From assembly GCA_030648055.1 (NCBI GenBank), contig JAUSHI010000009.1:176769-240768 (forward strand): DNA of 64,000 nucleotides, given 5' to 3'. The notes below the pieces were generated by a model. That model made no database searches, had not been told where the DNA came from, and was given only the letters and a program-made list of their open reading frames with translations. A program made the position numbers and the translations under genes. This document shows, piece by piece, positions 1 through 64,000 of the stretch (positions are counted from its first letter, which is position 1; the number at the start of each line of letters is the position of its first letter). Source of the DNA: a bacterium. GTDB lineage: Bacteria > Patescibacteriota > Minisyncoccia > Sungbacterales > SURF-37.

Positions 1-1
1 G

Positions 2-1249
2 TCAACCTTTTTTGAAAACGCGTTAAATATAGTTAATAAAGCGGGGCGCATCGCCAAAATCCAAGGCGATGTTTTATCGCGCCTTGAAAAACCGGAGCGT
101 CTGCTTGAGTTTGAAGTTTCTATTCCGTCAGATAAGGGGGGCGAGCTGAAATTCATGGCGTGGCGCGTGCAGTGGTCAAGCGCGCTCGGCCCTTATAAGG
201 GCGGCATTCGTTTTCATCCTGACGCGAACAAAGACGAGGTCATGGCGTTAGCGCTTCTCATGGCAATAAAAAACGCCGTCGTCGGTCTTCCTTATGGCGG
301 CGGCAAGGGAGCAGTTAAAGTTGATTCACATGCGCTTTCACCAAAAGAACTTGAGGAGCTTTCGCGCGAATATGTGCGGCATATTTTTGAATTTATAGGA
401 CCCGAAAAAGATATACCCGCCCCTGATGTCGGGACAACTCCGGAAATTATGGCATGGATGACCGATGAGTATTCCAAGCTTGCCGGCCATTGGGAGCCAG
501 CGGCGTTTACGGGGAAGCCGCTTGATAAAGGCGGCTCAAAAGGCAGAGAGGTCGCGACGGGATTCGGGGGGTTTGTGGTGTTACGGGAGTATTTGCAATC
601 TGTTGGCCGCGATTTAAAAGGCGCCACTGTTGCGGTCCAGGGATTTGGAAATGTCGGGTCAAATTTCGCGCGAATTGCCCATAAGCATGGTATGAAAATT
701 GTCGCGCTTTCGGATTCCAAGGGCGCGATTTATAATCCTGATGGTTTTAATGTTGAAGATGTTTTGCGGGTTCAGAAAGAGCGGGGTATGCTTGATAATG
801 AAAAATGCTCGCTTGAGGAGGCCTTGGGCGGAAGTTGCCGCGTGGTTGGAAATAAAGAACTTATTGAATTTGATGTTGATGTTTTGGTTCCGGCCGCGCT
901 TGAAAATCAGATTACAAAAGATAACGCAAAAAATATAAAAGCTAAAGTTGTGCTTGAACTCGCCAATGGCCCGACAACAGAGGAGGCTGACGCAGTTTTA
1001 GAAGAGCGGAGTATTGAAGTGCTTCCGGATGTTCTTTCAAATGCCGGAGGCGTTGTTGGTTCGTATTTTGAATGGATGCAATCTAAGGAAAGGAAATGGT
1101 GGGATGAGCAGGTAGCGCTTAATAAAATTGAGGAGGTGATGGTTAAAGCGTTTGGAGATATTTTGAAGGTAAAAAAAGATTTTGATTTGCCGTGGCGTAA
1201 GGCGGCATATGTTCGGGCCGTAAAACGTATTGCCGAGGCAATGCGGTAG
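2..1249 (+). CDS. gdhA: Glutamate dehydrogenase (Glu/Leu/Phe/Val dehydrogenase family), N-terminus off the left edge
   Basis: The frame is open from nt 2 (..FENALNIVNKAGRIAKIQ..KFMAWRV), so the ORF-track ATG at 155 is internal. Motifs KGGIRFHP, GLPYGGGKGA (catalytic Lys loop) and GFGNVG Rossmann loop. Confidence 0.9.
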   Translation, partial: STFFENALNIVNKAGRIAKIQGDVLSRLEKPERLLEFEVSIPSDKGGELKFMAWRVQWSSALGPYKGGIRFHPDANKDEVMALALLMAIKNAVVGLPYGGGKGAVKVDSHALSPKELEELSREYVRHIFEFIGPEKDIPAPDVGTTPEIMAWMTDEYSKLAGHWEPAAFTGKPLDKGGSKGREVATGFGGFVVLREYLQSVGRDLKGATVAVQGFGNVGSNFARIAHKHGMKIVALSDSKGAIYNPDGFNVEDVLRVQKERGMLDNEKCSLEEALGGSCRVVGNKELIEFDVDVLVPAALENQITKDNAKNIKAKVVLELANGPTTEEADAVLEERSIEVLPDVLSNAGGVVGSYFEWMQSKERKWWDEQVALNKIEEVMVKAFGDILKVKKDFDLPWRKAAYVRAVKRIAEAMR

Positions 1250-1257
1250 AGTATAAT
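1230..1257 (+). promoter_or_regulatory. sigma70-type promoter for gap, inside the gdhA 3' end
   Basis: TTGCCG-16 nt-TATAAT. The -10 ends 8 nt before the gap ATG. Confidence 0.5.
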
Positions 1258-1265
1258 GAATAGGT

Positions 1266-2279
1266 ATGAAAAAAGTTAAGGTGGCAATCAATGGATTCGG
1301 TCGGATTGGGCGCTCCTTTTTGCGGAGGGCTTTTGACGTTCCCGGGTTTGATATTATTGCCGTGAACGACCTCACAGATGCCAAAACCCTCGCGTATCTT
1401 TTAAAATACGATTCGGTCTACGGCAGATATAAAAAAGAAGTTAAGGCGACGGACAGCCATTTAAATGTGGACGGTAAAGATGTGCGGGTGTTCGCGGAAA
1501 AAGATCCGGCAAAATTACCCTGGAAAGACCTCGGAGTTGATATCGTGGTTGAATCAACGGGATTTTTTACGGATGCCGAGAAGGCCAAAGCGCATTTGGA
1601 TGCAGGGGCGAAGAGGGTTGTAATAACCGCGCCTGCAAAAGGTGATGTTGAAACCCTGCTTGTTGGAGTAAACGACAAAGAATTTAAAAAAGTTTCCAAA
1701 GCCATTACCTGCAATGCTTCTTGCACGACTAATTCAGTAGCACCCGTAATAGAGATTATGCGCGAGGCGATAGCAATTAAAAAAGCGGCGATGACCACGG
1801 TGCACGCTTATACCGCGACTCAAAAATTAGTTGACGGCCCCGACCCAAAAGATATGCGAAGGGGGAGAGCGGCGGCGGCAAACATTGTGCCTTCCACCAC
1901 GGGGGCGGCAGAGGCTGTGATTCAAGCAATTCCGGAAATGAAGGGACGCTTTGATGCGCTTTCTATTAGGGTGCCAGTGCTTACCGGTTCACTTTCGGAC
2001 ACGACCATGCTTCTTGAGCGCTTCACCACAGTTGAAGAAGTGAATGAAATTTATCGGAAAGCCGCGAAAGACCCGCGATGGTCAAAAATTGTCGCGGTTT
2101 CTGAAGACCCCATAGTTTCTAGTGATATCATCGGCGAACCGTATGGTGCGATAGTGGATATGGGGCTGACCAAAGTAGTAGATGGCGATTTAGTAAAAGT
2201 CTTTTCTTGGTACGACAACGAGGAGGGTTACACCGCAACGCTCGTTGAGCATGTGAGAAGGATTGCTGAAGCGCTCTAA
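1266..2279 (+). CDS. gap: Glyceraldehyde-3-phosphate dehydrogenase, type I
   Basis: INGFGRIGR NAD-binding N-terminus, active-site NASCTTNSVAP, WYDNEEGY C-terminal motif. Confidence 0.95.
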   Translation: MKKVKVAINGFGRIGRSFLRRAFDVPGFDIIAVNDLTDAKTLAYLLKYDSVYGRYKKEVKATDSHLNVDGKDVRVFAEKDPAKLPWKDLGVDIVVESTGFFTDAEKAKAHLDAGAKRVVITAPAKGDVETLLVGVNDKEFKKVSKAITCNASCTTNSVAPVIEIMREAIAIKKAAMTTVHAYTATQKLVDGPDPKDMRRGRAAAANIVPSTTGAAEAVIQAIPEMKGRFDALSIRVPVLTGSLSDTTMLLERFTTVEEVNEIYRKAAKDPRWSKIVAVSEDPIVSSDIIGEPYGAIVDMGLTKVVDGDLVKVFSWYDNEEGYTATLVEHVRRIAEAL

Positions 2280-2297
2280 TGTTTTCAATATTTTTGG

Positions 2298-2328
2298 AAA
2301 AAAATAAGCACCGTTTGGTGCTGTTTTT
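2298..2328. terminator. Bidirectional intrinsic terminator between gap and the convergent small ORF
   Basis: Hairpin AGCACC-GTTT-GGTGCT is followed by GTTTTT on plus and by TATTTTTTT on minus. Confidence 0.65.
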
Positions 2329-2334
2329 GTTGGC

Positions 2335-2369
2335 GAGAGTGGCGCATGGGCTTTCCATGCGCCACTCTC
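2335..2369 (-). terminator. 15-bp perfect hairpin just 3' of ORF 2385-2780(-)
   Basis: GAGAGTGGCGCATGG-GCTTT-CCATGCGCCACTCTC. There is no adjacent U-tract, but the hairpin lies 6 nt from the bidirectional terminator. Confidence 0.45.
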
Positions 2370-2384
2370 GCGAGGTACTGCTCC

Positions 2385-2780
2385 TTATCCGCCGAAGAGC
2401 TCGGCGATCCTCCGAAGGTCGGCGGCGACGGCCTCATCCGCGGCGTTCATCGCCTTCAGGAGCGCGTTCTCCTGGCTAAGGCGGTCCATCTCGGAGAGAT
2501 TCGCGGCCATCTCTTCGTCCCGGTCGGTCGCATCCGATTCGTACACCTGGATCTCCTCGGCGACATCCTCTGCCACAACATTTTTGAACTTGAGGGCGCC
2601 ACAAACGACACCCATGACGACCTGCGCCTCGGCGCGGGTGGTGATGTAGTTCGCCGACGCCTTGGCCTCGGCCAGACCGAAGTGGTTCGGCTCCGGTCCT
2701 GTGTACATGAAGGTGCGCCACACCTTGCTCAGTGCCCAGAAGATGAGAATGGAGGTTAGTGCAATCAACAGCGTGCGCAT
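2385..2780 (-). CDS. Small Ala-rich protein with N-terminal signal/TM anchor, unknown function, in a GC-rich islet
   Basis: N-terminus MRTLLIALTSILIFWALSKVW. AAGGAGG lies 8 nt upstream of the ATG, with its own TTGACA-17-TACAAT promoter. The overlapping plus-strand ORF 2346-2759 lacks such signals. Confidence 0.6.
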   Translation of the reverse strand: MRTLLIALTSILIFWALSKVWRTFMYTGPEPNHFGLAEAKASANYITTRAEAQVVMGVVCGALKFKNVVAEDVAEEIQVYESDATDRDEEMAANLSEMDRLSQENALLKAMNAADEAVAADLRRIAELFGG

Positions 2781-2880
2781 CTGCTTGTTCCTCCTTAGGG
2801 ATGGTTTGGTGGGTGTTTATAAAAACTTCACCGGGAAGCCCATTTCTTGCCCGTTGAAGCGGTTTTCAAAGGTCAGAGCC

Positions 2881-2909
2881 ATTGTAGCACTATTATATAT
2901 TATTGTCAA
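2881..2909 (-). promoter_or_regulatory. sigma70-type promoter for ORF 2385-2780(-)
   Basis: Minus strand reads TTGACA-17 nt-TACAAT. Confidence 0.6.
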
Positions 2910-2975
2910 TATCTTTCATTTTCTTATTTTTTAACGCAAAATATATATAATTATGCCGGGTAATGAAAATTAAAT

Positions 2976-4241
2976 ATGAAGCAGTCACAACTTTTTGGAA
3001 AAACGCTCCGTGAGGCCCCAAAAGACGAGGCCTCCGCCAACGCTGAACTTCTTGAGAGGGGCGGTTTTGTTTACAAAAATTCCGCCGGAATATATTCGTA
3101 TCTTCCTTTGGGGTGGCGCGTTTTACAAAAAATTGCGGGAATTATCAGGGAGGAAATAAACGCTATCGGCGGCCAAGAGCTTTTTATGCCGGCACTCGTT
3201 GAGAAAAAATATATGGAGCCGACCGGGCGATGGGGCGTTGATATTGGGCTTGAGGTAAAAGGCAAGGGTGAAAAAGAAGCCTTGTTTGTTCTCGGTTGGA
3301 CGCATGAGGAAATTTTAACCGCCATCGCCAAACATTTTGTGAATTCATATAAAGACCTGCCGTTTTCCGCCTATCAAATTCAAACGAAATTCAGAAACGA
3401 GCCGAGGGCCAAGTCCGGCCTTTTAAGGGGGCGCGAATTTATGATGAAAGATTTATATAGTTTTCACGCCGACGAAAAAGATTTTGAAAATTATTATGCC
3501 GTGGCAAAAGGGGCTTACGAAAAGATATTTAAGAGGGCCGGAGTTGATGCGATTTATACCGTTGCCGCCGGAGGAGTTTTTACCAAAGCAAACACCCATG
3601 AATTTCAGGTTGTCTCGTCAGTTGGTGAGGATACGGTTTTTATCTGTGAGAATTGCAATTACGCCGAGAATCAGGAAATTTCCAAACTTAAAGAAGGCGG
3701 CGAGTGCCCGAAATGCAAAGGAAAAATTCACGAGAAAAAAGCTATTGAGGTGGGAAATATTTTTCCGCTCGGAATTAAATATTCAGAGGCGTTGAACCTT
3801 CAGTTTATTGACGACGCGGGAAACAAAAAATTTGTGATTATGGGCTCTTATGGAATCGGCCTCGGCCGTCTAATGGGAACGATTGTTGAGGTAAGCCATG
3901 ATGAAAAAGGTATTTTGTGGCCGGAATCAGTGGCGCCTTTTCGCGTGCATTTATTAGCGCTTTCCGGGAAAGACGAAGAGACGGCAAAAACCGTAAAAAA
4001 AGAGGCGGAAAAATTATACGAAGAGCTCTCGGCAAAAGGGGTTGAGGTGTTATATGACGATCGTGTCGCCAAAACGGCAGGAGAGAAATTCGCCGACGCG
4101 GATTTGATAGGCATTCCGTGGAGGGTGGTTGTTTCGGAAAAAACGCTGAAAGAGAAGAGTGTTGAAATCAAAAAGAGAAGCGCAAGTAACGCTGAACTTG
4201 TAAAACTCACGGAAACGGTTCAAATATTGGCAAAAAAATAA
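2976..4241 (+). CDS. proS: Prolyl-tRNA synthetase, short form lacking the INS editing domain
   Basis: Class II motifs (FRNEPRAKSGLLRGREFMMKD, GSYGIGLGRL) and an anticodon-binding C-terminus. A CxxC..CxxC insert sits where INS normally lies. Confidence 0.95.
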   Translation: MKQSQLFGKTLREAPKDEASANAELLERGGFVYKNSAGIYSYLPLGWRVLQKIAGIIREEINAIGGQELFMPALVEKKYMEPTGRWGVDIGLEVKGKGEKEALFVLGWTHEEILTAIAKHFVNSYKDLPFSAYQIQTKFRNEPRAKSGLLRGREFMMKDLYSFHADEKDFENYYAVAKGAYEKIFKRAGVDAIYTVAAGGVFTKANTHEFQVVSSVGEDTVFICENCNYAENQEISKLKEGGECPKCKGKIHEKKAIEVGNIFPLGIKYSEALNLQFIDDAGNKKFVIMGSYGIGLGRLMGTIVEVSHDEKGILWPESVAPFRVHLLALSGKDEETAKTVKKEAEKLYEELSAKGVEVLYDDRVAKTAGEKFADADLIGIPWRVVVSEKTLKEKSVEIKKRSASNAELVKLTETVQILAKK

Positions 4242-4264
4242 GGTGATGCTTTATCTTAGTTAAG

Positions 4265-5626
4265 ATGAATGACGTAAATAAAATATTTGACGTGATGCGA
4301 AAAGAGATTGTTACAGTTATCGCAACCCTTTTTTTGGTGGTGGGCAGCGCTTTCTATTTCGGAGTAAAACAGTATTCTGTATACCAAGCAAAAAAAGGTG
4401 CAAAAGAAAAACAAATTCAGGAATTATTAATTACACAACAAAAAGCTCTAAAGGAGGCAAATCAAGAAATAGATATTTTAAAACAGCCCGCTACGAGATA
4501 TATTGGTTCACCAGCCGATATTTTAAAGAATAAGGCGCAAACACAGGCTGTTAGTAAAACTAATGCAGAAATAATTAAAAAAGTAAAGCCGGCTGTAGTT
4601 TACATTGAAACAGAGGATGGTTCTAGCGCTGGTAGCGGGATGATTATAGAATCGGCAGGTTTTATCCTCACCAATGCACATGTAGTACAAGGTGTTAATT
4701 CCGCTAAGATTAAACTTTCTGATAATAAGTCGTTTGTTGCAACAGTGATTGGTAGGGATGAAAATATAGATCTTGCAATTCTAAAAGTAGATGGAGGGGA
4801 TCTACCAACAGTCGAGCTCGGCAATTCTGATACCGCAGAACAGGGCGATGAAGTATTTACTCTTGGTTATCCTTTTGGTTTAGAGGGAGATGTGAGTTTT
4901 AAGGAAGGAACAATTTCGCGAAGAATTAGTGACGGAAGCACAACTTATTTGGAAACCTCGGCAGAAATTCATCCTGGAAATAGCGGGGGGCCACTCGTAA
5001 ACAGGCTTGGTAAAGTTATAGGTATAAACACAGCAATATTTGGGAAAAGCATAAAAGGAATTATTTTTGGAGAAAGCATCAAACTGGCAATTCCTATAAA
5101 TTCTGCAAAAAATGTAATTCCCGAATTAAAGTTAGGAAAAATAATAATCGGAAATCAATTACAACCGGAAACCAAGAAAGTCCTATCAGAAGAAGACGCA
5201 CGAGAGCAAAGAATTAGCGCTGTTATAACGAGAGCAAGAAGCTTACTAAGTGATATAGATAGCACTGTCAAAATTCTCTATACAAATATTGAATGGGTAA
5301 AATTAATAATAAACCAGCTTAATGCTTATAACTATCTATCCGGAAAAGCCGATAATGCCAAAATAAAAGAACTAAACGACTATTGGGTTAAAGACGCGAA
5401 TGGGACCATCAAGGCTCTTAATGATGAGTTAAGGCCGCTTGTGTTAAATGCAGTAAGCAGAGATTTTGTTAGTGACATTTATCATCCGTTGGGTTCGACT
5501 GAGAGCGATTTATACAGACAAGAGGCCGTGGTGAAAACTTATTGGACGAATGCCATAAATAAAAACGATGAATTCACTTCATTTTCTAAAGATTTAAGTG
5601 AGAGAATAAAAGTATGGCTTCAATAA
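4265..5626 (+). CDS. Membrane-anchored trypsin-like (S1C/HtrA-like) serine protease without PDZ, with an unknown C-terminal domain
   Basis: N-terminal TM segment. His (TNAHVV), Asp (DLAILKV) and Ser (GNSGGPLVN) catalytic motifs. Confidence 0.85.
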   Translation: MNDVNKIFDVMRKEIVTVIATLFLVVGSAFYFGVKQYSVYQAKKGAKEKQIQELLITQQKALKEANQEIDILKQPATRYIGSPADILKNKAQTQAVSKTNAEIIKKVKPAVVYIETEDGSSAGSGMIIESAGFILTNAHVVQGVNSAKIKLSDNKSFVATVIGRDENIDLAILKVDGGDLPTVELGNSDTAEQGDEVFTLGYPFGLEGDVSFKEGTISRRISDGSTTYLETSAEIHPGNSGGPLVNRLGKVIGINTAIFGKSIKGIIFGESIKLAIPINSAKNVIPELKLGKIIIGNQLQPETKKVLSEEDAREQRISAVITRARSLLSDIDSTVKILYTNIEWVKLIINQLNAYNYLSGKADNAKIKELNDYWVKDANGTIKALNDELRPLVLNAVSRDFVSDIYHPLGSTESDLYRQEAVVKTYWTNAINKNDEFTSFSKDLSERIKVWLQ

Positions 5627-5637
5627 AAGCTGACCGT

Positions 5638-5745
5638 AATGAAAAAACTCTGGCTAAAGAAAGTGTTGAAATCAAACAAAGAAATGCCAGTAACGCCGAG
5701 TTGGTAAAGCTCACAGAGGCAGTTCAAGCGCTGGCAAAAAAATAG
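5638..5745 (+). pseudogene. Displaced duplicate of the proS 3' end (last ~35 codons plus stop)
   Basis: Translates NEKTLAKESVEIKQRNASNAELVKLTEAVQALAKK*, compared with proS SEKTLKEKSVEIKKRSASNAELVKLTETVQILAKK*. No ORF lies upstream in that frame. Confidence 0.75.
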
Positions 5746-5772
5746 GGTACTACACCATTTTCATTTTAGCGA

Positions 5773-5806
5773 CGCGCAAGTTTTAGCAGGGGATTGCGCG
5801 TTTTTT
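5773..5806 (+). terminator. Intrinsic terminator following the proS remnant
   Basis: CGCGCAA-14 nt-TTGCGCG followed by TTTTTT. Confidence 0.65.
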
Positions 5807-5843
5807 GCTCTGTGTTATTGTATATGTTGTATATGAAGAGGGC

Positions 5844-5872
5844 TTGCATTTGTATAAGGAATGCACTATAAT
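5844..5872 (+). promoter_or_regulatory. sigma70-type promoter of lexA (leaderless geometry)
   Basis: TTGCAT-17 nt-TATAAT. The -10 ends 6 nt before ATG 5879. The ORF-track ATG at 5861 lies inside the promoter. Confidence 0.65.
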
Positions 5873-5878
5873 GTGTTT

Positions 5879-6538
5879 ATGCGCAATAAAAGTCTTACCC
5901 TTAAACAGCAGCGTGTTTACAGTTTCATCCAGGAATACCTCCGGAAACACAGGGAACCACCTACAATATTGGAGGTCGCCGAAATGCTTAAGGCCCCTTC
6001 TCTGCGCTCGGTTACCCAGTATTTTGAAGCTCTGGAAAGAAAGGGCTTGATTAGGCGGAAACGCCACAAAAAGCGCGGTGTTGAACTTGTGGAGATATTT
6101 CCAAGTGAAGAGATGGTCTCGGTTCCTGTATTTGCTTCTGCGGGGTGTGGAAGCCCAAGCGTAATTGCTGAGCGGACCTTTGATGAATTCGTGACCGTAT
6201 CCAAAAAAGTTGTACCGAACAAAAAGAAAGAGCGGCTGTATGTTATACGCGCAGTTGGGAAGTCGATGGAAGATGCTGGTATTAAGGATGGCGATTTGGT
6301 GCTTGTTGAACAAACAGGTCACGCCGAGAATAACGATCTCGTCGTTGTGATTATTGAGGATACTGCGGTTATAAAAAAGATTTCTTTCGCGAATAACGTC
6401 ATAATCCTTAATCCTGTCACGATCGATCCAGAATATCGTCCCATGATCATGCGCCGCGATTTCAATATTTTTGGGAAAGTTATTCAGGTCATTAATGTCG
6501 AACGAAATAATGATTATCAAATTATACCTATTCAATAA
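5879..6538 (+). CDS. lexA: LexA-like repressor (wHTH plus S24 peptidase)
   Basis: The N-terminus LTLKQQRVYSFIQEYLRKHREPPTILEVAEML..ALERKGLI is LexA-like. S24 Ser (AVGKSM) and Lys (AVIKKI) are present. The antisense 255-aa ORF is ignored. Confidence 0.85.
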   Translation: MRNKSLTLKQQRVYSFIQEYLRKHREPPTILEVAEMLKAPSLRSVTQYFEALERKGLIRRKRHKKRGVELVEIFPSEEMVSVPVFASAGCGSPSVIAERTFDEFVTVSKKVVPNKKKERLYVIRAVGKSMEDAGIKDGDLVLVEQTGHAENNDLVVVIIEDTAVIKKISFANNVIILNPVTIDPEYRPMIMRRDFNIFGKVIQVINVERNNDYQIIPIQ

Positions 6539-6539
6539 A

Positions 6540-6899
6540 ATGAAGAACAATAAAATAAATCAAGACGACTCAAATACCGGAAATAGAGAAACATTGTTAG
6601 AAAAGCGAGAAACAAAAGTGGTTGTGGGTTTTCCTGATAAAATAGGCATTGAGCTTGTGCAGGCAAACGAACTCCGACACTACGAATTGTTTCAGTGGCT
6701 TGTCATACTTGTTGCCCCGATTGCTGTTGGTTTTTGGACCGCATATGTGGCAGAACCATTAAGGCCGAACGCACTTTGGTGGAGTGCGCTTGCTTTTAGT
6801 GGATTTACAGTAATTTTTATTGCGTTTGCGGTTTATTATCGGCGAAAGGTATTTCACGGTAGCATTTTAAAAGAAATTTCTTTGGCTGAATTTAAGTAA
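6540..6899 (+). CDS. Small two-TM membrane protein (holin-like topology), unknown family
   Basis: The ATG lies 2 nt after the lexA stop. Two hydrophobic helices (LVILVAPIAVGFWTAYVA, ALAFSGFTVIFIAFAVYY) precede a charged C-terminus. Confidence 0.55.
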   Translation: MKNNKINQDDSNTGNRETLLEKRETKVVVGFPDKIGIELVQANELRHYELFQWLVILVAPIAVGFWTAYVAEPLRPNALWWSALAFSGFTVIFIAFAVYYRRKVFHGSILKEISLAEFK

Positions 6900-6912
6900 T
6901 AATTTTTAAAAT

Positions 6913-7695
6913 ATGGAACAATTTCTTTGGCCTCTTAAGAGGTCATCTGTAAAAATTTCTCAGCACTTTGGGAGTATTTGGTCGGCTAATAGTTCTAAAA
7001 AGCATACAGGAATTGATATTGCAGCTGTTCCTGGAGATGCGGTATACGCAGCAGCGGCTGGAATGGTGACGAAAACGGGGATTCTTGATACTACGGGGGC
7101 GTGGGCAAAATACGTCGTGCTTGAGCACGAGACAAAAGACTATTGCACCTCTTATCTTCACATTGAACCGAAAGTGGCTATTGGTCAGAAGCTAAATGTA
7201 GGAGATTTTGTTGGAGTTATTGCAGACATTTCAGCGCCGCACTGTCATTTTAATGTGTGGAAGAGCGTCCACGATGATAAACTAACTCAACGAGGGGCAT
7301 TACCGATCGTGTGTGCGGCGGGAGGCGATCCGGTATTTCCCAATAATTTTGTTGACCCACTATCTTTTAGTTATCGGTATGTTGATAGTGATACAATTCC
7401 CCCCACACCGATTGTTCCTTTATTTATTCGTAACTTGGTTCTTAATGATTCAGGTACAGATGTAAGTTTACTTCAGATATTGCTTAACAAAGATCCAGAG
7501 ACGACAGTTGCTACTACCGGCCCTGGATCGCCTGGACGGGAGACCAATTATTTCGGCGACTTAACAGAGAAGGCCGTGCAGAAATTTCAGGTTAAGTACG
7601 GCATCGTTTCTTTGGGTGCGCCGGGTTATGGTTTAGTAGGTTCTCTAACGAGGACAAAGCTACAGGAACTTTTTGGAAATCACTTAAATACTTGA
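6913..7695 (+). CDS. M23 family metallopeptidase with C-terminal peptidoglycan-binding (PG_binding_1-like) domain, no signal peptide
   Basis: HTGIDIAA (HxxxD) and HCHFNV (HxH) motifs. C-terminal LLNKDPE..YFGDLTEKAVQKFQVKYGI. Confidence 0.85.
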   Translation: MEQFLWPLKRSSVKISQHFGSIWSANSSKKHTGIDIAAVPGDAVYAAAAGMVTKTGILDTTGAWAKYVVLEHETKDYCTSYLHIEPKVAIGQKLNVGDFVGVIADISAPHCHFNVWKSVHDDKLTQRGALPIVCAAGGDPVFPNNFVDPLSFSYRYVDSDTIPPTPIVPLFIRNLVLNDSGTDVSLLQILLNKDPETTVATTGPGSPGRETNYFGDLTEKAVQKFQVKYGIVSLGAPGYGLVGSLTRTKLQELFGNHLNT

Positions 7696-7721
7696 TTTCT
7701 ATAAATCCAATATCGGAATAG

Positions 7722-7754
7722 CCACCCCAAAACCCCTGCAAAAATCGGCATGAT
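7722..7754 (+). repeat. Cassette-junction motif, copy 1
   Basis: CCACCCCAAAACCCCTGCAAAAATCGGCATGATG; matches the AAACCCTTGCAAAAATCGGCATAATG family. Confidence 0.8.
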
Positions 7755-7781
7755 GGGTAGATTCTGCTGTTATCGTATCCG

Positions 7782-7810
7782 TTGCATTATCAGAAATTTA
7801 GTGATAGTAT
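7782..7810 (+). promoter_or_regulatory. sigma70-type promoter of hicB-like gene (leaderless geometry)
   Basis: TTGCAT-17 nt-TAGTAT, then 6 nt to ATG 7817. Confidence 0.55.
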
Positions 7811-7816
7811 GACTGT

Positions 7817-8149
7817 ATGGTGAAATTAACTCAAAAAAATGAACAAGAAATTGAGCGATTACGCGGTCTTTTCCTCTCTGAAATAGAAGTAGTGGTTCAG
7901 AGGTCTGAGGATGGCGGTTTTTTTGCTAAAATCTTGACTCTAGAAGGCTTATTTACGGAAGCAGAAACCTTTTCTGAACTTATTGAGATGGTAAATGACG
8001 CAGTTATGACTTACTTTGAGGTTCCGAGGCAGTATGTTTCGTACATGCCAAGTTATGTTCCCTCACTTAAGGTGGCACAAGAATTCGGTGTGTTTCCGGC
8101 GTTTCCTCAAAAGAAAGAAATTACATTACCACTTGCTGTAAATATGTGA
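7817..8149 (+). CDS. hicB: HicB-like antitoxin
   Basis: HicB/UPF0150-like N-terminal fold signature (GGFFAKILTLEGLFTEAETFSELIEMVNDAV). There is a 4-nt ATGA overlap with the next gene. Confidence 0.65.
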   Translation: MVKLTQKNEQEIERLRGLFLSEIEVVVQRSEDGGFFAKILTLEGLFTEAETFSELIEMVNDAVMTYFEVPRQYVSYMPSYVPSLKVAQEFGVFPAFPQKKEITLPLAVNM

Positions 8150-8376
8150 GCGCGTCTAGGAATATAAAAATTGCAGATTGTTCGTATGAAAAAATTATCC
8201 GCATCGCAGAGCGATGCGGATTTCTGGTTCAAGAAGGCAGGAAGCATGCCAAAATCAAAACCCGCGATGATAAATTTATCACAGCGGTTCCAAGACATAG
8301 CCGGCTGAAGCGCGAGACGGCGAGGGCAATTGTAGAGGCGCTTAATGCAAAGGGGGCGGCTATTTCATACGCATAG
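8146..8376 (+). CDS. hicA: HicA-like mRNA interferase toxin
   Basis: Size and pattern match HicA: ..IAERCGFLVQEGRKHAKIK...ITAVPRHSRLKRETARAIVEAL. Confidence 0.65.
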   Translation: MSASRNIKIADCSYEKIIRIAERCGFLVQEGRKHAKIKTRDDKFITAVPRHSRLKRETARAIVEALNAKGAAISYA

Positions 8377-8410
8377 AGGTTTATCAAGATTATTTTTGTA
8401 TAAGTAATTT

Positions 8411-8442
8411 AACCCTTGCAAAAAGCGGCATAATGTAGCAGA
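8411..8442 (+). repeat. Cassette-junction motif, copy 2
   Basis: AACCCTTGCAAAAAGCGGCATAATGTAGCAGAAT. Confidence 0.8.
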
Positions 8443-8517
8443 ATTCTCGCGACCATAAGGCGATCGTGCTGGGCTAGTCCCCACTGAGAGCCCTAAAAAT
8501 AGTTGTGTATAAAGCTA

Positions 8518-8545
8518 TTGACAGAAAATTGATGGCGAGTATAAT
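8518..8545 (+). promoter_or_regulatory. Consensus sigma70 promoter upstream of the NYN gene
   Basis: TTGACA-16 nt-TATAAT. Confidence 0.7.
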
Positions 8546-8560
8546 GTAATTACTATGATC

Positions 8561-8596
8561 ACCACCTCTGCCTTCGGGCAAGGGTGGTTTTCTTTT
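8561..8596 (+). terminator. Promoter-proximal intrinsic terminator with UUCG tetraloop (attenuator or tiny sRNA)
   Basis: ACCACCUCUGCC-UUCG-GGCAAGGGUGGU followed by UUUUCUUUU. It lies about 10 nt after the predicted TSS and 24 nt before ATG 8620. Confidence 0.65.
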
Positions 8597-8619
8597 GGAT
8601 AATTTGCTATAAGTTATTT

Positions 8620-9168
8620 ATGTTTGATAAAGAAAAAGTAGCCATTTATATAGACGGCAGCAATTTTTATCACTATTTAAAAGACAAAGAAATATCTTTC
8701 CCCAAAGGTGTTAAATTCGATTTTAAGGCATTTGTCGATTTTTTGGTAAACGACAGGAATTGTATTTCAAAAAGATATTATACGGGCGTATTTAGAAATG
8801 TAGATAACAGCATTAAAAGCCAAGAACTTGTGAGGGGGCAACAGAAATTTTTATCGGAAATAGAAAATGACGGTTTTGTTATAAAACGCGGCCGAATCAT
8901 GTATGATAGCGGGAAAACAAGAGAAAAAGGAACCGATGTAAAAATTGCCATCGACCTGATTATTGGAGCAATTGATAATATATATGATACCGCCATATTG
9001 GTCAGTTCTGACACAGATTTGGTTCCGGCTATACAATACATTAGATATAAAAAGAAAAAGTTAGAGTATGTCGGCTTTTCTCACGCGCCGTCTTTTGGTA
9101 TCCAAAAGTATGCTAATTTTTCTAGATTACTTTTGCCATTAGATATAGAAAAATTTAAAGGCAGATAG
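8620..9168 (+). CDS. NYN/LabA-like (PIN-related) domain protein
   Basis: VAIYIDGSNFY, GTDVKIAIDLI and AILVSSDTDLVPAIQY acidic motifs. The ATG at 8620 is preferred over the GTG at 8584, which lies inside the terminator hairpin. Confidence 0.8.
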   Translation: MFDKEKVAIYIDGSNFYHYLKDKEISFPKGVKFDFKAFVDFLVNDRNCISKRYYTGVFRNVDNSIKSQELVRGQQKFLSEIENDGFVIKRGRIMYDSGKTREKGTDVKIAIDLIIGAIDNIYDTAILVSSDTDLVPAIQYIRYKKKKLEYVGFSHAPSFGIQKYANFSRLLLPLDIEKFKGR

Positions 9169-9187
9169 CTTTTTACCGAGATCATAC

Positions 9188-9215
9188 TAAAACCCTTGCA
9201 AAAATCGGTATAATG
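9188..9215 (+). repeat. Cassette-junction motif, copy 3
   Basis: AAAACCCTTGCAAAAATCGGTATAATGG. Confidence 0.8.
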
Positions 9216-9243
9216 GAGCGGGGTGTCTTGCCGAGAGTTAGTT

Positions 9244-9789
9244 ATGAAAAACGCAATCTTATTACACGGGACAGGGGGTTCACCAAAATTATATTGGTTT
9301 CCTTATCTTATAGAAAATTTAAAAAAGAAGGGGTATAGCGTTTGGGCCCCACAACTACCGAACGCCAAAAAACCTAATCTGGAAGATTGGCTTCCGTTTG
9401 TTTTTAAAAATGGAAAATTTAACAAGAATACGGTTTTTGTCGGACATTCTGCCGGTTCGCAGTTAATTTTGAGTATTTTGGAAAATATTAATGTGAAAAT
9501 TAATAAGGCCATACTGGTATCCGGTTACGCAGAGCCGTTGCTAAAAAACTCGAGGGCGAAAAACAAAAGTAAATTTGCGTGGAAGAAGATTAAAAAACAT
9601 GCCGGCAGTTTTATTTTTATTAATTCCGATAACGACCCCTGGGAATGTACCGATAAGCAGGGTAAAATCATGTTGGATCAACTCGGCGGCACGCTGGTTA
9701 TTCCGAAGGGGCAAGGCCACATGGGATCAACTACTTATAAACAACCGTATAAGAAATTCCCATTACTTGTTAGATTAGCGTGTGATTGA
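9244..9789 (+). CDS. Alpha/beta serine hydrolase (YdeN/RBBP9-like)
   Basis: MKNAILLHGTGGSP start and GHSAG nucleophile elbow. About 180 aa, as is typical of this family. Confidence 0.7.
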   Translation: MKNAILLHGTGGSPKLYWFPYLIENLKKKGYSVWAPQLPNAKKPNLEDWLPFVFKNGKFNKNTVFVGHSAGSQLILSILENINVKINKAILVSGYAEPLLKNSRAKNKSKFAWKKIKKHAGSFIFINSDNDPWECTDKQGKIMLDQLGGTLVIPKGQGHMGSTTYKQPYKKFPLLVRLACD

Positions 9790-9812
9790 TTTCTACCGAG
9801 GCCCCTTTATTT

Positions 9813-9840
9813 ATAGGACAATTCCATAGAATTGTCCTAT
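9813..9840. repeat. Palindrome P1 copy a (12-4-12)
   Basis: ATAGGACAATTC-CATA-GAATTGTCCTAT, 28 nt upstream of the GNAT ATG. Confidence 0.9.
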
Positions 9841-9867
9841 GAAGCAATTTCATCTCCTGAACAGTTT

Positions 9868-10329
9868 ATGCTTACAATACGAAAATCTAAAAAACGAGAT
9901 ATAAATAAACTCGCGAAAATTTATAAGCGGGCTTATCATCGTTCAAAAGACGGCGAGGATTGGAGTGTTCCAAAAGCAAGGGCCTTGCTCAATTTTTATT
10001 TCAATCAAAAAACATTTATCGGTCTTACAGCACTTCTTGATGATAAAATGGTTGGCGCATTCTTTTCTTTCGTAAAGCCCTGGCACGACGGGAATCATTT
10101 GGGGGAGGGAGAATTATTCGTTGACCCGGATTATCAGAATCGTAAAATAGGTACGGATCTTTTCTTTCAGATGATCAAGATTGCAGAAAAGAAAGGATGC
10201 ACAATTCACGAGTTGCTTGCTTATGGGAGAGTTGCGCGGTGGTACAAAAAGCTGGGAATTAAGGAGGTCGGTTTAAAGCACATGCAGGGGAAGATAAAAG
10301 ATATCATAAGAAGAATGGGCAGAAATTAA
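9868..10329 (+). CDS. GNAT family N-acetyltransferase
   Basis: MLTIRKSKKRDINKL start and acetyl-CoA motif A (VDPDYQNRKIGTDLF). The TTG at 9832 lies inside palindrome P1, so ATG 9868 is preferred. Confidence 0.8.
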   Translation: MLTIRKSKKRDINKLAKIYKRAYHRSKDGEDWSVPKARALLNFYFNQKTFIGLTALLDDKMVGAFFSFVKPWHDGNHLGEGELFVDPDYQNRKIGTDLFFQMIKIAEKKGCTIHELLAYGRVARWYKKLGIKEVGLKHMQGKIKDIIRRMGRN

Positions 10330-10335
10330 ATATAT

Positions 10336-10367
10336 CCATAGGACAATTCCATAGAATTGTCCTATGG
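10336..10367. repeat. Palindrome P1 copy b (14-4-14)
   Basis: CCATAGGACAATTC-CATA-GAATTGTCCTATGG, 7 nt after the GNAT stop. Confidence 0.9.
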
Positions 10368-10385
10368 AGTAATTTCACCCTTTTC

Positions 10386-10432
10386 CCACCCCGAAGACCA
10401 CACTCAAAACTCTTGCAAAAATCGGCAGAATG
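10386..10432 (+). repeat. Cassette-junction motif, copy 4 (diverged)
   Basis: CCACCCCGAAGACCACACTCAAAACTCTTGCAAAAATCGGCAGAATG. Confidence 0.7.
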
Positions 10433-10440
10433 TTTATTGA

Positions 10441-10464
10441 ACAATTCCATAGAATTGTCCTATG
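10441..10464. repeat. Palindrome P1 copy c (left arm truncated)
   Basis: ACAATTC-CATA-GAATTGTCCTATG. Confidence 0.8.
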
Positions 10465-10473
10465 CTCTGAAGG

Positions 10474-10513
10474 CCACCCCCAAACCCTTGCAAAAATCGG
10501 CATAATGTAGCAG
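10474..10513 (+). repeat. Cassette-junction motif, copy 5
   Basis: CCACCCCCAAACCCTTGCAAAAATCGGCATAATGTAGCAG. Confidence 0.8.
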
Positions 10514-10631
10514 GGTCTTTGCGATCTCAACTAAGATTTCTTAATAAGGTATGGGAAGTTGTCTTCAAAAATGCTTTAATGATTTTATTGTTGGTAATCT
10601 AATACTGGATGGGCTAGGCGCCGTTGATTAT

Positions 10632-10659
10632 TTGACTTTTATAAATTTTGTTATATAAT
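10632..10659 (+). promoter_or_regulatory. sigma70-type promoter of the 1093-aa ORF (leaderless geometry)
   Basis: TTGACT-16 nt-TATAAT, then 6 nt to ATG 10666. The ORF-track TTG at 10648 lies inside the promoter. Confidence 0.6.
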
Positions 10660-10665
10660 AATGCC

Positions 10666-13600
10666 ATGCAACAGGGTGGTTATGAAAAAGTGCAATCGCC
10701 TCAAGAAGGAGGTATTGCAACACGTCTTTCAGCTGAAGAAATAAAACGCTTCAACGAGCTTTTGCCGTTAGAAATGGGTTATTTTTTGATAAGTATATTT
10801 AAATGTCAGCGGAGGTATGAGGATTTTGAACAACGGTGGAATCATGTATATACAGTAGAGGGGAAAAGAGAATTATTGAATGCGAGGAAACAATGGGTGG
10901 AGATGAAAAAAGGGGGGGAGGCGTTTGAAGGATTTTTTGTTGAGAAAATGCGGGAGGTGCTTAATGCACCGATATATGACGGGTCCCTTATGTATACATT
11001 CCTACATATTTATTCAAATCTTGGTTATAACAACGCCACGGTGTTTTTGGGTGAGGCGCTTACCCATAAATCAGTGCGGGATGCTGGTGACGGAAGTAAC
11101 GTGCATACCATTCTTGAGACGTTGAGCGGGTTGCAAGATCCGGCGGCGGCACCGGCAGTCATAGAGCATATTGGGCATATCACTGCCGAGGAGTATACTA
11201 GAAAACAACATTGTGACACCGATCTTTATTGTGCTGTTAAGGCACTGAAGGGGTTTCTTGGCGATGAAACAAAAAAGACGCTGGAAACGCTTGCTGATAA
11301 AGACCTTACTTTTGCGGGGTGGTTTGCGAAAAATAAAGCCACGCTTTTTAGCGAAAAATCGCTTACATCAGCAAAAAAATTGGAATTTGATGAGTTTGAC
11401 CCGAAAGTTGAGGACATGCGCATAAAGGTGCTGGAACAGGAGTACGAAGATTTTCGTCAAAGTCCGCCGCCGATGCCGGAAGTTGACTGGAGTGTTGGTA
11501 AGACTCCTTCTTGGACGTCTCCATTTACGTCTCCATTTGAAGATAAAAAAGGCGAAACGCTTTTTATGCCTTCTACGTTTGCTCCGATATACAAAAAATT
11601 ACCGCCAGGTGCGGAGAAAAAGTCAGGGTTTGAAAAAGGCGGAGCGCTGGATACTCTTGATTTGCGCGCAGAAGAATGGGAAAAAGGGAAGCTTGTAAAT
11701 TTTTATGGCAGGTTCAGGCCTAAAATAGAAAAGGGAGTAACGCTTACCGAAGAGAATTATCTCCGTAGTATTTTTGCTACGGCTGATGCGTCCAAAGAAA
11801 AATCAAGCTGCGCAAGTTATACTAATTTTCTCGCCGGAATTGTGTCGCCAGAAAGTGTAAAAACCGAGTTGCCGGAAAAATTGGATGTGGGCAATGCTTA
11901 TCGCATAGCCGCCCTCGCTTTTGGTCGCGCGCTTTGCCTCGGAGTTCTGGAACAAAAAAGCACGCAAGGAATTCGCGAGATTGACCTCGTGAAGGATTTT
12001 TTTGCAAAAGAGGCGGAGAAAATGGCCGATACGGCGGACATATCATTTATGCTCGCGCTTTCTTCCCAGTTGGGAAGCGCCCAAGAATATCTTGCCATGG
12101 AAAAGGGAACACCTCCGCGTAACTTGCCCGAAAGCGCGGCTTCATTTTTCCTTAATCACCCCGCCACGGGCAGGATCCGTGAAATCCCCGATTTCCACGA
12201 GCTTCTTGCAGAAAAAATCAGATGGTATCTCGCAAACGATTTTTTTTATAATTTGCAAGAGGTTGTGTTAGAAAAGGAGCGCGAAGGAGTTATTGTCCCG
12301 AGCCGTGGCCCCTCGTTTAAGAGAATACGAAGTATTATTGACGAGTATGAACGAGCGCTTAATATGTACCGAGACGTTGATAGTCGTGACATTCCTATTT
12401 ACTGGGAGGCATCGGAGAAGTTAAAAGAATTTGGCGCAGATCGGATTGCGGTTTTTGGGAGAGACGGACGCTATTTTTTTTCAGCGCTCAAGGCGGCAGA
12501 GTTCGGCACAAAAGAGCGAGTTCTGAAATATGTTGTTGTTACTTCGCATATGGGTTCTCCCGAGATGAAAAATTATGTTGTCAACTATCTTCGCCAAAAT
12601 GGAGTAACACTTGATTTTACTTTCATTGACACCGGGTTTGCCGGTAGTGTTCCAGAATTTTCAATAAGATATCTTGCCGAGGCCGAAGGGGTTTCTTTGA
12701 GCTATGAAGAAGTTGATAAGAGAATAAAACTTCTTTCTTCGGCATCTCCCAAAAGGCGGCATGAACTTTCGCTGGGCAAAAGGAGTTATGCGAGAGGCGA
12801 TGCAGTCAGCGTCATTGAGGAAAGGCCAAAAGTTATAGCGAGCCCAGTACGATTTGTTGTAGATGAGCGTGGAAAAATAAAACCTGAAATACTCCCGAAC
12901 ATGGTACGTGAGCAACTAAGTGCTTGGGTGGTAGAACACGCAACTGTGCGGAGTTTTGCGCCAAAGTTTGATCCTACCCATTTGCCAGTTGAGTTGGGAA
13001 TTACGCCGTCGCGCCTTATGGAGCTCCAAAAAATTGGACTTACCCCCGAGATGATTCTTGGGCAAGAGCATGTTTTTCCCGTAGAGGAAAAAACAAAAGA
13101 ACGGCGGAAGCGGTTTTCGGCTTTTTTGAAGGAACATTTGGGGGATATCAGTAGCTCAAAGCGGCAGGAGCTTTTGGATGACGCAGTACGGCTTTATGAG
13201 GTGAGTAGAGACATAGTTGGGCCGGTTATGAAAGATTTTTCCGCGTGGGCGCTTGAAAAATTGCCAGCAGGGCAGAAACTTTTGTTTCTCGCCAGAGACG
13301 CGCTCGGACCATGGATGGCAGCACGCCTGCTTGTCCGCAAAGGAGAGTTTCCCGGAGTCAGCGAGGACCAACTTCGTTACGCATTTTTGTCTCGCAAGGT
13401 GATGCATACCGAGAGCGGCGCGGATATTAAAAAATATTTGGAGCAGGTTGGTGTGCGCGACGACAAAGAATCTTTGACTATGGTTGATGTCGGCGTGTAT
13501 GGAGATATACACCACGCACTTAAAAATTTATATCCAAAAAAGAGTTTGAAGAGTTTATTTTTTATTTCGGATGCCGGCGGCGAGGAGTTTGAAGGTTTCT

Positions 13601-13947
13601 TGTATGACAGTGCAAGGGGCGGGGATAAATTGGATTCAATGTGGAAGTCTATTTCTGGGAATTCGGCGGTGCATTTTATAGAGGATACATTTTCTGGTTT
13701 TTACGGTTCAACCAAGGGTTTTACAGAGAACCCGAATGGAACCATCCAGCCAAGGTTCGGCGCGCCTTATTCCCGCGAGGTGTATCTAAAACGTCTTGCC
13801 GCCTTGACTGGCATTATTGATCGAGCCCTTCTTGGCAATGACGGTAAGAGTGCGGAAGAGCATAAAAGGGCCCTTGAAGTATATCTTTCCGAAGTATTTC
13901 CCGGAGAAAAACAGCACCTGATGGTACCTCACGAAATAATTAAATAG
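10666..13947 (+). CDS. Large (1093 aa) protein of unknown function with HEAT-like N-terminal region and an internally duplicated C-terminal module
   Basis: Long uninterrupted ORF. Two similar modules: IAVFGRDGRYF..FIDTGFAGSVPE..VIEE and LLFLARDALGPW..MVDVGVYGDIHH..FIED. No family was recognised with confidence. Confidence 0.7.
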   Translation: MQQGGYEKVQSPQEGGIATRLSAEEIKRFNELLPLEMGYFLISIFKCQRRYEDFEQRWNHVYTVEGKRELLNARKQWVEMKKGGEAFEGFFVEKMREVLNAPIYDGSLMYTFLHIYSNLGYNNATVFLGEALTHKSVRDAGDGSNVHTILETLSGLQDPAAAPAVIEHIGHITAEEYTRKQHCDTDLYCAVKALKGFLGDETKKTLETLADKDLTFAGWFAKNKATLFSEKSLTSAKKLEFDEFDPKVEDMRIKVLEQEYEDFRQSPPPMPEVDWSVGKTPSWTSPFTSPFEDKKGETLFMPSTFAPIYKKLPPGAEKKSGFEKGGALDTLDLRAEEWEKGKLVNFYGRFRPKIEKGVTLTEENYLRSIFATADASKEKSSCASYTNFLAGIVSPESVKTELPEKLDVGNAYRIAALAFGRALCLGVLEQKSTQGIREIDLVKDFFAKEAEKMADTADISFMLALSSQLGSAQEYLAMEKGTPPRNLPESAASFFLNHPATGRIREIPDFHELLAEKIRWYLANDFFYNLQEVVLEKEREGVIVPSRGPSFKRIRSIIDEYERALNMYRDVDSRDIPIYWEASEKLKEFGADRIAVFGRDGRYFFSALKAAEFGTKERVLKYVVVTSHMGSPEMKNYVVNYLRQNGVTLDFTFIDTGFAGSVPEFSIRYLAEAEGVSLSYEEVDKRIKLLSSASPKRRHELSLGKRSYARGDAVSVIEERPKVIASPVRFVVDERGKIKPEILPNMVREQLSAWVVEHATVRSFAPKFDPTHLPVELGITPSRLMELQKIGLTPEMILGQEHVFPVEEKTKERRKRFSAFLKEHLGDISSSKRQELLDDAVRLYEVSRDIVGPVMKDFSAWALEKLPAGQKLLFLARDALGPWMAARLLVRKGEFPGVSEDQLRYAFLSRKVMHTESGADIKKYLEQVGVRDDKESLTMVDVGVYGDIHHALKNLYPKKSLKSLFFISDAGGEEFEGFLYDSARGGDKLDSMWKSISGNSAVHFIEDTFSGFYGSTKGFTENPNGTIQPRFGAPYSREVYLKRLAALTGIIDRALLGNDGKSAEEHKRALEVYLSEVFPGEKQHLMVPHEIIK

Positions 13948-13959
13948 TGTCTCTCTATT

Positions 13960-15381
13960 ATGGTAGAAGAATTTTCGCCTTATAGCGATCGAGGAAAAGA
14001 GGGGTCTGAATCATTTAAGCATGTCTGGGAAGAAATAGAAAAGAATGTGATGCCAAAAACGCTTGCCGGCACCAGTTTTGAAATTCCGTATAAGCTGATA
14101 ACAGCGCGACAATTGGTTACGCGCGCAGAATTTGCGAAAGAAACGGCGAAAGCCGCGGATTCATATCAATATATTGGGCGGAAGGTTAACCGTAAGACAT
14201 TCATACACCCTCTTTCGCATAATGAATACATGGTAATTAAAAGCAATCGTGGAAATTCGCCGCAGCTTTTTTTCTCTTATGACAGCAAAGGAAGAGAGGT
14301 CGCTGAACAGTTGGCTTTTGGTAAAAAATATTCGCCTGAAGATATATCAACAGCGCAGGTATCGCGCTTTTCAGAACTCATAAAGGATGAACGAATGGTT
14401 GAGCTTTCGCGAGTTAGAGAAGGCATAAACATAAAAGGGCGAGAGCGCCTTCGCATTGGTTACATACATTTTAAAGATGCGATTCCTCGCGTAGAAATGC
14501 TTCTCACAGAAGATGCGTGGAAAGAGCCGGTGGAGCGCGATGCTGCTGATTATTCTACTAAAGGTGTTGTTGTGAAGCGCGGAGAAGCGGGCTTGACAGA
14601 AGTAATTTTGTTCGCTAAGGCTCAATCTCGGCATTGGAACAATGCAACAGTTTTTGCGGCGGCCTTATATAAAGACGGTGCCCTTCTGGGTTTAGTTGAA
14701 CAAGAAATTCCACTTAAAGAACTGTCGATTTTTGAAGAAATTTTTCAGGAAAATCCGCAGGCGCTTTTTGACGCATTACAGCACGGCGTAAAGTCCGACG
14801 CTAAAGTTCCAGCGCGCGAATTGGGAGAGAGGGCATCGTTCAGTTTTCCGGCAACGCTTGATTCGGAAAATATTTTACAGCGTGTTGCTGGCGATAAGCA
14901 GTTTGAATTGCCGGTTATTTTTAATGGTAAAACATTGCCAAAAGTTCTTGAGGAAAAGGGAGAGGTTCGCGTTGACCCCGAAGCTGATGAGGATTTAAAT
15001 CGCGCTATAACGGACCTGAAGCGTGAATTTGGTGATTCGCTTCTTGGGGTTTATTTTTATGGGAGCATTCCGAGAGGGTATAAGCATCTGCAATCGGACG
15101 TTGATGTGATTGCCGTTATTGACGATAAAGAACCTTTGGTGCGGCCACTTCGCGGTTTTGAAATGGAGCCGTCATTTAAGGGTGGCGAACTTATCCATGG
15201 AGCAATAGGCAGTTATCATGCGCGTTCCCGCATGTATCCTTTTCGAAGCATTGAAGTACACACCATTTACAAAAAAAGATGGGGAAAACCTTCAAACTTT
15301 CGTTTGGGAGAATTTTTACGAAATGTGCGCGATGGCGCTGTAGAGATTTATAAAAAACAAAATAGTGCGGCGCAAAATTAA
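13960..15381 (+). CDS. Unknown-function protein with C-terminal minimal (Pol-beta-type) nucleotidyltransferase domain
   Basis: GVYFYGSIPRGYKHLQSDVDVIAVIDD matches the G-S..x(9-10)..D-x-D NTase signature. It starts 13 nt after the preceding ORF. Confidence 0.7.
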   Translation: MVEEFSPYSDRGKEGSESFKHVWEEIEKNVMPKTLAGTSFEIPYKLITARQLVTRAEFAKETAKAADSYQYIGRKVNRKTFIHPLSHNEYMVIKSNRGNSPQLFFSYDSKGREVAEQLAFGKKYSPEDISTAQVSRFSELIKDERMVELSRVREGINIKGRERLRIGYIHFKDAIPRVEMLLTEDAWKEPVERDAADYSTKGVVVKRGEAGLTEVILFAKAQSRHWNNATVFAAALYKDGALLGLVEQEIPLKELSIFEEIFQENPQALFDALQHGVKSDAKVPARELGERASFSFPATLDSENILQRVAGDKQFELPVIFNGKTLPKVLEEKGEVRVDPEADEDLNRAITDLKREFGDSLLGVYFYGSIPRGYKHLQSDVDVIAVIDDKEPLVRPLRGFEMEPSFKGGELIHGAIGSYHARSRMYPFRSIEVHTIYKKRWGKPSNFRLGEFLRNVRDGAVEIYKKQNSAAQN

Positions 15382-15466
15382 GGGAGCTGGTTTAAAGTTT
15401 AGTACGTAGATATATTTGTTTTGTCTACGTGCTGATGGCTCTAATAGCGTTTACGAGTGCTATAGC

Positions 15467-15500
15467 AAAACCCTTGCAAAAATCGGCATAATGTCGCAGA
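15467..15500 (+). repeat. Cassette-junction motif, copy 6
   Basis: AAAACCCTTGCAAAAATCGGCATAATGTCGCAGA. Confidence 0.8.
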
Positions 15501-15517
15501 ATGCCCCTGTAGTTATG

Positions 15518-15648
15518 CCGGGTAGTGAAAATTCGAATAGTCGCAAAGCGACAAAGAAAGGGTAGTTTTCATGTCCTGGTAGAGCAATATCTCATTCTTC
15601 CGCTTCTTAAGTTTTATGAATAAATTAATTCGAATTTCTACTACCCGG
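15518..15648 (+). promoter_or_regulatory. Family-1 leader element A: long closing helix ending 1 nt before the mreB ATG
   Basis: 5' arm CCGGGTAGTGAAAATTCGAAT pairs with 3' arm ATTCGAATTTCTACTACCCGG. The interior holds a GTCGC-AAA-GCGAC hairpin. The same arms occur at 33483-33690. Confidence 0.7.
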
Positions 15649-15649
15649 T

Positions 15650-16705
15650 ATGTTAAATAAAGTCTTTGGGTTATTCTCAAAAGATATAGGTATTGACCTT
15701 GGAACGGCGAACACACTCGTGTATGTGCGCGGTCTCGGTATTATCATAAACGAGCCTTCGGTAGTGGCGATAAATCAGAAAACCGGGCTTGTTGTCGCGG
15801 TGGGTGCTGAGGCAAGGAAAATGGTGGGCAGAACCCCGGCCTATATTTCTGCCGTGCGTCCGCTTCAGGAGGGTGTGATCTCCGACTTTGAAGTGACGGA
15901 AGAAATGATCCGTTATTTTATTCAGCGTGCTCACAAAGAAACTTTTTCGCTTTTTCCGAGGCCCAGAGTAGTCATCGGCATTCCTTCGGAAGTAACTGAA
16001 GTTGAAAGGAAGGCGGTTGAAGATGCCGCACGCAATGCCGGAGCTAGGGAAGTATATCTTGTGGAAGAACCGATGGCCGCGGCCATCGGCATAAGAATGC
16101 CGGTGCAGGAAGCGATGGGTTCCATGATTGTTGATATAGGCGGCGGCACTACCGATATAGCTGTAATTTCACTTGGCGGAATAGTTGCTTCTAAAAATCT
16201 GCGAATCGCGGGCGACAGACTGAACGGCGATATTATTCGCTTTGCCCGGGATGAATATAAATTATTGCTTGGTGAAAGAACCGCTGAAGATATTAAAATT
16301 GCCATCGGTTCCGCTTTTGAATTAAAAGAGTCGCTGCAGACGGTAATGCGGGGAAGAGACCTTGCCACCGGACTTCCTAAAGAAATTTTTGTTGATGATT
16401 CCGAGGTGCGCCGAGCTATGCGCCATTCCATAAATACGATTGTAAGCGCGATTAAGGGGACCATAGAGGTAACCCCCCCTGAACTTGTTGCCGATATTAT
16501 GGCCAACGGTATAACATTGGTGGGCGGCGGGGCGCTTTTGAGAGGCCTTGATAAATTGATCCAGGCCGAGACAAAAATCACGGTAAAAGTCGCCGAGGAT
16601 CCGCTTTCAGCGGTTGTGCTGGGTACTGGTGTTATACTTGAAGATATTGACGCTCTGCGGAATGTTTTGGTGACAGGTGAATATCAAAGGGCACCGCGTA
16701 TATAG
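15650..16705 (+). CDS. mreB: Rod-shape protein MreB (actin-like ATPase)
   Basis: IGIDLGTANTLVY phosphate-1, DIGGGTTD phosphate-2, LVGGGALLRGLD adenosine motif. Confidence 0.95.
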   Translation: MLNKVFGLFSKDIGIDLGTANTLVYVRGLGIIINEPSVVAINQKTGLVVAVGAEARKMVGRTPAYISAVRPLQEGVISDFEVTEEMIRYFIQRAHKETFSLFPRPRVVIGIPSEVTEVERKAVEDAARNAGAREVYLVEEPMAAAIGIRMPVQEAMGSMIVDIGGGTTDIAVISLGGIVASKNLRIAGDRLNGDIIRFARDEYKLLLGERTAEDIKIAIGSAFELKESLQTVMRGRDLATGLPKEIFVDDSEVRRAMRHSINTIVSAIKGTIEVTPPELVADIMANGITLVGGGALLRGLDKLIQAETKITVKVAEDPLSAVVLGTGVILEDIDALRNVLVTGEYQRAPRI

Positions 16706-16757
16706 GACATAATTCTTAAAAGAGCGGCTGTGTATCAAAAGTTAGGCAGATAAAATA

Positions 16758-17537
16758 ATGACACCAAGAGACATTAAAAATATTGAATTTTTAATATTTA
16801 TAGTAACCGCCGGGTTGCTTGTTTTTTTAAGCATTGTCGGCGGCCTTCGTCCGCTAACAAATTTGGTTTCGCGCGTTACCGTTCCGCTACTTTCTTTTTC
16901 CACCAGTATTTTTAGAACCACCGGAAATTACCAAACTCTTCAGGATGAAAACGCCAAACTTAAAAGCCAGCTTGCTGACGCCGATTCTCTAAAAAAAGAG
17001 AATGAAAATTTGCAAAAAGCGCTATCGCTTGGTTATGAGGAAGGGCGGAGAATTCTTCCGGCATCCAGGATTGGGTTTTATCGTTTTTTTGATAACGAGA
17101 TTATTATTATTGATCGTGGCGTTGAGGCGGGTGTTGCCGCGGGCGATATTGTTCAGACCGCAGATAAAGTATATGCGGGCAAGGTAATTTCAAGCACTTC
17201 GGGCCGAGCCGATGTTTTGCTTGTGACAAGCCGGAATCAAGTTATTGATGTTACATTTACAAATTCAAATATTCGCGCGAGGGCGCGGGGTATTAACGGT
17301 AGAGAATTCGCGATTGATTTTGTTCCTGAAAACGCAGAAATACATAAGGGCGATCTTTTTATCGTGACTCCGAAGGCGGGGAATAAGGCATCAAACCTCG
17401 TGCTTGGCGAGATTCGCGAAATATCGTCTGACGAAAGCCATGTTTTTAAAATAATACGCGCCCTTCACCTTTTTGATTCTCTGGGCGACGCGACTCTTTT
17501 TGTCTCTCCGTCAGATAAATTATTACCTCGGTATTAA
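16758..17537 (+). CDS. mreC: Rod-shape protein MreC
   Basis: N-terminal TM, then coiled-coil (LQDENAKLKSQLADADSLKKENENLQ), then beta-rich domain. Position after mreB. Confidence 0.8.
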   Translation: MTPRDIKNIEFLIFIVTAGLLVFLSIVGGLRPLTNLVSRVTVPLLSFSTSIFRTTGNYQTLQDENAKLKSQLADADSLKKENENLQKALSLGYEEGRRILPASRIGFYRFFDNEIIIIDRGVEAGVAAGDIVQTADKVYAGKVISSTSGRADVLLVTSRNQVIDVTFTNSNIRARARGINGREFAIDFVPENAEIHKGDLFIVTPKAGNKASNLVLGEIREISSDESHVFKIIRALHLFDSLGDATLFVSPSDKLLPRY

Positions 17538-17666
17538 ATTTCACAACTCACGCCACAGCAAGGCGTTTCCTGCCTGCCGGCGCTTATTACGAGATGGTTC
17601 TATTCGGGCCACGCGCCTTGCGGATGATATGGTAAATTATGCTCCTGTTCTTATTTTGTTATACTG

Positions 17667-17792
17667 ATTAAGGCGAAATTAGTGAGGGGGTGAAAAGCGT
17701 TTAAATAGCCTTTCGCTGGTTTTCCGAGAAGACCGCGAAGCGGTCCTCGCGGGACTAAACCCGGGAAAATAATTTGTAGCTACTCGCTTAAT
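17667..17792 (+). promoter_or_regulatory. Structured leader element C upstream of mreD, containing the conserved module also found at 33503-33580
   Basis: Closing helix ATTAAGGCGA/TCGCTTAAT. Module 17688-17765 has three helices, each with compensatory differences from the copy at 33503-33580. Confidence 0.65.
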
Positions 17793-17807
17793 GCTCGCAG
17801 ACAAATT

Positions 17808-18320
17808 ATGAATTTTTTTATAGCCATTTTTATTTTTACCGTTGCTTTATTTTTAGAGCTTGTTTTTGTGCCAAAAATTTTGGGAGTTTTTCTTCCTTTG
17901 TCGGTTTGGGCCGCGGCCGCGGTTTTCGCTACGTTTAATACGCGGCGGGCTGTTATTTTTTCTCTTGTGGCCGCGTTTTTGGAGACACTTTTTTTGCCCA
18001 ATTTCGGCGGGTTTTTCTTTTTTATTTTTCTCGGAGCGGTAGCCGCGGTATTTTTATTCAGACACTGGTTTGACGGTGTTGGTTTTGTCTATGATTTCGC
18101 GGCTTTAGTGGTGGCTCTCTTTTTTTGTGAATTTTTATTGCCGCTGGTTCTGGTGTTTTTAAACCCTTACGGCTTCGGCAATCCGGCCCTTCCATTGAGT
18201 TACGGTATGGTTATTTTGCCAAGCGCGTTTATTTTTGATGTTTTTTTTGTGTTGTTTTTCGGCCTGATTCTGTATTTTTATGAAAGCGGGCGGAGCGTTA
18301 GACGCATGAAATATGTTTGA
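17808..18320 (+). CDS. mreD: Polytopic membrane protein in the MreD position
   Basis: 170 aa, 5-6 hydrophobic helices. Located between mreC and mrdA and overlaps mrdA by 8 nt. The call rests on synteny. Confidence 0.55.
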   Translation: MNFFIAIFIFTVALFLELVFVPKILGVFLPLSVWAAAAVFATFNTRRAVIFSLVAAFLETLFLPNFGGFFFFIFLGAVAAVFLFRHWFDGVGFVYDFAALVVALFFCEFLLPLVLVFLNPYGFGNPALPLSYGMVILPSAFIFDVFFVLFFGLILYFYESGRSVRRMKYV

Positions 18321-20286
18321 CCAATTTTTTAAAAAAAGGCGTATTCAGAGGGGCCGCGAGCTTGATCCGGAAGAAATTTTTATGGATTCCGTGAATTTGC
18401 CCGGACACGACCGGATGCGCCCCGAGGGGCGCATCGTGGGTTCAATAGAGCGCAGTGTTTTTTTTAAGTTTGCTCTTTTGATGTTAATCGGCCTTGTTGT
18501 CGTATTTTTACGGCTTATGCAGCTTCAATATATACACGGTACTGAAAATTTAAGCGCTTCACAAAAAAACATTTCGTACACGCTCTTTACCGCGCCTCCC
18601 CGGGGAATTATTTACGACCGGAACATGAAAGTAATTGCTTCTAACTCGGCCTCATACGCGCTTATCTTAAATAAGAGGGATTTTATCAAAGATGATGATT
18701 TCGCGGCCGCCCTCAAAAACGGTGCGGCTCTTGCCGGTATGTCTCTTGAGGAAATATATTTTGAAAACAATCCTGGCCGTAATTTTGATTTTTCGCTCCC
18801 GGATAATATTTTTTTGTCGCGGGTTTGGCCGGAAAAAATAGTTTTTATTAATGACATTCCGCATGACTTGCTTTTGAGTGTTGCAACAACCCCCGGGAAA
18901 TTTCCCGGATTTTCTATTGAAGAATCAATTAAGCGTATTTATTCCGGCGGGCCGGCTTTCGGGCCGGTTGTCGGCTTTACCGGGCGTCCGACGGATGCCG
19001 ATAGGGCCAGTTCCTCGTTTTACAATTTCGGAACGCACACTGTCGGCAAGGATGGCATTGAACTGGTTTATGAGGAAAAACTCCGCGGTAGTCCTGGCAA
19101 AAAAATAATTGAAATTGATGCTAAAGGTTCTGCTCAACGTGAGCGTTTTATTGATAAAGCCGTTTTTGGAGACCACATTGTTTTGAATATTGATTATGAT
19201 CTTGAGGCGGCCGCGTATGACGCTCTTTCGCGCCATATAATCGCGCTCGGCAAAAAAGCCGGCTCGGTGGTTATTAGCGACCCCAGAGACGGGCGAATAT
19301 TGGCCATGGTCAATTATCCAAGTTTTGAGCCACAAATTTTGGCCGACGGTAAAAATATATCCGCCATCCGCGGGCTTTTTACCAACAAGAACAGCCCGCT
19401 TTTTAATCGCGCTATCGCCGGAATTTACGCGCCTGGCTCAACTGTAAAACCTGTTTTGGCAACGGCGGCATTGGAGGAAAAAATCATTGACCCTGAGCAC
19501 GAGATTTATGATGAGGGGTTTATTTCCGTGCCCAACCCATATGACCCGACAAAACAGACCATATTCAAAGATTGGTCTAAATTGGGGTGGGTGGATATGC
19601 GGAAGGCCATCGCTTATTCAGCTAACGTATATTTTTACACCATAGGCGGCGGCTACGGCGATATTAAAGGACTCGGCATTGAGCGCATAGGAAAGTTTTT
19701 GAGTATGTTCGGATTTGGTGTGCCTTCGGGGATTGACCTTATTGGAGAGAAAGGCGGGCTTGTTCCTAGTCCAGAGGAAAAGAAAAAAACAAGGCCCGCG
19801 GATCCGTTTTGGAGAATCGGAGACACATATATTTCTTCTATCGGTCAGGGCGATACGGGGGCTACACCTTTGCAATTGAATATGGCAACGGCGGCAATTG
19901 CCAACGGCGGAACTCTTTGGCGGCCGTTTGTAACTAAGGCCGTACTTGATGAGGCCGGGTCGGTGTTGGAGGAAATTAAGCCGCAAGCTACAAGGACTAA
20001 TTTGGCCGACCAGAAATCTTTGACAATCGTTAGGGAAGGAATGCGGCTCGCGGTTCAGGAGGGTTCGGCTAAATCCCTTGGCGATCTTTCGGTTAAGATC
20101 GCGGGTAAAACCGGAACCGCGCAGACAGGAGTCGTTGGAAAAAATCATGGGTGGTTTACAGGTTTCGCTCCTTACGATAAACCCGAGATGGTGATTACCG
20201 TTCTTGTAGAAGAGGGCACGGGCGGTTCAACCGACGCCGTGCCGATTGCAAAAGAGATTCTTTACGCGTGGATGGGCCACAGGTAG
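18313..20286 (+). CDS. mrdA: Penicillin-binding protein 2 (elongation transpeptidase)
   Basis: N-terminal TM, SxxK (GSTVKP), SxN-like (SSIGQG) and KTG (KTGTAQ) motifs. Confidence 0.9.
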   Translation: MFDQFFKKRRIQRGRELDPEEIFMDSVNLPGHDRMRPEGRIVGSIERSVFFKFALLMLIGLVVVFLRLMQLQYIHGTENLSASQKNISYTLFTAPPRGIIYDRNMKVIASNSASYALILNKRDFIKDDDFAAALKNGAALAGMSLEEIYFENNPGRNFDFSLPDNIFLSRVWPEKIVFINDIPHDLLLSVATTPGKFPGFSIEESIKRIYSGGPAFGPVVGFTGRPTDADRASSSFYNFGTHTVGKDGIELVYEEKLRGSPGKKIIEIDAKGSAQRERFIDKAVFGDHIVLNIDYDLEAAAYDALSRHIIALGKKAGSVVISDPRDGRILAMVNYPSFEPQILADGKNISAIRGLFTNKNSPLFNRAIAGIYAPGSTVKPVLATAALEEKIIDPEHEIYDEGFISVPNPYDPTKQTIFKDWSKLGWVDMRKAIAYSANVYFYTIGGGYGDIKGLGIERIGKFLSMFGFGVPSGIDLIGEKGGLVPSPEEKKKTRPADPFWRIGDTYISSIGQGDTGATPLQLNMATAAIANGGTLWRPFVTKAVLDEAGSVLEEIKPQATRTNLADQKSLTIVREGMRLAVQEGSAKSLGDLSVKIAGKTGTAQTGVVGKNHGWFTGFAPYDKPEMVITVLVEEGTGGSTDAVPIAKEILYAWMGHR

Positions 20287-20306
20287 TAGGTGTTTTTGCG
20301 GAACCA

Positions 20307-20334
20307 TTGCAAATAGTTTTTGGCGGAGTATACT
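20307..20334 (+). promoter_or_regulatory. sigma70-type promoter of greA
   Basis: TTGCAA-16 nt-TATACT. Confidence 0.5.
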
Positions 20335-20363
20335 TGGGATAATATATTAACTTTTGGAAAACT

Positions 20364-20819
20364 ATGTCTGAATACTTAAGCCCGCAAGGGCTTGAAAAAT
20401 TAAAGAAAGAGCTGGAAGACCTGAAAACTGTGAAGCGGCGGGAAATCGCCTCGCGTCTTGAGGTCGCCAAAGCCCTGGGGGATCTTTCGGAGAACGCCGA
20501 ATATCAGGAGGCCAAAGAAGCGCAGTCATTGAACGAATCGCAAATTGCCGAACTGGAGGAGATGCTTCGGAACGCCGTATTAATCAAAAAACCGACTGAT
20601 TTGAACATGGTCCAGGTTGGAGCGACGATTGACATAGAATCAGATTTTGGGCGGGAAACATTTACGATTGTGGGTTCGGAAGAGGCTGACCCTCCTCAAG
20701 GGAAAATCTCTAATGAATCTCCGCTTGGTAAGGCGTTTTTGGGTAAAAAAGTCGGTGATGCCGCCGAGGTTAAAACACCCGGTGGAATGGTGAAGTATAA
20801 AGTTACGAAGATTAGTTGA
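20364..20819 (+). CDS. greA: Transcription elongation factor GreA
   Basis: GDLSENAEYQEAKEAQ acidic coiled-coil tip. C-terminal FKBP-like domain with ISNESPLGKAFLGKKVGD. Confidence 0.95.
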   Translation: MSEYLSPQGLEKLKKELEDLKTVKRREIASRLEVAKALGDLSENAEYQEAKEAQSLNESQIAELEEMLRNAVLIKKPTDLNMVQVGATIDIESDFGRETFTIVGSEEADPPQGKISNESPLGKAFLGKKVGDAAEVKTPGGMVKYKVTKIS

Positions 20820-20842
20820 TTAACTAGCAATAGGCTTTAGAA

Positions 20843-20872
20843 ACAGTCTCGGCGATTGCCGGGGCTGTTTTC
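20843..20872 (+). terminator. Intrinsic terminator after greA
   Basis: ACAGUCUCGGC-GAUU-GCCGGGGCUGU, followed by UUUU. The two non-Watson-Crick positions are U.G wobbles only on the plus strand. Confidence 0.7.
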
Positions 20873-20921
20873 AGTAGTGCTCTTCGTGATATTATTGAAA
20901 TAAGCAGACATTGGATATTTT

Positions 20922-22388
20922 ATGGCATTTGAAGACATTAGAAACGAGCGCTTAAAGAAGCTCGCCCTTTTGGAGGCGGCGGGTTTTAATGTTTATCCGG
21001 CTTCCACATTGAGGACGCATGCGGTCTCGGAGGCGCAGAAAAATTTTTCTAAATTTGAAAAAGCTCAAAAGCGAATTGTTCTTACCGGCCGGGTTATGGC
21101 TTTGCGTGAACATGGCGGGTCAACGTTTGCCAACCTTAAAGATGAAAGCGGCGTAATTCAGTTTTATCTCAAAGAAGATGAGGTCGGGCAAAAAGAATAT
21201 CGGCTTTTTTTGGACGGCGTTGATGTCGGGGATTTTGTTGAAATTTCGGGCAAGCTTTTTAAAACAAAGCGCGGCGAAGAAACTCTTGAGGTCTCAAACT
21301 GGCGGATTCTCGTAAAATCATTAAGGCCGCTTCCTGAAAAATGGCACGGCCTTCAAGATGTGGAGGAGCGTTTCCGCAAGAGATATCTTAATTTGATAAT
21401 GAATGACGAGGCTAAGGCGAAATTTTTGCAAAGAGCGAAACTCGTTAATTCAATGCGCAGTTTTTTTGAAAAATCGGGTTTTACCGAATTTGAAACCCCG
21501 CTTCTTCATCCTTTAGCCGGTGGGGCTTTGGCCCGTCCCTTTAAGACGCATCACAATGCTCTGGATACGGATTTTTATTTAAGAATCGCGCCGGAACTTT
21601 ACTTGAAGCGCCTTTTGGTCGGGGGGTTTGAGAAAGTATTTGAGCTTGGACGCAATTTCAGGAACGAAGGATTGGACGCAACGCACAACTCGGAATTTAC
21701 AATGCTTGAAGCGTATGCCGCATGGTGGGACGAGGAAGGAATGATGAAGTTTGTGGAAGAACTGTTTGTAAAACTTGTGAAGGAGTTTTTTAAATCCGGA
21801 AAAATGGAATATGACGGCAAGAAGTTTTCGGTAAAGTCACCTTTCAAAAAAATTACATTCAAGGACTTGCTTAAGTGCCACGCGCGAATTGAAGATTATG
21901 ACAATCTCACGCGCGACAGCATGGCTACGCGAGCGCGAGAGCTTGATTTGGGTGTTTCACCTCATGAATCAAAAGGGAAAATCGCCGACGAAATTTATAA
22001 AAAAGTATGCCGCCCGCATCTCATAGAGCCGACATTTGTTACCCGGCATCCAATTGATATCTCTCCGCTTGCCAAAGAGTTAGAGGAAAAGCCGGATGAA
22101 GTGCGCCGTTTTCAGCTTATTGTCGCCGGACTTGAGGTTGCTAATGCTTTTTCGGAGCTTAATAATCCAATAGAACAGCGCAAGCGTTTTGAGGCGCAGG
22201 AGAGAGAAAAGAAGGGCGGGGAAGAAGAGGCCCATCCGCTGGATGAGGATTTTATTGAAGCAATGGAGTATGGCATGCCGCCGGCTGCCGGTCTTGGTAT
22301 TGGAATTGACCGTCTGGCCATGCTTTTCACAAATACTCATAATATCAAAGAGGTGATATTATTTCCAACAATGAAGCCCAAACATTAG
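20922..22388 (+). CDS. lysS: Lysyl-tRNA synthetase, class II
   Basis: OB-fold N-terminus. Class II motifs FRNEGLDATHNSEFTMLE and GLGIGIDRLAMLF. Confidence 0.95.
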   Translation: MAFEDIRNERLKKLALLEAAGFNVYPASTLRTHAVSEAQKNFSKFEKAQKRIVLTGRVMALREHGGSTFANLKDESGVIQFYLKEDEVGQKEYRLFLDGVDVGDFVEISGKLFKTKRGEETLEVSNWRILVKSLRPLPEKWHGLQDVEERFRKRYLNLIMNDEAKAKFLQRAKLVNSMRSFFEKSGFTEFETPLLHPLAGGALARPFKTHHNALDTDFYLRIAPELYLKRLLVGGFEKVFELGRNFRNEGLDATHNSEFTMLEAYAAWWDEEGMMKFVEELFVKLVKEFFKSGKMEYDGKKFSVKSPFKKITFKDLLKCHARIEDYDNLTRDSMATRARELDLGVSPHESKGKIADEIYKKVCRPHLIEPTFVTRHPIDISPLAKELEEKPDEVRRFQLIVAGLEVANAFSELNNPIEQRKRFEAQEREKKGGEEEAHPLDEDFIEAMEYGMPPAAGLGIGIDRLAMLFTNTHNIKEVILFPTMKPKH

Positions 22389-22510
22389 ATGAATCCCGTA
22401 CGAAATCGCGGACACGTGTATATCGTATATATGAATTTTGTTCGAAAAAAATTTAGTAATAATAATTTGGAATGCGAGATATTCTGCGTCCGCGTTCTAT
22501 TTCGTACGGG

Positions 22511-23122
22511 ATGAAGAAAATTCTTATTGCTACAAAAAATCCTGGGAAGATTCAGGAATATATGGAACTTTTGAAAGGCGAGCCGTTTGAATTTGTTACC
22601 CTTAATGATATTAAGATTACAATGTCGATTGATGAGGATGGAGAGACGATGGAGGAAAACGCGGTGAAAAAAGCAGTGCATTATGCTTATTTTTCCAATT
22701 TGCCCGCGCTTGCGGACGACGGAGGAATTGAGATTGAGGCGCTTAACGGAGAACCAGGAGTGAAGACCCGCCGCTGGCCGGGTTATGAGGCGACGGATGA
22801 GGAGCTTGTTGATATGGCACTTGAAAAAATGAAAGGCGTGCCGTGGGAGAAACGAAAAGCGCGCTTTCGTGTTTTGGTTGCCTTCGCTATTCCGAATGAA
22901 GAAAATGTTTGGGTGCGCGAAGGGGTTAAGGAAGGTTACATCACCGAGACTGCGACGCCGATTGTCCGGGGCTATCCCTTTCGTTCCATTTTTTGGTTTC
23001 CGGAAACAAAAAAGATGTGGGCCGAACATACTCCCGAAGAAGAAGACAAATTGGTGCTTCATCGCAAGCAAGCCGTTGAGCAATTGCTCCCGATTATTAA
23101 AAAAGAATTAGAAAAAGAGTAA
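22511..23122 (+). CDS. rdgB: Non-canonical purine NTP pyrophosphatase (RdgB/HAM1 family)
   Basis: MKKILIATKNPGKIQEY start and EENAVKKA..ALADDGGIEIEALNGEPGV motif. ATG 22511 is preferred over the longer track start. Confidence 0.85.
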   Translation: MKKILIATKNPGKIQEYMELLKGEPFEFVTLNDIKITMSIDEDGETMEENAVKKAVHYAYFSNLPALADDGGIEIEALNGEPGVKTRRWPGYEATDEELVDMALEKMKGVPWEKRKARFRVLVAFAIPNEENVWVREGVKEGYITETATPIVRGYPFRSIFWFPETKKMWAEHTPEEEDKLVLHRKQAVEQLLPIIKKELEKE

Positions 23123-24450
23123 TGCTAGATATAAAATTTATTCGGCAAAATAGGAAAGAGGTTGAAGAGAGTCTTAAAAATAAGGGGGTCCAAGTTAATC
23201 TTGGCCGGCTTTTGGAAGTGGACGAGAAGCGGAGAGAAAAAATTAAAGCGGTTGATGAACTTCGCGCTGGGCATAATCGCGACTCCGACGATATTATGAA
23301 GCTCAAAGGAGAAGAACGCGAGACGCGTATTAAGGAGGTAAAGGAGATGAAGGCAAAATTGGCTGACGTGGAGTTTGAATTAAAAGCGCTTGAAGAAGAG
23401 TTCCGCGATTTGATGTATAAACTCCCCAATGTCCCGTTTACAGAAGTGCCGGTTGGTAAGGATGGGGGAGATAACATAACGCTTCGCGAAGTCGGCAAAA
23501 AACCAAAGTTTGATTTTGCGTTTCTTGATTATATTGAGCTTGGAGAAAAGCTAGACCTTATAGATACTGCCCGGGCTTCAAAAGTTTCGGGTTCTAGGTT
23601 CGGATATCTTAAACATGAGGCACCTATTTTAGAGCTCGCTCTTTTGCAATTTGCCATGTCGTTTCTTGTTGATGAGGCAAATATCCGGGCGATTATAGAA
23701 GAAAAGGGCTTGAAAATTAAAGCAAAGCCATTCATTCCCGTAATTCCTCCCGTATTGGTGCGCCCTGAAGCAATGCGCGCTATGGGTTATATGGAACGCG
23801 GAGAGGACGAGATTTATCATCTTGAAAAAGATGACTTATATCTTGTCGGCACTTCCGAGCAATCTGTTGGGCCGATGCATCAGAACGAAATATTTGAGGA
23901 AGAAACTATGCCACATCGCCACATTGCGTTTTCAACTTGTTTTAGAAGAGAGGCCGGCTCCTATGGAAAGGATACTCGGGGAATATTAAGAGTGCATCAG
24001 TTTGATAAGGCAGAGATGTTTGTGTTTTCTACTCCAGAGACGTCCAAAGACGAACATCAGCTTCTTCTCGGCATAGAGGAGAAATTAATGTCGCTTCTCG
24101 GAATTCCTTATCGGGTTCTTGATATTTGCACCGGAGACCTTGGAGATCCCGCCGCGGCAAAGTATGACATAGAGGCGTGGCTTCCGGGGCAAAATGAAAA
24201 GAAGGGGGAATACCGCGAAACGCATTCAACATCCAACACGACCGATTTTCAGGCGCGCCGTTTAAACATTAAATACCGCGATTCAAAAACAAAAAAGAGC
24301 GGATATGTGCATATGCTTAACGGCACGGCGTTTGCCATGGGGCGGATGCTTATAGCAATTCTGGAAAATTACCAACAATCCGACGGTTCGGTGCGCGTGC
24401 CGGAAATTCTTCAACCCTACACTTTCGGAATTAAAGAAATTAAGCGCTAA
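23122..24450 (+). CDS. serS: Seryl-tRNA synthetase
   Basis: MLDIKFIRQN coiled-coil arm. Class II motifs FRREAGSYGKDTRGILRVHQF and GTAFAMGRMLIAILENYQ. Confidence 0.95.
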   Translation: MLDIKFIRQNRKEVEESLKNKGVQVNLGRLLEVDEKRREKIKAVDELRAGHNRDSDDIMKLKGEERETRIKEVKEMKAKLADVEFELKALEEEFRDLMYKLPNVPFTEVPVGKDGGDNITLREVGKKPKFDFAFLDYIELGEKLDLIDTARASKVSGSRFGYLKHEAPILELALLQFAMSFLVDEANIRAIIEEKGLKIKAKPFIPVIPPVLVRPEAMRAMGYMERGEDEIYHLEKDDLYLVGTSEQSVGPMHQNEIFEEETMPHRHIAFSTCFRREAGSYGKDTRGILRVHQFDKAEMFVFSTPETSKDEHQLLLGIEEKLMSLLGIPYRVLDICTGDLGDPAAAKYDIEAWLPGQNEKKGEYRETHSTSNTTDFQARRLNIKYRDSKTKKSGYVHMLNGTAFAMGRMLIAILENYQQSDGSVRVPEILQPYTFGIKEIKR

Positions 24451-24772
24451 AAAAATCGGTCCTGAGTAAGGGCTGGTTTTTGTAAATAACCATTAATGTT
24501 CTGTTTAGTGTATAATAAAGGGAGAGGGGCAAAACCCTCGGAAATTACAGGCATTCTTTAGGGTATATTTCTTAAAAAAGTAAACGGCAAGACCAAAGAA
24601 TTCCGGTAATCGCCCAAAAACCCCTCTCTTCTTATGAACGCGGGGTTTTATTGTAAAGAAGCGCTTGATATATTGTTGATAAGCAGTGGACAGAGGTTCC
24701 CCGCTTAAACAAAAATTGCAGATTACGAGCCGATTTTACCAGATTCATTGCAGTTATTTAGCAAAAGGGTGA

Positions 24773-25354
24773 ATGGCTCGGGGATTAACAAAAAGAATAC
24801 GGCAGGTCCGCAGAAAGTCATTCCCCGTAACATATTCAAAAATTGTGTTACGAGGTATGGCTTGGTGGACATCATTATTTCTTCATTTCGACTCCGGCAA
24901 AGTGCCGGGAGACGAAAAGAAAGAAGCGAACGCTTTGGTTCTATTAATTCGTGCCATAAGAAAAGCTTTTTACGAAAATTTAATTGATACTATTCATGTC
25001 GCCTTGCTTTTTGCAACTTATGCCTATTTTTTCTTAAGTGTCGCCGCGTTCTTATTTCAAAATATTTTTCCGCGCCAGATTCTTTATGTCGTGGACGCTT
25101 TTTCCGAACCGTATCTCGGCGTTCTGGGTATTTACGTGGTAGTTAATGAGATTCGCAAGCGCAGGGGGAGTGTCGCGCATCCTCATTTTGCCAGTATTTT
25201 TGCCGGAGTTTGGGCGGCGTTTCTTATCACCTCAACACTCATTGTGGTTTTGGGCGACACATATTATTTTAATGATATGTATCGTACCGTTGTGACCAAT
25301 TCTTTAGCCGCTCTTATTATTCGCGTCGGAGCGATTGTCAGTAAGGTGCCTTGA
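24773..25354 (+). CDS. Hypothetical polytopic membrane protein
   Basis: 193-aa ORF with 4-5 hydrophobic segments. No family recognised. Confidence 0.5.
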   Translation: MARGLTKRIRQVRRKSFPVTYSKIVLRGMAWWTSLFLHFDSGKVPGDEKKEANALVLLIRAIRKAFYENLIDTIHVALLFATYAYFFLSVAAFLFQNIFPRQILYVVDAFSEPYLGVLGIYVVVNEIRKRRGSVAHPHFASIFAGVWAAFLITSTLIVVLGDTYYFNDMYRTVVTNSLAALIIRVGAIVSKVP

Positions 25355-25401
25355 ATAAATTTAGAAAAAATAAAAACCCCCGCTTCTTGCGGGGTTTTTG
25401 G

Positions 25402-25794
25402 TTATTCTTTTTCCCATGGGAATACAACAAAGGCATCTGTTTTTTCGTGAAGCCAGATATCTGGAACTACTATGCTTTGCCTGTGGTAGTAAGGAGTTAC
25501 AATAACGCTTTTGTGGAATGGAGCGAGTGTTTTGCCTGTGTCAGCGATGTCGTCTGTGATGATAATTTTCTTTGCGAGGCTTAAAAATGCGAATATTACC
25601 ATTATCCATCTTGGCAAAGTAATAAGCGGAATTCCAAGTTCGTGCGAGATCATAACCGCGATAATCAGTCCGCCTCTTGGTGGACCCCACACTCCCTTAA
25701 ATTTAGTCGGGTGCGATTTTAAGGCCGGAATTATTCTTTCGTACATATCGGGAAGGAATTCTTTCCATGGGTAAAGGCGTTTTTTATTTTCCAT
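25402..25794 (-). CDS. Phosphoribosyltransferase (PRT type I) family protein
   Basis: PRPP-binding loop KKIIITDDIADTGKTL. The ATG at 25794 is preferred because the longer form overlaps the upstream gene. Confidence 0.75.
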   Translation of the reverse strand: MENKKRLYPWKEFLPDMYERIIPALKSHPTKFKGVWGPPRGGLIIAVMISHELGIPLITLPRWIMVIFAFLSLAKKIIITDDIADTGKTLAPFHKSVIVTPYYHRQSIVVPDIWLHEKTDAFVVFPWEKE

Positions 25795-25798
25795 CGCG

Positions 25799-26224
25799 TC
25801 ATCTCCCCAAGAAGTAGTTTGAGTAGCGGACAAAAAATACGATGTTATGGATTGCGACAAGAAAAAGCATGGCGCTAAATGTCCAGATGTATACTGATAA
25901 AATCCTTATGTAGCTTGAAATGAAGACTAAACACGCTATTACGGTGCTCAAAACGCCGAGCTTATAGAATATGAACAAAAACCAGCCCTTTTGCATCAGC
26001 TCTCGCATGAAAGGGTTACCTTCATGGTTGATTCCCATTTGGCTTACAACAAGTAACGTGGTTATATAGTCTAGAAAGTTAGCAAAAAATGCTATAAGGA
26101 ACAAAAGGCGCAAGTCGAAATTAGCAAACCGTGGGCATTTAAAATGGATTACGGCGAGAATCATTGCGAGAACTACGACCATTATGCTGAAGCCGTTACC
26201 TTGGTAAAAGTTGTCAGGGAGCAA
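25799..26224 (-). CDS. Small polytopic membrane protein (DUF5658-like)
   Basis: FANFLDYITT...GINHEGNPFMREL pattern and four TM segments. Confidence 0.55.
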   Translation of the reverse strand: MLPDNFYQGNGFSIMVVVLAMILAVIHFKCPRFANFDLRLLFLIAFFANFLDYITTLLVVSQMGINHEGNPFMRELMQKGWFLFIFYKLGVLSTVIACLVFISSYIRILSVYIWTFSAMLFLVAIHNIVFFVRYSNYFLGR

Positions 26225-26301
26225 TTCAAACCTCCTTAGCCCGTTTTGCGGGGCTTTTGAAAGTATCCGAATAATGTGTTAAAAATAATATATCACATTT
26301 T

Positions 26302-27447
26302 ATGGAAAAAAACAACCACCTTCGCACATGGATAGAAATAGATACGGCCGCCTTGGCCGCGAATTTTCGTCAGCTGCGCAATATTGTGAGCGCCAAGAAA
26401 AAAATAATGGCCGTAGTGAAGTCCAACGCGTATGGCCACGGAATTGTAGGTATCGCAAAAAGCTTAAGGAAGTCCGCGCCTTCTATATGGTTCGGGGTTG
26501 ATTCGTTGGTTGAAGGGCTACGGTTAAGGGAAGAGGGAATTAAGAGTCCGATTTTGGTTCTTGGTTCAACGCTCCCCACATTATTTATTGAGGCCGGGCG
26601 CCAAAAAATCTTTATAACTATTTCTAATTTTGAAGGCCTTGATGCTTTGTCAAAATTAAAAGTAAGGCCGGAGATTCATTTAAAAATTGACACAGGCATG
26701 CACCGACAGGGCTTTCTTCCTAAGGAGGTTGGAGTGGTAATTAAGCGGCTGAAAAAAAATAAAATTGTCCCGCGCGGAATTTATACGCATTTTGCATCAG
26801 CCAAAGACCGCGCTTATCCGACCGCGACTCTTGAACAGTTTGAGCTTTTTAAAAAAGTTACGCGCGGGTTTGAACGGGCCGGGTTTAAGGGCATGGTGTG
26901 TCATGCGGCGGCTTCAGGCGGGGCGCTTCTTTTTCCGGAAGCGCATTTGGATATGGTTAGAATCGGAATGGCGCTTTGGGGGCATTGGCCGTCAGATGAG
27001 GCGAAAATAAATGTATTGTCGGGGAGATTTAATTTGCCTAAAATTTCGTTAAAACCGGTTCTTTCGTGGAAGACGAGGGTTGCCGAAGTTAAAAAAATTC
27101 CCACCGGAGCTTTAGTTGGCTATGACCTGACTGAAAGAGTTGCACGCTTAAGCCAGATTGCCGTTTTGCCGGTTGGATATTGGCATGGTTTTGACAGGGG
27201 CCTTTCTTCGTCTGGACTTGTGTTGGTGGGGGGCAAAAGGGCGAAAGTGCTTGGCAGAGTTTCTATGGATATGATTGTGTGCGATGTTACTAATATTCCG
27301 GGGGTGAAAGTCGGCGATGTCGTCATACTTATAGGAAGACAGGGAAAAGAAGAAATAAGCGCGGAGGAAATTGCCAGAACGCTTAACACTTCACCCTATG
27401 AAGTATTGACACGAATTAATCCATTGATTGAGCGGATATATAAATAA
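26302..27447 (+). CDS. alr: Alanine racemase
   Basis: PLP-lysine motif AVVKSNAYGHG and C-terminal SMDMIVCDVT. Confidence 0.9.
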   Translation: MEKNNHLRTWIEIDTAALAANFRQLRNIVSAKKKIMAVVKSNAYGHGIVGIAKSLRKSAPSIWFGVDSLVEGLRLREEGIKSPILVLGSTLPTLFIEAGRQKIFITISNFEGLDALSKLKVRPEIHLKIDTGMHRQGFLPKEVGVVIKRLKKNKIVPRGIYTHFASAKDRAYPTATLEQFELFKKVTRGFERAGFKGMVCHAAASGGALLFPEAHLDMVRIGMALWGHWPSDEAKINVLSGRFNLPKISLKPVLSWKTRVAEVKKIPTGALVGYDLTERVARLSQIAVLPVGYWHGFDRGLSSSGLVLVGGKRAKVLGRVSMDMIVCDVTNIPGVKVGDVVILIGRQGKEEISAEEIARTLNTSPYEVLTRINPLIERIYK

Positions 27448-27674
27448 AGGGCTTTGTCCAAAATTGCGAGGCATATCGGCGAAGCAATTTTGGCAACAAA
27501 ACCTTTAGCCCTCCCCAGTTTTATAATGGAGTCAAAAAATTAATTATATAATACTAATTAGTAATATCTTCTGTTATTTCGGGCTTGAATATAAAACTGG
27601 GGAGGGATGCTCAATGTTGTAGCTAAATTTATTTCGCTTGCATTGGGCTCGCTCATAATTTAGACAACATTGGC

Positions 27675-28556
27675 ATGCAAGAGCAGTTTCGGAAAAGTAA
27701 AATTCTCTATACCGGTGAAGCCGTTAATACGAAAGCTAAAAAGCGTTTTTCATTAAAATTATTTTTTATTATATTCGCGGTAATTCTTTCGGTCTCCGTT
27801 GTTGCTGGTGTTTTTTATGCGTTGCGTCTGCCGAGACTCCGCATTCAGGAAATTAGCATAGTGGGCGCGAAATCCATTTTGGAAGATGATATTAGTTCCT
27901 TGGCGCTTAGCGATATTAGTGGAAGCAGCTTTTATTTAATACCTAAGGATAGTTATTTCTTTGTGCGTTTATCTCGGATAGAAAATCTAATTAAAAATAA
28001 ATTTTTGAGAATCGTGGAAGTAAGGGCGCAAAAAACTTTTAAGTCGGCGCTTAATATTGTGGTTACCGAACGCGATATTTGGGGGATGGGCTGTATTAAA
28101 ACAGAAATCAAAGAAGTTGCGGGAATAGCGTCAAAACAAGAAAGTATTAAAAAAACCGGCCCTTGTTTTTATATTGATAAGACCGGTTTTGCGTTTGAGG
28201 ATGTCTCCTCGTTTGAGGGCGGGCTCTTGCCGGTTGTTTATACTGATGGCGAGGGCACACTCGGCTCTTCCATCATACAAAGCTCCAATGTGGCTTTTTT
28301 TGAGGAGGCCGCGAAAACCTTAGAATCATCACTTCAACTGCCTTTACTTTCTGTAGAAATTTCTTCTAAAAATTCTGATGATGTACGCCTGAATTTAAAA
28401 GAGGGCTGGTCGCTTATTGTTCTCCGCAATAAGCCAAGTTCAAATTGGATAAGCTTTTTAAAAACACTCCTTGACGGAGAAATAAAAGATAAACGCGCCG
28501 GTCTTGATTATGTGGACCTGCGCTTTGGCAATAAAGTGTTTTATAAATATAGGTGA
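27675..28556 (+). CDS. ftsQ: Cell division protein FtsQ/DivIB-like (POTRA)
   Basis: Basic N-terminus, single TM, then POTRA-like RIQEISIVGAKSI. C-terminal YVDLRFGNKVFYK. Confidence 0.7.
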   Translation: MQEQFRKSKILYTGEAVNTKAKKRFSLKLFFIIFAVILSVSVVAGVFYALRLPRLRIQEISIVGAKSILEDDISSLALSDISGSSFYLIPKDSYFFVRLSRIENLIKNKFLRIVEVRAQKTFKSALNIVVTERDIWGMGCIKTEIKEVAGIASKQESIKKTGPCFYIDKTGFAFEDVSSFEGGLLPVVYTDGEGTLGSSIIQSSNVAFFEEAAKTLESSLQLPLLSVEISSKNSDDVRLNLKEGWSLIVLRNKPSSNWISFLKTLLDGEIKDKRAGLDYVDLRFGNKVFYKYR

Positions 28557-28564
28557 GCATTATC

Positions 28565-28615
28565 AAATGTTCCGGGTAGCAAGCGGTCGTTTGCTATTTG
28601 GAACATTTATTTTTG
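28565..28615 (+). terminator. Intrinsic terminator after ftsQ
   Basis: AAATGTTCC..CAAGCGGTCGTTTG..GGAACATTT followed by ATTTTT. Confidence 0.7.
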
Positions 28616-28650
28616 AGAATTTTTGTGAAAATGAAAGGCACGAGCTTGTG

Positions 28651-28686
28651 CAGTTTCGGGAACAAAGTTTTTATAAATTCCGATGA
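28651..28686 (+). pseudogene. Possible diverged duplicate of the ftsQ 3' end
   Basis: QFREQSFYKFR* compared with RFGNKVFYKYR*. It is followed by a second hairpin sharing the CAAGCGGTCG[T/C]TTG core. The similarity is weak. Confidence 0.35.
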
Positions 28687-28692
28687 ATTTTA

Positions 28693-28739
28693 ATATCCAA
28701 CTAACAAGCGGTCGCTTGTTAGTTGGATATTTGATTTTA
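28693..28739 (+). terminator. Second strong intrinsic terminator hairpin
   Basis: ATATCCAACTAACAAGC-GGTC-GCTTGTTAGTTGGATAT followed by TTGATTTTATT. Confidence 0.7.
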
Positions 28740-28780
28740 TTAATAGGAAAGGTGCAAGATATTTTTGAGAAAACTAAATA

Positions 28781-29571
28781 AAAAAATTAGCCCGAGCATC
28801 TTTACGCGAAAGGTCGCGTAAAAGTGCTCGGGCACCCCGATTTAGGGGATTTGGAGTCCGTTGGGTATCGGTCCCATCTTTCGGGCCCCTTTTCTTCGGC
28901 ATGCGTTGCCAACATGTAGGCGTCACATGCGGCAACGGCTTCACATTCCACGCGGAATGCTGAATTCCGGATGATGAGCCTGGAACGGTCCGGGTCAAGT
29001 CCAGAACGCGTGCATGGAACTGTATCTGACAAGAGCGAGCAAGCCCCCATCCTATTTGGGGGGCTGGCGGAGTCCGTCAGGTGTCGATCCTGTTCATTCG
29101 GGCTCCTCTTCTGGGCGTGTAGGCCTCATCTCCATGCGGAATGCTGAATTCCAATTCCGGGGGATTCGGAATCCCATTCGGATCGGAACGCGTGCATGGA
29201 GATAGAATCCGGACACGGAGGGGTGTTTGATGCACGTCGGCCTGGCCGCGACTTTTACAAAGTCGGCATCAAACCATCTCCGTCTCCGTGTCCGGAAGCC
29301 TTTGGTGGTGGAGCCGTGTTATGCAAGCTCGGTTCCGTTTTTTGGTTTAACGGAACCCTTGGCACAACCACCTTGTTGTTGAAGGAGCAATGGCTTTTCC
29401 CGAGGCTCCGCGATAGCCTATCGCGGAGCCTCGGGCAGGAAGAAGCTCCCAACCGGGAGCTAACCTCGGAAGTACCGGGAGGGTTACCTTACACCCTCAA
29501 CCGGCCTTCCTACTAACCTGACCACACATACTCTCGGATACCCGAGAGCATGTGTGGATTTTTACATTACT
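28781..29571 (-). ncRNA. Large (~0.8 kb) GC-rich highly structured RNA candidate of unknown family with tandemly duplicated internal domain
   Basis: A perfect minus-strand promoter lies just upstream. A 20-bp hairpin plus a T7 run on minus closes the far end. Perfect helices of 13-17 bp occur throughout. Only unconvincing ORFs are present, and they occur on both strands. The strand call rests on the promoter and terminator; base-pair (G.U) evidence is mixed. Confidence 0.6.
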
Positions 29572-29577
29572 ATGATC

Positions 29578-29605
29578 ATTATATCAAATCTAGTAATTAT
29601 GTCAA
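29578..29605 (-). promoter_or_regulatory. Consensus sigma70 promoter driving the structured RNA
   Basis: Minus strand reads TTGACA-16 nt-TATAAT. Confidence 0.7.
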
Positions 29606-29682
29606 GTTTTTGAGGAGTAATAAAAGCAACCTTAAAAGGCCACTTTTCTACTCATGTTTAAGCTTATTTTAGAGCTGGCCGT

Positions 29683-31554
29683 TTAAGGCAATTGATATAT
29701 AAATATTGATTTTCCGGTTCGCGCTACTGGCTGGTAGTTCTTAAGCCATTCATATGAATCTTCGGGTTTTTGTACAAAACCCGGTACCGGCTTGCCTAGG
29801 GCGCTCATCTGAAATGTTGACGATATGGCAAACCAACCGTGCGCCGGTCCTTTTGCCGACCACCACGGTTCAAATTTATTGCCAAGATAATATTTGGGAC
29901 TGCCGCCGCCGAAATAATCCACGGCTATTTTTTTGATGCCATTTTTTTCGGTAAATTCTTTAAGCCGTTTTAAGTCCTGTCCCCAGTCATAGTTTGAATC
30001 AACCGCGTACTTGTAGCCGTTGTCGGTTCCTCCAGCAAGTTCATTGTAATAAGAAAGGAAATGCGGATAAGTCACGATGGTGTCGGCGATGAGCCAGACA
30101 AGAAGGACGCCGAGTAGCAGATATTTTGGAACGGATTTAATGTAAAGCTCGTAAATATTTTTAATCCATCCGTGCCATGTTCTGGGGTCGGCATTTTTCA
30201 CATTACTTAGCCATCCGGAAAGGCCTTTTGATACCAAAAGATAAATAAAGGTAAACGTCGGCAAGAGATGTCTTACGCCTATGTTTAGGGGCGCCCTCAT
30301 GCTGTAGCCCCAATAAAATATGATGAATACCCACGCTGAAACCGTAATATAATTTCCACGCATCCAGCTGAAAGTTTTTTCAATTGATTTTTGCCTTACG
30401 CGCAGTATTTTTCGCGCGGCAAATATGAGCGCAATTAGCGATAGGATATGGAACGCGAGCGGTTCTTTCAGGAGGTACATGGTCGGGAAATAAAGGCGCG
30501 AACCGCCCGAGCTTACCTCTCCCAGGAAATAATTAGTGTTGCCCCCCGCCACTCTTTGCACCACCATGAGGATGCCCATAAAATATTGGCCGAGCGGACG
30601 GAAGACGGGCTGTTTAATCATCCATAGGTCAATATTTACAAGTTGGCGGTTGCCGAATGAGCTTAAAGTATATTCCGCGTCGTGAAGCTGACGCTCTGGA
30701 GGATAGTTCCATACGTGATAGCCGTATACCGCCCAAATTAAAATTGTGCCGATGAGGCCGATTAGAATTGTTTTGCCGGCAAGTTTTGTGAAAAGACGCA
30801 GTTTTTCATTCAAGTCGGCATTTTGCACTATTACCCACATAACGAGCAGAATGGCATATATCGGTAGCAGGAGAAAAAGAGAAAACTTGAGAAGTTCGGC
30901 AACACCGAAGAGAAGTCCTGTGATGAGCATATTTTTCCGTGTGGGGGATTCAAGAAAAGAAATAAAAGAGACAATGCCGATGAAAAAGGCAAATGCCGCG
31001 GCGAGATCCGTAGTAACGAACCGCGAGTGGGCGATAAATGTCGGCGAGAAAGCGTAAAAGGTAAGGGCAAGAATCGCGGCAAGATAGCCGAAATTTTTCT
31101 TGGTCCACCTGAAAAAAAGCCAGCCGAATAAAAGTGCTAAGAGCATTTCGGGTAGCCGCATCCAAAAAAGAATACTGTCCGGATTATTTCCAGATTCATA
31201 GAGGAATATTTCTCCTTGAGTCCATTGGCCGTTTATGTCTTCCCTCCATGCTTTTGTGTCTGTGGGGAAATTTAGTCCCAGAAAGAGCGCGGGGACGGCG
31301 GCGAGGTCTTTTATCAGCGGCGGGTGTTCGGGATTGAGGCGGTAATCTTTTTGGGTGAGGTAGGAGTATCCCGCCGGAATATGAGCAAGTTCGTCCATTA
31401 TCGCCGAGTCCCCGATGGAGGAAAAAACCATTAACAAAGCCATGACTCCGAGAATAGCAAACGCAAGGTAATTTGTTCGTTCTGGTTTGTCGGTGATTAT
31501 TTTGGAGTTCGCTTCGTAGGTATGTTCTTCTGCGTTGTTTTTTTTAAAATTCAT
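29683..31554 (-). CDS. GT39/GT83-type (PMT/ArnT-like) membrane glycosyltransferase
   Basis: 623 aa with more than 10 TM segments. First-loop DE motif (AIMDELAHIPAGY). Confidence 0.85.
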   Translation of the reverse strand: MNFKKNNAEEHTYEANSKIITDKPERTNYLAFAILGVMALLMVFSSIGDSAIMDELAHIPAGYSYLTQKDYRLNPEHPPLIKDLAAVPALFLGLNFPTDTKAWREDINGQWTQGEIFLYESGNNPDSILFWMRLPEMLLALLFGWLFFRWTKKNFGYLAAILALTFYAFSPTFIAHSRFVTTDLAAAFAFFIGIVSFISFLESPTRKNMLITGLLFGVAELLKFSLFLLLPIYAILLVMWVIVQNADLNEKLRLFTKLAGKTILIGLIGTILIWAVYGYHVWNYPPERQLHDAEYTLSSFGNRQLVNIDLWMIKQPVFRPLGQYFMGILMVVQRVAGGNTNYFLGEVSSGGSRLYFPTMYLLKEPLAFHILSLIALIFAARKILRVRQKSIEKTFSWMRGNYITVSAWVFIIFYWGYSMRAPLNIGVRHLLPTFTFIYLLVSKGLSGWLSNVKNADPRTWHGWIKNIYELYIKSVPKYLLLGVLLVWLIADTIVTYPHFLSYYNELAGGTDNGYKYAVDSNYDWGQDLKRLKEFTEKNGIKKIAVDYFGGGSPKYYLGNKFEPWWSAKGPAHGWFAISSTFQMSALGKPVPGFVQKPEDSYEWLKNYQPVARTGKSIFIYQLP

Positions 31555-31757
31555 AAAAATGTTCTTTAGTTGTTTTATTTATAAAGAAAAAATAAAATAG
31601 CAATCATATAATAAATTTAACGATGATTTATTTTCTAATACTTTTGGTAGTTTTTGTCGTATTGGATGCGTTTTATGCCGTTATGGCAAATAATCCCAAG
31701 GATGGCGACGAAGATAACGGCTTTTTGTAATGGTCGCGAATTAGCCGTTTTTGGTCT

Positions 31758-33455
31758 TTAGTGGGATTCAAACGAAATAAAATCCCCGGGCGCGCTCGGT
31801 TTTAATTCAGGAAAGCGTTTTTTGATTTCTTGAATGAGTGTTTTGTCTCCAGAATTTAAAAGCAATATGGCGGTTTTTTCTTTTTGTCCGATTGCCAGCC
31901 CGTCAAGCGTGGTCAGGTATTTAACATTTTTAGCGCGCCTCTTTTCTTCGGAAAATGTGTCGCTTATAAACATGGGCGTCTGGGCCGGTGCGGGTAGGCC
32001 GCGGATCAGATTGCCATTGAGGTTCACTATTATTATTTTTTTGGTTTCTTTAGGGAGCCCATTTATGTATTCGCCTATATGGGTAAGGTCGGTTGAGAAG
32101 GCGTAATAAGTATTAATATTATTCGCGAAACGCAAAAAGTATGTTTGCCACGCGTTGAAAGCGATAAATAAAAGTAACAGGGCTAAAAGCAGGGCTGCTT
32201 CTTTTTTTAAGCGGTTTAATTGGCGCCGATAGACTTCCCATTTCGGATTTTCGGATGCGCGGTTAATATAATCGCGCACACTTGTCCAAAGATATTCCGC
32301 ACCCCATCCGGCCAAAATAAATACGGGAACAATAAGGCCGATGGAACGAAGCGCGTGGGGCAGACCTTCGCGGGTGAGGGTCGCGGGAAGGAGCATGAAG
32401 AAAAGCCATATTAAAATAGTCCATGCGGCGAGTTTTTCATCCGAGTCTTCATTTTCTTTTTGTTTATTTTTAAAGAAGGCCCTTTTTATGGCAAGAACGA
32501 GGCCTATGGCAAAAAATATGGCGACCGGCCAGAAAAGCTCCGGCTGGCAGGCGAAATTATGCCTCGGATTGCAGTCGCCCCGCCAGAAAAACATCTGCGT
32601 TGTAAGGCCGTTTGATTTTACGAATTCAAATAAAGGGTTTGCCGCGGAAAAAATAGAAACCTGCTCGCTTCTTCCAAGAAAATCTTGCGGATTTTGGAGA
32701 AAATAATATCCGATTGGCAGAGCAACGACGAAAGCGACAAAAATAAAGAGCGTGATGGCGCACGGCGCGCAAGATTTTTTAGCTGTGCCATTAGTGTCCA
32801 CCGTAACGGTATTTGGTCTCCACCACCGCCAAAAATAAATCGCGAGGGGGAGGGCAACCACAAATGGCATGAAGCGGAACGCAATATAGGTATGAAGGCC
32901 GAGACCGAAAAAAATTCCCGCGAATACCAAATCGCTGATTTTGCTTTTACGGAGTCCTTTAAGCAGAAAATATATTCCGAACGCGGAGAAGAACGGCACA
33001 GAAATAGCTCGGAAGCCGATTCGTGAGAAATTAATATGCCAAAAACTTGTTGCCAGAAAAAAAGATGCAAAAAGTGCTACGAGTGTCGCGCGCCTTGGTT
33101 TGTCCCTAAAAAGCTCACGCGCCAAAAGATAGACGCCGAAAATTGTGAGCGAGCCGAAAAGCGCGGAAACGACGCGAAGTGTCCAGGCGTGTTGTCCTAA
33201 TAGCCACAGCGAGAGCGCCTGTATATTTATGAATAGCCCCTCACGGCCGTTGTTTTCCGGATAGAAAATTTTCCAGCCCAGGACTGGTCCGCCTTTGGCG
33301 GAAAAATCGGTATTATAAAGCGCCTCAACGGCATTGTTGCCGTTTGTGGCCTCGTCCGGATATAAGCCGGGCGGCGTTTGGTTAATCAGATAAAAACGAA
33401 AAAAAACACCGAGTGCCAGAATCATGATTATTAAGATAACCTCTCGCCGCTTCAT
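31758..33455 (-). CDS. GT39/GT83-type (PMT/ArnT-like) membrane glycosyltransferase, second paralog
   Basis: 565 aa, polytopic. First-loop PPGLYPDEATNG DE motif. Confidence 0.85.
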   Translation of the reverse strand: MKRREVILIIMILALGVFFRFYLINQTPPGLYPDEATNGNNAVEALYNTDFSAKGGPVLGWKIFYPENNGREGLFINIQALSLWLLGQHAWTLRVVSALFGSLTIFGVYLLARELFRDKPRRATLVALFASFFLATSFWHINFSRIGFRAISVPFFSAFGIYFLLKGLRKSKISDLVFAGIFFGLGLHTYIAFRFMPFVVALPLAIYFWRWWRPNTVTVDTNGTAKKSCAPCAITLFIFVAFVVALPIGYYFLQNPQDFLGRSEQVSIFSAANPLFEFVKSNGLTTQMFFWRGDCNPRHNFACQPELFWPVAIFFAIGLVLAIKRAFFKNKQKENEDSDEKLAAWTILIWLFFMLLPATLTREGLPHALRSIGLIVPVFILAGWGAEYLWTSVRDYINRASENPKWEVYRRQLNRLKKEAALLLALLLLFIAFNAWQTYFLRFANNINTYYAFSTDLTHIGEYINGLPKETKKIIIVNLNGNLIRGLPAPAQTPMFISDTFSEEKRRAKNVKYLTTLDGLAIGQKEKTAILLLNSGDKTLIQEIKKRFPELKPSAPGDFISFESH

Positions 33456-33482
33456 TATTAATGTATTATACTATATATAGGT

Positions 33483-33690
33483 CAGGTAGTGAAAATTCGA
33501 CTGGGTGAAAAGCGTTTGAATAGCTTTTCACGGGTTTTGCGAGAAGTCGCCGCAGGCGACCTCGCAGCAATAAACCCGGGACGCATGGGCGGCAAATCAC
33601 TAGTCGAATAATATCTGGAGGTAACACGTGGAGTATCGCAACTCCGATGATACAAAAGTATTAATATTTAAGTCGAATTTCTACTACCTG
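33483..33690 (+). promoter_or_regulatory. Family-1 leader element B (composite): same closing arms as element A, with the conserved structured module inside
   Basis: CAGGTAGTGAAAATTCGAC pairs with GTCGAATTTCTACTACCTG, which ends 2 nt before ATG 33693. The module is at 33503-33580. Confidence 0.7.
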
Positions 33691-33692
33691 GT

Positions 33693-34109
33693 ATGGCTGA
33701 AGATTCAAAAACACCAGAAAACGCGCTTCCGGAAGAGATAAAGGAACTTGAGCGTATGCTTGAAGAAAAAAAACGAACGCTGGCCGAGAGAGGCGAAGAG
33801 TTGGAGCACAAGGAGGTTTTTAAACAAGCGTTTTTGGAAAAATATAAAGAGGTCATGCCTCCTGCTTTGCCGCCTTCTCCTGCTCCGAGTGCTCCTGCTC
33901 CAATGGCAAAAGCGGGTGATATGGTACAGGGAAAAGCCGAAGAAGAACTGCAATCTCTTATCAGGCTTGCCTTTGAAAAAGGAATTCGTTCGGCGATTGA
34001 TAAAGCAAAGCGCGAGAGCCCGTGGCTTTTGGATGAGCTTCACGATCGGCTTATTGACGAATATTATCAAAAATTAGTTCAGGCAAAACAAATTAAGGAA
34101 TCTTCATGA
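33693..34109 (+). CDS. Hypothetical acidic coiled-coil protein with Pro/Ala-rich linker
   Basis: 138-aa ORF with a 4-nt overlap with the next gene. No family recognised. Confidence 0.55.
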   Translation: MAEDSKTPENALPEEIKELERMLEEKKRTLAERGEELEHKEVFKQAFLEKYKEVMPPALPPSPAPSAPAPMAKAGDMVQGKAEEELQSLIRLAFEKGIRSAIDKAKRESPWLLDELHDRLIDEYYQKLVQAKQIKESS

Positions 34110-36529
34110 TTTCCGATTCAACGCTCTTTTATCTGTACATTGTCGCCGTTTTTGCGGCATTGGTTTTTGGTTTATCTTTTTGGATTTTACGGCGTGGCCG
34201 TTCAAAGAAAGACATATCGCGTTCTTTCAATTTAAAACTTTTTCAGGTTGTCTTACCCAAAGCAAGCCCCAAAGAGCCGCTTTCTCTTGACCAGACCCGT
34301 GAAAGAATCGCGATTATGGAAAAGTTATACGGCCATCTAAAAGAGGCCGTGCCTAAGGGCTGGTTTTGGAGGGTTGAGCCCACATTTGCCTTTGAGCTGA
34401 CCGTGCCGCATATTGGTGAGGAAATTATTTTTTATGTTGCTGTCCCCAAAATCCTTTCGCAATCAATTTCTAAAATTATTGAGGGCGTCTTTCCCGATGC
34501 CCAAGTTACTCCGGCGCGTGATTACAATATTTTTAATCCGGATGGTACTGCCGTTGGAGCGGTTCTGAATCTTGGAAAAAATGATTTTTTGCCCATCCGC
34601 ACTTATCGGACTCTTGAGGCTGATCCTCTGGGTGCTCTCTCTAACGCTTTTTCAAAATTAGCCGGCGAGGGCGAGGGTGCTGTGTTTCAAATAGTGGTTC
34701 GTCCTGCTCCCGATAAATTTTCAAAGGAAATTTTTTCTTTCGCGAAAAAAGTTTTTAGCCGCGGCAGTTTTGAAAAGCCCGGAGCCTTCTCCGAGGTAAT
34801 GGGCGAACTTTTCGGCTCTTCTTCACCCAAAAAAGAAACAAAAGAAGAGCCGCGGGCCCGCGCGCTAACTCCCAAAGAGGAGGAAATGGTTAAAGCTATT
34901 GAAAACAAAGGTTCCAAGCCGCTTTTTGAGGCGAATATTCGCTTGATTGCTTCGGCCGCTTCCGAAGCAAGGGCCTTTGAGATTTTGAAAAATATAGAAA
35001 CCACCTTTTTGCAATTTGAAGACCCCGCGCTAAATAAATTTGTAACCGAGGAAGTAAAAGGTGCGGTTCTGAAAAATCTTTTTTACCAGTTTTCGTTCAG
35101 GATGTTTAATGAATCAAACGCTATGATTTTGGGCTCGGAAGAGCTGACTTCGCTTTTGCACTTTCCTAATGTTCCACTGGAAACCCCCAAAGTAAAAACA
35201 TTGAAATCCAAAGAAGCCCCACCTCCGGCAAATCTTCCCCGCGCTGGGCTCGCTCTCGGTTACAGTCTTTTTCGTGGAGAAGAAACAACGGTGCGAATTA
35301 CTCCGGAGGACAGGAGAAGGCATTTTTATATAATCGGGCAGACCGGCACCGGAAAAACCGCGTTTATGGAAAATATGATCAGGCAGGATATTGAGGCTGG
35401 AAAGGGTGTCTGCTTCATTGACCCGCACGGAGATACGGTTGAGAAAATTCTCGGGCTTATTCCGCCCCATCGTCTTGACGACGTAATTTATTTCAATCCG
35501 GGTGATACCGCGCACCCCATGGGATTAAATATGCTGGAATATGACCCGCGCTATCCAGAACAAAAAACTTTCGTGGTCAATGAATTATTTTCAATTTTTC
35601 AAAAGCTTTATGGCGCCGTTCCGGAATCAATGGGGCCGATGTTTGAACAGTATTTCAGAAACGCTACGATGCTGGTTATGGACGACCCGTCTTCCGGGAA
35701 TACTTTGCTTGAAATTTCGCGCGTGATGTCGGATAAGGAATTCCGCGATTATAAAATTTCAAAAGCCACGAATGTCGTGGTGAAAAATTTCTGGACACAG
35801 GTTGCTGAAAAAGCGGGGGGCGAAGGCGAGCTTAAAAACATGGTGCCTTATATCACTTCCAAGTTTGACGTGTTTTTGGCGAACGAAATCATGCGGCCGA
35901 TTATCGCGCAGGAAAAGTCCGCGTTTAATTTCCGCGAGGTGATGGATAATCAGAAAATTCTTCTCATCAATCTTTCAAAAGGCCGCCTTGGAGATCTCAA
36001 TTCTTCTCTCATCGGCTTGATTATGGTCGGCAAAATTCTTATGGCCGCTCTTTCGCGCGTTGATATTGCCGATCAGGAGGCGAGAAAGGATTTTTATCTC
36101 TACATTGATGAGTTCCAAAACATAACAACAAAATCAATTTCCACGATTCTTTCCGAGGCGCGGAAATACCGCCTTGACCTTGTCATTGCTCATCAGTTTA
36201 TAGGCCAGCTTGAGGAGGACATTAAAAAAGCGGTTTTCGGAAACGTCGGTTCCATGGTTTCTTTCCGAATTGGTTCGGATGACGCTGAATTTATTTCAAA
36301 ACAATTCATGCCCGTATTCGGTCCCGAAGACCTCTTGAATGTTGATAATTATAATGCTTTCATAAAATTACTTATTAATGGGCAGACCTCGCGTCCATTC
36401 AATATCCGTACTTACGCTCCGGTTTCCGCGAATATGCAGATTGCCGAGACGGTGAAAAACATGTCCCAGCAGAAATACAGCAGAGAGCGTGAAGAAGTGG
36501 AAAGAGAGGTAATGAGCCGCTATCGTTAA
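34106..36529 (+). CDS. Membrane-anchored P-loop ATPase, type IV secretion coupling protein-like (VirD4/TraD/TraG-type)
   Basis: N-terminal TM, Walker A IIGQTGTGKT and Walker B FYLYIDEFQNI, followed by RKYRLDLVIAHQ. Confidence 0.7.
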   Translation: MISDSTLFYLYIVAVFAALVFGLSFWILRRGRSKKDISRSFNLKLFQVVLPKASPKEPLSLDQTRERIAIMEKLYGHLKEAVPKGWFWRVEPTFAFELTVPHIGEEIIFYVAVPKILSQSISKIIEGVFPDAQVTPARDYNIFNPDGTAVGAVLNLGKNDFLPIRTYRTLEADPLGALSNAFSKLAGEGEGAVFQIVVRPAPDKFSKEIFSFAKKVFSRGSFEKPGAFSEVMGELFGSSSPKKETKEEPRARALTPKEEEMVKAIENKGSKPLFEANIRLIASAASEARAFEILKNIETTFLQFEDPALNKFVTEEVKGAVLKNLFYQFSFRMFNESNAMILGSEELTSLLHFPNVPLETPKVKTLKSKEAPPPANLPRAGLALGYSLFRGEETTVRITPEDRRRHFYIIGQTGTGKTAFMENMIRQDIEAGKGVCFIDPHGDTVEKILGLIPPHRLDDVIYFNPGDTAHPMGLNMLEYDPRYPEQKTFVVNELFSIFQKLYGAVPESMGPMFEQYFRNATMLVMDDPSSGNTLLEISRVMSDKEFRDYKISKATNVVVKNFWTQVAEKAGGEGELKNMVPYITSKFDVFLANEIMRPIIAQEKSAFNFREVMDNQKILLINLSKGRLGDLNSSLIGLIMVGKILMAALSRVDIADQEARKDFYLYIDEFQNITTKSISTILSEARKYRLDLVIAHQFIGQLEEDIKKAVFGNVGSMVSFRIGSDDAEFISKQFMPVFGPEDLLNVDNYNAFIKLLINGQTSRPFNIRTYAPVSANMQIAETVKNMSQQKYSREREEVEREVMSRYR

Positions 36530-36539
36530 ATTAATTTTT

Positions 36540-37400
36540 ATGGCAAATCACGAAGAAAAAATCGGCAGACCAAGCATAGAAGGAGAAGGGGCGAGCGTAG
36601 AGCTCGGCCAACCTGTTTTTGAGGACACGTTGGAAAAAGAATCCGTAGAGGCGACGCTTGATGTGGTTAAAGAGGCGCTTGAAGAGTTTTATCGCCGCAG
36701 AGGCGCCAGGGAAGATCAGGCCGCGTTTGGCCTGCAGGTTATGCATGATCCCATGAAACCATTTGCGGTGTCGGTGGAAGAAATAAAAAAGGAAAACGGC
36801 GATATGACGGTTCCGCTTGCCGTATTGGAGGCGGCACGGGGTGAGATTCAGTACGAATATGACACTTTAAGTTCGTACGAGCTTGATGCGGAAAATCAGA
36901 GCACGAATGAGAAAGCCGAGGCGACACGCCGGGTTGATTTTGAAGAGGAACAGCATTATCAGGAAGCTACCGATGTGCTTTTCTCGCATGCTGGTTATGA
37001 GACGCCGACACAGGAAGATTTGTTTGGGTTTCTTGAAGAAACAAAAAATTATATTAGGAAAATTGCCAAAGAAGAAGAAAAAAAATATCGCGAAGCGGAA
37101 GATGGCGCGGGCATGCGCATATTCCGGGCGCGCCTTCTTACCGATGTTCCGGCAATTGAGAGGTATGAAAATGGCCAGCACACTACGCGCGACTATCGCG
37201 AAATTATGGATGTGGTTGGCTCGCGTCTTTTGAGCTATCGCGACAGAATCGGTACCATGCTTTTGCAATACGCCAATGATTCGCAAAAAGGATTTATTGT
37301 CGAGCTGAAGTTGCTTTTGGGTGAAACAAGGAAGCTTGAGCTTTTTCTTTCACAGCTTGAAGGTGAGCGAAATGAACGCATTGCGAAGAAACAACCGTAA
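36540..37400 (+). CDS. Hypothetical acidic protein
   Basis: 286-aa ORF starting 11 nt after the ATPase gene. No family recognised. Confidence 0.5.
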   Translation: MANHEEKIGRPSIEGEGASVELGQPVFEDTLEKESVEATLDVVKEALEEFYRRRGAREDQAAFGLQVMHDPMKPFAVSVEEIKKENGDMTVPLAVLEAARGEIQYEYDTLSSYELDAENQSTNEKAEATRRVDFEEEQHYQEATDVLFSHAGYETPTQEDLFGFLEETKNYIRKIAKEEEKKYREAEDGAGMRIFRARLLTDVPAIERYENGQHTTRDYREIMDVVGSRLLSYRDRIGTMLLQYANDSQKGFIVELKLLLGETRKLELFLSQLEGERNERIAKKQP

Positions 37401-37404
37401 CTAC

Positions 37405-37505
37405 ACCCCCACACCCATAAACGCGCAGTTTTTTGGTAGATTACATAAAATCTCAGGAAATTTTTAATTAGAAAATTTCCATATTGAAAGTTTGGGTGTG
37501 GGGGT
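37405..37505. repeat. 13-bp terminal inverted repeat (ACCCCCACACCCA/TGGGTGTGGGGGT) enclosing an AT-rich ~75-nt loop
   Basis: Perfect 13-bp arms. The right arm sits in the spacer of the gtrA promoter. A related CCCCACACC stem occurs at 58855-58960. Confidence 0.7.
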
Positions 37506-37512
37506 TTATAAT
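37484..37512 (+). promoter_or_regulatory. sigma70-type promoter of gtrA (leaderless geometry)
   Basis: TTGAAA-17 nt-TATAAT, then 6 nt to ATG 37519. Confidence 0.6.
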
Positions 37513-37518
37513 ACTGAT

Positions 37519-38184
37519 ATGTTAGAACGCCGTGATATTTTTTTTGGGCTTATAATCGGATTCGTGTTCGGATGGCTTTTGATTCCCATCGCCGCGAATA
37601 TCAGCTTGGATCTTAGAGGTTATGAATTTTTCTTGCCGATAGTTTTCGCGGTTTTTGCCGCTCTTGCGCTTTTTGTAGCGTGGTTTGTTTCGCGGTGGGT
37701 TCCGCCGCTTTTTCAGTTCGCGAAATTCGCGGCGGTGGGCGTTTTGAATTCCGGAGTGGATTTCGGGGTATTAAATATTTTGATTCTTGTTTCGGGAATC
37801 GCGGCCGGCGGTTATTATGTCGCGTTTAAATTTGCATCGGTAATAGTCGCGATTATCAATAGTTTTTTATGGAATAAGTTTTGGGTATTCCGCGGAATGA
37901 CGGGCAAGGGGCCGGCGGCGGAATTTACATCTTTTATTGTTATCAGTTTGGTTGGTGTTGGTGTGAATATCGGAGTTGCGCATGTTTTGGTTAACGTCAT
38001 CGGCCCTCTTGGTGGGGTAACGCCGAAGATATGGGCGAATATCGGCGCTCTCGCTTCGGTGATTGTGACTCTTTTTTGGAATTTCTTCGGCTATAAGTTT
38101 TTCGTCTTCTCCGCCAAAGGTAGCGCTACCTCTGGCGGAAAAAAATCTTCCGCGCCGCCTTCTGGCGGTTCATACGCCGCTTGA
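37519..38184 (+). CDS. gtrA: GtrA family membrane protein
   Basis: KFAAVGVLNSGVDFGVLNIL and NKFWVF motifs, four TM segments. The TTG at 37492 lies in the promoter. Confidence 0.75.
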   Translation: MLERRDIFFGLIIGFVFGWLLIPIAANISLDLRGYEFFLPIVFAVFAALALFVAWFVSRWVPPLFQFAKFAAVGVLNSGVDFGVLNILILVSGIAAGGYYVAFKFASVIVAIINSFLWNKFWVFRGMTGKGPAAEFTSFIVISLVGVGVNIGVAHVLVNVIGPLGGVTPKIWANIGALASVIVTLFWNFFGYKFFVFSAKGSATSGGKKSSAPPSGGSYAA

Positions 38185-38320
38185 CCCCGCGAGAGAAAGG
38201 AAGCGCGCGCTTCCGTGCGTTCTTGATGCCCCAAAGTGTTATTTTATGTCATCTTTTTTATTAGGGAGAAGGATTGTCAACAGGTAGATTCTCTAACGGG
38301 GTTGACCAATAAATGGGCCA

Positions 38321-41300
38321 ATGCTACTGCTTATGGCAATGGTCCCAACTAATTTCAAAATGTGGCTTCTGAAATCCGCTCTTATTGCCGGTTTTTTGTT
38401 TGTTCTTGCGCCCGTATACGCGGGTGCGTTTTCATGGCCGCAATTTCAAACAGATGCGTCTCATAGAGGTGTGGCGGTGGTTTCCGGTCCTTCCGCCGCC
38501 GGATCAACAGCGCAGATTCTCGCCGATCTTTTCGCGCAAGGCGGCGGGCAACTTGTAGGGCCGATCGTAATTGGTAAAGACGGAGATATTATCGCCCCAC
38601 TTCGCAAATATAATAGCGGCAGTATTGCGAATGTATACGCATTGAGCGATTCTGGAACTTTGAAATGGAAGAGCAATGATATTAACCTTCCGGGATTTTG
38701 TTGCGGGTTTGAAATTTCTCCGGTGGTCAATTCTGCCGGTAATGTCTTTTTTGTAAACGGTATTGCATTGATCGGCCTTCATCCTGACGGCACATCTCTT
38801 TTTACGTTTCCATTTGATGCAACAGCTGCCGGCTCCAAGATTGTTATTGATTCTCAAGACGTGATGTTTATTGTGCACGGCGGTACGCTTTATGCCGTGA
38901 ATTCGGATGGTTCTTTGAAATGGAAATCGCGCACATTGAACGCAAGCGCAGTGGTCCGGTATATACCCGCGATCTCAACAGCAGATGATTTGGTTTATGT
39001 TCTTGATTCTTTATCAACCGATTACGGCTTCCTCATATCTTATCAACGAAGTACCGGAACTCTTGTGCGGCAACAGTTAATTTCCGGAGTTCCGGTAACC
39101 GCCAAAGCGTCGGTAGTTACTCCCGGCGGTCTTATATTGGTTCCGAGCAATATGGGTGCCAACAGTACGCGCCTTTGGGCTTACGATGCGAATTTAGAGC
39201 AACGTTGGTTTAGGAATCTTAGTTTTACAATGCGTAACGCTCCGCTTGTGCGGGATAACGGGCAGATTATTATTGCCGATAGCGGTCAGATTCTTGTACT
39301 TGACGGGATTACCGGCGCGGCTATTTCCACTTTTCAAATGCCCTCTTCCGGTCTGCTTTCTCAGGCGGTGATGGACAAGGATGGGGTGGTATATGTCGGG
39401 CAGGGGAATATGTTCTACGGCATTTCACTTGCGACGAATCAGATCATTTGGAGTAAGCCGATTGGAGCTTCCATTGAGCCGTTTCATGCGCTTGGCGACG
39501 ATGGCACGCTCTACATTACGACTTTGGCGGGCGCAAGCGCGAACTTGATCGCCATCAAAGGAACGCCACCTAAGCCCGACCCGGTCATCATCGTCCCCGG
39601 GATTTTGGGGTCGTGGTTCCACAACGGTCAATTGGTATTGGACCCTATCATGCATACTTATGATAACCTCATTAATGCTTTGGTAGAAAAAGGTTATGTT
39701 GAAGGACAAACTCTTTTTACTTTCCCCTATGATTGGTTTCAGGATAATAACCAAACGGCAGAACTTTTGAAAAATAAAATTCAGGAAGTTAAAGCGACCT
39801 GCCAATGTCAGAAAGTAGATATTATTGCGCATTCCATGGGCGGCCTCGTGGCAAGGGCATATATAGAATCAAATGCGTATCAAAATGACATTGGCCAGTT
39901 AATACTTGTGGGGACACCAAATCAAGGTTCGCCTAGGTCATATTTGGCGTGGGAGGGCGGAGAGATTATTCCTATCGTGCAAGGATTAGACGATATTAGA
40001 AGCAAGATACTTGAATATTATTTGAGCATTGAGGCGAAAGTTGAAGGTTTTTCAAGCCGTTTTTCTTTTGTCCGTAGTCGTCCTGTATTCTCTCTACAAC
40101 AACTTTTGCCAAATTATGATTACTTGGAGGACAAAGATACCAGTCAGTTACGTCGGTACCCAGAAAACTATCCAGTAAATCTTTTCTTAGACGTTCTCAA
40201 CAATTCGCTTGCGCTCAATAAACTTGTTCAAAGTGGAGCTCGTATTACCAATATTGTTGGCAATATTGAACCGAATGTGTCGGGCAATACAACGCAGGAT
40301 ACTACTATTGGAACTATTCGCGTAGTGTCGCCCACTCTTAGCCAATCTCCCAAATGGGAAAACGGTTATCCGGAAGGTTTTGATTCAATTTTCGGCGATC
40401 ACGGCTTGGAGACCGCAGAAGGCGATGGAACCGTTCCACTCTCAAGCGCCTCCTTTTTACCTGGTATAGCCTCCACCATTGTTCAGCAGAGCGATAGGAA
40501 CTTACATGCACACTTGCCTACTGTCGCCTGGCCAGAGATTTATAATGTATTGACTGGTTTAACTGTACAACAAATTCAAAACCCTATTCTTGCTGAAAAC
40601 ATTCTTTTTATCCCTGTATTCTCGCCAGTTGATATTGCCGTTATCGACCCCTTGGGTAGGAAAATCGGAAAAGATTTTTCAAGCGGACAAGAAGTTGGTG
40701 AGATCCCGCTTGCGTTTTATAGTGGTTTTGATAGTGATCGCGAGTTTATCGCCATACCCAATCCGATCGATGGAGAATATAAAATCGAAACTCAAGGCAC
40801 TGGAAGCGGTCATTATGAATTACAGGCCACTTATATCAGCGATGCAACTTCAACTACGCATTCTTTTGTTGGTAATACCATCCTCGGCCTCCTAGCTGGA
40901 CTTGATTTAAACTTTTCTGTAGCAGCACCTGAAAACATAGCCATCATTCCTGTTGACGAATTGGATCCAATAACCGCCGTTGTAGTTTCGGGCGCGCGGG
41001 GCATGAATGGATGGCACACCTCAGATGTTTCGGTCGCGTTTTCGGCTCAAGACAATGAAGGCGGTATCGGTGTTTTCAAAACCGAATTTTCGTTAGATAA
41101 TGGAGTTAGCTGGGCAATATACTCCGCACCCCTTACTTTTACTCAAGAGGGAGCAAGTACGCTCCTGTATCGTTCTCAAGATTTTGTTGGCAACACCGAA
41201 GAGCCGAAAACGCTAGAAATCAAAATAGACAAGATGTCGCCCGAAGCATCCGTTTCTCTAGGTATAGATTCCTTTGATTTGGAAATCAAAGGAAGTGATA

Positions 41301-41713
41301 TTTCAAGCACGACCGTATCGGCGATCTCTGAAAAGTCGTATCAAGTTCAGGATGAAGCTGGCCACACGTTAACGATTAACTTTAAGAAGTTGAAAGATAA
41401 AAAGCGCTCTTTGCATATCGTTCTTGAAAGTATTCAGTACGATAGTGCGCCAGTGATTACTTTGCCCAAAAACACCTTAAACTATGAGTGGTCAATCAAT
41501 AAAAAAGAAGATGAATTACGGGTGTTGAACCAGCAGTTAATAATTAAGGATCAGTTACGCACACACCTTGTGTTTAAAGAAAAAAAGAATCAAACTGAAG
41601 TTAAGGTGGTGACTGGGAAGAAGAAAGATAAGCAAACAAACAAAGAATCCATGCCAGGCCTAAGTGTTCTGAAGTTGGTTACTGATTCTGGGAATCTAAA
41701 TTTTGAATTTTAA
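38321..41713 (+). CDS. Large secreted multidomain protein: PQQ-like beta-propeller, alpha/beta hydrolase (lipase/LCAT/PGAP1-like) and Ig-like/OmpL47-type domains
   Basis: Signal-like MWLLKSALIAGFLFVLAPVYAGA. Repeats of the type GTLYAVNSDGSLKWKS. Nucleophile elbow AHSMGG. The start may be 38360. Confidence 0.8.
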   Translation: MLLLMAMVPTNFKMWLLKSALIAGFLFVLAPVYAGAFSWPQFQTDASHRGVAVVSGPSAAGSTAQILADLFAQGGGQLVGPIVIGKDGDIIAPLRKYNSGSIANVYALSDSGTLKWKSNDINLPGFCCGFEISPVVNSAGNVFFVNGIALIGLHPDGTSLFTFPFDATAAGSKIVIDSQDVMFIVHGGTLYAVNSDGSLKWKSRTLNASAVVRYIPAISTADDLVYVLDSLSTDYGFLISYQRSTGTLVRQQLISGVPVTAKASVVTPGGLILVPSNMGANSTRLWAYDANLEQRWFRNLSFTMRNAPLVRDNGQIIIADSGQILVLDGITGAAISTFQMPSSGLLSQAVMDKDGVVYVGQGNMFYGISLATNQIIWSKPIGASIEPFHALGDDGTLYITTLAGASANLIAIKGTPPKPDPVIIVPGILGSWFHNGQLVLDPIMHTYDNLINALVEKGYVEGQTLFTFPYDWFQDNNQTAELLKNKIQEVKATCQCQKVDIIAHSMGGLVARAYIESNAYQNDIGQLILVGTPNQGSPRSYLAWEGGEIIPIVQGLDDIRSKILEYYLSIEAKVEGFSSRFSFVRSRPVFSLQQLLPNYDYLEDKDTSQLRRYPENYPVNLFLDVLNNSLALNKLVQSGARITNIVGNIEPNVSGNTTQDTTIGTIRVVSPTLSQSPKWENGYPEGFDSIFGDHGLETAEGDGTVPLSSASFLPGIASTIVQQSDRNLHAHLPTVAWPEIYNVLTGLTVQQIQNPILAENILFIPVFSPVDIAVIDPLGRKIGKDFSSGQEVGEIPLAFYSGFDSDREFIAIPNPIDGEYKIETQGTGSGHYELQATYISDATSTTHSFVGNTILGLLAGLDLNFSVAAPENIAIIPVDELDPITAVVVSGARGMNGWHTSDVSVAFSAQDNEGGIGVFKTEFSLDNGVSWAIYSAPLTFTQEGASTLLYRSQDFVGNTEEPKTLEIKIDKMSPEASVSLGIDSFDLEIKGSDISSTTVSAISEKSYQVQDEAGHTLTINFKKLKDKKRSLHIVLESIQYDSAPVITLPKNTLNYEWSINKKEDELRVLNQQLIIKDQLRTHLVFKEKKNQTEVKVVTGKKKDKQTNKESMPGLSVLKLVTDSGNLNFEF

Positions 41714-41724
41714 TATATAGAGAT

Positions 41725-42126
41725 ATGAGCGAAATAAATTCTAAAAATAGTATCGATAATGGTATTTACGTATTTGGTCTAGGTTTATTTTTCGGTATAG
41801 TTACTGCACATTGGTTTGGTGTTTGGTTTGATATGGTTGCGCCTTCTGGGGGGGGGTTCTTCGGTTTTGACGGGGGCGGATGGGTTACTAACATAATTGG
41901 CTTTTTTTTCTCCTACCCATTTTTTCTTGGTTTAGGGTCTGGACTATTCATTTCTGGTTATCGACGACAATTTCTTAACGTTCTTTTTAGCTTATCACCC
42001 TTATTGTTACTTTTTTTACTGGGCGGACTTGATGGCATCATTTTTGTTAGCTTTATTACTTTTAGCGTAATTGTCGGTTGGCTTCTTGGATTTTTGATTT
42101 CTAAATTCTTGCCGAAAGCTGCATAG
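41725..42126 (+). CDS. Hypothetical Gly/Phe-rich membrane protein
   Basis: 133-aa ORF with 4 hydrophobic segments, starting 12 nt after the preceding gene. Confidence 0.5.
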   Translation: MSEINSKNSIDNGIYVFGLGLFFGIVTAHWFGVWFDMVAPSGGGFFGFDGGGWVTNIIGFFFSYPFFLGLGSGLFISGYRRQFLNVLFSLSPLLLLFLLGGLDGIIFVSFITFSVIVGWLLGFLISKFLPKAA

Positions 42127-42186
42127 GTCCTAACAAAACGCCCGGCATTTTGTCGTGGCCTTGCATTTTAGTTGGGATATGGCATC

Positions 42187-42546
42187 ATGTCAGAGTGGCT
42201 GTTCTTTAAGAGGAGGAGCGAGATGGCTGAATGCTTCCAGGCGCTAAAGAATTTTTTAAAATGCTTCTTCGGTATTCATTGCGTTCCTAAAAATTGGGCA
42301 TTTGAAGATATGGGCTCTATTTTTGCCGGAGGTGTGTGTCCGCGATGCGGTGGTGTTACGGGCGGTAAATTTATTTGTGACACCTGGACTGGGAAGGAAT
42401 TTAAATCGGATGGCACCATCATGCTTACGGGCTACGATATTTCGGCCGCAACTCGCCAAGGATATAAAATTCTCGGCAACATTGATGATCTTTGGTATGA
42501 ATGGCAAGAAGCCCACGGTAAGGTCAAAAAGGCTATCGCAAGATAG
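42187..42546 (+). CDS. Hypothetical Cys-containing protein (CPRCGG)
   Basis: ORF only. ATG 42187 is preferred over TTG 42172. Confidence 0.4.
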   Translation: MSEWLFFKRRSEMAECFQALKNFLKCFFGIHCVPKNWAFEDMGSIFAGGVCPRCGGVTGGKFICDTWTGKEFKSDGTIMLTGYDISAATRQGYKILGNIDDLWYEWQEAHGKVKKAIAR

Positions 42547-42587
42547 CCCTTTTATTTTGCGATAAATATGCTATTCTATTAGCGAAT

Positions 42588-43676
42588 ATGACGCAGGTAT
42601 TGTATAGAAAATATCGGCCGAAAGATTTTTCGGAAGTGATTGGGCAGGAGCATGTGGTTAGGCCCATTACTAATGCCATTAAGCTTGGCAAGGTTGCGCA
42701 CGCTTATTTATTTTCCGGCCCGAGGGGGGTGGGGAAGACCACCATTGCGCGCCTTATCGCCAAGGCCGCGAATTGCCAGGGTGCTTCAGCGAAGCCTTGT
42801 AACAAATGCGCCCCTTGCGTTTCTTTTAACGAAGGCAAAGTTCTTGATTTGATTGAAATTGACGCGGCGTCAAACCGTGGCATTGATGAAATCCGCGAGC
42901 TTCGCGAGTCAGTGAGGTTTTCGCCAGCCGGTGGCGGTAAAAAAGTTTATATTATTGATGAAGTGCACATGCTTACCAAAGAAGCGTTTAACGCGCTTTT
43001 GAAAACATTGGAAGAGCCGCCGGAGCACGCGATATTTGTTCTTGCCACAACCGAGCTTGATAAAGTTCCGGCAACAATTATTTCGCGTACCCAGCATTAT
43101 GATTTTAGGCGCCCGCAAATGCCGGAAATCGTGAAGCGTCTGGAAATTGTGGCCGCGCTGGAAAATGTCAGTCTTGAAAATCAAGCTGCGCATACTATTG
43201 CTTTTGTTGCCGAGGGTTCGCTTCGCGACGCGGAAAGCATTTTAGGGAAAATTCTCGCGATTGAAGATAAAAAAGTAACCGAAGAAGAAGTCAACGAGAT
43301 TTTGGGAGTACCGAAAAGGGCTCTTTTACGGGGTATGTTTCAGAGCGTCGTAGCTCGTGATTCAAGCAGTGCCTTCAGGCTTGTGAATGATTTGGTTAGC
43401 GGCGGATACGACAATGCTTTCGCGATAAAAATGTTAATACAATATTTTCGCAATATGCTTCTTTTGCGGATTGATCCGACATTAACCGAAATCATCAAGC
43501 AGGAGATGCCGGAGGAAGACATGATGTTTGTCGTGGAGCAGGGGAAAGCATTTTCGGACCTGAAAGTAAAGCACGCGCTTTCCACCCTGATTGATGCTTT
43601 GGCAAATTTAAAAAAATCCCCGATTCCCCAGCTTCCGTTAGAGCTCGCCCTTCTGGAAATCATCCAAAAAGAATAA
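42588..43676 (+). CDS. dnaX: DNA polymerase III gamma/tau subunit (short form)
   Basis: Walker A GPRGVGKTT, zinc module CQGASAKPCNKCAPC, DEVHML box and SRTQHYDFRR sensor. Confidence 0.9.
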   Translation: MTQVLYRKYRPKDFSEVIGQEHVVRPITNAIKLGKVAHAYLFSGPRGVGKTTIARLIAKAANCQGASAKPCNKCAPCVSFNEGKVLDLIEIDAASNRGIDEIRELRESVRFSPAGGGKKVYIIDEVHMLTKEAFNALLKTLEEPPEHAIFVLATTELDKVPATIISRTQHYDFRRPQMPEIVKRLEIVAALENVSLENQAAHTIAFVAEGSLRDAESILGKILAIEDKKVTEEEVNEILGVPKRALLRGMFQSVVARDSSSAFRLVNDLVSGGYDNAFAIKMLIQYFRNMLLLRIDPTLTEIIKQEMPEEDMMFVVEQGKAFSDLKVKHALSTLIDALANLKKSPIPQLPLELALLEIIQKE

Positions 43677-43680
43677 ATAA

Positions 43681-43718
43681 ACAACATTCTCACATTCTTG
43701 AGAATGTGAGAATGTTGT
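43681..43718. repeat. Palindrome P2 copy 1 (18-2-18)
   Basis: ACAACATTCTCACATTCT-TG-AGAATGTGAGAATGTTGT. It lies 5 nt after the dnaX stop and 15 nt before the ArsR ATG. Confidence 0.9.
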
Positions 43719-43733
43719 GGTAGGTTGTGGGGT

Positions 43734-44021
43734 ATGGGAAAAGCAATAAAAACCGCAAAACAGCTTGAGAGGCACCTAAAGGGCATTGCCAATCATCGGC
43801 GTATTGAAATTTTGTCGTTAGTTGCCGAAAGTAATGGAGTTTCGCTTGAGGATATCGCCGAAAACTTGGGTTGTAATATAAAGACCATTTCTGAGCACGC
43901 CCGGCGTTTGGCGCAATCCGGCTTGATTCGTAAAGAGTATCGGGGTAGGCGGGTAATTCACACGTTGTCGCCTTACGGTAAAATTTTTTATAAGTTTTTA
44001 TCAACATTCTCACATTCTTGA
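43734..44021 (+). CDS. ArsR/SmtB-family winged-helix regulator (paralog 1)
   Basis: LKGIANHRRIEILSLV..SLEDIAENLGCNIKTISEHARRLAQSGLI. The 3' end reads through palindrome P2 copy 2. Confidence 0.75.
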   Translation: MGKAIKTAKQLERHLKGIANHRRIEILSLVAESNGVSLEDIAENLGCNIKTISEHARRLAQSGLIRKEYRGRRVIHTLSPYGKIFYKFLSTFSHS

Positions 44022-44037
44022 GAATGTGAGAATGTTG
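44002..44037. repeat. Palindrome P2 copy 2 (17-2-17)
   Basis: CAACATTCTCACATTCT-TG-AGAATGTGAGAATGTTG. Confidence 0.9.
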
Positions 44038-44063
44038 GAGAGTGAGGAGAAAGAGGGTTTTGT

Positions 44064-44134
44064 TGCGGGATCGTCTAATGGTAGGACACTGCCCTTTGAA
44101 GGCAGGTATCTTGGTTCGAATCCAAGTCCCGCAG
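44064..44134 (+). tRNA. tRNA-Gln (anticodon UUG), CCA not encoded
   Basis: Acceptor TGCGGGA/TCCCGCA, anticodon stem-loop CTGCC-CTTTGAA-GGCAG and T arm TTGGTTCGAATCCAA. A T-run follows. Confidence 0.85.
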
Positions 44135-44171
44135 TTTTATATAGAAAAAAGGTGGGGAAAAATAGTAAACT

Positions 44172-44326
44172 AACATTCTCACATTCTCAAGAATGTGAGA
44201 ATGTTGTGGGAAAGAAGTCCGGCAGAAATAACATCCTTACAAACTGGAGTTTGTAAGGATGATGTTGGGGATGGGGAGGGTGTTTGGGGGAATCTGTGCC
44301 GTGGGCGCATTAGTTTTGGTTAACAA
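44172..44326 (+). repeat. Direct repeat, left copy (~155 bp, begins with palindrome P2 copy 3 with CA centre)
   Basis: ACATTCTCACATTCT-CA-AGAATGTGAGAATGT, then AAGAAGTCCGGCAGAAATAACAT.CTTA.AAACTGGAGTTTGTAAGGATGA.. It is shared with 45132-45290. Confidence 0.85.
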
Positions 44327-44405
44327 GCCCCGTAGCTTTGGAGGAGCGAGTTGTATAAATTGGCGGGTGAATCACCAGTCTTTACGCGGTTTTACTTAGT
44401 GCCAT

Positions 44406-44442
44406 GTTAACCATTGACGTGTCGGTTAACATAGATTATAAT
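44406..44442 (+). promoter_or_regulatory. Promoter of the HTH-doc operon with an inverted repeat bracketing the -35
   Basis: TTGACG-17 nt-TATAAT, then 8 nt to ATG 44451. GTTAACC..GGTTAAC lies around the -35. Confidence 0.6.
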
Positions 44443-44450
44443 TTGCAAAT

Positions 44451-44702
44451 ATGGATAAAGAATTTACTACAAGCGAAGTGGCAAAGCTTTTGGGTATAAG
44501 CCGGGTAGCAGTCTTTAAGAAAATTAAATCCGGCGATATTAAGGCAAAGAAAATAGGGCGCAATTTTGCTGTGGATAAAAAAGATTTACCGGAAATACTT
44601 GGTGCGGTATTGCGTGAAGACGAAAAGCGAGAAATAGAAAAAGCCGTCAAAAAAACGGTTAGAGAATACGGTCAAACATTAAAGCTATTAGGTAAAGAAT
44701 GA
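44451..44702 (+). CDS. Helix-turn-helix (excisionase/MerR-like) DNA-binding protein, probable antitoxin
   Basis: FTTSEVAKLLGISRVAVFKKIKSGDIKAKKIGRNFAV. There is a 4-nt overlap with the Doc gene. Confidence 0.7.
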   Translation: MDKEFTTSEVAKLLGISRVAVFKKIKSGDIKAKKIGRNFAVDKKDLPEILGAVLREDEKREIEKAVKKTVREYGQTLKLLGKE

Positions 44703-45121
44703 AACCCTTAACAATTGTTGAAGTAGAATACGTGGCGCATAGCTTAGCGCGCGAGATTATGACATGGGACGAGCCAATTCCTGATTTCGGCACACGCCGC
44801 CCTAATATATTGGAAGGATGTCTCGTGACCCCATTTCAGTCATTTAGCAGAAAAAATTTATACGAAGGGCTAATTGGAAAAAGCGCGATCCTTTTTTATC
44901 TCATGGTCAAAAACCACCCATTTCAGAATGGCAATAAACGAATTGCAATGACTACTATGTTGTATTTTTTGGATAGAAATAAAAAATGGTTAAGAGTTGA
45001 TAATCAAGAGCTTTATAATTTTGCAAAATGGGTAGCAGAATCAAACCCAAAATTAAAAGCTGAAACGGTGGTGGCAACAGAAAAATTCATCAAAACTTAC
45101 TTAATAGATTATGAAAATTGA
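44699..45121 (+). CDS. doc: Fic/Doc family toxin (death-on-curing type)
   Basis: HPFQNGNKRIAM matches the Doc H-x-F-x-[DN]-[AG]-N-K-R motif. Confidence 0.8.
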   Translation: MKPLTIVEVEYVAHSLAREIMTWDEPIPDFGTRRPNILEGCLVTPFQSFSRKNLYEGLIGKSAILFYLMVKNHPFQNGNKRIAMTTMLYFLDRNKKWLRVDNQELYNFAKWVAESNPKLKAETVVATEKFIKTYLIDYEN

Positions 45122-45131
45122 AGGATGAAAG

Positions 45132-45290
45132 GACATTCTCACATTCTCAAGAATGTGAGAATGTCGCGATAAAGAAGTCCGGCAGAAATAACATACTTAT
45201 AAACTGGAGTTTGTAAGGATGAGGTTGGGGAGAAGGGTGGGGTGGTGGGGGGAATTTGAGCCATGGGCGCTTTAGTTTTCGGTTAATAAG
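45132..45290 (+). repeat. Direct repeat, right copy (begins with palindrome P2 copy 4 with CA centre)
   Basis: Roughly 85% identical by eye to 44172-44326. Confidence 0.85.
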
Positions 45291-45400
45291 GCCGGCAGAA
45301 TAAAATACTAGTATTGCTTTCTGGGATAATCGCTGTTTTTGTCTAGCGGGGTATCAGGTTTGAATAGGTATAGAAATAATCAAATAAATTTATAACCACA

Positions 45401-46048
45401 ATGATTAAATCGAAAGTAAAATCATTTGATTGGAAAACATTTTCAATGAAGGCTAAGAAGCTGCTTGAATTTGCTTCTCGATCTACTATTGCTCCAGTTA
45501 ATGCTGGTCGTTGGGAAGAAATAGTTTTTCATATTTTAAAAAATATGGGGCAAAAGTATAAAGGCGGCGACCCTAAATGGGAAGTTGGATCCCACGCACC
45601 AGGCGCTGACTTATGGATTGATTTATTTGCTATTTCAGCTAAAGCGGGTGGCATTCAAAACTCCACACTGTCTATTTCATCTTATAGATTAACTCAGTTT
45701 AAGAATCTTGATGCAATGATTGAGTTTATCGATGGGGATGGAAAAAATTTTGATATTTACCTTTACTGTGCTCGAATAGATAACGCTGATGGGAGCAGAA
45801 CCTATAAAGTATTTGTTGTATCAGCTGATATATTCATAGCAAAAAAACTTAAATGGACTAAGCAAATTTCTCATGGAAATAAAATTTCTGGCTGGCATGG
45901 GCTCAGTAATAATGGTGTTGAAGTAAATATACAGAAAAATATGTCTAATCAACTTTGGATAAAAATACCCCTTGCCTTATGTTTACAGATCAGCGAGGTT
46001 AATATTTCTCAAAAATTTCTTGGCTCATCACTTAGTGAAGTGATTTAA
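45401..46048 (+). CDS. Candidate type II restriction endonuclease partner (unknown family)
   Basis: Convergent with the MTase gene, with stops 32 nt apart. Possible PD-(D/E)xK-like PGADLWIDLFAISAKAG. The assignment is by context only. Confidence 0.45.
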   Translation: MIKSKVKSFDWKTFSMKAKKLLEFASRSTIAPVNAGRWEEIVFHILKNMGQKYKGGDPKWEVGSHAPGADLWIDLFAISAKAGGIQNSTLSISSYRLTQFKNLDAMIEFIDGDGKNFDIYLYCARIDNADGSRTYKVFVVSADIFIAKKLKWTKQISHGNKISGWHGLSNNGVEVNIQKNMSNQLWIKIPLALCLQISEVNISQKFLGSSLSEVI

Positions 46049-46080
46049 GCATAAAAGACTAGTTCTTAAAAAAAGATAAG

Positions 46081-47604
46081 TTAAAATAATTTCGGCACTA
46101 TTTTTGTGTTGTCTACTCTTTTTTTTGCCATGCGTATATAGTCTGGGTTAATCTCAAAACCAATATACGATTGCCCTAATTCTTTTGCGGCTACGCATTC
46201 TGAACCGGTGCCGACAAATGGTATTAATACAACACCATTTTTTTTAGGTATAGCCGATTTAATTAATTTTCTTGAAAGTTCAAGTGGTTTTTGTGTCGGG
46301 TGTTTCATAATTTTGTGTTCGCTGTGTTTTTGTAACTGCCGTGGTTCAAAGACGCCATTGCAAGTTTTACACAAAAACCACCGCTCAATCATTCCCGCTC
46401 CTCCGGCCAAGGCGGCGATTTTGAGGACATCTCGTGGTAATGCGCCTCCTGCGTGAGCTTTATAGACGGTTTCTAGCCCGCTTTTACTAAATCTGCCAAT
46501 TGTTCCTTTTCTTATTTTACCGGCGGCTCCGTTTAGAAAGCCATCAGTGTAGGGCTCCCTAACTTCATCTCTATTGAAAACCGGTTTGTCTTTCCAGGCA
46601 CAGATAATAGCTTCGTGGCTTCTCTGCCAAAAATTGAGTGAAGCAACATTTTTATTTGTGTAATGCCAAATAAGCCATCGTTTATGGATTGGCATTTCAA
46701 CCGAAAGGTGGGCTAAAATCTCACTAAATCCATATATAAACATTGTTCCGGTGGGTTTCATAATTCTTATAGATTCATTGATCCATTTTTTGCACCACGC
46801 GACATATTCACTTAATTCTCTTTTGTCGATATTATTTCCAAAATCCTTTCCAATATTATACGGAGGATCAATAATGATAACATCGCAACTTTCGTCAGGA
46901 AGTTTCCTTAGTTCTTGAATGGCATCTCCTAAAATTATTTGATTGAGTGGTAATTTTCTTTCCCTCCTTTGTTCTTTTGTTATTGTGATTTTTTCTACCT
47001 GTAGTTCTTCCTCGTTTTTAATAACGTCAAGGACGACTCCTTGAATTTTAATATCTCGGTCTTTTCTTAAAATAATCGGTTCAAAAGTTTTATTTGCCGG
47101 TTGGAGGCGGATATGTCCTTGTTCGCGATAGTATTTTTTGAGTGTTGCCTCGTGATTGTCAATAAGTGCAACGACTTTTTGTCCATTTTCAGCTGTTTCT
47201 TGTTGGCGCACTAAAACAACATCTCCATCATTTATATTTTCATCAATCATGCTATTGCCGACTACGCGGAGGGCGTAAACTTCTGATGATGGAGGAATTT
47301 TGTTTTTTGGTACAGCAATAAATTCTTTTTGCTGGATTGCTTCAATAGGTTCGCCAGCGGCAATGGTGCCGAGGAGGGGAATGCGTATAAGTTTGGTTGG
47401 AGTGTTCACTATTCTTATTCCTCGCGCGCGGCCGGGCTCTTTTTCCACATATCCTTTATTCTGTAATGCGGTCAGGTGTTCGTGGGCAGTGGAGGGGGAG
47501 ATATGGAATCGTCGCGCAACTTCTCGTTCCGATGGCGCTACCTCCTTTTTAGATATCGCTTTTGCGACGAAATCTTTTATTTGTTTTTGGCGAAGCGTAA
47601 GCAT
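46081..47604 (-). CDS. Fusion protein: complete LexA (wHTH plus S24 peptidase) joined to a beta-class N4/N6 DNA methyltransferase
   Basis: Single 507-aa ORF. It contains a LexA HTH, Ala-Gly site LLGTIAAGEPIEA, Ser (VVGNSM) and Lys (ATLKKYY). These are followed by IIIDPPYNIG (motif IV) and then IPFVGTGSECVAA (motif I). Confidence 0.85.
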   Translation of the reverse strand: MLTLRQKQIKDFVAKAISKKEVAPSEREVARRFHISPSTAHEHLTALQNKGYVEKEPGRARGIRIVNTPTKLIRIPLLGTIAAGEPIEAIQQKEFIAVPKNKIPPSSEVYALRVVGNSMIDENINDGDVVLVRQQETAENGQKVVALIDNHEATLKKYYREQGHIRLQPANKTFEPIILRKDRDIKIQGVVLDVIKNEEELQVEKITITKEQRRERKLPLNQIILGDAIQELRKLPDESCDVIIIDPPYNIGKDFGNNIDKRELSEYVAWCKKWINESIRIMKPTGTMFIYGFSEILAHLSVEMPIHKRWLIWHYTNKNVASLNFWQRSHEAIICAWKDKPVFNRDEVREPYTDGFLNGAAGKIRKGTIGRFSKSGLETVYKAHAGGALPRDVLKIAALAGGAGMIERWFLCKTCNGVFEPRQLQKHSEHKIMKHPTQKPLELSRKLIKSAIPKKNGVVLIPFVGTGSECVAAKELGQSYIGFEINPDYIRMAKKRVDNTKIVPKLF

Positions 47605-47640
47605 AAGAATAGTATATCATGTGTACCCGAGCAAAACCCG
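47605..47640 (-). promoter_or_regulatory. Putative promoter/operator of the LexA-MTase gene (leaderless geometry)
   Basis: Minus strand TATACT ends 6 nt before the ATG. The -35 is weak. A tandem GCTCGGGT x2 lies upstream, and the imperfect palindrome GTATATCATGTGTAC overlaps the -10. Confidence 0.4.
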
Positions 47641-47906
47641 AGCAGTTATCCACAGGCGGTTTTTGGGTTGTCGGTTGAGTTTTTGTGGAAATTGTGCAAT
47701 GCCTGATGATTTGAGTATAATCCAAGAACCCTCCACCTTTGTCAAAGACTTCGGCGAGGCGAAGCTCGCCTCTGTTGAGGACTTCGGTGAGACAAAGCAC
47801 GAAACACCTGCCTTCGTTGAGGACTCCGGCGAGGCGCGTAGTTGTTCCTATACAAAAATCTGGAAGGGGAATATAATGGAATAGTTATCAATTAAACAAA
47901 GAAAAT

Positions 47907-48161
47907 ATGGCAAAATCCACTTCGGCTTTTATGAAGCCGCTTCGCGTAAGTCAAGACCTGGCCGCAGTAGTCGGCAATGGTCCTATGCCCAGGTCAGAAG
48001 TCGTTAAAAAACTTTGGGTATACATTAAAAAGAACGGTCTCCAGGACAAGGAAAATAAGCGCAATATCAACGCCGATGAGAATTTGAAAAAGGTTTTTGA
48101 CGGCAAAAAGACCGTTAATATGTTTGAAATGACAAAGCTTGTATCCAAGCACCTTTCGTAG
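47907..48161 (+). CDS. SWIB/MDM2 domain protein
   Basis: KPLRVSQDLAAVVG..PMPRSEVVKKLWVYIKKNGLQDKENKRNINADENLKKVF is a typical stand-alone SWIB sequence. Confidence 0.8.
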   Translation: MAKSTSAFMKPLRVSQDLAAVVGNGPMPRSEVVKKLWVYIKKNGLQDKENKRNINADENLKKVFDGKKTVNMFEMTKLVSKHLS

Positions 48162-48198
48162 TTCGGTTATATTAGAACAAAAAATTAGGGAAAATTAC

Positions 48199-48221
48199 AA
48201 AAACCCGCAACGCGGGTTTTT
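48199..48221 (+). terminator. Intrinsic terminator after the SWIB gene
   Basis: AAAACCCGC-AAC-GCGGGTTTTT. Confidence 0.7.
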
Positions 48222-48292
48222 GTAGCGGTAAAGGCGCAATGGTTGCCGGGGCTTGCGTTTCTTTTTTGCTGGGTTTTGGGTAAAATAAAGGC

Positions 48293-48430
48293 ATGATGTA
48301 CGGATATAATTGGTCAATGATGGGGAGCTGGGGCGGCTGGGGGCTTTTTATGACCCTCACCTGGCTTGTGTGGACGGCCGTCGGCGTTCTCCTTATCGTT
48401 TGGCTCTGGAAAAAGATTTCAGGGAAATAA
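48293..48430 (+). CDS. Small (45 aa) Gly/Trp-rich single-TM peptide
   Basis: MMYGYNWSMMGSWGGWGLFMTLTWLVWTAVGVLLIVWLWKKISGK. It is below the ORF-track size cut-off. The pattern resembles widespread small membrane peptides. Confidence 0.4.
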   Translation: MMYGYNWSMMGSWGGWGLFMTLTWLVWTAVGVLLIVWLWKKISGK

Positions 48431-48504
48431 TTTCCCGATCCCCCCCATGAAGGGATGTGTCATAAATATTAAAACGCTCTCGCTTGAAAACGAGAATTTT
48501 CGCA

Positions 48505-48543
48505 AAACAAAAATCGCCCCTTGATTAACGCGGGCGGTTTTTG
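48505..48543. terminator. Bidirectional terminator between convergent small ORFs
   Basis: CGCCC-12 nt-GGGCG is flanked by an A-run upstream and a T-run downstream. Confidence 0.5.
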
Positions 48544-48558
48544 ATATTCGAGCGGGGA

Positions 48559-48741
48559 TTACATTCCCATTGGTGGCTGTTGCCCTCCCTTTCCTTTCCA
48601 GAGCGCGAGCCAGAAACCGACGAGCGCCACAATCGCCATCGTGATTTGGGTGGCAATTCCGTAGCCGTACTGCCAGCTGCCCCAAACAGAGACAAGGCCG
48701 ATGACGACGAGCGCCCATCCGAGCATTTTTTTGTTCATCAT
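48559..48741 (-). CDS. Small two-TM membrane protein
   Basis: MMNKKMLGWALVVIGLVSVWGSWQYGYGIATQITMAIVALVGFWLALWKGKGG. The internal ATG is preferred. Confidence 0.45.
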   Translation of the reverse strand: MMNKKMLGWALVVIGLVSVWGSWQYGYGIATQITMAIVALVGFWLALWKGKGGQQPPMGM

Positions 48742-48980
48742 ATTTTGACGTGAATTATGAATAATTAAGAACATTCGAACCTTCTTTTATTATACCACGG
48801 GCCGCCCTTACGATTATCCACAATGGATGTTGTGGTTGGGACTTACATATTATGCGTTGAGGCGGGCCGATTTCCGAGCTTTACGGAGTTATTCTTGAAC
48901 TCACAGTATTCTCACATACTTTATAAGGGGGCTGGGGTATGAATTGAATCGTTTTTTCGTTGCTTGCGGTGATTCATTGT

Positions 48981-49004
48981 ACAATTCCATAGAATTGTCC
49001 TATG
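48981..49004. repeat. Palindrome P1 copy d (left arm truncated)
   Basis: ACAATTC-CATA-GAATTGTCCTATG. Confidence 0.8.
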
Positions 49005-49116
49005 ATGCATGAGGAGATATTTGTGTATAAGAGCGCGAGTAAAAGAGTGGCTAAATCAAGGCAAAAATAAACAAAGATGTCTATTTTTAGCAAAGTTTTT
49101 AAAGGTGTATAAAAAT

Positions 49117-49890
49117 ATGAAAAGTATTGAGGGTAATTTTAATAGCCGTGGCAAAGAAGGATTATCAAGGCGTGAGTTTTTGGGGGTTCTCGGCGGTGCG
49201 GGCGCCATGGCCTTTTCTTGCGGTCCAGGAAAAATATTTGCGCAGGGGGAAGGCGAGAGACCTTCGCGTTATGAAAAGCATGAGTGGTTTTATTCGTCGG
49301 AAGAGATGGCTAGAGTTTATGAGCAGGAATACAACGGCGAAAAAATTCTGCAAAATACTGTAAGGAGAGAGAGTGATGCCTGGGTTGGTACTATTTATGG
49401 AAAAAAATTTGAAGTGTCAAATGAATTTATTGAGAAAACCTTAGGTCATTTGCGCGACATGCTTACACAAAACGCTGCGCGTTACATTTTCAGGTTGGAT
49501 GCTTTTCATGGCCATCTTTTTGTTCCAACAAGTGAATTTGAGGCTAGATTCTCGCCATTGGAGCCCCATGAACAAGCGCGCCTCATAATGGATTATTATT
49601 CGCTTGGGGTGCTTTATCATAACAGTGAACATTTAAAAATTGACGATCAGGATCGCGAAGCCGCGATATTATATAAAAGAAGAAATGTAATCGGTTGGTA
49701 TGATGGCCGTTCCATCGCAATTTTACCCTTGCCCAAAGGCAAAGAAAGCGCGGCTCCTATTCCAAGTGACATGAATGATCTTTATCCTTATTTAAGGTTT
49801 GCTGCTCATAAAGATGGTGTTTTTTCACTTAATTCGGGGGGTAGAGAAATTCGGCTTGATTTAACTTTTGATGATATGACCTATTATTAA
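49117..49890 (+). CDS. Hypothetical exported protein with twin-arginine-type signal
   Basis: MKSIEGNFNSRGKEGLSRREFLGVLGGAGAMAF (S-R-R-x-F-L). The upstream part of the track ORF is probably untranslated. Confidence 0.55.
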   Translation: MKSIEGNFNSRGKEGLSRREFLGVLGGAGAMAFSCGPGKIFAQGEGERPSRYEKHEWFYSSEEMARVYEQEYNGEKILQNTVRRESDAWVGTIYGKKFEVSNEFIEKTLGHLRDMLTQNAARYIFRLDAFHGHLFVPTSEFEARFSPLEPHEQARLIMDYYSLGVLYHNSEHLKIDDQDREAAILYKRRNVIGWYDGRSIAILPLPKGKESAAPIPSDMNDLYPYLRFAAHKDGVFSLNSGGREIRLDLTFDDMTYY

Positions 49891-49953
49891 TTCATGGGGG
49901 GCGATTAACGGCTCGAAGTTTTTAGTTTATTGAAAGATTTTTTAGTGGTTATA

Positions 49954-49977
49954 AGGACAATTCTATGGAATTGTCCT
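49954..49977. repeat. Palindrome P1 copy e (centre inverted: TATG)
   Basis: AGGACAATTC-TATG-GAATTGTCCT, 58 nt upstream of the ArsR paralog 2 ATG. Confidence 0.85.
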
Positions 49978-50035
49978 ATGATGTTTGTGTAAGTGTAAGA
50001 ACGGCGAGTAAAAGTAACTAAGTTAAAACAAAAAT

Positions 50036-50296
50036 ATGAAAAGATGGACTGCGGTTTTTCGGGTTTTGGCTAATATCAACCGACTTAAAATTATAAAAAC
50101 ATTAGATGGTGGTTGTTCAATGAATGTCAGCGATATTGCGGAGCATTTAGGAATTTCTTTCAAGGCCACTTCTAATCACTTGGCCATGCTTAAAAATTTG
50201 GATGTTCTTGAGTCGCGTGGGATAGCCGGACATGTGTTTTATTCCATAAATCTAGGTATGCCAAAAGACCTTCGCAAAGCGATTGGTTTGATTTGA
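50036..50296 (+). CDS. ArsR/SmtB-family winged-helix regulator (paralog 2)
   Basis: FRVLANINRLKIIKTL..MNVSDIAEHLGISFKATSNHLAMLKNLDVL. Confidence 0.8.
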   Translation: MKRWTAVFRVLANINRLKIIKTLDGGCSMNVSDIAEHLGISFKATSNHLAMLKNLDVLESRGIAGHVFYSINLGMPKDLRKAIGLI

Positions 50297-50359
50297 TTTT
50301 TGGAAAATTTCGCGAAAAATATAGGGATAAAATTTTCAATATTTATGTTTTATTATTTC

Positions 50360-50387
50360 ATAGGACAATTCCATAGAATTGTCCTAT
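50360..50387. repeat. Palindrome P1 copy f (12-4-12)
   Basis: ATAGGACAATTC-CATA-GAATTGTCCTAT, 39 nt upstream of ATG 50427. Confidence 0.9.
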
Positions 50388-50426
50388 AAAATAATTTTGT
50401 TCCGTTACTCATAAAATAGATATTAT

Positions 50427-51221
50427 ATGAAAGAATTTGGGAAAAAAGAAAAGTGGTTTTTAAAAAAGAAGAAAAGCACTTCGTGGGGCAAGGTGGCCGG
50501 GTGGTATGACGATTATCTTGAGATGAACGAAGATAGCTATCAGCGGCAAGTGATATTGCCCAATCTTCTTCGGGTGCTTGAGATTCGGCGTGGGGCGAGG
50601 ATATTTGATGTTGCCTGCGGACAGGGATTTTTTACGCGCGAATTTGCCCGCTTGGGTGCCAGGGTTATGGGTGCTGATATTTCAAGGGAGCTTATTGAGT
50701 ATGCCCGCGCGCATTCGCCGAGGGAGATTATTTTTTATGTGTCTCCCGCGCACCAGCTTTCTTTCGTACGCGCGGGTGGGTTTGATATTGTAACCATCGT
50801 GCTTGCTATTCAGAATATTCAAAATATCAGCGAAGTTTTCGCGGAGGCCAGGCGGTTGCTTAAACCCTCCGGGCGCTTGGTTTTAGTGTTGAATCATCCG
50901 GTTTTGCGCGTTCCTAAAAATTCGTCATGGGGGTGGGACACGCGCACCAATGCGCAGTATCGCCGCATTGACCGCTATCTTTCTACGGAGAAGGTTGACA
51001 TTGTGATGCATCCGGGCATAAAAAACAGCGAACATACGATTTCATATCATCGCTCGCTTCAAAATATATTCGGGCCGCTTTCTAAAAACGGTTTTGCTGT
51101 TTCCAGGCTTGAGGAATGGATATCGCACCGGAAAAGCCAAAAGGGCCCGCGGCAAAAAGTGGAGGATATAGCGCGAAAAGAATTTCCACTTTTCTTAATG
51201 CTTGAGGCAAGAAAGTTATAA
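50427..51221 (+). CDS. Class I SAM-dependent methyltransferase
   Basis: Motif I IFDVACGQGFFT and post-I GADIS. Confidence 0.85.
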   Translation: MKEFGKKEKWFLKKKKSTSWGKVAGWYDDYLEMNEDSYQRQVILPNLLRVLEIRRGARIFDVACGQGFFTREFARLGARVMGADISRELIEYARAHSPREIIFYVSPAHQLSFVRAGGFDIVTIVLAIQNIQNISEVFAEARRLLKPSGRLVLVLNHPVLRVPKNSSWGWDTRTNAQYRRIDRYLSTEKVDIVMHPGIKNSEHTISYHRSLQNIFGPLSKNGFAVSRLEEWISHRKSQKGPRQKVEDIARKEFPLFLMLEARKL

Positions 51222-51295
51222 GTTCACGAGAGGATTGTCATATGCGTTATCATCGTTTATACTATAACTATAAGCAATTTTAAGTTTTTAAATAT

Positions 51296-51559
51296 ATGAA
51301 CCATCTCAATCCAAGTAAAACAGGTCTTGTGTTCGGCGCACTTGCTGGCGGGTGGCATCTTTTGTGGTCGCTTTTGGTTGTACTCGGTTGGGCACAGCCT
51401 TTGCTCAATTTCATATTCATGACTCATATGATTACGCCGCCTTTTGTTGTCGGCGTGTTCAGCACAATGACAGCTGTAATACTCATCGCCGTAACGGCAG
51501 TCCTTGGTTATGTTGTTGGCAATATTTTTGCGCTCGTGTGGAATCGGTTTCAAAAGTAA
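51296..51559 (+). CDS. Small three-TM membrane protein
   Basis: 87-aa ORF with hydrophobic segments. No family recognised. Confidence 0.45.
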   Translation: MNHLNPSKTGLVFGALAGGWHLLWSLLVVLGWAQPLLNFIFMTHMITPPFVVGVFSTMTAVILIAVTAVLGYVVGNIFALVWNRFQK

Positions 51560-51708
51560 AATAGGTTTAACGGTCTAGGCCTGCGGCCGTAGTTTTGGTT
51601 TGAGTGCGTAAATTATTGTTAACACTTATGCCATACAAAACAAAAGAAGAGGCGGACGCGGATATGGAGGATGAGGCAGTTGGTGAGAGTGTCGGGGGAT
51701 AAATTTTT

Positions 51709-52467
51709 ATGGAGGCGGAAAAAGTCTTAGTGGTAAAAGAGTTGACTAAAGATTATAAAAACATCCGCGCAGTGGACGGTGTTTCGTTTTCCGTAAATAA
51801 AGGCGAAGTGGTTGGACTTCTTGGGCCGAATGGCGCGGGTAAAACCACGACAATCAATATGATATTGGGCGTCCTTGAGCCCACCGCGGGTTCAGTATTT
51901 ATTGAAGGATTGGATGCGCGGACCAGCAGGAGTTTAGCGCTCGGCCACACAAATTTCGCGGCAATTTATGCGCAAGTGCCGGGCAATCTTACCGTCTGGC
52001 AAAATCTTTATGTATTCGGATTGCTTTACGGAGTAAAAAATATTCGCCAACGCGTTTCCGAACTTATTCAGGAATTTGAACTTGAAATGTTCAGGGATAC
52101 CAAGTGCGGTCTTTTGTCTTCCGGGGAGCAGACCAGGGTTCATTTGGCAAAAGCCATGATTAATAAGCCGGAGCTCCTTTTATTGGATGAGCCGACGGCC
52201 TCTCTGGACCCGAGCGCCTCTCTTGTCATACGCGACAAGATTCGTTCGTATGCTACGTCGGGTGCGGTCGGAGTTTTGTGGACTTCGCATAATATGCATG
52301 AGGTGGAGTTGGTATGCGACAGGGTGCTTTTTCTTTCGCGCGGCAAGATTCTTATGAAGGGCGACCCGAAAACCCTGCCGCAGTCCTACGGGAAAAAGGA
52401 CCTTGAGGAGCTTTTTATCGCGGTGGCCCGTGAGCCGCTTTCTTTAGAATTAGAGAGCGTTTTATGA
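51709..52467 (+). CDS. ABC transporter ATP-binding protein
   Basis: Walker A GPNGAGKTT, signature LSSGEQ, Walker B LLLLDEPT. Confidence 0.9.
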   Translation: MEAEKVLVVKELTKDYKNIRAVDGVSFSVNKGEVVGLLGPNGAGKTTTINMILGVLEPTAGSVFIEGLDARTSRSLALGHTNFAAIYAQVPGNLTVWQNLYVFGLLYGVKNIRQRVSELIQEFELEMFRDTKCGLLSSGEQTRVHLAKAMINKPELLLLDEPTASLDPSASLVIRDKIRSYATSGAVGVLWTSHNMHEVELVCDRVLFLSRGKILMKGDPKTLPQSYGKKDLEELFIAVAREPLSLELESVL

Positions 52468-53270
52468 GTATGAGTTTTATACGTATATATGCAATTGTCG
52501 TTCGCCAGATGTTCCTTTTGCGCCATAACCCGACGCGGTTTTTTAATATTTTCGTTTGGGTCGCGCTTGATATCATTATGTGGGGTTTCGTTACTAAATA
52601 TCTTGATTCGTTCGCTTATTCTGGGTTCAGTTTCGTACCGCTGTTTCTGGGTGCTGTCGTTTTGTGGGATTTTTTGACCCGTGTAAGCCAGGGCGTGATG
52701 CTCGCGTTTTTTGAAGACATGTGGTCGCGGAATTTTTTGAATCTTTTTGCCTCCCCCCTTGGAATAGGCGAGTATACTACCGGCCTTGTGCTTACGAGCG
52801 TTATAACAAGTTTGGCGGGTTTCTTGTTTATGCTTTCCGTATCTGGTTTTGCGTTTGGCCTTTCTTTTTTCAAGTTCGGCCTGCTTCTTATTCCGTTCCT
52901 GCTAATTCTTTTTATTTTTGGGTTAGCCCTTGGAGTATTTACCGTGGGGATCGTTCTTAGATTCGGACCCTCTGCCGAATGGCTTGCTTGGCCGCTGCCG
53001 TTTCTTTTAAATCCTTTTTCGGGAGTTTTTTACCCGGTCGCGACTTTGCCGGGCGTATTGCAAGGCATTTCTAAAATTGTTCCCACCTCGTATGTGTTTG
53101 AAGGGATGCGGAGTGTTTTGTTTTCGGGGCAGGTTTCGTCTGTTGAGCTTGCTACAGGTATTGCGCTTTCGTGTTTTTATCTTTTTGCCGCTTATCTTTT
53201 TTTCAAGGGTATTTATCGCCGCGCTTTGCGAAACGGGTTGCTTGCGCGTTTTGCCGCCGAAGGCGATTAA
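52464..53270 (+). CDS. ABC-2 type transporter permease
   Basis: Six hydrophobic segments and a 4-nt overlap with the ATPase gene. Confidence 0.8.
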   Translation: MSMSFIRIYAIVVRQMFLLRHNPTRFFNIFVWVALDIIMWGFVTKYLDSFAYSGFSFVPLFLGAVVLWDFLTRVSQGVMLAFFEDMWSRNFLNLFASPLGIGEYTTGLVLTSVITSLAGFLFMLSVSGFAFGLSFFKFGLLLIPFLLILFIFGLALGVFTVGIVLRFGPSAEWLAWPLPFLLNPFSGVFYPVATLPGVLQGISKIVPTSYVFEGMRSVLFSGQVSSVELATGIALSCFYLFAAYLFFKGIYRRALRNGLLARFAAEGD

Positions 53271-53314
53271 GTTTTTAAGCTTTCTTCTGATGTGGCAGGA
53301 TGGATATTAAAACA

Positions 53315-53344
53315 AAGCCCCCGCGCGCGCGGGGGGGGGCTTTG
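53315..53344 (+). terminator. GC-rich hairpin after the ABC operon
   Basis: AAAGCCCCCGCG-CGCG-CGGGGGGGGCTTT. Confidence 0.55.
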
Positions 53345-53459
53345 TAAATTGCATTGTTACTGAAATTTGGGTTTAGGGAGTTATGGCGAGCGGACTCTTG
53401 GAATTTATGCTTAAATAAGTTATTCTATTTATAATAATAAACTTGGTTAAAAATCTTCT

Positions 53460-53972
53460 ATGCCTAAAAACACAAAAATTATTAGCGGAACGGTGGTTGC
53501 GGTTTTGGTTATCGCGGTTCTTTATTTTGTTTTTGATTATCGCAGTAAGCGGGGAGAAACTTCGGATGCTTTTGGGGGCAAAGCAAAGGTCGCGGGAGAT
53601 GAAAAAAGCAAAAACACAAATCCTATGGATACGCAAAGTTTTGAAACGGCTGGATTTAAAATTGAAATTCTGAAGGAGGGGAAGGGTGTGGAAGCTGTGT
53701 CCGGGAATACCGTAGCGGTACACTATACCGGTACGCTTACGAATGGGCAGAAATTTGATTCAAGTATTGACCGCGGTCAGCCGTTCTCTTTTAAATTGGG
53801 CGCGGGGCAGGTAATCGCTGGTTGGGACCAGGGGCTTATCGGCATGAAGGTGGGCGAGAAGCGGCGCCTTACCATTCCGCCTGATTTGGGTTACGGGGCC
53901 GAGGGCGCGGGCGGAGTAATACCTCCGAATGCCACGCTTATTTTTGAAGTTGAAATATTGAAAATTGATTAA
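53460..53972 (+). CDS. FKBP-type peptidyl-prolyl cis-trans isomerase with N-terminal TM anchor
   Basis: [52 protein letters not shown]. Confidence 0.9.
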
Positions 53973-54225
53973 TTGTTTTGCCGCGCGGCTTTAATATTTA
54001 TAGAGAGGAACGAATTTAAAAATACAGCTGTTGGTGTGGAGGGCGCTCGTGAGATTGGGTGGGAGCCCCCGCCAAAACAGAAGCGGGCAAAAACTACTCT
54101 TGCGCAGTTGAAGAAGTTCAGGAGTTGCGTAGAAGTGTATAAAAAGCAAAAAGGCGGTCAAAATTTAAAACCCGCTCAATTTGGGCGCGGATTTTGGGTC
54201 AATTGTTTGTTCGCAAGCGTATTCT

Positions 54226-55044
54226 CTATTTTATCTTGCCGTCTTCTCTTTTAAGGTCTTCATAAACGCCGCCTAGAAACGATAATTTTTCGAAGGCGAG
54301 GAATAGTAAGCTTAACGCGGCGTAAAAAGTGAAATGGCTTAGGTAGACTATTTTATATTCCGCAACGCCGAAAACATTTTCAATAAGTTCGTGAAAAATA
54401 TTGGGCAGTGCGGCAAGGACTATTAACACGATGCCGGCGTTTAAAAAATTCACAAAGCCGGAGGCTATTGAGGTAAGGTGCTTAATTTTTAAAACCTCGG
54501 CAAAAGCTATGAGCCCGACTACGAATAGGACAGCGCCGTAAATATAGGGCGCGGGACCATCTAATTTTAAAGATACTAATTGATCATTCAGGAGAAGGAC
54601 GGCGGAAAACGCAAGGAGAATGAAAATTATAACTTCACAGATTTTTTGAATGTTTGTTGACCATAAATTTCTAATTTTTAAAAAGAATTCCGCGCCTATA
54701 ATTATGGAAAGAAGACTTACAAGGTAAAAATTGGCGACTAACACAAAGGTCGTGTCTTTATGTTGTTGGATAATCGCTATGCTGAAAAATTCTATCAAAT
54801 GAGATACGCCTAAAACGGCCATAGCTAATAGAGAAGCGTGAAAAAATTTTTCCAGCACCGGGTCGTATGTGTAGTAGTGGCCGAATACACGGGATGCCGC
54901 AAGGATTACGAAGAGTACGGCAATAATAAGGCCGCTTGAATAAAAAAAAGTGCCACCCCCGACGGTCAAGGTTAATAGAATAATTACCGCATTTACAATA
55001 AGTAACGAAAAACGGTTGAAAATTTTATCCAGTAATACAGGCAT
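54226..55044 (-). CDS. Hypothetical polytopic membrane protein
   Basis: 272-aa ORF with about 8 hydrophobic segments. No family recognised. Confidence 0.55.
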   Translation of the reverse strand: MPVLLDKIFNRFSLLIVNAVIILLTLTVGGGTFFYSSGLIIAVLFVILAASRVFGHYYTYDPVLEKFFHASLLAMAVLGVSHLIEFFSIAIIQQHKDTTFVLVANFYLVSLLSIIIGAEFFLKIRNLWSTNIQKICEVIIFILLAFSAVLLLNDQLVSLKLDGPAPYIYGAVLFVVGLIAFAEVLKIKHLTSIASGFVNFLNAGIVLIVLAALPNIFHELIENVFGVAEYKIVYLSHFTFYAALSLLFLAFEKLSFLGGVYEDLKREDGKIK

Positions 55045-55100
55045 AAATTTAATTATATGGAGAATAATGTTTATATGAAAAGTGGGCGCAGGTTTACGGC

Positions 55101-56756
55101 TTATTTGCTGTCCATATTGGTGTTAATAAGTGAAAGGGCATAGTCCAAAGTTACTCCTATTTTTTTGTGTGGATTGAAAATCCCATCAGGGTCAAATATT
55201 TTTTTAGTTTCTTCGAAAAGGTTATAAACCTTTTCGCCGTACATCATTTTGAGGAATGGGCTCCGAATCAGGCCGTCGTTATGCTCACCAGTGGTTGAGC
55301 CGTGAAATTCATATATTAGTTTGTAAACCTCTTCAGAGAGGTTTTTTATAATCATTTTTGCCTCTGGTTTTGAGAGGTCCATCAAGGGGATGATATGAAA
55401 ATTGCCGTTGCCGACGTGCCCGGCAATCGTATAGAAAATATTGTAGCGGTCCAATATAGAATAGAGTTTCGGCATAAATCGTGGAAGATCTTCGGGCTTG
55501 ACCACGAAGTCATCAATAAAGGGCGCGGTGCGCAGGCCTTTGACGTGGTGCCGGAGAAGGTTAAAACTTTCTCTTCTGATTACCCAATATTTTTGGGCCT
55601 CGCTGTTTGATTTTGTAACTTTTGTTTTAAAATCGTATTTCTTTTTGAGGTCGGCCTCGGCCTCATCCGCTTTTCTTTTTGCTTCTTCAGGTGTGTTTCC
55701 GGTAAATTCGGCGAGTAACACGAGCTTGGGGATTCCGCCAGTGAGCGCCATCCAAAATTCCGGCAGAAAACTGAAAGCGAGGCGGATGATGTTGCCTTTT
55801 AATTTTTTGGCGATATCGGGAAATAATTTTATGCCGAGCTTGAACGTGTTGTCGTCGTATGACTCAAAACTTTCGGGTTTGTATTTGAGAACATGCTGGG
55901 CTACTTCGGCGATCAGTTTTACGTCTTTCAAAAAAATGACAAGAAGCCGCGTGTGCGGGTAAGGCCTTATGAGTTTCAACCTTGCTTCAGTTATAATGCC
56001 GAGCGTTCCCTGGGAGCCGACGATTAATTTTGTAAGATCAAAAGTTTTGCGGTCTTTGTCCATGACATCCCAGAGATAGTAGCCGGCGGAATTTTTGGTG
56101 ACTTGCGGTTTAGCAGAGCGTAAAAGTTCGTAATTTTTATCAAGCAGATCGTACATTTTCCGGTATAGTTCGCCCTCTAAAGTGTGAAGCGCTTTTTTTT
56201 CTTCCAGTTCTTTTGATGACAATTCGCCGAAACGATATTCGTTGCCGTCGCTAAGAATCATTTTTAATTCTTGCACATAGTCCTCGGTTTTGCCGTAGGC
56301 CAATGTTTTTTCACCCCCCGAATTATTAGCAATCATTCCGCCGATGGCGCAGAGTTCGCGGGATGCCGGGTAGCTCGGGAGCAGAAGTTCGCGCTCAAGC
56401 GTTTTCTTTTCAAAGTCCTTGTAAAAAATTCCAGGCTCAACCACGGCGAAATCGGAACCGATTTCTTTAAAGCGGTTGATGTGGCGCGTAAGCTCAACGA
56501 CGATTGAGCTCGTTAGCGGCCCACCGCTCATGTCGCTTCCTGCTGAGCGCGCGGTTAGTGAAATGCTGGGGTCTTCGTTGCGAACCCGCAGTGTGAATTT
56601 AACGAGGTTCTTTATATCTTCAACATCCTTGGGGAATACCACCAGTTTCGGCCTTACCTCAAAAAGACTAGCATCGTGGCTGTATTTTTTAAGCGTCTCT
56701 GGAGAATCATCAGCTTCGCCCCGGATGAATTCCTTAATGCGTGTTGTGATGTCCAT
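55101..56756 (-). CDS. FAD-binding oxidoreductase (GlcD/D-lactate dehydrogenase-like, FAD_binding_4)
   Basis: ARSAGSDMSGGPL and IGGMIANNSGGEKT FAD-domain motifs. C-terminal GSTTGEHNDG. Confidence 0.85.
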   Translation of the reverse strand: MDITTRIKEFIRGEADDSPETLKKYSHDASLFEVRPKLVVFPKDVEDIKNLVKFTLRVRNEDPSISLTARSAGSDMSGGPLTSSIVVELTRHINRFKEIGSDFAVVEPGIFYKDFEKKTLERELLLPSYPASRELCAIGGMIANNSGGEKTLAYGKTEDYVQELKMILSDGNEYRFGELSSKELEEKKALHTLEGELYRKMYDLLDKNYELLRSAKPQVTKNSAGYYLWDVMDKDRKTFDLTKLIVGSQGTLGIITEARLKLIRPYPHTRLLVIFLKDVKLIAEVAQHVLKYKPESFESYDDNTFKLGIKLFPDIAKKLKGNIIRLAFSFLPEFWMALTGGIPKLVLLAEFTGNTPEEAKRKADEAEADLKKKYDFKTKVTKSNSEAQKYWVIRRESFNLLRHHVKGLRTAPFIDDFVVKPEDLPRFMPKLYSILDRYNIFYTIAGHVGNGNFHIIPLMDLSKPEAKMIIKNLSEEVYKLIYEFHGSTTGEHNDGLIRSPFLKMMYGEKVYNLFEETKKIFDPDGIFNPHKKIGVTLDYALSLINTNMDSK

Positions 56757-56862
56757 GTTTATTTTGCGTTATATAGTTCATATTATCACATCTTTAGTTT
56801 GGAAAGCGATGGCGATTTGGCGTATAATAAGAAAAGTAAATGTAAACAAATTATCTGGAATT

Positions 56863-57315
56863 ATGCCAATGCATAAACCCCTGAAACTTGAGGAATTAAA
56901 GGTCCTTGGCAAAAAAGCGAGGAATATTAATATTGAACACCGCGAAAGATTAAGCCGGCTTGAAAAATCGGCGCTATTCGTCACGGAGCGCATAGGGACC
57001 ATGGGTTTTTTCTTTATTATTCTGGCCTGGACGGTTTTATGGATCGGATGGAACGCGCTTGCTCCAGCCGGTTTGCGGTTTGATCCGTTTCCGGCTTTTG
57101 TTCTTTGGCTTTTTATGTCCAATATTATTCAGCTTCACCTTTTGCCACTGCTTCTTGTCGGACAAAATTTGTTAGCGCGGCACCAGGAGGCGCGCGCCGA
57201 GGCGGATTTTGAGGTTAACGCAAGGGCGGAGAGGGAAATTGAAACAATTCTTCAGCATCTTGAGAATCAAGGCGAACTTATCTCAGAAATTCTTCGCCGT
57301 CTTGAAAAAAACTGA
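56863..57315 (+). CDS. DUF1003-like membrane protein
   Basis: FDPFPAFVLWLFMSNIIQLHLLPLLLVGQN..RAE pattern. ATG 56863 is used because the track ORF start overlaps the convergent flavoprotein gene. Confidence 0.7.
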   Translation: MPMHKPLKLEELKVLGKKARNINIEHRERLSRLEKSALFVTERIGTMGFFFIILAWTVLWIGWNALAPAGLRFDPFPAFVLWLFMSNIIQLHLLPLLLVGQNLLARHQEARAEADFEVNARAEREIETILQHLENQGELISEILRRLEKN

Positions 57316-57346
57316 AAGACAATAATCAATTTAAAATATTTAATTT

Positions 57347-57541
57347 ATGGAAGAACCAGAAATTTTAAAGCGGATTGACGAGCAGGAAAAAAAGCTTGAC
57401 GCGATATATCTTTCGGTTGAGAGAACGAGAAAATATTTTCTCTGGACACTTATCGCCACCGTTGTGGTTGTTGTTTTTCCGCTCTTAGGACTTTTATTTG
57501 TTATTCCGCAGTTTTTGAGCACTTATACCCAAGGATTTTAA
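57347..57541 (+). CDS. Small single-TM protein
   Basis: 64-aa ORF with an N-terminal helix and then LWTLIATVVVVVFPLLGLLFVIP. Confidence 0.45.
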   Translation: MEEPEILKRIDEQEKKLDAIYLSVERTRKYFLWTLIATVVVVVFPLLGLLFVIPQFLSTYTQGF

Positions 57542-57556
57542 CGTGTAGTTAATTTT

Positions 57557-58063
57557 ATGATTTTAACCACTCACGCAATAACCGGAGTCGCCGCCGCATC
57601 CCTCGTTCCATCGCATCGCGTTTTGGCCTTTTTTCTTGCCTTCGCGAGCCATTTTTTGATTGACGCCATCCCGCACTGGGATTATCACCTCGTGTCTAAG
57701 CGTTATGTGGGCGGGAACTTAATGGCAACCGATATGCCGTTCGGCTGGGATTTTTGTAAAGACCTCGTAAAAATCGGTTTTGATTTCGTTCTTGGGCTTT
57801 TCTTCTCTTTTATTATTTTTGGTTTATTTTTTAATCTTTCGTTTTGGTTAATACTTATCGGAGTGGCCGGGGGAATGCTTCCGGATTTTTTGCAGTTTGT
57901 TTATATGAAATTTAAGCACGAACCGCTCGTTTCGCTTCAGCGTTTTCATATGTGGATACATACCAAAAAAAGATTGTACGGCAAGGTTTTTTTGGGAATT
58001 TTATTGCAGGCCACTTTTTCTGCTTTTGCCGTACTGGCGTCAGCCCTAATATCGCGTGTTTAG
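57557..58063 (+). CDS. Hypothetical membrane protein with HxxxD..H motif (YdjM-like metal-hydrolase resemblance)
   Basis: SHFLIDAIPHWDY and several TM segments. The family call is tentative. Confidence 0.5.
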   Translation: MILTTHAITGVAAASLVPSHRVLAFFLAFASHFLIDAIPHWDYHLVSKRYVGGNLMATDMPFGWDFCKDLVKIGFDFVLGLFFSFIIFGLFFNLSFWLILIGVAGGMLPDFLQFVYMKFKHEPLVSLQRFHMWIHTKKRLYGKVFLGILLQATFSAFAVLASALISRV

Positions 58064-58104
58064 AAACTGCACCGTAAATATTTATAAGTTAAAAATAAAT
58101 TCTT

Positions 58105-58854
58105 ATGCCTTTTAGATCCGCAACGCGAAGCCGCGGTTTATATAATCCGGATTCAGAAACACCTTTTAAGCTTAGCAGATCCAAGCTTGAACTTTTCACT
58201 AATTGCCCGCGCTGTTTTTATTTTGACCGCAGATTGGGGGTCGGGCGGCCGCAAATACCGGCCTTCACCCTTAATTCCGCGGTTGATACGCTTCTTAAAA
58301 AAGAGTTTGACATACATCGCGCTCGCGGCCAGGCACATCCATTAATGACAGAGTACAAAGTTAACGCCGTGCCGTTCGTTCACGAAGATCTGGACAAGTG
58401 GAGGCAGAATTTTGTCGGGGTTCAGTATTTACATGAGCCGACCAATTTTATTATTACCGGCGCGGTGGATGACGTATGGCGAAGCGATAACGGCGAATTG
58501 TTTGTGGTTGACTATAAAGCCACGAGCACTCTCAGGGAAATTTCGCTTGAGGACGAATATAAGCAGGGCTACAAAAGGCAGTTGGAAATATATCAGTGGC
58601 TTCTTAGGAAAAACGGATTTGACGTGTCTGATACCGGCTATTTTGTTTATGTGAACGGCAAAACCGACAGGAAAGCGTTTGATGGCAAACTTGATTTTGA
58701 CATTCAGCTTATTTCCTACAAAGGGGATTCGCGTTGGGTTGAAAAAACTATTCTTGACGCCTGGAATTGTCTACAAGGCGATAAAATACCTAATAAAACT
58801 GAAACATGCGAATATTGCGGCTATGTTGAAGCCATGAGCAAGGAATTGAAATAA
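58105..58854 (+). CDS. PD-(D/E)xK nuclease (Cas4/RecB-like) with Cys cluster
   Basis: N-terminal CPRCFYF, core ELFVVDYKATS..QLEIYQ and C-terminal CEYCGY. Confidence 0.7.
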   Translation: MPFRSATRSRGLYNPDSETPFKLSRSKLELFTNCPRCFYFDRRLGVGRPQIPAFTLNSAVDTLLKKEFDIHRARGQAHPLMTEYKVNAVPFVHEDLDKWRQNFVGVQYLHEPTNFIITGAVDDVWRSDNGELFVVDYKATSTLREISLEDEYKQGYKRQLEIYQWLLRKNGFDVSDTGYFVYVNGKTDRKAFDGKLDFDIQLISYKGDSRWVEKTILDAWNCLQGDKIPNKTETCEYCGYVEAMSKELK

Positions 58855-58960
58855 ATCCCCACACCTTACCAGAATTTTTTGCGGTTACGCCGCAGGGGTG
58901 AATGGGTGTAAAGTTAGTTTCTTATCGCGGGGACAATACCTCGTAGGAAGGTGTGGGGAT
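58855..58960 (+). repeat. 13-bp terminal stem (ATCCCCACACCTT/AAGGTGTGGGGAT) enclosing ~80 nt, followed by a T-rich tract
   Basis: Perfect arms directly after the nuclease stop. It probably acts as a terminator. Related to the stem at 37405-37505. Confidence 0.6.
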
Positions 58961-58983
58961 AAAATTATTTTGTTTTTATTAGT

Positions 58984-59103
58984 CCCGTTAGAAGCCGCGG
59001 CCGCAGTCCGGGAAACACATATTATTAATATTATGAGAAAAAAAGATTATAAACTATAAGCACAATAATTGGCAGACGCTAGCCGCGACCTGCTTCTAAC
59101 GGG
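58984..59103 (+). promoter_or_regulatory. Family-2 leader element, copy 1: closing helix ends at the thpR ATG
   Basis: CCCGTTAGAAGC..CGCGGC pairs with GCCGCG..GCTTCTAACGGG. The ATG follows with 0 nt gap. Confidence 0.7.
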
Positions 59104-59697
59104 ATGCGAAAGAGGATTTTTATTTCAATAGAATTGCCGGATGGTGTTATCCAGAAACTTGTTGAGTCTTTAGAGAAGTGGCGCTGGCTTCCTATTCGCT
59201 GGCTTCCGCCGGAAAATTGGCATATAACAATAGTTCCGCCGTTTTATGCGGAAGAAAATGAGATTGCGGTTATTAAAGAGGTCTTAATAAAAGCCACAAG
59301 AAGTTTTAAACCTTTTGAGATTGCTTTTGATTCAATAATTTTAGCTCCGTTGGAGAGGAAAGCAAGAATGATTTGGTTTTCTGGTCCGCAAAGCAGGGAG
59401 CTGGAAATGTTGAAACTGGAGATAGAACGAGTTTTTTCAAAAAATAAATTTATTCCTACGTTTAAATCGGAAGAAAATATGATTTCCGCGCACATTACTC
59501 TTGCAAGGTTTGACGAGGGGAGTCTCAGCGAACTTGAGCAAAAAACCAGAACACTTGAAAAGTTAAAACTTTTATTTACCGTGTCAGCCGTTGATATTAT
59601 GGAGTCGCATTTGAAACAATCTGGCGCTGAATATGAGATGTTCGCAAAGATTTCTTTTGTTGAAGAGGAGGCTCGGGGTTATGAGTTTTTGCCGTGA
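59104..59697 (+). CDS. thpR: RNA 2',3'-cyclic phosphodiesterase / 2'-5' RNA ligase family (2H)
   Basis: Two H-x-T/S motifs: WHITIVPPF and AHITLARF. Confidence 0.8.
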   Translation: MRKRIFISIELPDGVIQKLVESLEKWRWLPIRWLPPENWHITIVPPFYAEENEIAVIKEVLIKATRSFKPFEIAFDSIILAPLERKARMIWFSGPQSRELEMLKLEIERVFSKNKFIPTFKSEENMISAHITLARFDEGSLSELEQKTRTLEKLKLLFTVSAVDIMESHLKQSGAEYEMFAKISFVEEEARGYEFLP

Positions 59698-59717
59698 TTA
59701 TTTATGATATTTAGCTT

Positions 59718-60701
59718 ATGAAAAAATTTTCCTCGGAAGAAATAAAAAAATATTTTTCTCGTATTTTGCCGTTGGGCAGTAAAACAAAATTATTAGTCGT
59801 AAGTTATCTTTGCGGTGGCAACCACTTCAATTATCTTTTAAAAACAAACCACGGGAAATTTGTAATGCGGGTAAGCAATCCCCTAGGGCTCGGGGCTGGA
59901 GCGCTTTTTGATATCCCCGATGAATTTACTTTGCTGAAATTGATTGAAAAATATAAAGTCGCGCCCCGCGCCGAATTCATTGATTTAGAGGGTTTTTTCG
60001 CGCCATTATTGATTGAGGAATATATTGATGGGATCCCATATAATCAGTTGCGGCAAATTAGCGAGGGGCATTTAAAAGGCGCCATTGAGCTGATGCAAAA
60101 AGTCAGCCGTATTTCCTTAGATAAAGATGTTTTTCCTTTCAGGTTTTCGTACCACACTTATGGGACTAATATTCGCGGATGGCATTTGCGTATGGAGGAA
60201 ATTGTTAAGCTCGGCAGAAATAATAAAACCATATCAACCTCGCTTAAGCTTTTTAACGAGGTTGCTGGGAAAGCCGCAAAAATACTGGATAAAAACCAGC
60301 GTGTTTTATCCGCGGCCAAGCCGGTATTTATTTATAATGACGTGCATGGAAATAATCTCTTTTGGGTTGAGAAAAACAAAAAGCCGATTTTCATAGATTG
60401 GCAAAAAGTAAGCAGGGGAGATCCGGCATTTATGGCGGCGGTATTCGCTCTTGCCTTTGAGAATAATAATTGTTTTGGCGGACGTGGCAGCTTTTTTAAA
60501 TGGGTTGTTGAGAGTTATGGCGGGTCAAGAAATTTTGAGCGATTGTTCTGGCTTCGAATATTAGAGCGCGAAGTGGCAAATATGATTTGGGTGGTGTGGG
60601 CCTCGCTTAAACAGGGCAGAAAACTCCCGTTTAAAAATATCGGAGAATATGAACGTTTTAATAGTGTCAAAGAAGCCCTTCGCGATTTTCCATTCGCATA
60701 A
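59718..60701 (+). CDS. Phosphotransferase (APH/choline-kinase-like) family protein
   Basis: Catalytic loop IYNDVHGNNLFW and FIDWQ metal-binding motif. Confidence 0.7.
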   Translation: MKKFSSEEIKKYFSRILPLGSKTKLLVVSYLCGGNHFNYLLKTNHGKFVMRVSNPLGLGAGALFDIPDEFTLLKLIEKYKVAPRAEFIDLEGFFAPLLIEEYIDGIPYNQLRQISEGHLKGAIELMQKVSRISLDKDVFPFRFSYHTYGTNIRGWHLRMEEIVKLGRNNKTISTSLKLFNEVAGKAAKILDKNQRVLSAAKPVFIYNDVHGNNLFWVEKNKKPIFIDWQKVSRGDPAFMAAVFALAFENNNCFGGRGSFFKWVVESYGGSRNFERLFWLRILEREVANMIWVVWASLKQGRKLPFKNIGEYERFNSVKEALRDFPFA

Positions 60702-60773
60702 TATTAAATTAATCAGTGTTATTAATGTTTGATAGTAAAGTAAAAACGGTTAATCATATATAATATATTTATT

Positions 60774-61700
60774 ATGTTTTACGGGCTCGGGTGGCTGTCC
60801 ATTACCGTTGTCGCTTATTTCTTTCAGTCATTAGCGGCAATTTTAGATAAATTTCTTTTGACCCGGCGGATTCAACGTCCGTCAACTTATGTTTTCTGGG
60901 TCGGGGTTTTGGGGTTGGGTGCTCTTGTTTTGACGCCTTTCGGTTTTTTTGTTCCTGCGAATTCTGTAATAGTAAATGCTTTCGTTTCCGGCGCGGCTTT
61001 TACTTTTGCCCTCTTCTTTTTTTATATCGCGGTTCAGGCCGGCGAGGCCTCCAGGGTTGTGCCAGTTATAGGCGCTTTTACCCCCGTTTTTGTTTTTGTC
61101 TTTTCCAGGAATATTTTAGGTGAGACATTGTTCAAGGGAGAGTTGATTGCCTTTCTTGTTTTAGTTATTGGAAGTGTTTTGATGGCCATTACCCATAAAA
61201 AAGACGGCAGAGGCATGAATAACCGTGATTTTAAAATTTTCGGTGCGGCTATTTTGGCCGCGTTTCTTTTTGGCGTTACTTATGTTTTTGAGAAAGCCGT
61301 GTTTAATGAAACTCCTTTCATAAGTGGCTTCATTTGGACGCGTTTAGGCGGATTTTTAGGCGCTTTGCCGTTTCTATTTTTCTCGCAGACCCGTTCATCT
61401 ATTTTTGAAACACCCCGCATGGCCGACCGCGTTACTTTTGGAATCTTTTTTATCAATAAGCTGGCCGGAGCCGCGGGCTTTTTTCTGCTTAGTTTTGCCA
61501 TTTCCATAGCGCCGAGCGTCAGCTTGGTCAATGCTCTTCAGGGAATTCAATACGCCATTATTTTTGCTATGGCGCTTTTGTTGTCGCGCAAGCGGCCGGA
61601 TATTTTGAGTGAAGAAATAACTCCAAGAATTATTTTTGAGAAGACACTCGCCATAATTTTTATTGCCAGCGGCATTGCTCTCCTATCTTTTTCACAATAA
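60774..61700 (+). CDS. EamA/DMT-like transporter
   Basis: 308 aa, about 10 TM segments, two-fold internal topology. Confidence 0.65.
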   Translation: MFYGLGWLSITVVAYFFQSLAAILDKFLLTRRIQRPSTYVFWVGVLGLGALVLTPFGFFVPANSVIVNAFVSGAAFTFALFFFYIAVQAGEASRVVPVIGAFTPVFVFVFSRNILGETLFKGELIAFLVLVIGSVLMAITHKKDGRGMNNRDFKIFGAAILAAFLFGVTYVFEKAVFNETPFISGFIWTRLGGFLGALPFLFFSQTRSSIFETPRMADRVTFGIFFINKLAGAAGFFLLSFAISIAPSVSLVNALQGIQYAIIFAMALLLSRKRPDILSEEITPRIIFEKTLAIIFIASGIALLSFSQ

Positions 61701-61702
61701 AT

Positions 61703-61820
61703 CCCGTTAGAAGCCGCGGTCGCAGTTTGGGAAATACGCACAATGACATCATGGGAAAAAATATTATGAGTTATAAATATAATAATTGGCAGGCCCTGAC
61801 CGCGACCTGTTTCTAACGGG
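61703..61820 (+). promoter_or_regulatory. Family-2 leader element, copy 2: closing helix ends at ATG 61821
   Basis: CCCGTTAGAAGC..CGCGGT pairs with ACCGCG..GTTTCTAACGGG. Relative to copy 1 there is a G-C to G.U change and a C-G to U-A change. Confidence 0.7.
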
Positions 61821-62807
61821 ATGAGAAAACTTTTATTCTTTTTCGGTTTATTTTTGATCGCGCTTTGGTTTTTGACGCGTCCGGTGCCGGTTCCGGCGGA
61901 TATTGCCTATGGGGTGACTTTTTCAATTCCATACGCGCGCGACACGCTTGCGCTTGATTGGAAAAAGACATACGCGGGCATTCTTGATGAGCTAAAGGCG
62001 CGGCATTTGCGGCTTCCGGCATATTGGACTGAAATTGAAAAAGAAAGAGGGAAATATGATTTTTCAGGTCTTGATTATTTGGTCGGCGAGGCGGGCAAAC
62101 GGAACGCCGAAATAATTCTTGCCGTAGGAGAAAAGCTTCCACGCTGGCCGGAATGTTTCGTTCCCGATTGGGCCGGGACTCTATCACGGGAAGAGCGGCA
62201 TAAAGTTTTTTTGAATTTTATTGACCGGGTAATTGAGCGTTATCGCGGGGACAAGCATATTGTTTATTGGCAGGTTGAAAATGAACCGTTTTTACCGTTT
62301 GGAGGATGCACGGATTATGACAAATATTTTGTGGATGTGGAGATTAGCCGCGTGAAGTCGTTGGATTCACGTCCAGTCATCGTTACTGATTCCGGAGAGC
62401 TTTCGCTTTGGGCGCAGGCATACAAGCGTGCCGATGTTTTTGGAACAACGATGTACCGCACGGTTTCAATTAAATTTATTGAAAATTTTAAATATCCTCT
62501 TCCCCCGGGATATTTTCGGATGAAAGCTCGGCTGATGCGGTATATTTTCGGGGAGAAACCGATTATTGTGGTGGAGTTGCAGGCCGAACCCTGGACCAAG
62601 AAAAGGCCGCCGGAGGTTTCTATTGACACGCAGATGAAGCTGATGAACGTGGGAATTTTTAAAGATAATATAAATTACGAAAAGGAGACCGGTTTTGGAG
62701 AAGTTTATCTTTGGGGGGTGGAGTGGTGGTATTGGCTGAAGGAGAAGCACGGCAAACCCGAATTATGGGATGAGGCAAAAAAACTTTTCAACGGGGGAAG
62801 GTCGTGA
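61821..62807 (+). CDS. Membrane-anchored clan GH-A glycoside hydrolase-like protein (beta-galactosidase/cellulase-like)
   Basis: N-terminal TM. YWTEIEKERGKYDFSGLDYLV and WQVENEP (catalytic NEP). Confidence 0.6.
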   Translation: MRKLLFFFGLFLIALWFLTRPVPVPADIAYGVTFSIPYARDTLALDWKKTYAGILDELKARHLRLPAYWTEIEKERGKYDFSGLDYLVGEAGKRNAEIILAVGEKLPRWPECFVPDWAGTLSREERHKVFLNFIDRVIERYRGDKHIVYWQVENEPFLPFGGCTDYDKYFVDVEISRVKSLDSRPVIVTDSGELSLWAQAYKRADVFGTTMYRTVSIKFIENFKYPLPPGYFRMKARLMRYIFGEKPIIVVELQAEPWTKKRPPEVSIDTQMKLMNVGIFKDNINYEKETGFGEVYLWGVEWWYWLKEKHGKPELWDEAKKLFNGGRS

Positions 62808-62838
62808 TACTATTATATAGTTATTAAAATATATTTTT

Positions 62839-63399
62839 ATGCAAAACTACATTTTTTGGGTCACAATTGGCGTGCCGGCCCTACTCATCGGGTGGGCTGT
62901 TGCTGTTTATAATCATTTTGTCCGGCTTACTAACCGCGCTAAAGAGGCATGGTCGGATATTGAGGTGCAGATGAAGCGGAGATATGACCTTATTCCAAAT
63001 TTGGTTGAAACGGTTAAAGGATACGCGAGCCACGAGCGGGAAGTTTTTGAAAAGGTAACTCAAGCGCGGGCCGCGGCGATAGGCGCCAAGTCTATAAAAG
63101 AACACGGACAGGCGGAAAATATACTTTCAGGTGCCTTAAAATCGCTTTTTGCGGTTGCCGAGGCATATCCACAGTTGAGGGCCGCTGAAAATTTCGTTGA
63201 GCTTCAGCGGGAATTGGCGGATACCGAAAATAAAATTCAGGCCGCGCGGAGGTTTTATAATGCGAATGTTGTTGAATTGAACATAGCTTTGGAATCGTTT
63301 CCATCTAATGTTATAGGCAAAACCTTTGGATTCGGGAAAATGGAACTTTTTGATTTGGAAGAAGCGGCGGCGCGTGAGCCGGTAAAGGTGAAGTTTTAG
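62839..63399 (+). CDS. lemA: LemA family protein
   Basis: N-terminal TM, then YNHFVRLTNRAKEAWSDIEVQMKRRYDLIPNLVETVKGYASHE. Confidence 0.9.
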   Translation: MQNYIFWVTIGVPALLIGWAVAVYNHFVRLTNRAKEAWSDIEVQMKRRYDLIPNLVETVKGYASHEREVFEKVTQARAAAIGAKSIKEHGQAENILSGALKSLFAVAEAYPQLRAAENFVELQRELADTENKIQAARRFYNANVVELNIALESFPSNVIGKTFGFGKMELFDLEEAAAREPVKVKF

Positions 63400-63467
63400 G
63401 GTAAAAATTGTTTTTATAAATTTAAAAACGGAGCACCGGTTGGTGCTCCGTTCGCCGTTAATGGCGA

Positions 63468-64000
63468 TTATTTGGTGAGAAACTCTTGAAGTTTCTTCAG
63501 GATTACTTCCGGCGGTTCGTTTGAGACGAATCCCGCCGCGTAGTCGTGTCCGCCGCCGCCGAGTTTTTGGGCGATATTCTTCACGTTAACACCCTTTTTC
63601 GGCGAGCTCCTGAGTGAGCCGTACCATGCTCCATCTTCACGCTCGTAGTAAACGACAGCGAGGCGCACCTCCTTGATGTTTTGAAGGAGCCCTTGGAGGG
63701 GAAGAATGTCGGATTGGTTTGCGTTTCCCCATGATGTGAGATCGTTTTTGGAAAAGGAGAGGAAGCCGATGCCGACATCCGTATTGATGACGATGTTGTC
63801 ACGCGCTTTGAGTTGGGTTGCAAACGCTTTTGCGCTCATCTCAAATCGCATCGCTCCGAGCACTCCTTGGTGGTTGCCACCGCAACGCATGAGTGCCGCA
63901 CCGGTCTCCAACGCCTCAGGAGTTGTGAGTGAGTTTGTGAATTTACCCGTATCGGCAAGGAGCCCCACAAGCAGGCAATCGGCGATCGCTTGGCTTATTT
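63468..64000 (-). CDS. nrnA: DHH/DHHA1 phosphoesterase (NrnA-like), N-terminus beyond the right edge
   Basis: DHHA1 motif GGGGHDYAAGF near the C-terminus. The frame remains open to nt 64000. Confidence 0.8.
   Translation of the reverse strand, partial: ISQAIADCLLVGLLADTGKFTNSLTTPEALETGAALMRCGGNHQGVLGAMRFEMSAKAFATQLKARDNIVINTDVGIGFLSFSKNDLTSWGNANQSDILPLQGLLQNIKEVRLAVVYYEREDGAWYGSLRSSPKKGVNVKNIAQKLGGGGHDYAAGFVSNEPPEVILKKLQEFLTK

Follow-up and report, generated by a model that had tools for sequence, protein, structure and literature searches.

Integron and CALIN arrays consist of co-oriented, unrelated small cassettes, often toxin–antitoxin pairs, with a related repeat between them; their content varies and units without an open reading frame (ORF) occur. 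In the pdif modules of Acinetobacter plasmids, short sites of alternating orientation flank small modules that are likewise often toxin–antitoxin systems. The minimal mobile elements of Neisseria, like chromosomal hotspots between conserved genes, hold alternative cassettes in strains of naturally transformable bacteria with no dedicated recombinase; they depend on homology of the flanking core genes and, unlike the array described below, contain no internal junction repeat. Putative mobile promoters (PMPs), discussed under the term ‘promoter propagation’, are sequences of 50–100 nt, at least 80% identical, that are scattered around genomes (Matus-Garcia et al., 2012, PMC3488235). The promoter-early stem-loops (PeSLs) of T4-type phages, of which there are about 50 per phage genome, combine a canonical sigma-70 promoter (−35/−10) with a terminator stem-loop, and their promoter activity and the formation of mini-circles have been shown experimentally (Arbiol et al., 2010, PMC2839356; Comeau et al., 2014, PMC4122927).

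The window, the whole 64 kb stretch of DNA that was analysed, comes from a member of Candidatus Sungbacteria (CPR). It contains an accessory array close upstream of the mreB cell-shape operon, every junction of which is marked by a lineage-specific element, AAACCCTTGCAAAAATCGGCATAATG, that occurs six times between positions 7730 and 15493, always on the + strand and always intergenic. Between the motif copies the array is ordered, by Pfam, as hicB-like/HicA, NYN, Ser-hydrolase plus GNAT, an empty 75-nt unit, a giant ORF with an NTase-like gene, and mreB. The features of the locus are as follows.

2976–7695, + strand: left flank, with class II aminoacyl-tRNA synthetase, HtrA-type protease, LexA, 142-aa ORF and M23 peptidase
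5641–5748: duplicated 3′ end of the synthetase, after the HtrA-type protease
7721–7755, + strand: motif copy 1 (core 7730–7755), GCCACCCC plus the core with 2 mismatches (CTGCAA, CATGAT), in the gap between M23 peptidase and hicB-like ORF
7782–7810: hicB promoter, TTGCAT-N17-TAGTAT, read from the sequence
7817–8376, + strand: cassette 1, hicB-like ORF without a Pfam match and HicA toxin
8410–8444, + strand: motif copy 2 (core 8410–8435), 2 mismatches and the conserved tail GTAGCAGAAT, in the HicA–NYN gap
8518–8545: NYN promoter, consensus, 12/12 match
8518–9168, + strand: cassette 2, NYN-domain nuclease (PADLOC HEC-09/NYN)
8568–8587: terminator-like hairpin in the NYN leader
9189–9221, + strand: motif copy 3 (core 9190–9215), hexamer a perfect TATAAT
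9223–10329, + strand: cassette 3, Ser-hydrolase (alpha/beta) and GNAT acetyltransferase
9813–9840: third copy of the 12-4-12 palindrome
10337–10365 and 10436–10464: 12-4-12 palindrome ATAGGACAATTC-CATA-GAATTGTCCTAT, flanking motif copy 4
10386–10432, + strand: motif copy 4 (core 10407–10432), CCCACCCC, a 13-nt insertion and the core with 2 mismatches
10473–10515, + strand: motif copy 5 (core 10482–10507), perfect core with prefix GCCACCCCC and tail GTAGCAGGGTC, upstream of the giant ORF
10632–10659: giant ORF promoter, 11/12 match
10648–15381, + strand: cassette 5, 1099-aa ORF without a family match and 473-aa ORF with weak nucleotidyltransferase matches
15467–15514, + strand: motif copy 6 (core 15468–15493), perfect core plus leader GTCGCAGAATGCCCCTGTAGTT
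15650–20286, + strand: core operon after the last copy, with mreB, mreC, 170-aa ORF and PBP2

The core of the motif is 26 nt, for which matches were called at up to 2 mismatches, and 100 dinucleotide-preserving shuffles gave an expectation of 0 matches by chance. When 12 copies, 6 of the window and 6 of relatives, are used to build a profile HMM and a PWM, these return the six window sites at E ≤ 3e-9 and 42–48 bits. The best other match within the window reaches only 11.6 bits (E = 1.4), so within the window the motif is confined to the array. The initial annotation of six intergenic copies in one orientation, found nowhere else in the window and bracketing the hicBA, NYN, hydrolase(+GNAT) and giant-ORF+NTase units with the last copy preceding mreB, is thereby borne out. 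Three of the start positions that it gave (7722, 10386 and 10474) are not starts of the core; they stand as starts of an optional upstream CCACCCC extension, which copies 1 and 5 carry and which, in copy 4, the 13-nt insertion sets off from the core. The conserved unit measures 26–32 nt for the core and at most about 45 nt. Copy 4 is followed by a palindrome only, giving the ‘empty’ unit, and the GNAT gene is flanked on both sides by a 45-nt direct repeat containing a palindrome. The G+C content of the cassette region is lower (0.38 versus 0.44–0.48). An independent assembly (L003, Logan SRR13727527) is 100% identical to window positions 10338–17747, copies 4–6 included. The motif contains no inverted repeats and is confined to one locus rather than scattered, and thus does not fit MITE or REP elements.

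The array lies between the class II aminoacyl-tRNA synthetase/HtrA genes and the mreBCD–PBP2 operon in a narrow clade of a few groundwater Candidatus Sungbacteria. Two related lineages carry the same motif 27 nt ahead of the mreB start and a further time before the upstream accessory unit(s), in the following orders (m, motif).

L004/L001: RibD_C-like / m / NYN / m / mreB
L169/L005: aaRS / HtrA / m′ / hicBA / m (then mreB in L005)
L007/L002: m / hicBA / m / mreB

The three lineages each have different cassettes between the motif copies, and the genes behind the motif are unrelated, the two NYN proteins being 27% identical and the two HicB proteins having no similarity. The motif itself is 100% identical between lineages (32/32 nt), compared with 72–79% for mreB DNA; the repeat, its restriction to the array and its conservation above that of its flanks are seen directly. 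Seven relatives with MreB proteins of 85–89% identity lack the motif. The synthetase adjoins mreB, with no cassettes, in five of these, and in the other two only 127–218 nt upstream of mreB is covered. The leader GTCGCAGAATGCCCCTGTAGTT of copy 6 is common to the mreB-proximal copies of the relatives, and a ~135-nt insertion specific to the window separates copy 6 from mreB. All three lineages have perfect mreB-proximal copies, and the distal ones carry 1–5 mismatches.

The hicBA blocks of L005 and L007 are 92–98% identical and their mreB genes 68–83% identical, with identity falling directly after the mreB-proximal motif. This boundary, like the differences in cassettes, is a direct observation. 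At strain level, L004 (NYN / m / mreB) and L005 (hicBA / m / mreB) have 100% identity starting at the motif. The apparent swap may have arisen in assembly, through a shortcut over the 32-nt repeat, and in the MAG that is the source of L004 another contig matches the left part of L005 identically. The initial annotation named two findings that would count against a recombination site, and neither is seen in the material covered, which comprises 64 kb of the source contig and short contigs of relatives. The motif is not a general feature of core promoters there: the remaining ~56 kb of the window has no copy, nor do the 5–11 kb of core sequence taken from the downstream side of mreB in L004 and L007. 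Cassette content is not constant either, as different relatives have different cassettes between the motif copies. The idea of a cassette junction or recombination site therefore gains real comparative support.

The copies could also be non-functional relics, passively duplicated at each insertion upstream of mreB and kept alike by gene conversion. In L002 a degenerate copy of the motif tail together with an mreB-type leader lies upstream of hicB, which suggests duplication of motif and leader on insertion; the locus is prone to duplication, as seen in the synthetase 3′ end after HtrA and in the mreB 5′ end, which is duplicated in L006 and L009; and the distal copies are the more degenerate ones. 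Gene conversion within a genome, however, cannot give 32/32 identity between lineages whose mreB genes are 72–79% identical, for which the chance is ~0.75^32, roughly 1e-4, even at coding-region rates. The substitutions tolerated are patterned like those of a −10 element, and the ancestral region upstream of mreB, judged by the motif-less relatives, had no motif. Passive relics are thus very unlikely.

The same comparisons bear on the possibility that the motif is an attachment or crossover site for a recombinase encoded elsewhere, an integron-like gene-capture platform with a linear, non-palindromic site that might also act as an outward promoter. Each cassette junction, including that of the ‘empty’ unit, has one copy in direct orientation, the motif is found only in genomes with cassettes at the mreB locus, and ~48 bits of information is typical of recombinase sites. 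Variation of cassettes among lineages and the position of the hicBA identity boundary at the motif fit such a site, as does the RibD_C-like cassette gene, which has a homologue (85% aa identity) in another genomic context without the motif. Contigs of the relatives also end at or beside the motif, that of L004 beginning 2 nt before it. Against this, the Pfam search found 0 tyrosine or serine recombinase, integrase or transposase domains among the ~65 ORFs of the 64 kb window, as the initial annotation had it for integrases, and the genes listed for L004 and L007 include no recombinase. The motif has neither inverted-repeat architecture nor a conserved fold, its 3′ conservation edge is fuzzy (a decaying GTAGCAG...GGTCTTTGC tail) rather than a sharp crossover point, and the decay of the distal copies fits relaxed constraint. 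We regard a dedicated attachment site as possible but rather unlikely.

The resemblance to integron and CALIN arrays lies in the co-oriented, unrelated, repeat-separated cassettes, the single ORF-less unit and the content that varies between relatives with a boundary at the repeat, one strain-level case being a possible assembly shortcut. The repeat itself differs: it lacks the attC palindrome or fold and the GTTRRRY core, measures 26–32 nt compared with about 60–140 nt for attC, and is conserved in sequence far beyond what is usual for attC. The motif shows neither an attC-like fold nor dyad symmetry (RNAalifold gives only 3 invariant pairs at −1.2 kcal/mol), and for single-stranded DNA folds, computed for 8 copies, the z-scores range from −1.5 to +1.3. 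An integron (attC) array is rejected where it can be tested, with no IntI found in the window and no imperfect-palindrome fold in the repeat. Of the attC-like site that the initial annotation listed among its options, then, the cassette-junction part gains support and the integron part fails where it can be tested. A Xer/dif-like site (~28 nt, with two 11-nt inverted arms and a 6-nt spacer) was also rejected, as the core has no dyad symmetry. GCATAATGTA in the motif resembles the XerC arm and spacer start of E. coli dif. The copies, unlike pdif sites, are all direct, with no second inverted arm except GGCAT-N11-ATGCC, which occurs in the mreB-proximal copies only, and the window has no Xer gene. 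Like the minimal mobile elements of Neisseria, the locus holds alternative cassettes in the same interval between conserved flanking genes.

The TTGCAA and CATAAT hexamers of the core are spaced as TTGCAA-N7-CATAAT; since only 7 nt separate them, this pair is not a canonical sigma-70 promoter, in agreement with the initial annotation. A consensus promoter scan did not flag the motif, the genome does use TTGACA-N16/17-TATAAT promoters, and no −35-like hexamer lies 16–18 nt upstream of the motif's −10-like hexamer. In that hexamer A2 and T6 are kept in all 12 copies and substitutions fall at positions 1, 3 and 4. Seven of the 12 copies also contain TTGCAA-N16/17-(CAGAAT/TAGATT). In L002, L004, L005 and L007 the end of the motif and the mreB ATG are 27 nt apart, too close to hold a further promoter; L004 has a terminator-like hairpin (586–605) ahead of the motif and no other sigma-70-like site ahead of mreB. 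Similarly, copy 3 ends 29 nt before the hydrolase ATG (9245), with no other promoter-like site in the gap. From the conserved hexamer and these positions we infer a promoter activity of the motif, a function to which, in our reading, the initial annotation gave too little weight. It was correct in assigning cassettes their own promoters, as the scan recovers those of NYN and the giant ORF and that of hicB is visible in the sequence; most motif copies are therefore unneeded for expression. The ~48 bits over 26 positions are far above the conservation needed by a −10 element.

Another alternative is that the motif is mainly an operator or activator site, or an alternative-sigma promoter, co-regulating the accessory genes and mreB, with cassette turnover being generic and independent of it. 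The spacer and the upstream AAACCC are conserved beyond the contacts of RNA polymerase, TTGCAA lies 7 nt from the −10 hexamer like an activator box, and the 12-4-12 palindrome of this genome, found by an ArsR-type gene, resembles a true operator, indicating that shared sites are in use. The motif, on the other hand, is neither palindromic nor a clear direct repeat, and it has no regulator as a constant neighbour; LexA adjoins the array in the window only and not in L005 or L169. Compared by eye, the motif does not match the consensus promoters of sigma-54, sigma-28 or ECF factors, which also counts against this alternative. There is no obvious rationale for co-regulating toxin–antitoxin or nuclease genes with mreB, and the absence of the motif from cassette-free loci would be left unexplained. 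Such a regulatory site is accordingly considered unlikely.

A function in a read-through RNA, be it in processing, as the target of a small RNA or as an ATG-TAG start–stop element, appears most improbable. The genes from the synthetase through mreB are all co-oriented with few terminators between them, and CATAATGTAG has an ATG followed directly by TAG in 8 of the 12 copies. No Shine-Dalgarno sequence precedes this ATG, though, and copies 1, 3 and 6 as well as the L007 distal copy have lost the ATG-TAG. No conserved RNA structure was found. The Rfam covariance models give 0 matches in the window at the gathering score and leave the motif unmatched even at E ≤ 1, a threshold at which the region 7600–10700 yields a single, irrelevant match.

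The explanation that we favour, with about an even chance of being correct, is that the motif is a portable junction repeat of promoter type, similar to the PeSLs of T4-type phages, and that cassettes recombine at it. The conserved (C/T)ATAAT would be a −10 element, and TTGCAA might also serve, in the 7/12 copies that have it, as the −35 for the second hexamer 17 nt downstream (CAGAAT or TAGATT). Inserted cassettes would cut the mreB operon off from its ancestral upstream gene and, because the hexamer is the proposed −10 element, the mreB-proximal copy would restore transcription of this essential operon. The identical direct repeats of 26–32 nt would be the sites of cassette gain, loss and exchange between strains and lineages. 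We infer that this exchange takes place by recombination between copies, which may most simply be homologous recombination after DNA uptake, as for PeSLs.

As with PeSLs, short conserved repeats of regulatory type precede genes that are unrelated and non-essential, within a hyperplastic region, and delimit modules that differ between close relatives, recombination between repeats being the proposed or demonstrated mechanism of shuffling; two of the six window copies (4 and 5) are also preceded by the 12-4-12 stem-loop palindrome. The elements differ in that most copies here have no stem-loop or consistent hairpin and the spacing is non-canonical, and in that PeSLs reside in phage genomes whereas the present repeat occupies a single locus of a CPR bacterial chromosome. 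PMPs share with the motif highly similar sequences upstream of non-homologous genes, within and between genomes. Membership was rejected: the genes are non-homologous as required, but the conserved core of 26–32 nt (about 45 at most) is below 50–100 nt, and it is found in one array only, coincident with cassette boundaries. A bolder and improbable version is that the locus is an undescribed CPR gene-capture platform. Its linear, non-palindromic site of 26–32 nt would serve both as crossover site for cassettes coming in and going out and as an outward promoter that keeps the mreB operon expressed after every insertion. The platform would use an unlinked or novel recombinase, or else be specialised in recombining short homologies once DNA has been taken up naturally; new cassettes would come in at the perfect mreB-proximal copy and the older distal copies would decay.

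To our knowledge, mobile elements that can be recognised are few in the tiny genomes of the CPR/Patescibacteria, and experimental genetics is almost unavailable for them. For these reasons the acquisition and expression of their accessory and defence genes are largely unknown. The locus provides a concrete, testable case, in which a single hotspot beside an essential operon holds unrelated toxin–antitoxin, nuclease and enzyme cassettes with one ultra-conserved separator. A dedicated recombinase at work here would make the locus an integron-like system of a new type. Should the repeat instead combine the functions of promoter and recombination substrate, the ‘mobile regulatory cassette’ principle, demonstrated so far in T4-type phages, would reach bacterial chromosomes, and the repeat would offer a natural promoter part for CPR biology and a simple sequence tag for variable cassettes in metagenomes.

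The junction repeat, a motif of 26–32 nt, has a 26-nt core, AAACCCTTGCAAAAATCGGCATAATG, that is matched six times in the window with no more than two mismatches, at starts 7730, 8410, 9190, 10407, 10482 and 15468. All six matches (copies 1 to 6 from left to right) are intergenic, lie on the + strand and fall within 7.8 kb of the 64-kb window; the number expected from dinucleotide-preserving shuffles is zero. Repeat finding returns the same six-copy family with an optional upstream extension, GCCACCCC(C), and the start coordinates of the initial annotation are correct for this longer version, those of the core being different. The 3′ tail of the motif, (G/T)AGC(A/G)G...GGTCTTTGC, is less conserved than the core. 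A profile HMM and a PWM were built from 12 motif copies; the six window sites score 42–48 bits (E ≤ 3e-9) against 11.6 bits (E = 1.4) for the best other match in the window, a gap that bears out the original description of six same-strand intergenic copies with none elsewhere in the window. Positions 10338–17747 are reproduced exactly in an independent Logan assembly, and the repeat is therefore not an assembly artefact. The observation is real and statistically unambiguous.

The copies separate the units, or cassettes, of an accessory array, for which the gene calls made initially agree with Pfam.

Genes of the array and its flanks in relation to the motif copies (window coordinates)
2976–4241, class II aminoacyl-tRNA synthetase (Pfam)
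4265–5626, HtrA-type protease (Pfam)
5861–6538, LexA (Pfam)
6913–7695, M23 peptidase (Pfam), followed by motif copy 1
between copies 1 and 2, hicB-like ORF and HicA
between copies 2 and 3, NYN nuclease (PADLOC: candidate defence families)
between copies 3 and 4, Ser-hydrolase and GNAT
between copies 4 and 5, 75-nt unit with a palindrome as its sole content
between copies 5 and 6, 1099-aa (giant) ORF without a family match and 473-aa ORF with weak nucleotidyltransferase matches
3′ of copy 6, mreB, mreC, 170-aa ORF and PBP2

The G+C content is 0.38 at 8–10 kb and 0.44–0.48 in the core flanks. The best-supported model for the motif, held at about even probability, is a portable promoter-type junction repeat.

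The main rival, a dedicated attachment site for an unlinked or novel recombinase, is unlikely; against it stands the lack of any recombinase domain among the ~65 ORFs scanned in the 64-kb window, in which transposase and sigma-factor domains are likewise absent. The motif has neither dyad symmetry nor a conserved fold (RNAalifold gives three invariant pairs), and its single-stranded DNA folds are no better than those of shuffles. The repeat is therefore not attC-like or dif-like, and the analogy drawn initially with integron cassettes fails, there being no attC-like structure and no integrase in the window. An element acting at the RNA level is highly improbable; Rfam contains no match for the motif. 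Three further candidates were rejected. A LexA operator does not fit, as the second arm is missing from the copies that are not mreB-proximal and LexA does not adjoin the array in L005/L169, two contigs of relatives; the promoter of LexA itself has TGCATT-N9-AATGCA, and the mreB-proximal motif copies have GGCAT-N11-ATGCC. An origin of the CCACCCC prefix in a tRNA 3′ end or att site was dismissed for want of a T-arm-like sequence, and a DNA uptake sequence because such sequences are dispersed genome-wide and the motif, confined to the array in the 64-kb window, is not.

The motif has a narrow distribution. A strict degenerate scan of the GTDB species-representative genomes gave no match and a relaxed scan 117 single matches in unrelated taxa with no true copy; these are chance matches because they have at least seven mismatches to the 32-nt motif outside the pattern. 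The IMG/VR viral contigs gave 39 single chance matches and no true copy, and BLAST with the motif and its flanks returned none from plasmids and one chance match from phages. In a metagenome collection only two short Hainich groundwater contigs matched, both of the same locus type. The source names attached to MreB homologues place the organism in Candidatus Sungbacteria/Sungiibacteriota, within the CPR. Contigs of relatives were gathered via MreB, HtrA and RibD_C homologues, the HtrA and RibD_C searches contributing one useful contig (L169) and eight motif-less contexts. Three motif-bearing lineages were found: that of the window, that of L004, L001, L169 and L005 (MreB 92% identical to that of the window) and that of L007 and L002 (87%). 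The gene orders in the second are synthetase / HtrA / degenerate motif / hicBA / motif and RibD_C-like / motif / NYN / motif / mreB, and in the third motif / hicBA / motif / mreB.

The motif is absent from seven other lineages with MreB 85–89% identical. In L008, L009, L010, L167 and L006 the synthetase adjoins mreB, or a single small ORF in reverse orientation stands between the two, and none of the five carries accessory cassettes. The further MreB-based look-ups (L167, L168 and L178) were all without the motif, which for L168 and L178 refers to the 127–218 nt covered upstream of mreB. The MreB neighbour-joining tree, a single-gene tree of weak resolution, places the three motif-bearing lineages in one group that includes the motif-less L006. 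The motif therefore accompanies cassette insertion at this locus, and the ancestral sequence before mreB lacked it. Immediately before the real mreB start, the motif-less L006 (9900–10000) and L009 (about 2100–2216) have a partial duplicate of the first ~12 mreB codons, split by a GC-rich hairpin, so the synthetase–mreB junction is prone to rearrangement even without cassettes.

Comparison of the motif-bearing contigs points to cassette exchange. The hicBA blocks of L005 and L007 are 92–98% identical (60-nt windows) and the adjoining mreB genes 68–83%, with the change in identity immediately behind the mreB-proximal motif and its GCAGAATGCC tail; this is the mark of a cassette that was exchanged between lineages along with its 3′ motif. 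Eight other contigs carry a homologue of the RibD_C-like cassette gene (85% amino acid identity) in other, motif-free surroundings, and the motif therefore belongs to the array and not to the genes. From the first motif base through 1.2 kb of mreB, L004 and L005 are 100% identical, and upstream they are wholly different (NYN versus hicBA), possibly a swap between strains whose breakpoint lies in the motif. The contig L169, identical to the left part of L005, comes from the same MAG as L004, so the join in L005 could be an assembler shortcut across the 32-nt repeat. From a point within hicB onward, L002 and L007 share 99% identity, against ~70% before it, and L002 has a degenerate motif tail and an mreB-type leader upstream of hicB, a pattern that shows these populations to undergo ordinary homologous recombination and suggests that motif and leader are duplicated on insertion. 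The cassette junction first proposed from the window is supported by the comparison, in that cassette content differs among lineages and the hicBA identity boundary lies at the motif.

Between the window and L004, L005 or L007 the motif is 100% identical over 32 nt, mreB DNA 72–79% and other core genes 65–75%. The two NYN proteins are 27% identical over 78 residues and the two HicB-type proteins lack similarity; the genes behind the copies being unrelated, common ancestry of downstream genes does not explain the identity of the motif. Either selection acts on every motif position or the repeat moves between lineages with cassettes, and these comparisons suggest both. In each of the three lineages the mreB-proximal copies are without mismatch and the most distal copies have 1–5 mismatches, which fits strongest constraint at mreB, arrival of new cassettes at the end next to mreB, or the two together. 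That the copies are passive relics of duplication is very doubtful.

The motif has several features that resemble a promoter. It contains a hexamer, (C/T/A)A(T/G)(A/G)AT, in which A2 and T6, the two most important positions of −10 elements, are kept in 12/12 copies and substitutions fall at positions 1, 3 and 4. In copy 3, which ends 29 nt before the hydrolase ATG, it is a perfect TATAAT. In L002, L004, L005 and L007 only 27 nt separate the end of the motif from the mreB ATG, too few for another promoter. The NYN gene of L004 is followed by a terminator-like hairpin with a T-run (586–605), and no other sigma-70-like site occurs from there to mreB, so that the essential mreB operon appears to depend on the motif. 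Against a plain promoter, TTGCAA and CATAAT are 7 nt apart, with no −35-like hexamer at a proper distance. A second hexamer (CAGAAT, or TAGATT in copy 1) lies 16–17 nt downstream of TTGCAA in 7/12 copies, including all mreB-proximal copies and copies 1 and 2, and TTGCAA could serve as its −35. The genome also uses ordinary promoters, TTGACA-N16/17-TATAAT, for example directly before NYN and the giant ORF. The initial annotation was right that the 7-nt spacing is non-canonical but rated a promoter role too low; hexamer and position favour a promoter, and this function seems more likely than was allowed.

At ~48 bits the motif far exceeds what RNA polymerase contacts need, which also speaks against a plain promoter. 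An operator, or a promoter for an alternative factor, unrelated to cassette turnover is quite unlikely. A comparison by eye with the consensus sequences of sigma-54 (GG-N10-GC), sigma-28 (TAAA-N15-GCCGATAA), ECF (GAAC-N16-CGT) and T7/T3-type promoters gave no convincing fit.

Several other features of the array region were observed. The 3′ ~105 nt of the synthetase gene (4137–4244) are duplicated at 5641–5748 (75% identical), directly after the HtrA gene, and followed by a terminator hairpin (5770–5805); the duplicate is the footprint of recombination that inserted HtrA at the 3′ end of the synthetase gene. Between the NYN promoter (8518–8545) and start codon (8622), a terminator-like hairpin, CCACCTCTGCCTTCGGGCAAGGGTGG then TTTTCTTTT (8546–8600), may act as an attenuator or represent a small RNA of ~45 nt. 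A −10 box lies 6 nt before the start codon, TA(T/G)(A/T)AT-N6-ATG, at hicB (7805–7819), the giant ORF (10654–10668) and in L007 (180–194), a geometry that suggests leaderless mRNAs in this organism. GNAT is bracketed by a 45-nt direct repeat (9808–9852 and 10333–10377, 91% identical) that includes its first codons and a perfect 12-4-12 palindrome, ATAGGACAATTC-CATA-GAATTGTCCTAT, present six times in the window.

Copies of the 12-4-12 palindrome
9813–9840, 10337–10365 and 10436–10464, in the array; the start codon of GNAT directly adjoins one of them, and the other two lie on either side of motif copy 4
48975–49004, 49952–49981 and 50358–50387, outside the array; they flank a 293-aa ORF, an ArsR-family HTH gene (50036–50296) and a methyltransferase

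This palindrome is plausibly either the operator of that ArsR-type regulator or a cassette junction of a second kind, with a stem-loop. A 34-nt palindrome, AACATTCTCACATTCT-TGA-GAATGTGAGAATGTT, has four copies at 43659–45171 around tRNA-Gln (44063–44135) and an HTH_17 and Fic/DOC pair (44451–45121), a region that is another small accessory unit bounded by repeats. A ~110-nt repeat (17660–17766 and 33470–33581, 81% identical over 79 nt) starts with a TTATACT −10-like box and continues with a leader predicted to be structured; one copy precedes an mreD-like gene and PBP2, and the second precedes ORF 33693 and a VirD4/TraG-like ATPase. The RNAalifold structure of both copies together has 38 pairs, six with compensatory double changes; the repeat has no match in Rfam and is a candidate undescribed cis-regulatory RNA. 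Related boxes occur at 15517–15550 and 2955–2975, and a related GGTAGTGAAAATTCGA box lies inside a ~135-nt insertion between motif copy 6 and mreB. Besides the ordinary LexA, a second complete one (DNA-binding domain and S24 peptidase) is encoded at 46081–47604 (−), where a single ORF fuses it to an N6/N4 DNA methyltransferase domain. Finally, the 807-aa VirD4/TraG-type coupling-protein ATPase (34106–36529; TrwB_AAD_bind, T4SS-DNA_transf) stands in an otherwise chromosomal context and could bear on DNA transfer in this CPR lineage.

Under the portable promoter-type model, every unit inserted between synthetase/HtrA and mreB would bring one motif copy, and the mreB-adjacent copy would drive the operon cut off by the insertions from its former upstream gene. 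The identical direct repeats would offer a substrate for adding, deleting and exchanging cassettes; in E. coli, RecA-dependent recombination needs at least about this length, 26–32 nt, and DNA-uptake machinery is commonly encoded by CPR bacteria. Among documented systems the promoter-early stem-loops (PeSLs) of T4-type phages come closest; they are conserved early promoters that carry stem-loops and precede ORFans in hyperplastic regions, for which promoter and terminator activity was shown experimentally and recombination between repeats leads to module shuffling and mini-circles (PMC2839356). For bacteria in general, the corresponding elements are the putative mobile promoters (PMC3488235). 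Membership in either class is not claimed, because the promoter geometry here is non-canonical, just two copies have a stem-loop and the conserved core falls short of the length that defines mobile promoters. The motif is best described as a case of a known kind, promoter-type junction repeats that mediate modular shuffling, here on a CPR chromosome and at a single hotspot beside an essential operon.

Follow-up and report, generated by a model that had tools for sequence, protein, structure and literature searches.

A three-helix module, with a conserved core of about 75–80 nt and two copies in the 64,000-nt stretch of DNA analysed here (the window), belongs to a previously undescribed structured family that has at least 15 further copies in other Patescibacteria MAGs and in groundwater metagenomes. 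We consider it probable, on balance, that the module forms the core of an interspersed Patescibacteria repeat under structural constraint, similar in kind to MITE, REP and PATE elements, which is inserted or lost at hairpin loops and is carried in the window as a passenger. Among the options listed in the original prediction (cis-regulatory leader, protein-binding site or mobile RNA element), a mobile element is the best fit.

A repeat search of the window (family D8) returned the two copies, hereafter A and B, as a 79-nt direct repeat with 81% identity, in agreement with the predicted alignment over about 78 nt. The 22-mer GGGTGAAAAGCGTTTRAATAGC, common to both, is found at exactly two places in the window, also when up to 3 mismatches are allowed, and 0 times in 100 shuffles of it. 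Each copy folds into P1 (9 bp with a 9-nt loop) followed by a composite hairpin consisting of P2 (GGUUU/AAACC), P2a (CGAG/CUCG, past a 2-nt bulge) and the 6-bp apical hairpin P2b. As originally read, P1 is perfect at 33.5 kb and contains one wobble and one mismatch in the mreD copy (U.G and A.C), and P2 and P2a are kept in both copies. The apical hairpin (GACCGC-GAA-GCGGUC in copy A, GUCGCC-GCA-GGCGAC in copy B) pairs perfectly in both, but its description as entirely different in sequence was too strong: three of the six pairs are swapped on both sides and three are identical, with a different middle loop base. By itself, copy B has a fold energy well below that of shuffles (z = −4.5). The fold of copy A is not clearly better than shuffles (z = −1.2), so that the evidence for structure comes from covariation among homologues. 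Neither a model built from the two copies nor covariance model (CM) R2, built from 18 sequences and run without filters, matched a third copy in the window; a hit at 3054–3155 (16.9 bits) inside the prolyl-tRNA synthetase gene, without P2b, was rejected as chance. Coordinates are collected in Table 1.

Table 1. Module copies and surrounding features, in positions of the window.
Feature	Position	Strand	Evidence and remarks
Module copy A, P1 + P2/P2a/P2b	17688..17766	+	mreC-mreD spacer; repeat D8; CM R2 90.5 bits, E 5e-18
Copy A hairpin P1, GUGAAAAGC / GCCUUUCGC, 9-nt loop GUUUAAAUA	17690..17716	+	covariation; strands 17690-17698 / 17708-17716
Copy A composite hairpin P2-P2a-P2b	17718..17761	+	fold comparison, covariation
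Copy A P2	17718-17722/17757-17761	+	
Copy A P2a	17725-17728/17746-17749	+	
Copy A P2b	17731-17736/17740-17745	+	GAA triloop 17737-17739
Extended -10-like box TGTTATACT	17657..17665	+	22 nt upstream of copy A; putative, by eye
Outer-helix 5' strand of the original prediction, copy A	17667..17676	+	partner 17784-17792; at chance
Gene downstream of copy A	17808..18320	+	mreD by position; no Pfam hit
Module copy B	33503..33581	+	leader of 138-aa gene / TraG-like operon; repeat D8; CM R2 97.8 bits, E 1e-19
Copy B hairpin P1, perfect 9 bp, loop GUUUGAAUA	33505..33531	+	fold; strands 33505-33513 / 33523-33531, all 9 bp pair
Copy B composite hairpin P2-P2a-P2b	33532..33577	+	fold, covariation
Copy B P2	33532-33537/33572-33577	+	
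Copy B P2a	33540-33543/33561-33564	+	
Copy B P2b	33546-33551/33555-33560	+	GCA triloop 33552-33554
-10-like TATACT	33467..33472	+	10 nt upstream of copy B 5' arm; putative, by eye
5' arm CAGGTAGTGAAAATTCGACT of long hairpin enclosing copy B	33483..33502	+	
3' arm AGTCGAATTTCTACTACCTG of copy B hairpin	33671..33690	+	stops 2 nt short of ATG at 33693
Partial second 3' arm AGTCGAATAATATCTGG	33602..33618	+	alternative partner of the 5' arm; paired so in 141-nt fold
Genes downstream of copy B	33693..36529	+	138-aa protein, no family match; then 807-aa TraG/VirD4-like ATPase
mreB leader, arms GGGTAGTGAAAATTCGAAT / ATTCGAATTTCTACTACCC	15520..15646	+	module-less; repeat D9; z -5.2

Copy A occupies the 270-nt spacer that separates mreC (16758–17537) from the gene at the mreD position, within an mreB-mreC-mreD-PBP2 cluster, and copy B is flanked by a divergent PMT_2-type glycosyltransferase gene and the gene of the 138-aa protein. 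Shine-Dalgarno sites are nearly absent from the host genome and many genes begin 7–10 nt past a TATAAT-like box, so that 5′ leaders longer than 100 nt are exceptional here. A putative -10-like box precedes each copy; a sigma-70 scan, which requires a -35 box, made no call at TGTTATACT. Neither copy is followed by a terminator or any other expression platform. A scan of the roughly 50 window proteins found no transposase, integrase or reverse transcriptase, the window genes being housekeeping ones. The protein collection contains a single MreD relative, 45% identical, which confines the comparison of orthologous sites to that locus (L001); there mreC and mreD overlap without a spacer.

The original prediction also enclosed each copy in an outer helix, which holds for copy B and fails for copy A. 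The arms around copy B exceed chance in a local-alignment test (z = 2.9, reached by 3 of 200 shuffles) and its leader of 221 nt forms a single closed domain over its full length (−82.1 kcal/mol, z = −6.0). For copy A, the proposed helix ATTAAGGCGA / TCGCTTAAT (9 bp with a bulge) is at the level of chance, with a best inverted match of 14 vs 14.4 ± 1.8 in shuffles that keep the flank composition. Arms of the same family as those of copy B frame the mreB leader, in which the CM detects no module.

Homologues were found by two pattern scans. A 22-base pattern run over species-representative genomes returned 4 loci in two MAGs (CM 66–86 bits): one MAG, labelled Saccharibacteria, supplied a single locus and a Candidatus Sungiibacteriota MAG the other three. 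A degenerate P1 pattern run over metagenome contigs returned 15 loci, 10 of which hold 11 real copies (CM 62–86 bits, with one divergent copy at 28.6 bits); the remaining five, with weak P1-only CM scores and a context that reads as coding by eye, were attributed to chance. A second match in L020, at a palindromic contig end, was treated as a likely assembly artefact. The total is about 17 copies, many on short contigs; among them are the 2 of the 64-kb window, at least 3 from the Sungiibacteriota MAG and no fewer than 8 from a single metagenome.

The helices predicted from the two window copies are kept in these homologues. In the alignment of 18 sequences (A3), 95.7% of cells are in standard pairs, compared with 81.4% in column shuffles (0 of 500 reach 95.7%) and 32–45% in controls with slid partners. 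Both sides change in 15 of the 24 pairs, including all six of P2b and four of the five of P2, for which GGGUUUU/AAACCC, GGGCAUU/AAUGCCC and GGGUGUA/UACACCC are examples; at the base of P1, U-A pairs are swapped for C-G. Support is weaker for P2a, in which an A (A3 column 48) is constant and its partner variable. A small protein was considered in place of a fold, one frame being open across both window copies; this frame is broken in homologues by hairpin indels, and the length differences of +2, +2 and +6 nt between copies rule out coding. The comparison shows a fold under selection. Within P1, the inner stem GAAAAGC/GCUUUUC and the loop GUUUNAAUA are almost invariant, apart from a central loop base that takes all four letters, and P1 is identical over 23 nt between genomes whose proteins are, by eye, only moderately alike. 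Purifying selection on a functional RNA would account for this invariance just as well as recent spread.

No known family had been recognised in the module, and Rfam 15 bears this out. The sole match in the window is a tRNA at 44064–44134, the two leaders at E ≤ 10 give only chance-level snoRNA/lncRNA matches (E > 5), and the 14 homologous loci match tRNA, rRNA and tmRNA only. ARAGORN and Rfam flag the adjoining tRNAs and never the module itself. Phage, plasmid and viral collections returned no match by blastn and two pattern scans, and no description of such a CPR repeat, MITE or nested tRNA was found in the literature.

The genes beside the other copies, known from ORF translations read by eye, are diverse. 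Oriented on the module strand, copies lie about 270 nt upstream of a 23S rRNA (L002), upstream of tRNA-Ala genes with UGC (L003), CGC (L005) and GGC (L013) anticodons and of tRNA-Ile(GAU) (L014), and, judged by eye, upstream of a pyruvate-kinase-like (L017) and an epimerase-like gene (L004) and antisense within an infC-rpmI-rplT operon (L008). Others lie between opposite-strand genes (L010) or face a convergent gene (L020), and L009 harbors two differing copies head to head, as an inverted pair. Three copies are antisense to their neighbours. Nine of 12 scorable copies run in the same direction as the next downstream gene, a proportion that alone is not significant; five of 16 adjoin tRNA or rRNA genes. 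The downstream genes, to which the original prediction had pointed, comprise 23S rRNA, tRNAs, sugar-metabolism and unrelated genes. Across the 17 copies the downstream genes share no function, and the unit recurs at unrelated places within genomes. Given these unrelated contexts, the antisense copies and the spacerless L001, the module is not a cis-regulatory module common to the mreD and 33.5-kb leaders; of the predicted functional structured RNA, the conserved fold with its compensatory changes is supported and the shared regulatory role is not.

What many copies have in common is their position within a larger hairpin. RNAduplex energies of the flanks were uninformative, since shuffles score equally, and the local-alignment test was used instead. 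By this test, long inverted arms enclose nine of 15 copies (z = 2.9–14 vs shuffles), and an AAAATT/AATTTT box is present in all nine sets of arms. One arm family, ACCCCGC..AATTTTGC / GCAAAATT..GCGGGGT, is common to L002, L003, L004, L008 and L015, with compensatory and U.G changes on the module strand. The same family also encloses other cargo: an intact tRNA-Ile in L014 and a module-less interior at L005:2407–2557. At L005:4350–4578, the arms and the internal framework are those of L002/L004/L008, with a 40-nt hairpin at the module position. Intact tRNAs in L014 and L005 are flanked by like arms, CCCCGC..AAAATTTT / AAAATTTT..CGGGG.

Hairpins with and without the module can be compared directly. 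In L010 the small hairpin GGGAAACCCGAGCCGTAGCGTAAGG/GA/GGGTTCCC has an empty loop; in L007 and L009p the module fills this loop, at the position marked by the slashes. Further pairs are L002/L004/L008 vs L005:4350–4578, the copy B hairpin vs the mreB leader and the mreC-mreD spacer vs the overlap in L001. On this comparison of sequences, the module is gained or lost as a single unit, in most cases at the unpaired tip of a hairpin that was already there. Such filled/empty differences can fit loss as well as gain, their direction not being given by the comparison. Enclosing arms that differ between copies and that also hold other cargo may be a landing site rather than the ends of the element, the module core itself being free of terminal inverted repeats. 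An NGG is found before P1 and after P2 in about 10 copies, with four copies that do not fit; the pair is identical in copy A, L017 and L009p and agrees at two of three bases in most others, and this possible duplication of 2–3 nt could equally be conserved junction bases.

tRNA genes are a second kind of host. In L005, L013 and L014 the module follows the ...AGTGG of a tRNA 5′ part, at the D-loop position, and the host tRNA genes are decayed. In L013, the first 18 nt of the host and about 14 nt past the module closely match an intact tRNA-Ala located 57 nt downstream. After removal of the module and of a second, inner insert, the L014 host aligns end to end with tRNA-Ile; ARAGORN calls a trimmed, idealised version tRNA-Ile(GAU) and does not accept the untrimmed one. 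Separately, one tRNA-Arg(UCU) gene was observed to be split precisely at 35/36 by another tRNA-Arg(UCU), which is flanked by arms.

The module is strand-specific. Of 15 copies, 12 have P2b capped by a C-G-closed GNA triloop (GAA, GCA, GGA or GUA). Over 6.1 kb of element sequence read on the module strand, GCGAAGC occurs 11 times vs 2 for its complement GCTTCGC (0.37 expected), and C-GNA-G 59 times vs 17 for C-TNC-G. The triloop and GCGAAGC asymmetries identify the + strand as the folded one. Wobble cells over all helices (6 G.U vs 8 A.C) are ambiguous as a strand call; combining the per-pair table with the overall counts, without a separate tabulation, we attribute all 8 A.C cells to the conserved-A column 48 of A3, which would leave 6 G.U and no A.C. 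In 10 of 15 loci the module is on the G-rich strand (GC skew 10:5), a weak bias, and in the window the + strand is G-rich throughout (GC skew +0.09 to +0.16). On the usual reading of GC skew, the G-rich + strand of the window is the lagging-strand template.

The asymmetry shows that a single strand folds and says nothing about that strand being DNA. Mini-hairpins of the d(GCGNAGC) and d(C-GNA-G) type are exceptionally stable in DNA and much less so in RNA, and the DNA forms are found at ssDNA priming sites and hairpin promoters (PMC13037366; PMC3201870). By analogy with this published loop chemistry, the GNA loops of the module suggest single-stranded DNA.

We propose that the module is a discrete unit of DNA that can spread or be lost in the manner of a MITE, REP or PATE. 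A structure-specific enzyme would recognise its folded single strand, and single-stranded hairpin loops would be the preferred landing sites. The hosts would be the inverted arms with AAAATT/AATTTT boxes, the D-loops of decayed tRNA genes, or a position beside an inverted second copy. Copies A and B lie between a -10-like box and a start codon and would therefore be carried as passengers in the mreD and 138-aa/TraG-like transcripts, presumably lengthening and structuring the two leaders without being a regulatory device common to those genes. Against a repeat stand the lack of a transposase in the window and of terminal repeats in the core, the ambiguity of the duplication and the small number of copies; the constancy of P1 and the tendency of copies to precede tRNA or rRNA genes are features that a functional RNA could show too.

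The strongest competitor, which we hold possible though rather unlikely, is a functional structured RNA: a small stable RNA cleaved from its flanking stems, or a protein-binding or processing signal. Cleavage at the arms might release it, as apparently happens with the tRNAs of the same genomes, or might trim leaders to near-leaderless mRNAs. Strong covariation, features specific to the + strand and a P1 sequence nearly invariant between genomes all argue for this, as do the like arms around the intact tRNAs of L014 and L005. The co-orientation of nine of 12 copies with the downstream gene and the location of five of 16 just upstream of tRNA/23S genes also fit an RNA role. Moreover, in copy B, the mreB leader and L017 the 3′ arm stops 2–12 nt before the start codon, in a near-leaderless genome, and an A/T-rich -10-like box precedes many 5′ arms. 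On the other hand, several differing copies per genome, some of them nested, inverted or antisense to an operon, copies within decayed tRNA genes and homologous hairpins with and without the module speak against a functional RNA. The GNA triloops, not favoured in RNA (PMC13037366), and the lack of a significant enclosing stem around copy A do so as well.

A bolder proposal, to which we give little credence, joins the module and the arm-flanked tRNA units in a new class that homes to single-stranded hairpin loops and is excised from transcripts via its stems, the interrupted tRNA-Arg(UCU) gene being one example. Its targets would be tRNA D-loops, anticodon loops and the apices of palindromic repeats. 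Such elements would be tolerated because their long flanking stems would let the cell cut them from the transcript, and excision would restore tRNAs or, in a genome without Shine-Dalgarno sites, near-leaderless mRNAs; they would resemble introns as RNA and transposons as DNA.

It is very unlikely that the module is an ssDNA signal of host or incoming DNA (a primase/ssi-type priming site or a hairpin promoter) instead of a transposable unit. GCGNAGC-type mini-hairpins are linked to G4-type origins, ssiA and N4 hairpin promoters (PMC13037366), and the strand-specific multi-hairpin build of the module contains them. Its G-rich strand in 10 of 15 loci and the TraG/VirD4-like gene that follows copy B would also suit such a signal; the lack of similarity to phages, plasmids or viruses, the weakness of the orientation bias and the nesting in tRNA pseudogenes and other repeats, unexpected for a host replication signal, would not.

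A gene-specific cis-regulatory leader (riboswitch or protein-binding attenuator) for mreD and the 33.5-kb operon is already largely refuted by the distribution of copies, and we see hardly any likelihood left in it. Both window copies do lie on the sense strand of 5′ leaders, past -10-like boxes, and the combination of a conserved core with variable outer helices recalls an aptamer. Nevertheless, the 17 copies precede unrelated genes, several being antisense or between convergent genes; there is no terminator or platform that sequesters a start codon, in a genome with essentially no Shine-Dalgarno site to sequester; the relative L001 has no mreC-mreD spacer; and Rfam gives no match even at E ≤ 10. 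Equally improbable is a duplex-DNA operator in which a dimeric regulator binds the P1 palindrome GAAAAGC-N9-GCTTTTC and the remainder hitch-hikes: the P1 stem is almost invariant in sequence beyond what pairing demands, but the asymmetric 9-nt spacer is conserved as strongly as the half-sites, P2/P2a/P2b covary to keep a pairing unneeded in duplex DNA, and the GNA vs TNC loop asymmetry indicates one folded strand.

Returning to the interspersed repeat, the module shares several traits with known small elements. Like MITEs, it is short and non-coding, has several copies per genome at unrelated sites and is present or absent at homologous sites; like REPs and PATEs, it has a strand-specific structure; the placement expected of a riboswitch, consistently in 5′ UTRs before functionally related genes, was not found. 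By analogy, it would work most like transcribed palindromic repeats of the Correia/ERIC type and like REP/REPIN or IS200/IS605-derived elements. Correia elements (NEMIS, in Neisseria) and ERIC/IRU (in enterobacteria) are non-coding, multi-copy intergenic repeats of about 100–150 bp. They are co-transcribed with their neighbours in either orientation, form RNA hairpins and can bring promoter-like boxes or processing sites. Conserved terminal inverted repeats define both families, with a TA duplication as a further mark of Correia, whereas in the module the conserved part is internal, an asymmetric core of three helices that lacks terminal repeats and has arms that vary by copy. The host phylum also differs, and the likeness meant here is one of features.

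REP/BIME/REPIN elements, mobilised by RAYT transposases (IS200/IS605-like Y1), and PATEs, which are non-autonomous and derived from IS200/IS605, resemble the module in being small, in keeping hairpins rather than exact sequence and in having one active strand. A presumed ssDNA substrate and an absent or minimal target-site duplication may be shared with REPINs and PATEs, and REPINs, like L009, occur as inverted doublets. However, neither RAYT nor TnpA was found among the window proteins, and the known elements have two similar end hairpins in place of two unlike ones; the GTAG/CTAC signature is confined to the family-1 arms of the window and absent from the module. REP/REPIN and PATE elements are not known to land preferentially in hairpin loops or tRNA D-loops. 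A conserved core, compensatory peripheral helices and multiple copies in varied contexts also recall Rfam candidate RNA motifs and small self-cleaving ribozymes, from which the module is set apart by the lack of a family match at gathering score or at E ≤ 10.

The module shares its phylum, and the interruption of tRNA genes, with the group I introns that occupy position 35/36 in Patescibacteria tRNAs (PMC13011429), although it lies in the D-loop of decayed tRNA genes and not in intact ones. At about 78 nt, and 106 nt for the nested insert, these elements are too small for a group I intron, and none has an RF00028 hit. The module is not a member of any Rfam 15 family, nor a group I intron, nor a tRNA or tmRNA.

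Patescibacteria have very small genomes and yet carry introns and insertions in stable-RNA genes, with very few non-coding elements described. To these the module adds a covariation-supported structured family absent from Rfam, a solid family with unusual insertion behaviour. Whether it is a mobile unit or a functional RNA, its annotation as an mreD regulator is unwarranted. If the module is a mobile unit and lands in hairpin loops, this would account for the 270-nt mreC-mreD gap and other lineage-specific spacers, for the odd 5′ leaders of an otherwise leaderless genome and for the decayed or nested tRNA genes that mislead annotation. If the module is instead a processed RNA or a processing signal, it would bear on tRNA and mRNA maturation in Patescibacteria.

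At L005:6540-6745 (+), one of the homologous loci outside the window that carry the module (the folded repeat core of about 75-80 nt), a 106-nt insert splits a tRNA-Arg(UCU) gene at the 35/36 junction; its parts are a further tRNA-Arg(UCU), itself intact, and short inverted arms. Once this insert is taken out, ARAGORN recognises the outer gene as a perfect tRNA-Arg(UCU). The locus is a tRNA nested inside a tRNA. Position 35/36 is also where group I introns are reported in Patescibacteria tRNA genes (PMC13011429), but the 106-nt insert is too far below group I intron size to be one. A second, doubly interrupted case is found at L014:700-990 (-), another module-bearing locus, where the D-loop of a decayed outer tRNA-Ile(GAU) is occupied by the module and the anticodon loop by an intact tRNA-Ile flanked by arms; the 3′ half of the outer tRNA comes after the inner one. 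Without both inserts, the outer gene aligns over its full length to the inner tRNA-Ile.

Between a module element and tRNA-Ala in a third such locus (L003:3680-3720, +) lies an AT-box hairpin without cargo, ACAAATTTTGAATCC-ATAA-GGATTCTAAAATTTGT, an empty hairpin of the type that the module seems to occupy at other loci. Within the window, the mreB leader enclosed by the family-1 arms (those also enclosing module copy B) folds with z = -5.2, the 3′ arm ending 3 nt upstream of the ATG. The GTAG...CTAC of REP elements is also present in these arms.

Several other features of the window are collected in the table below. The AACCCTTGCAAAAATCGGCATAATG repeat is promoter-like, its TTGCAA lying unusually close to the CATAAT box. 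The 32-nt palindrome lies on both sides of a tRNA gene (44064-44134). Both copies of the 73-nt repeat end at a start codon: that of a LigT-like 2H phosphoesterase gene (59104) in one case, of a GH42-like gene (61821) in the other. The two genes are unrelated, and the repeat may represent another shared leader or insertion. The domain combination in the LexA-methylase ORF is an unusual fusion.

Repeats, arms and open reading frames in the window
Feature	Coordinates	Strand	Remark
Family-1 arms GGGTAGTGAAAATTCGAAT / ATTCGAATTTCTACTACCC	15520-15646		Enclose entire mreB 5′ leader
Family-1 5′-arm sequence by itself	2955-2975		Directly before ProRS start codon
AACCCTTGCAAAAATCGGCATAATG, six copies	7721-7755, 8401-8452, 9181-9232, 10398-10449, 10473-10524, 15459-15510		Upstream of genes
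32-nt near-perfect palindrome ACATTCTCACATTCT(T/C)(G/A)AGAATGTGAGAATGT, four copies	43659-45171
Second palindrome family ATAGGACAATTCCATAGAATTGTCCTAT, six copies	9808-10475, 48971-50399
73-nt repeat, two copies	59039-59111, 61756-61828		82% identical
Single ORF	46081-47604	-	LexA DNA-binding, Peptidase_S24 and N6/N4 DNA methylase domains
Putative 36-codon ORF	33617-33739		Within copy B leader; range includes GGAGG

The putative small ORF in the copy B leader opens with a GTG at 33629, preceded 7 nt upstream by GGAGG, and extends in a different frame into the 5′ end of the 138-aa gene. This GGAGG is odd, given that the genome is otherwise without Shine-Dalgarno sites: such motifs are nearly absent at gene starts throughout the window (e.g., 31758-33455 (-), 60774 and 54226-55044 (-)). 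In many genes a TATAAT-like box is found 7-10 nt upstream of the ATG, suggesting that mRNAs are mostly leaderless.

Follow-up and report, generated by a model that had tools for sequence, protein, structure and literature searches.

Several classes of large or modular bacterial RNA offer a comparison for the locus described here. GOLLD and ROOL typically adjoin tRNA genes or sit in prophages, and GOLLD places a variable half beside a conserved half. The raiA RNA, a single-domain molecule, is widespread in Firmicutes and Actinobacteria, and stem I of the T-box combines a bulge with a distal loop. Self-assembly into RNA-only cages has been shown for GOLLD, ROOL and OLE (10.1101/2024.12.08.627333), and the raiA motif RNA is reported to be highly abundant (PMC12968392). 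The interdigitated T-loop motif is used for recognition of the tRNA elbow (PMC4810234), and phages and parasitic bacteria are reported to carry TIGR arrays, which are tandem stem-loop guide arrays associated with Tas and Nop (PMC12045711).

In the window (the whole 64-kb stretch of DNA analysed here, from an uncultured groundwater member of the Sungbacteria), the segment 29571-28780 on the minus strand is well supported as a stand-alone gene for a structured non-coding RNA of about 790 nt. It lies between a PMT_2 (GT39-like) gene and ftsQ, which is convergent with it and adjoins it by its 3' end; a Pfam scan of the neighbours (23122-36529) identified the surrounding genes as ftsQ, alr and two PMT_2 glycosyltransferase genes. 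The sequence-only reading of this DNA had singled out a G+C-rich block here, and windowed composition does reveal an island of 0.53-0.58 G+C (0.53-0.575 over 28800-29499), whereas the flanks have 0.31-0.39 and the window as a whole 0.436. The minus-strand promoter that it proposed at 29605-29578 attained the full consensus score, and transcription would start at about 29571. Its 20-bp hairpin with a run of seven T at the far end likewise stands, with the end of the U-run corrected to about 28780. The upstream PMT_2 gene is followed by a predicted hairpin of its own, which would set it apart from the promoter of the RNA, and a GGCT..AGCC-TTTTT terminator is found in the same place after this gene in all relatives. 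Neither phage nor plasmid similarity was detected in the region (blastn against phages and plasmids; viral scans), and cumulative GC skew climbs smoothly through it with no replication terminus or dif signal. Judged by its sequence, the RNA is probably abundant or highly expressed.

Evidence for coding is poor, as had been claimed. The open reading frames (ORFs) overlapping the unit are as previously listed (28774-28998, 28802-29050 and 29255-29452 on the minus strand; 29014-29205 and 29196-29516 on the plus strand); none of eight internal ORFs matched a Pfam domain, and the two used in homolog searches had no real homologs. A 106-aa ORF recovered its self-match alone among 5.8 billion proteins. 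An 82-aa ORF queried against 1.84 billion representative proteins gave a single weak match (E 2.8e-5, 27% identity) made up of six matched stretches within an 853-aa protein, which we read as spurious. The 106-aa ORF is present as a called protein in a public collection (P0186, from a Logan assembly), a gene call that we regard as spurious. We also examined by hand an SD-like GGAG and AUG within the hairpin termed M2 below, and rejected it as a translation start because the short AUG-initiated frames differ between copies in frame and stop position, and the GGAG pairs with CUCC.

The minus-strand transcript folds with a minimum free energy of -369 kcal/mol (z = -11.4; 0 of 20 shuffles fold as well). 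The plus strand yields a z of -10.3, and folding energy alone therefore cannot choose the strand. However, several G-U pairs as read on the minus strand, one of them invariant in 4/4 copies of the domain R described below, become A-C mismatches on the plus strand, which agrees with the strand of the promoter and terminator. All the local helices listed earlier (29522-29557, 29399-29435, 29208-29220 with 29284-29296, AGCTCCC/GGGAGCT and CGTTGCC/GGCAACG) were recovered in our analysis, as was a GGTTCCGTT/AACGGAACC helix, and the hairpin loops of the RNA measure 3-8 nt. The predicted elements are collected in the table.

Table. Predicted features of the RNA unit and its upstream boundary, in 5' to 3' order of the transcript (window positions)
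Feature	Position	Strand	Description and basis
Hairpin 3' of the stop of the upstream PMT_2 gene	29630..29688	-	13-nt arms, then UUGCUUUUAUU
Sigma-70-type promoter	29578..29605	-	TTGACA-16-TATAAT; consensus score 12/12; extended -10 TG
H1, 5'-proximal 16-bp hairpin	29522..29557	-	16-nt arms, 94% complementary; fold
H2 and H3, neighbouring hairpins	29439..29510	-	include AGCUCCC/GGGAGCU; minimum-free-energy and centroid folds; lineage-specific
H4, perfect 18-bp palindromic hairpin	29399..29435	-	18-nt arms, 100% complementary; fold
H5	29304..29372	-	stem around GGUUCCGUU/AACGGAACC (29331-29357); sequence and fold
M1, 13-bp closing stem	29208..29296	-	UCCGGACACGGAG/CUCCGUGUCCGGA; 29208-29220 with 29284-29296, 13 nt, 100% complementary; fold
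Domain R, copy A	29062..29203	-	P1, P2/P3, short P4, P5/P6; repeat alignment and model
M2 hairpin in copy A	29074..29101	-	CCG-AAUGAA-CAGG-AUCGACA-CCUG-A-CGG; descriptor scan; covariation
Spacer hairpin between domain R copies	29039..29068	-	GCCAGCCCCC...GGGGGCUUGC; inverted repeat and fold
Domain R, copy B	28848..29021	-	P3 enlarged, P4 hairpin inserted (CGUUGCC...GGCAACG); repeat alignment and model
M2 hairpin in copy B	28858..28884	-	CCG-AAAGA-UGGG-ACCGAUA-CCCA-A-CGG; descriptor scan; covariation
Small hairpin just upstream of terminator	28835..28848	-	CCCC-UAAAUC-GGGG; sequence and fold
Intrinsic terminator	28780..28833	-	20-bp hairpin 28790-28833 (20-nt arms, 90% complementary), then UAA and U7 at 28786-28780

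Direct nucleotide comparison (blastn, nhmmer) of the region with the first relatives returned no similarity, and the homology of the RNA units was revealed by synteny and models only. A unit composed of promoter, RNA and terminator was found beside ftsQ in 8 lineages, namely the window and the related loci L002, L003, L005, L008, L010, L011 and L015. In seven of the eight it lies between the PMT_2 gene and ftsQ, and in L002 it follows an inserted sensor/ABC cluster. When the upstream regions are aligned, TTGACA is in register across all 8, and so is the -10 hexamer, which reads TATAAT except in L011 (TATACT); all their terminators read as strong. The RNA bodies between these signals range from 274 to 959 nt and turn over rapidly, with modules alone in common; nothing corresponding to H1, or to the 5' half of the RNA as a whole (29577-29300), was detectable in the sampled relatives. 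All seven units that were folded (L015 was left out) are over-structured, with z from -3.6 to -12.2 and G+C of 0.54-0.59. The distribution is bounded weakly by a scan of the genome collection with the narrow pattern TGCAYGCGT...GGRATTMAGCA...GCRYGG, which matched the L002 contig alone, and a metagenome scan with the PMT_2 protein returned one uninformative 1.4-kb locus.

Three kinds of module recur in these RNAs. The first, M1, has a conserved base of the form UUCCG...CGGAUUC, and stem-closed modules with UUCCG...CGGAA/CGGAUUC were read from the sequences of L002, L003, L010 (two copies), L011 and L015. The second, domain R, spans about 145-175 nt and is present twice in the window RNA as well as in L002, L003 and L015. 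A tandem duplication had been noticed from the letters alone, and the alignment of the two copies upheld it, with 75% column identity and with the units better bounded at 29203-29062 and 29021-28848. Both copies contain the blocks TCCAYGCGGAATGCTGAATTCC, GAACGCGTGCATGGA, GGAGTCCGT and TTCGGGC, and these paralogs retain the same unpaired blocks, their insertions being confined to helix tips; the junction nucleotides of the domain are kept, and P1 and P3 exhibit compensatory changes. A model built from L002 and L003 alone found 29203-29063 exactly (21.1 bits, E 8e-4), and a model built without L015 found L015 (20.9 bits, E 3e-5). Model searches did not detect domain R in L005, L008 and L010, nor did model R2 in L011. 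The order of the modules differs, being M1-R-R in the window, M1-R in L002 and L003, and R-...-M1 in L015, which fits autonomous modules.

The third, M2, is the 3' hairpin of domain R. It is typified by a 5'-side internal loop RAWGA, situated 4 bp below a 7-nt loop N-U/C-C-N-A-Y-R that is closed by GG/CC, and this 7-nt loop resembles a T-loop in sequence. A descriptor scan for M2 gave 10 matches, all within these RNAs, and none in 20 shuffles of 221 kb. Its positions are 97% paired and 5 of 8 pairs are changed on both sides (0/500 shuffles as high), counts that draw on no more than 4-5 independent sequences per module and whose thin statistics are inflated by relatedness. The two window copies bear out the small hairpin with compensatory changes reported earlier (CAGG/CCUG against UGGG/CCCA), and the homologs with compensatory base changes on which the sequence-only reading had made its case depend do exist. 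The scan against Rfam, folding z-score and windowed G+C that it had suggested gave no family match, a z of about -11 and the G+C island. Taken together, the locus displays what would be expected of a generic stand-alone structured ncRNA gene: transcription signals, no conserved ORF, over-structure, and homologs with compensatory changes. As to the large ornate ncRNA previously envisaged, the stand-alone, ORF-less, densely paired and uncatalogued RNA stands, but a single conserved giant ornate architecture does not, since promoter, terminator and modules of about 40-150 nt alone are conserved across the 8 lineages.

Searches for known families bore out the stated lack of RNase P, tmRNA, SRP, 6S and intron signatures. 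With Rfam 15 at gathering score, the whole window contains one tRNA only and nothing at the RNA unit; permissive filters at E<=10 over 28600-29750 drew in chance hairpin matches only. Among the relatives, there was nothing at gathering score in L002-L005, and nothing relevant at E<=1 in L003, L005 and L015 or at E<=0.1 in L008, L010 and L011. ARAGORN found no tmRNA. RNase P, tmRNA, SRP and 6S RNA were rejected as identities, there being no model match and the unit being missing in L004 and L013; group I/II introns were rejected as the unit matches no catalytic-core model and is intergenic with its own promoter. For GOLLD, ROOL, OLE, raiA and HEARO, neither the window nor the homologs gave a covariance-model match, so that the resemblance to GOLLD, ROOL and OLE raised earlier does not amount to membership. 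A literature search found no paper on a large ncRNA of Patescibacteria, and neither this search nor the Rfam 15 matches included a structured ncRNA class of that superphylum. On the best reading, the family is uncatalogued and, within Patescibacteria, confined to the Sungbacteria.

Like GOLLD, ROOL and OLE, the window RNA is a stand-alone RNA of several hundred nt with many helices, richer in G+C than the genome, patchily distributed and with a function not evident from its context. In contrast to them, it has no model match, belongs to a patescibacterial host, and conserves modules in varying order rather than a global architecture. The tRNA or prophage setting of GOLLD and ROOL is also lacking, the neighbours being ftsQ, alr and PMT_2 genes and the nearest tRNA gene lying at 44063. 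With the raiA motif RNA it has in common a domain of roughly 200 nt with conserved junctions and no assigned function, but the domain of the window RNA matches nothing in Rfam and is tandemly duplicated inside a modular transcript. M2 resembles the tRNA T-arm, at the sequence level only, and can be compared with the interdigitated T-loop modules known from stem I of the T-box, from RNase P and from the L1 stalk of 23S rRNA; unlike these, its RNA gave no match to models of the T-box, RNase P or rRNA and has no specifier or antiterminator element. The dedicated promoter and terminator, the repeated modules and the rapid sequence turnover are shared with the CsrB/RsmZ sponges and fit the idea of a multivalent decoy, although the modules here are large multi-helix folds and not simple GGA loops. 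A sponge of the Csr type itself is not supported, because the GGA motifs are nearly all paired (23 against 14.1 +/- 3.3 in shuffles, with 1/23 unpaired) and tblastn found no CsrA gene in the window or the fetched related loci.

The reading that we modestly favour is of a lineage-restricted, trans-acting, modular structured ncRNA that would serve as a multivalent binding platform. The layout looks like beads on a string and not one global fold: lineage-specific 5' hairpins, M1 and two tandem copies of domain R would each fold independently as stem-closed modules. We infer a role in trans as a multivalent binding platform or scaffold, in which each domain R may form a compact tertiary structure and hold a single partner molecule, either a protein or an RNA such as tRNA. 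Valency would then be tuned as modules are duplicated, lost or reshuffled, and the long near-perfect stems would confer stability and possibly provide processing sites. Counting against it, the unit is dispensable, since L004 and L013 lack it, domain R went undetected in four of the lineages that have the unit, and the unique 5' half consists of near-perfect palindromes, whose insertion could have been recent, neutral or selfish. A stronger version strikes us as quite unlikely. In it, domain R and its T-loop-like M2 would form a functional RNA fold not seen before, whether as an aptamer, as a self-assembling unit or as a module that captures tRNA or protein; the locus would then stand for the first class of large ncRNA with shuffled modules that is peculiar to CPR/Patescibacteria, its valency set by tandem duplication of the domain.

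The same palindromes (perfect over 13-18 bp) and patchy presence would be expected if the unit were largely non-functional or selfish sequence and the spacer downstream of ftsQ a hot spot for the insertion, duplication and decay of G+C-rich palindromic or structured DNA modules, transcribed from a promoter that happens to lie there and folding only as a by-product of the palindromes. Module shuffling and tandem duplication also accord with this explanation, as does the extreme turnover: L008 has the closest PMT_2 protein (75% identity) yet a wholly different RNA body of 274 nt. We nevertheless consider it rather unlikely, given that the consensus promoter and strong terminator are kept in 8/8 lineages, and that domain R/M2 is kept with compensatory changes and conserved unpaired nucleotides in both old paralogs and between lineages that share only about 46% identity in FtsQ. 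The rest of the 64-kb window and about 150 kb of sequence from relatives contain no further copy of any module; nothing thus points to dispersed repeats, and a REP/MITE-like element was rejected. Retention of 0.3-1 kb of non-coding DNA is, moreover, unusual in such reduced genomes.

Regulation in cis, with domain R as a ligand-sensing aptamer that controls the terminator and read-through running antisense to the convergent ftsQ-alr, appears improbable. The domain is of aptamer size, has conserved junction nucleotides and lies directly upstream of the terminator in the window and in L002 and L003, and the terminator hairpins of ftsQ have no trailing U-run in the minus direction. However, the terminators of the unit look constitutive, the arm-to-arm duplex in the window reaching -32.4 kcal/mol where the strongest competing pairing upstream has -16.6 (in L003, -22.5 against -13.4 kcal/mol for the best alternative). 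In L015, domain R sits close to the 5' end and a long way from the terminator, and the four lineages in which the searches detected no domain R keep the unit. A riboswitch or cis leader was rejected, as the ORF list contains no co-oriented ORF downstream, where the next gene is ftsQ, and no competitive antiterminator pairing was found.

The 13-20-bp perfect stems (possible RNase III substrates) and A/U-rich linkers of the string could alternatively be cleavage sites that release several small guide-type or regulatory RNAs, and TIGR arrays, in which variable palindromic stem-loops follow one another up to a terminator, furnish a precedent in parasitic bacteria and phages (PMC12045711). Such a precursor is decidedly improbable: the units are not regular repeats, loops of 3-8 nt are too small for dual spacers, and no gene for Nop/Tas, Cas, TnpB/IscB, IS110 or a reverse transcriptase was found among the Pfam-scanned neighbours or in the gene lists of related loci. 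HEARO/omega RNA, bridge RNA, retron and TIGR were all rejected for lack of an adjacent effector gene (Pfam 23122-36529; gene lists of related loci), and a TIGR array also on its geometry, the window RNA having neither a regular unit nor 8-12-nt spacers flanked by box C/D. Finally, the size and G+C richness, akin to those of housekeeping and ornate RNAs, might point to a diverged representative of a catalogued family (RNase P, tmRNA, 6S, SRP, GOLLD, ROOL, OLE, raiA, HEARO or group I/II intron), and the overlapping ORFs to coding sequence; both are very improbable in light of the negative Rfam 15, ARAGORN, Pfam and homolog searches and of the two relatives that dispense with the unit.

Genomes of Patescibacteria are roughly 1 Mb in size with little spare DNA, and this lineage of Sungbacteria nonetheless retains a non-coding gene of 0.3-1 kb under a consensus promoter. 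A large RNA whose autonomous folded modules are gained, lost, duplicated and reordered while its locus stays the same would constitute a natural flexible-scaffold RNA in bacteria, and domain R, as a compact conserved domain of about 145 nt, is suited to structural and biochemical study.

The sequence-only reading had picked out a G+C-rich block, a perfect promoter, a terminator at the far end and a series of local helices between ftsQ and a GT39 gene, and all of these were recovered: G+C is 0.53–0.575 over window positions 28800–29499, compared with 0.31–0.39 in the flanks and 0.436 in the entire window, promoter and terminator both lie on the minus strand, and every listed helix is in place. 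The transcript of ~797 nt has a predicted MFE of -369 kcal/mol (z = -11.4 versus dinucleotide shuffles); the plus strand folds almost as stably (z = -10.3), so folding energy alone does not settle the strand. Proteins of a groundwater MAG (locus tag Q7R91_02990) match the neighboring FtsQ-like and PMT_2 (GT39-type) proteins at 100% identity, and the relatives of both lie in Candidatus Sungbacteria/Sungiibacteriota, within Patescibacteria. The apex shared by the two hairpins after ftsQ occurs just twice in the window, against a chance expectation of 0.06.

Coordinates of the RNA gene, its modules and features noted in the window and in related loci (L numbers)
Feature	Sequence	Position	Strand	Remarks
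Promoter	window	29605-29578	-	TTGACA-16-TATAAT, extended -10 TG
Terminator of RNA	window	28790-28833	-	20-bp hairpin, then UAA and U7
Module M1	window	29296-29208	-	stem-closed
Domain R, copy A	window	29203-29062	-	
Domain R, copy B	window	29021-28848	-	
(A)GGAG/AUG hairpins (M2)	window	29074-29112; 28858-28895	-	
ftsQ, 3' end flanking unit	window		+	followed by two terminator hairpins
Tandem post-ftsQ hairpins	window	28565-28608; 28692-28731		identical apex CAAGCGGTCGYTTG
Same post-ftsQ hairpin	L010	about 7465-7505		CAACTAACAAGCGGTCGCTTGTTAGTTG, conserved
PMT_2 gene, 3' end flanking unit	window		-	own terminator-like hairpin, 29630-29688
106-aa ORF	window	29196-29516	+	antisense to RNA
Cluster conserved with locus	window	33693-36529		also L003, L010, L015; two PMT_2 glycosyltransferases, ~138-aa protein without Pfam match, ~800-aa TrwB/TraG-like (DUF8128) ATPase
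131-aa ORF	window	2385-2780	-	AAGGAGG Shine-Dalgarno, signal-peptide-like N-terminus
Syntenic G+C-rich unit	L005	2610-3590	-	959 nt, z = -9.7, promoter of same type
Shared 5' domain	L008; L010	about 3600-3900; about 6920-7110		GGUGGACGRCCCGGCG...CCGGGWGACGAGG...
Avd/23S-rRNA-IVP-like gene between rpoB and rpoC; GIY-YIG gene directly after rpoC	L002	181-567 and 4318-4578		Sungbacteria contig JACPMF010000005

Searches for a coding region or a known RNA within the block were negative within reach of the tools, and both were excluded to that extent. None of the 8 internal ORFs matched Pfam, and the longest, of 106 aa, found only itself among 5.8 billion proteins; a public assembly lists it as a protein (P0186, 11.9-kb Logan contig), probably through a spurious gene call. 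A lone weak match of an 82-aa ORF (E 2.8e-5, to six stretches of an 853-aa protein) was likewise read as spurious. At gathering score Rfam 15 reported only tRNA-Gln in the whole window, and with permissive filters and E<=10 the RNA region gave nothing beyond miRNA models hit by chance through its hairpins. ARAGORN detected no tmRNA, and no similarity was found to phage and plasmid records. Elsewhere in the window, the 131-aa ORF, which spans its most G+C-rich 300 nt (0.64) and has no Pfam match, may be a small, horizontally acquired secreted protein.

Direct blastn and nhmmer searches with the RNA region found no homologs, and relatives were reached by synteny, through contigs fetched via FtsQ and PMT_2 homologs. 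The same layout, namely PMT_2 terminator, promoter, G+C-rich RNA, intrinsic terminator and convergent ftsQ, was seen in seven further lineages (L002, L003, L005, L008, L010, L011 and L015–L019, the last being identical copies from five samples counted as one). In L002 the PMT_2 genes are followed by an inserted cluster of two-component sensor and ABC-binding genes, whose end takes the place of the PMT_2 terminator upstream of the promoter, and the RNA still adjoins ftsQ. TTGACA and a -10 hexamer (TATAAT; TATACT in L011) are retained in all eight lineages, and part of the spacer, GATTTG ahead of the -10, is also common. Seven folded units (L015 left out) measure 274–959 nt, with G+C of 0.54–0.59 and z of -3.6 to -12.2. 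The unit is lacking in L004, where just 50 nt separate ftsQ and the PMT_2 gene, and in L013, where 190 nt hold terminators only, the PMT_2 protein nevertheless being 69% identical to that of the window. The RNA bodies are mosaics: blastn gave long alignments only for the L002/L003 and L008/L010 pairs, and the window 5' half (29577–29300) had no blastn counterpart among the sampled relatives. In the L005 unit no module in common with the window was detected; the 5' domain shared by L008 and L010 is not found in the window RNA and may represent another conserved module. Such patchy presence and turnover, along with perfect palindromes, would suit a hypervariable ftsQ-downstream spacer that is neutral or selfish, a reading we hold unlikely given the conserved promoter and terminator, the covariation in the modules and the failure to find dispersed copies.

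The tandem duplication claimed from sequence was upheld, its copies sharing 75% column identity and several perfect blocks. This ~145-nt domain R occurs once each in L002 and L003 with unchanged block order: P1 (UCCRUGC/GCRYGGA), GCAYGCGU, P3 hairpin, AUUMAGCA, GGAUGA, a variable-length P4 hairpin, CAUGCCAGAGGAG and P5/P6. RNAalifold revealed compensatory changes in P1, P3, P5 and P6, and several G-U pairs, one invariant in all four copies, which would be A-C mismatches on the opposite strand and thus agree with the strand of the promoter and terminator. A model built from L002 and L003 alone retrieved window copy A as its single significant match in 243 kb (exactly 29203–29063, E 8e-4), and one trained without L015 found a full-length domain R there (20.9 bits, E 3e-5, filters off). 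These two independent checks support homology of the predicted domain.

The 3' sub-module of domain R, M2, has the layout P5b - RAWGAN - NNGG - RYCNAYR - CCNN - R - P5b'. A descriptor scan recovered five distinct instances, only in these RNAs, with 0 matches in 20 shuffles of 221 kb. In a hand-registered alignment 97% of cells are paired, with double changes at 5 of 8 pairs; 0 of 500 shuffles reach the observed covariation, and slid controls drop to 35–46% paired (each module is represented by only 4–5 independent sequences). Every M2 hairpin, including those of L002, L003 and L015, carries an SD-like (A)GGAG with an AUG 5–7 nt on. The mini-ORFs that these create vary in reading frame and in size (6 aa, 11 aa or much longer), so the feature is probably structural, though it may be a ribosome-binding-site mimic. 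The apical loop GG-AUCGACA-CC and its variants resemble a tRNA T-arm, and 4 bp below the loop lies a bulge reminiscent of T-box stem I, in which a bulge-plus-distal-loop layout forms interdigitated T-loops; the likeness is a lead at the level of sequence.

M1 is a long stem with a conserved base read as UUCCG...CGGAA or CGGAUUC, present in the window, L002, L003, L010, L011 and L015, and twice in L010 with CAACAAC ahead of each copy. Module order varies, being M1-R-R in the window, M1-R in L002 and L003 and R...M1 in L015, and the modules are absent elsewhere in the window and in ~150 kb of related sequence. A conditional terminator that lets antisense transcription run into ftsQ appears quite improbable, as alternative pairings compete poorly with the terminator stems and domain R takes a 5' position in L015. 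That the RNA is a multi-sRNA precursor is scarcely probable, with no effector gene nearby. A Csr-type sponge found no support (just 1 of 23 GGA motifs unpaired; no CsrA gene in the sequence examined), and a TIGR-type array was excluded on context and geometry.

The RNA would act in trans, since no co-oriented gene lies downstream and every alternative pairing has only about half the stability of the terminators. Its autonomous, stem-closed modules, their variable order, the retention of unpaired nucleotides in both copies of an old duplication and the restriction of insertions to helix tips suggest a multivalent platform of autonomous binding modules rather than one global fold. GOLLD, ROOL and OLE differ in having a conserved global architecture, which this family does not. 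Taken together, the evidence establishes a real, orthologous, non-coding and structure-constrained RNA gene, independently transcribed to judge by its sequence signals, and a family new in not being in Rfam, which as far as sampled is confined to Sungbacteria, some of which do without it. In kind, it belongs with other large structured bacterial ncRNAs whose function is unknown; it is new at the family level.
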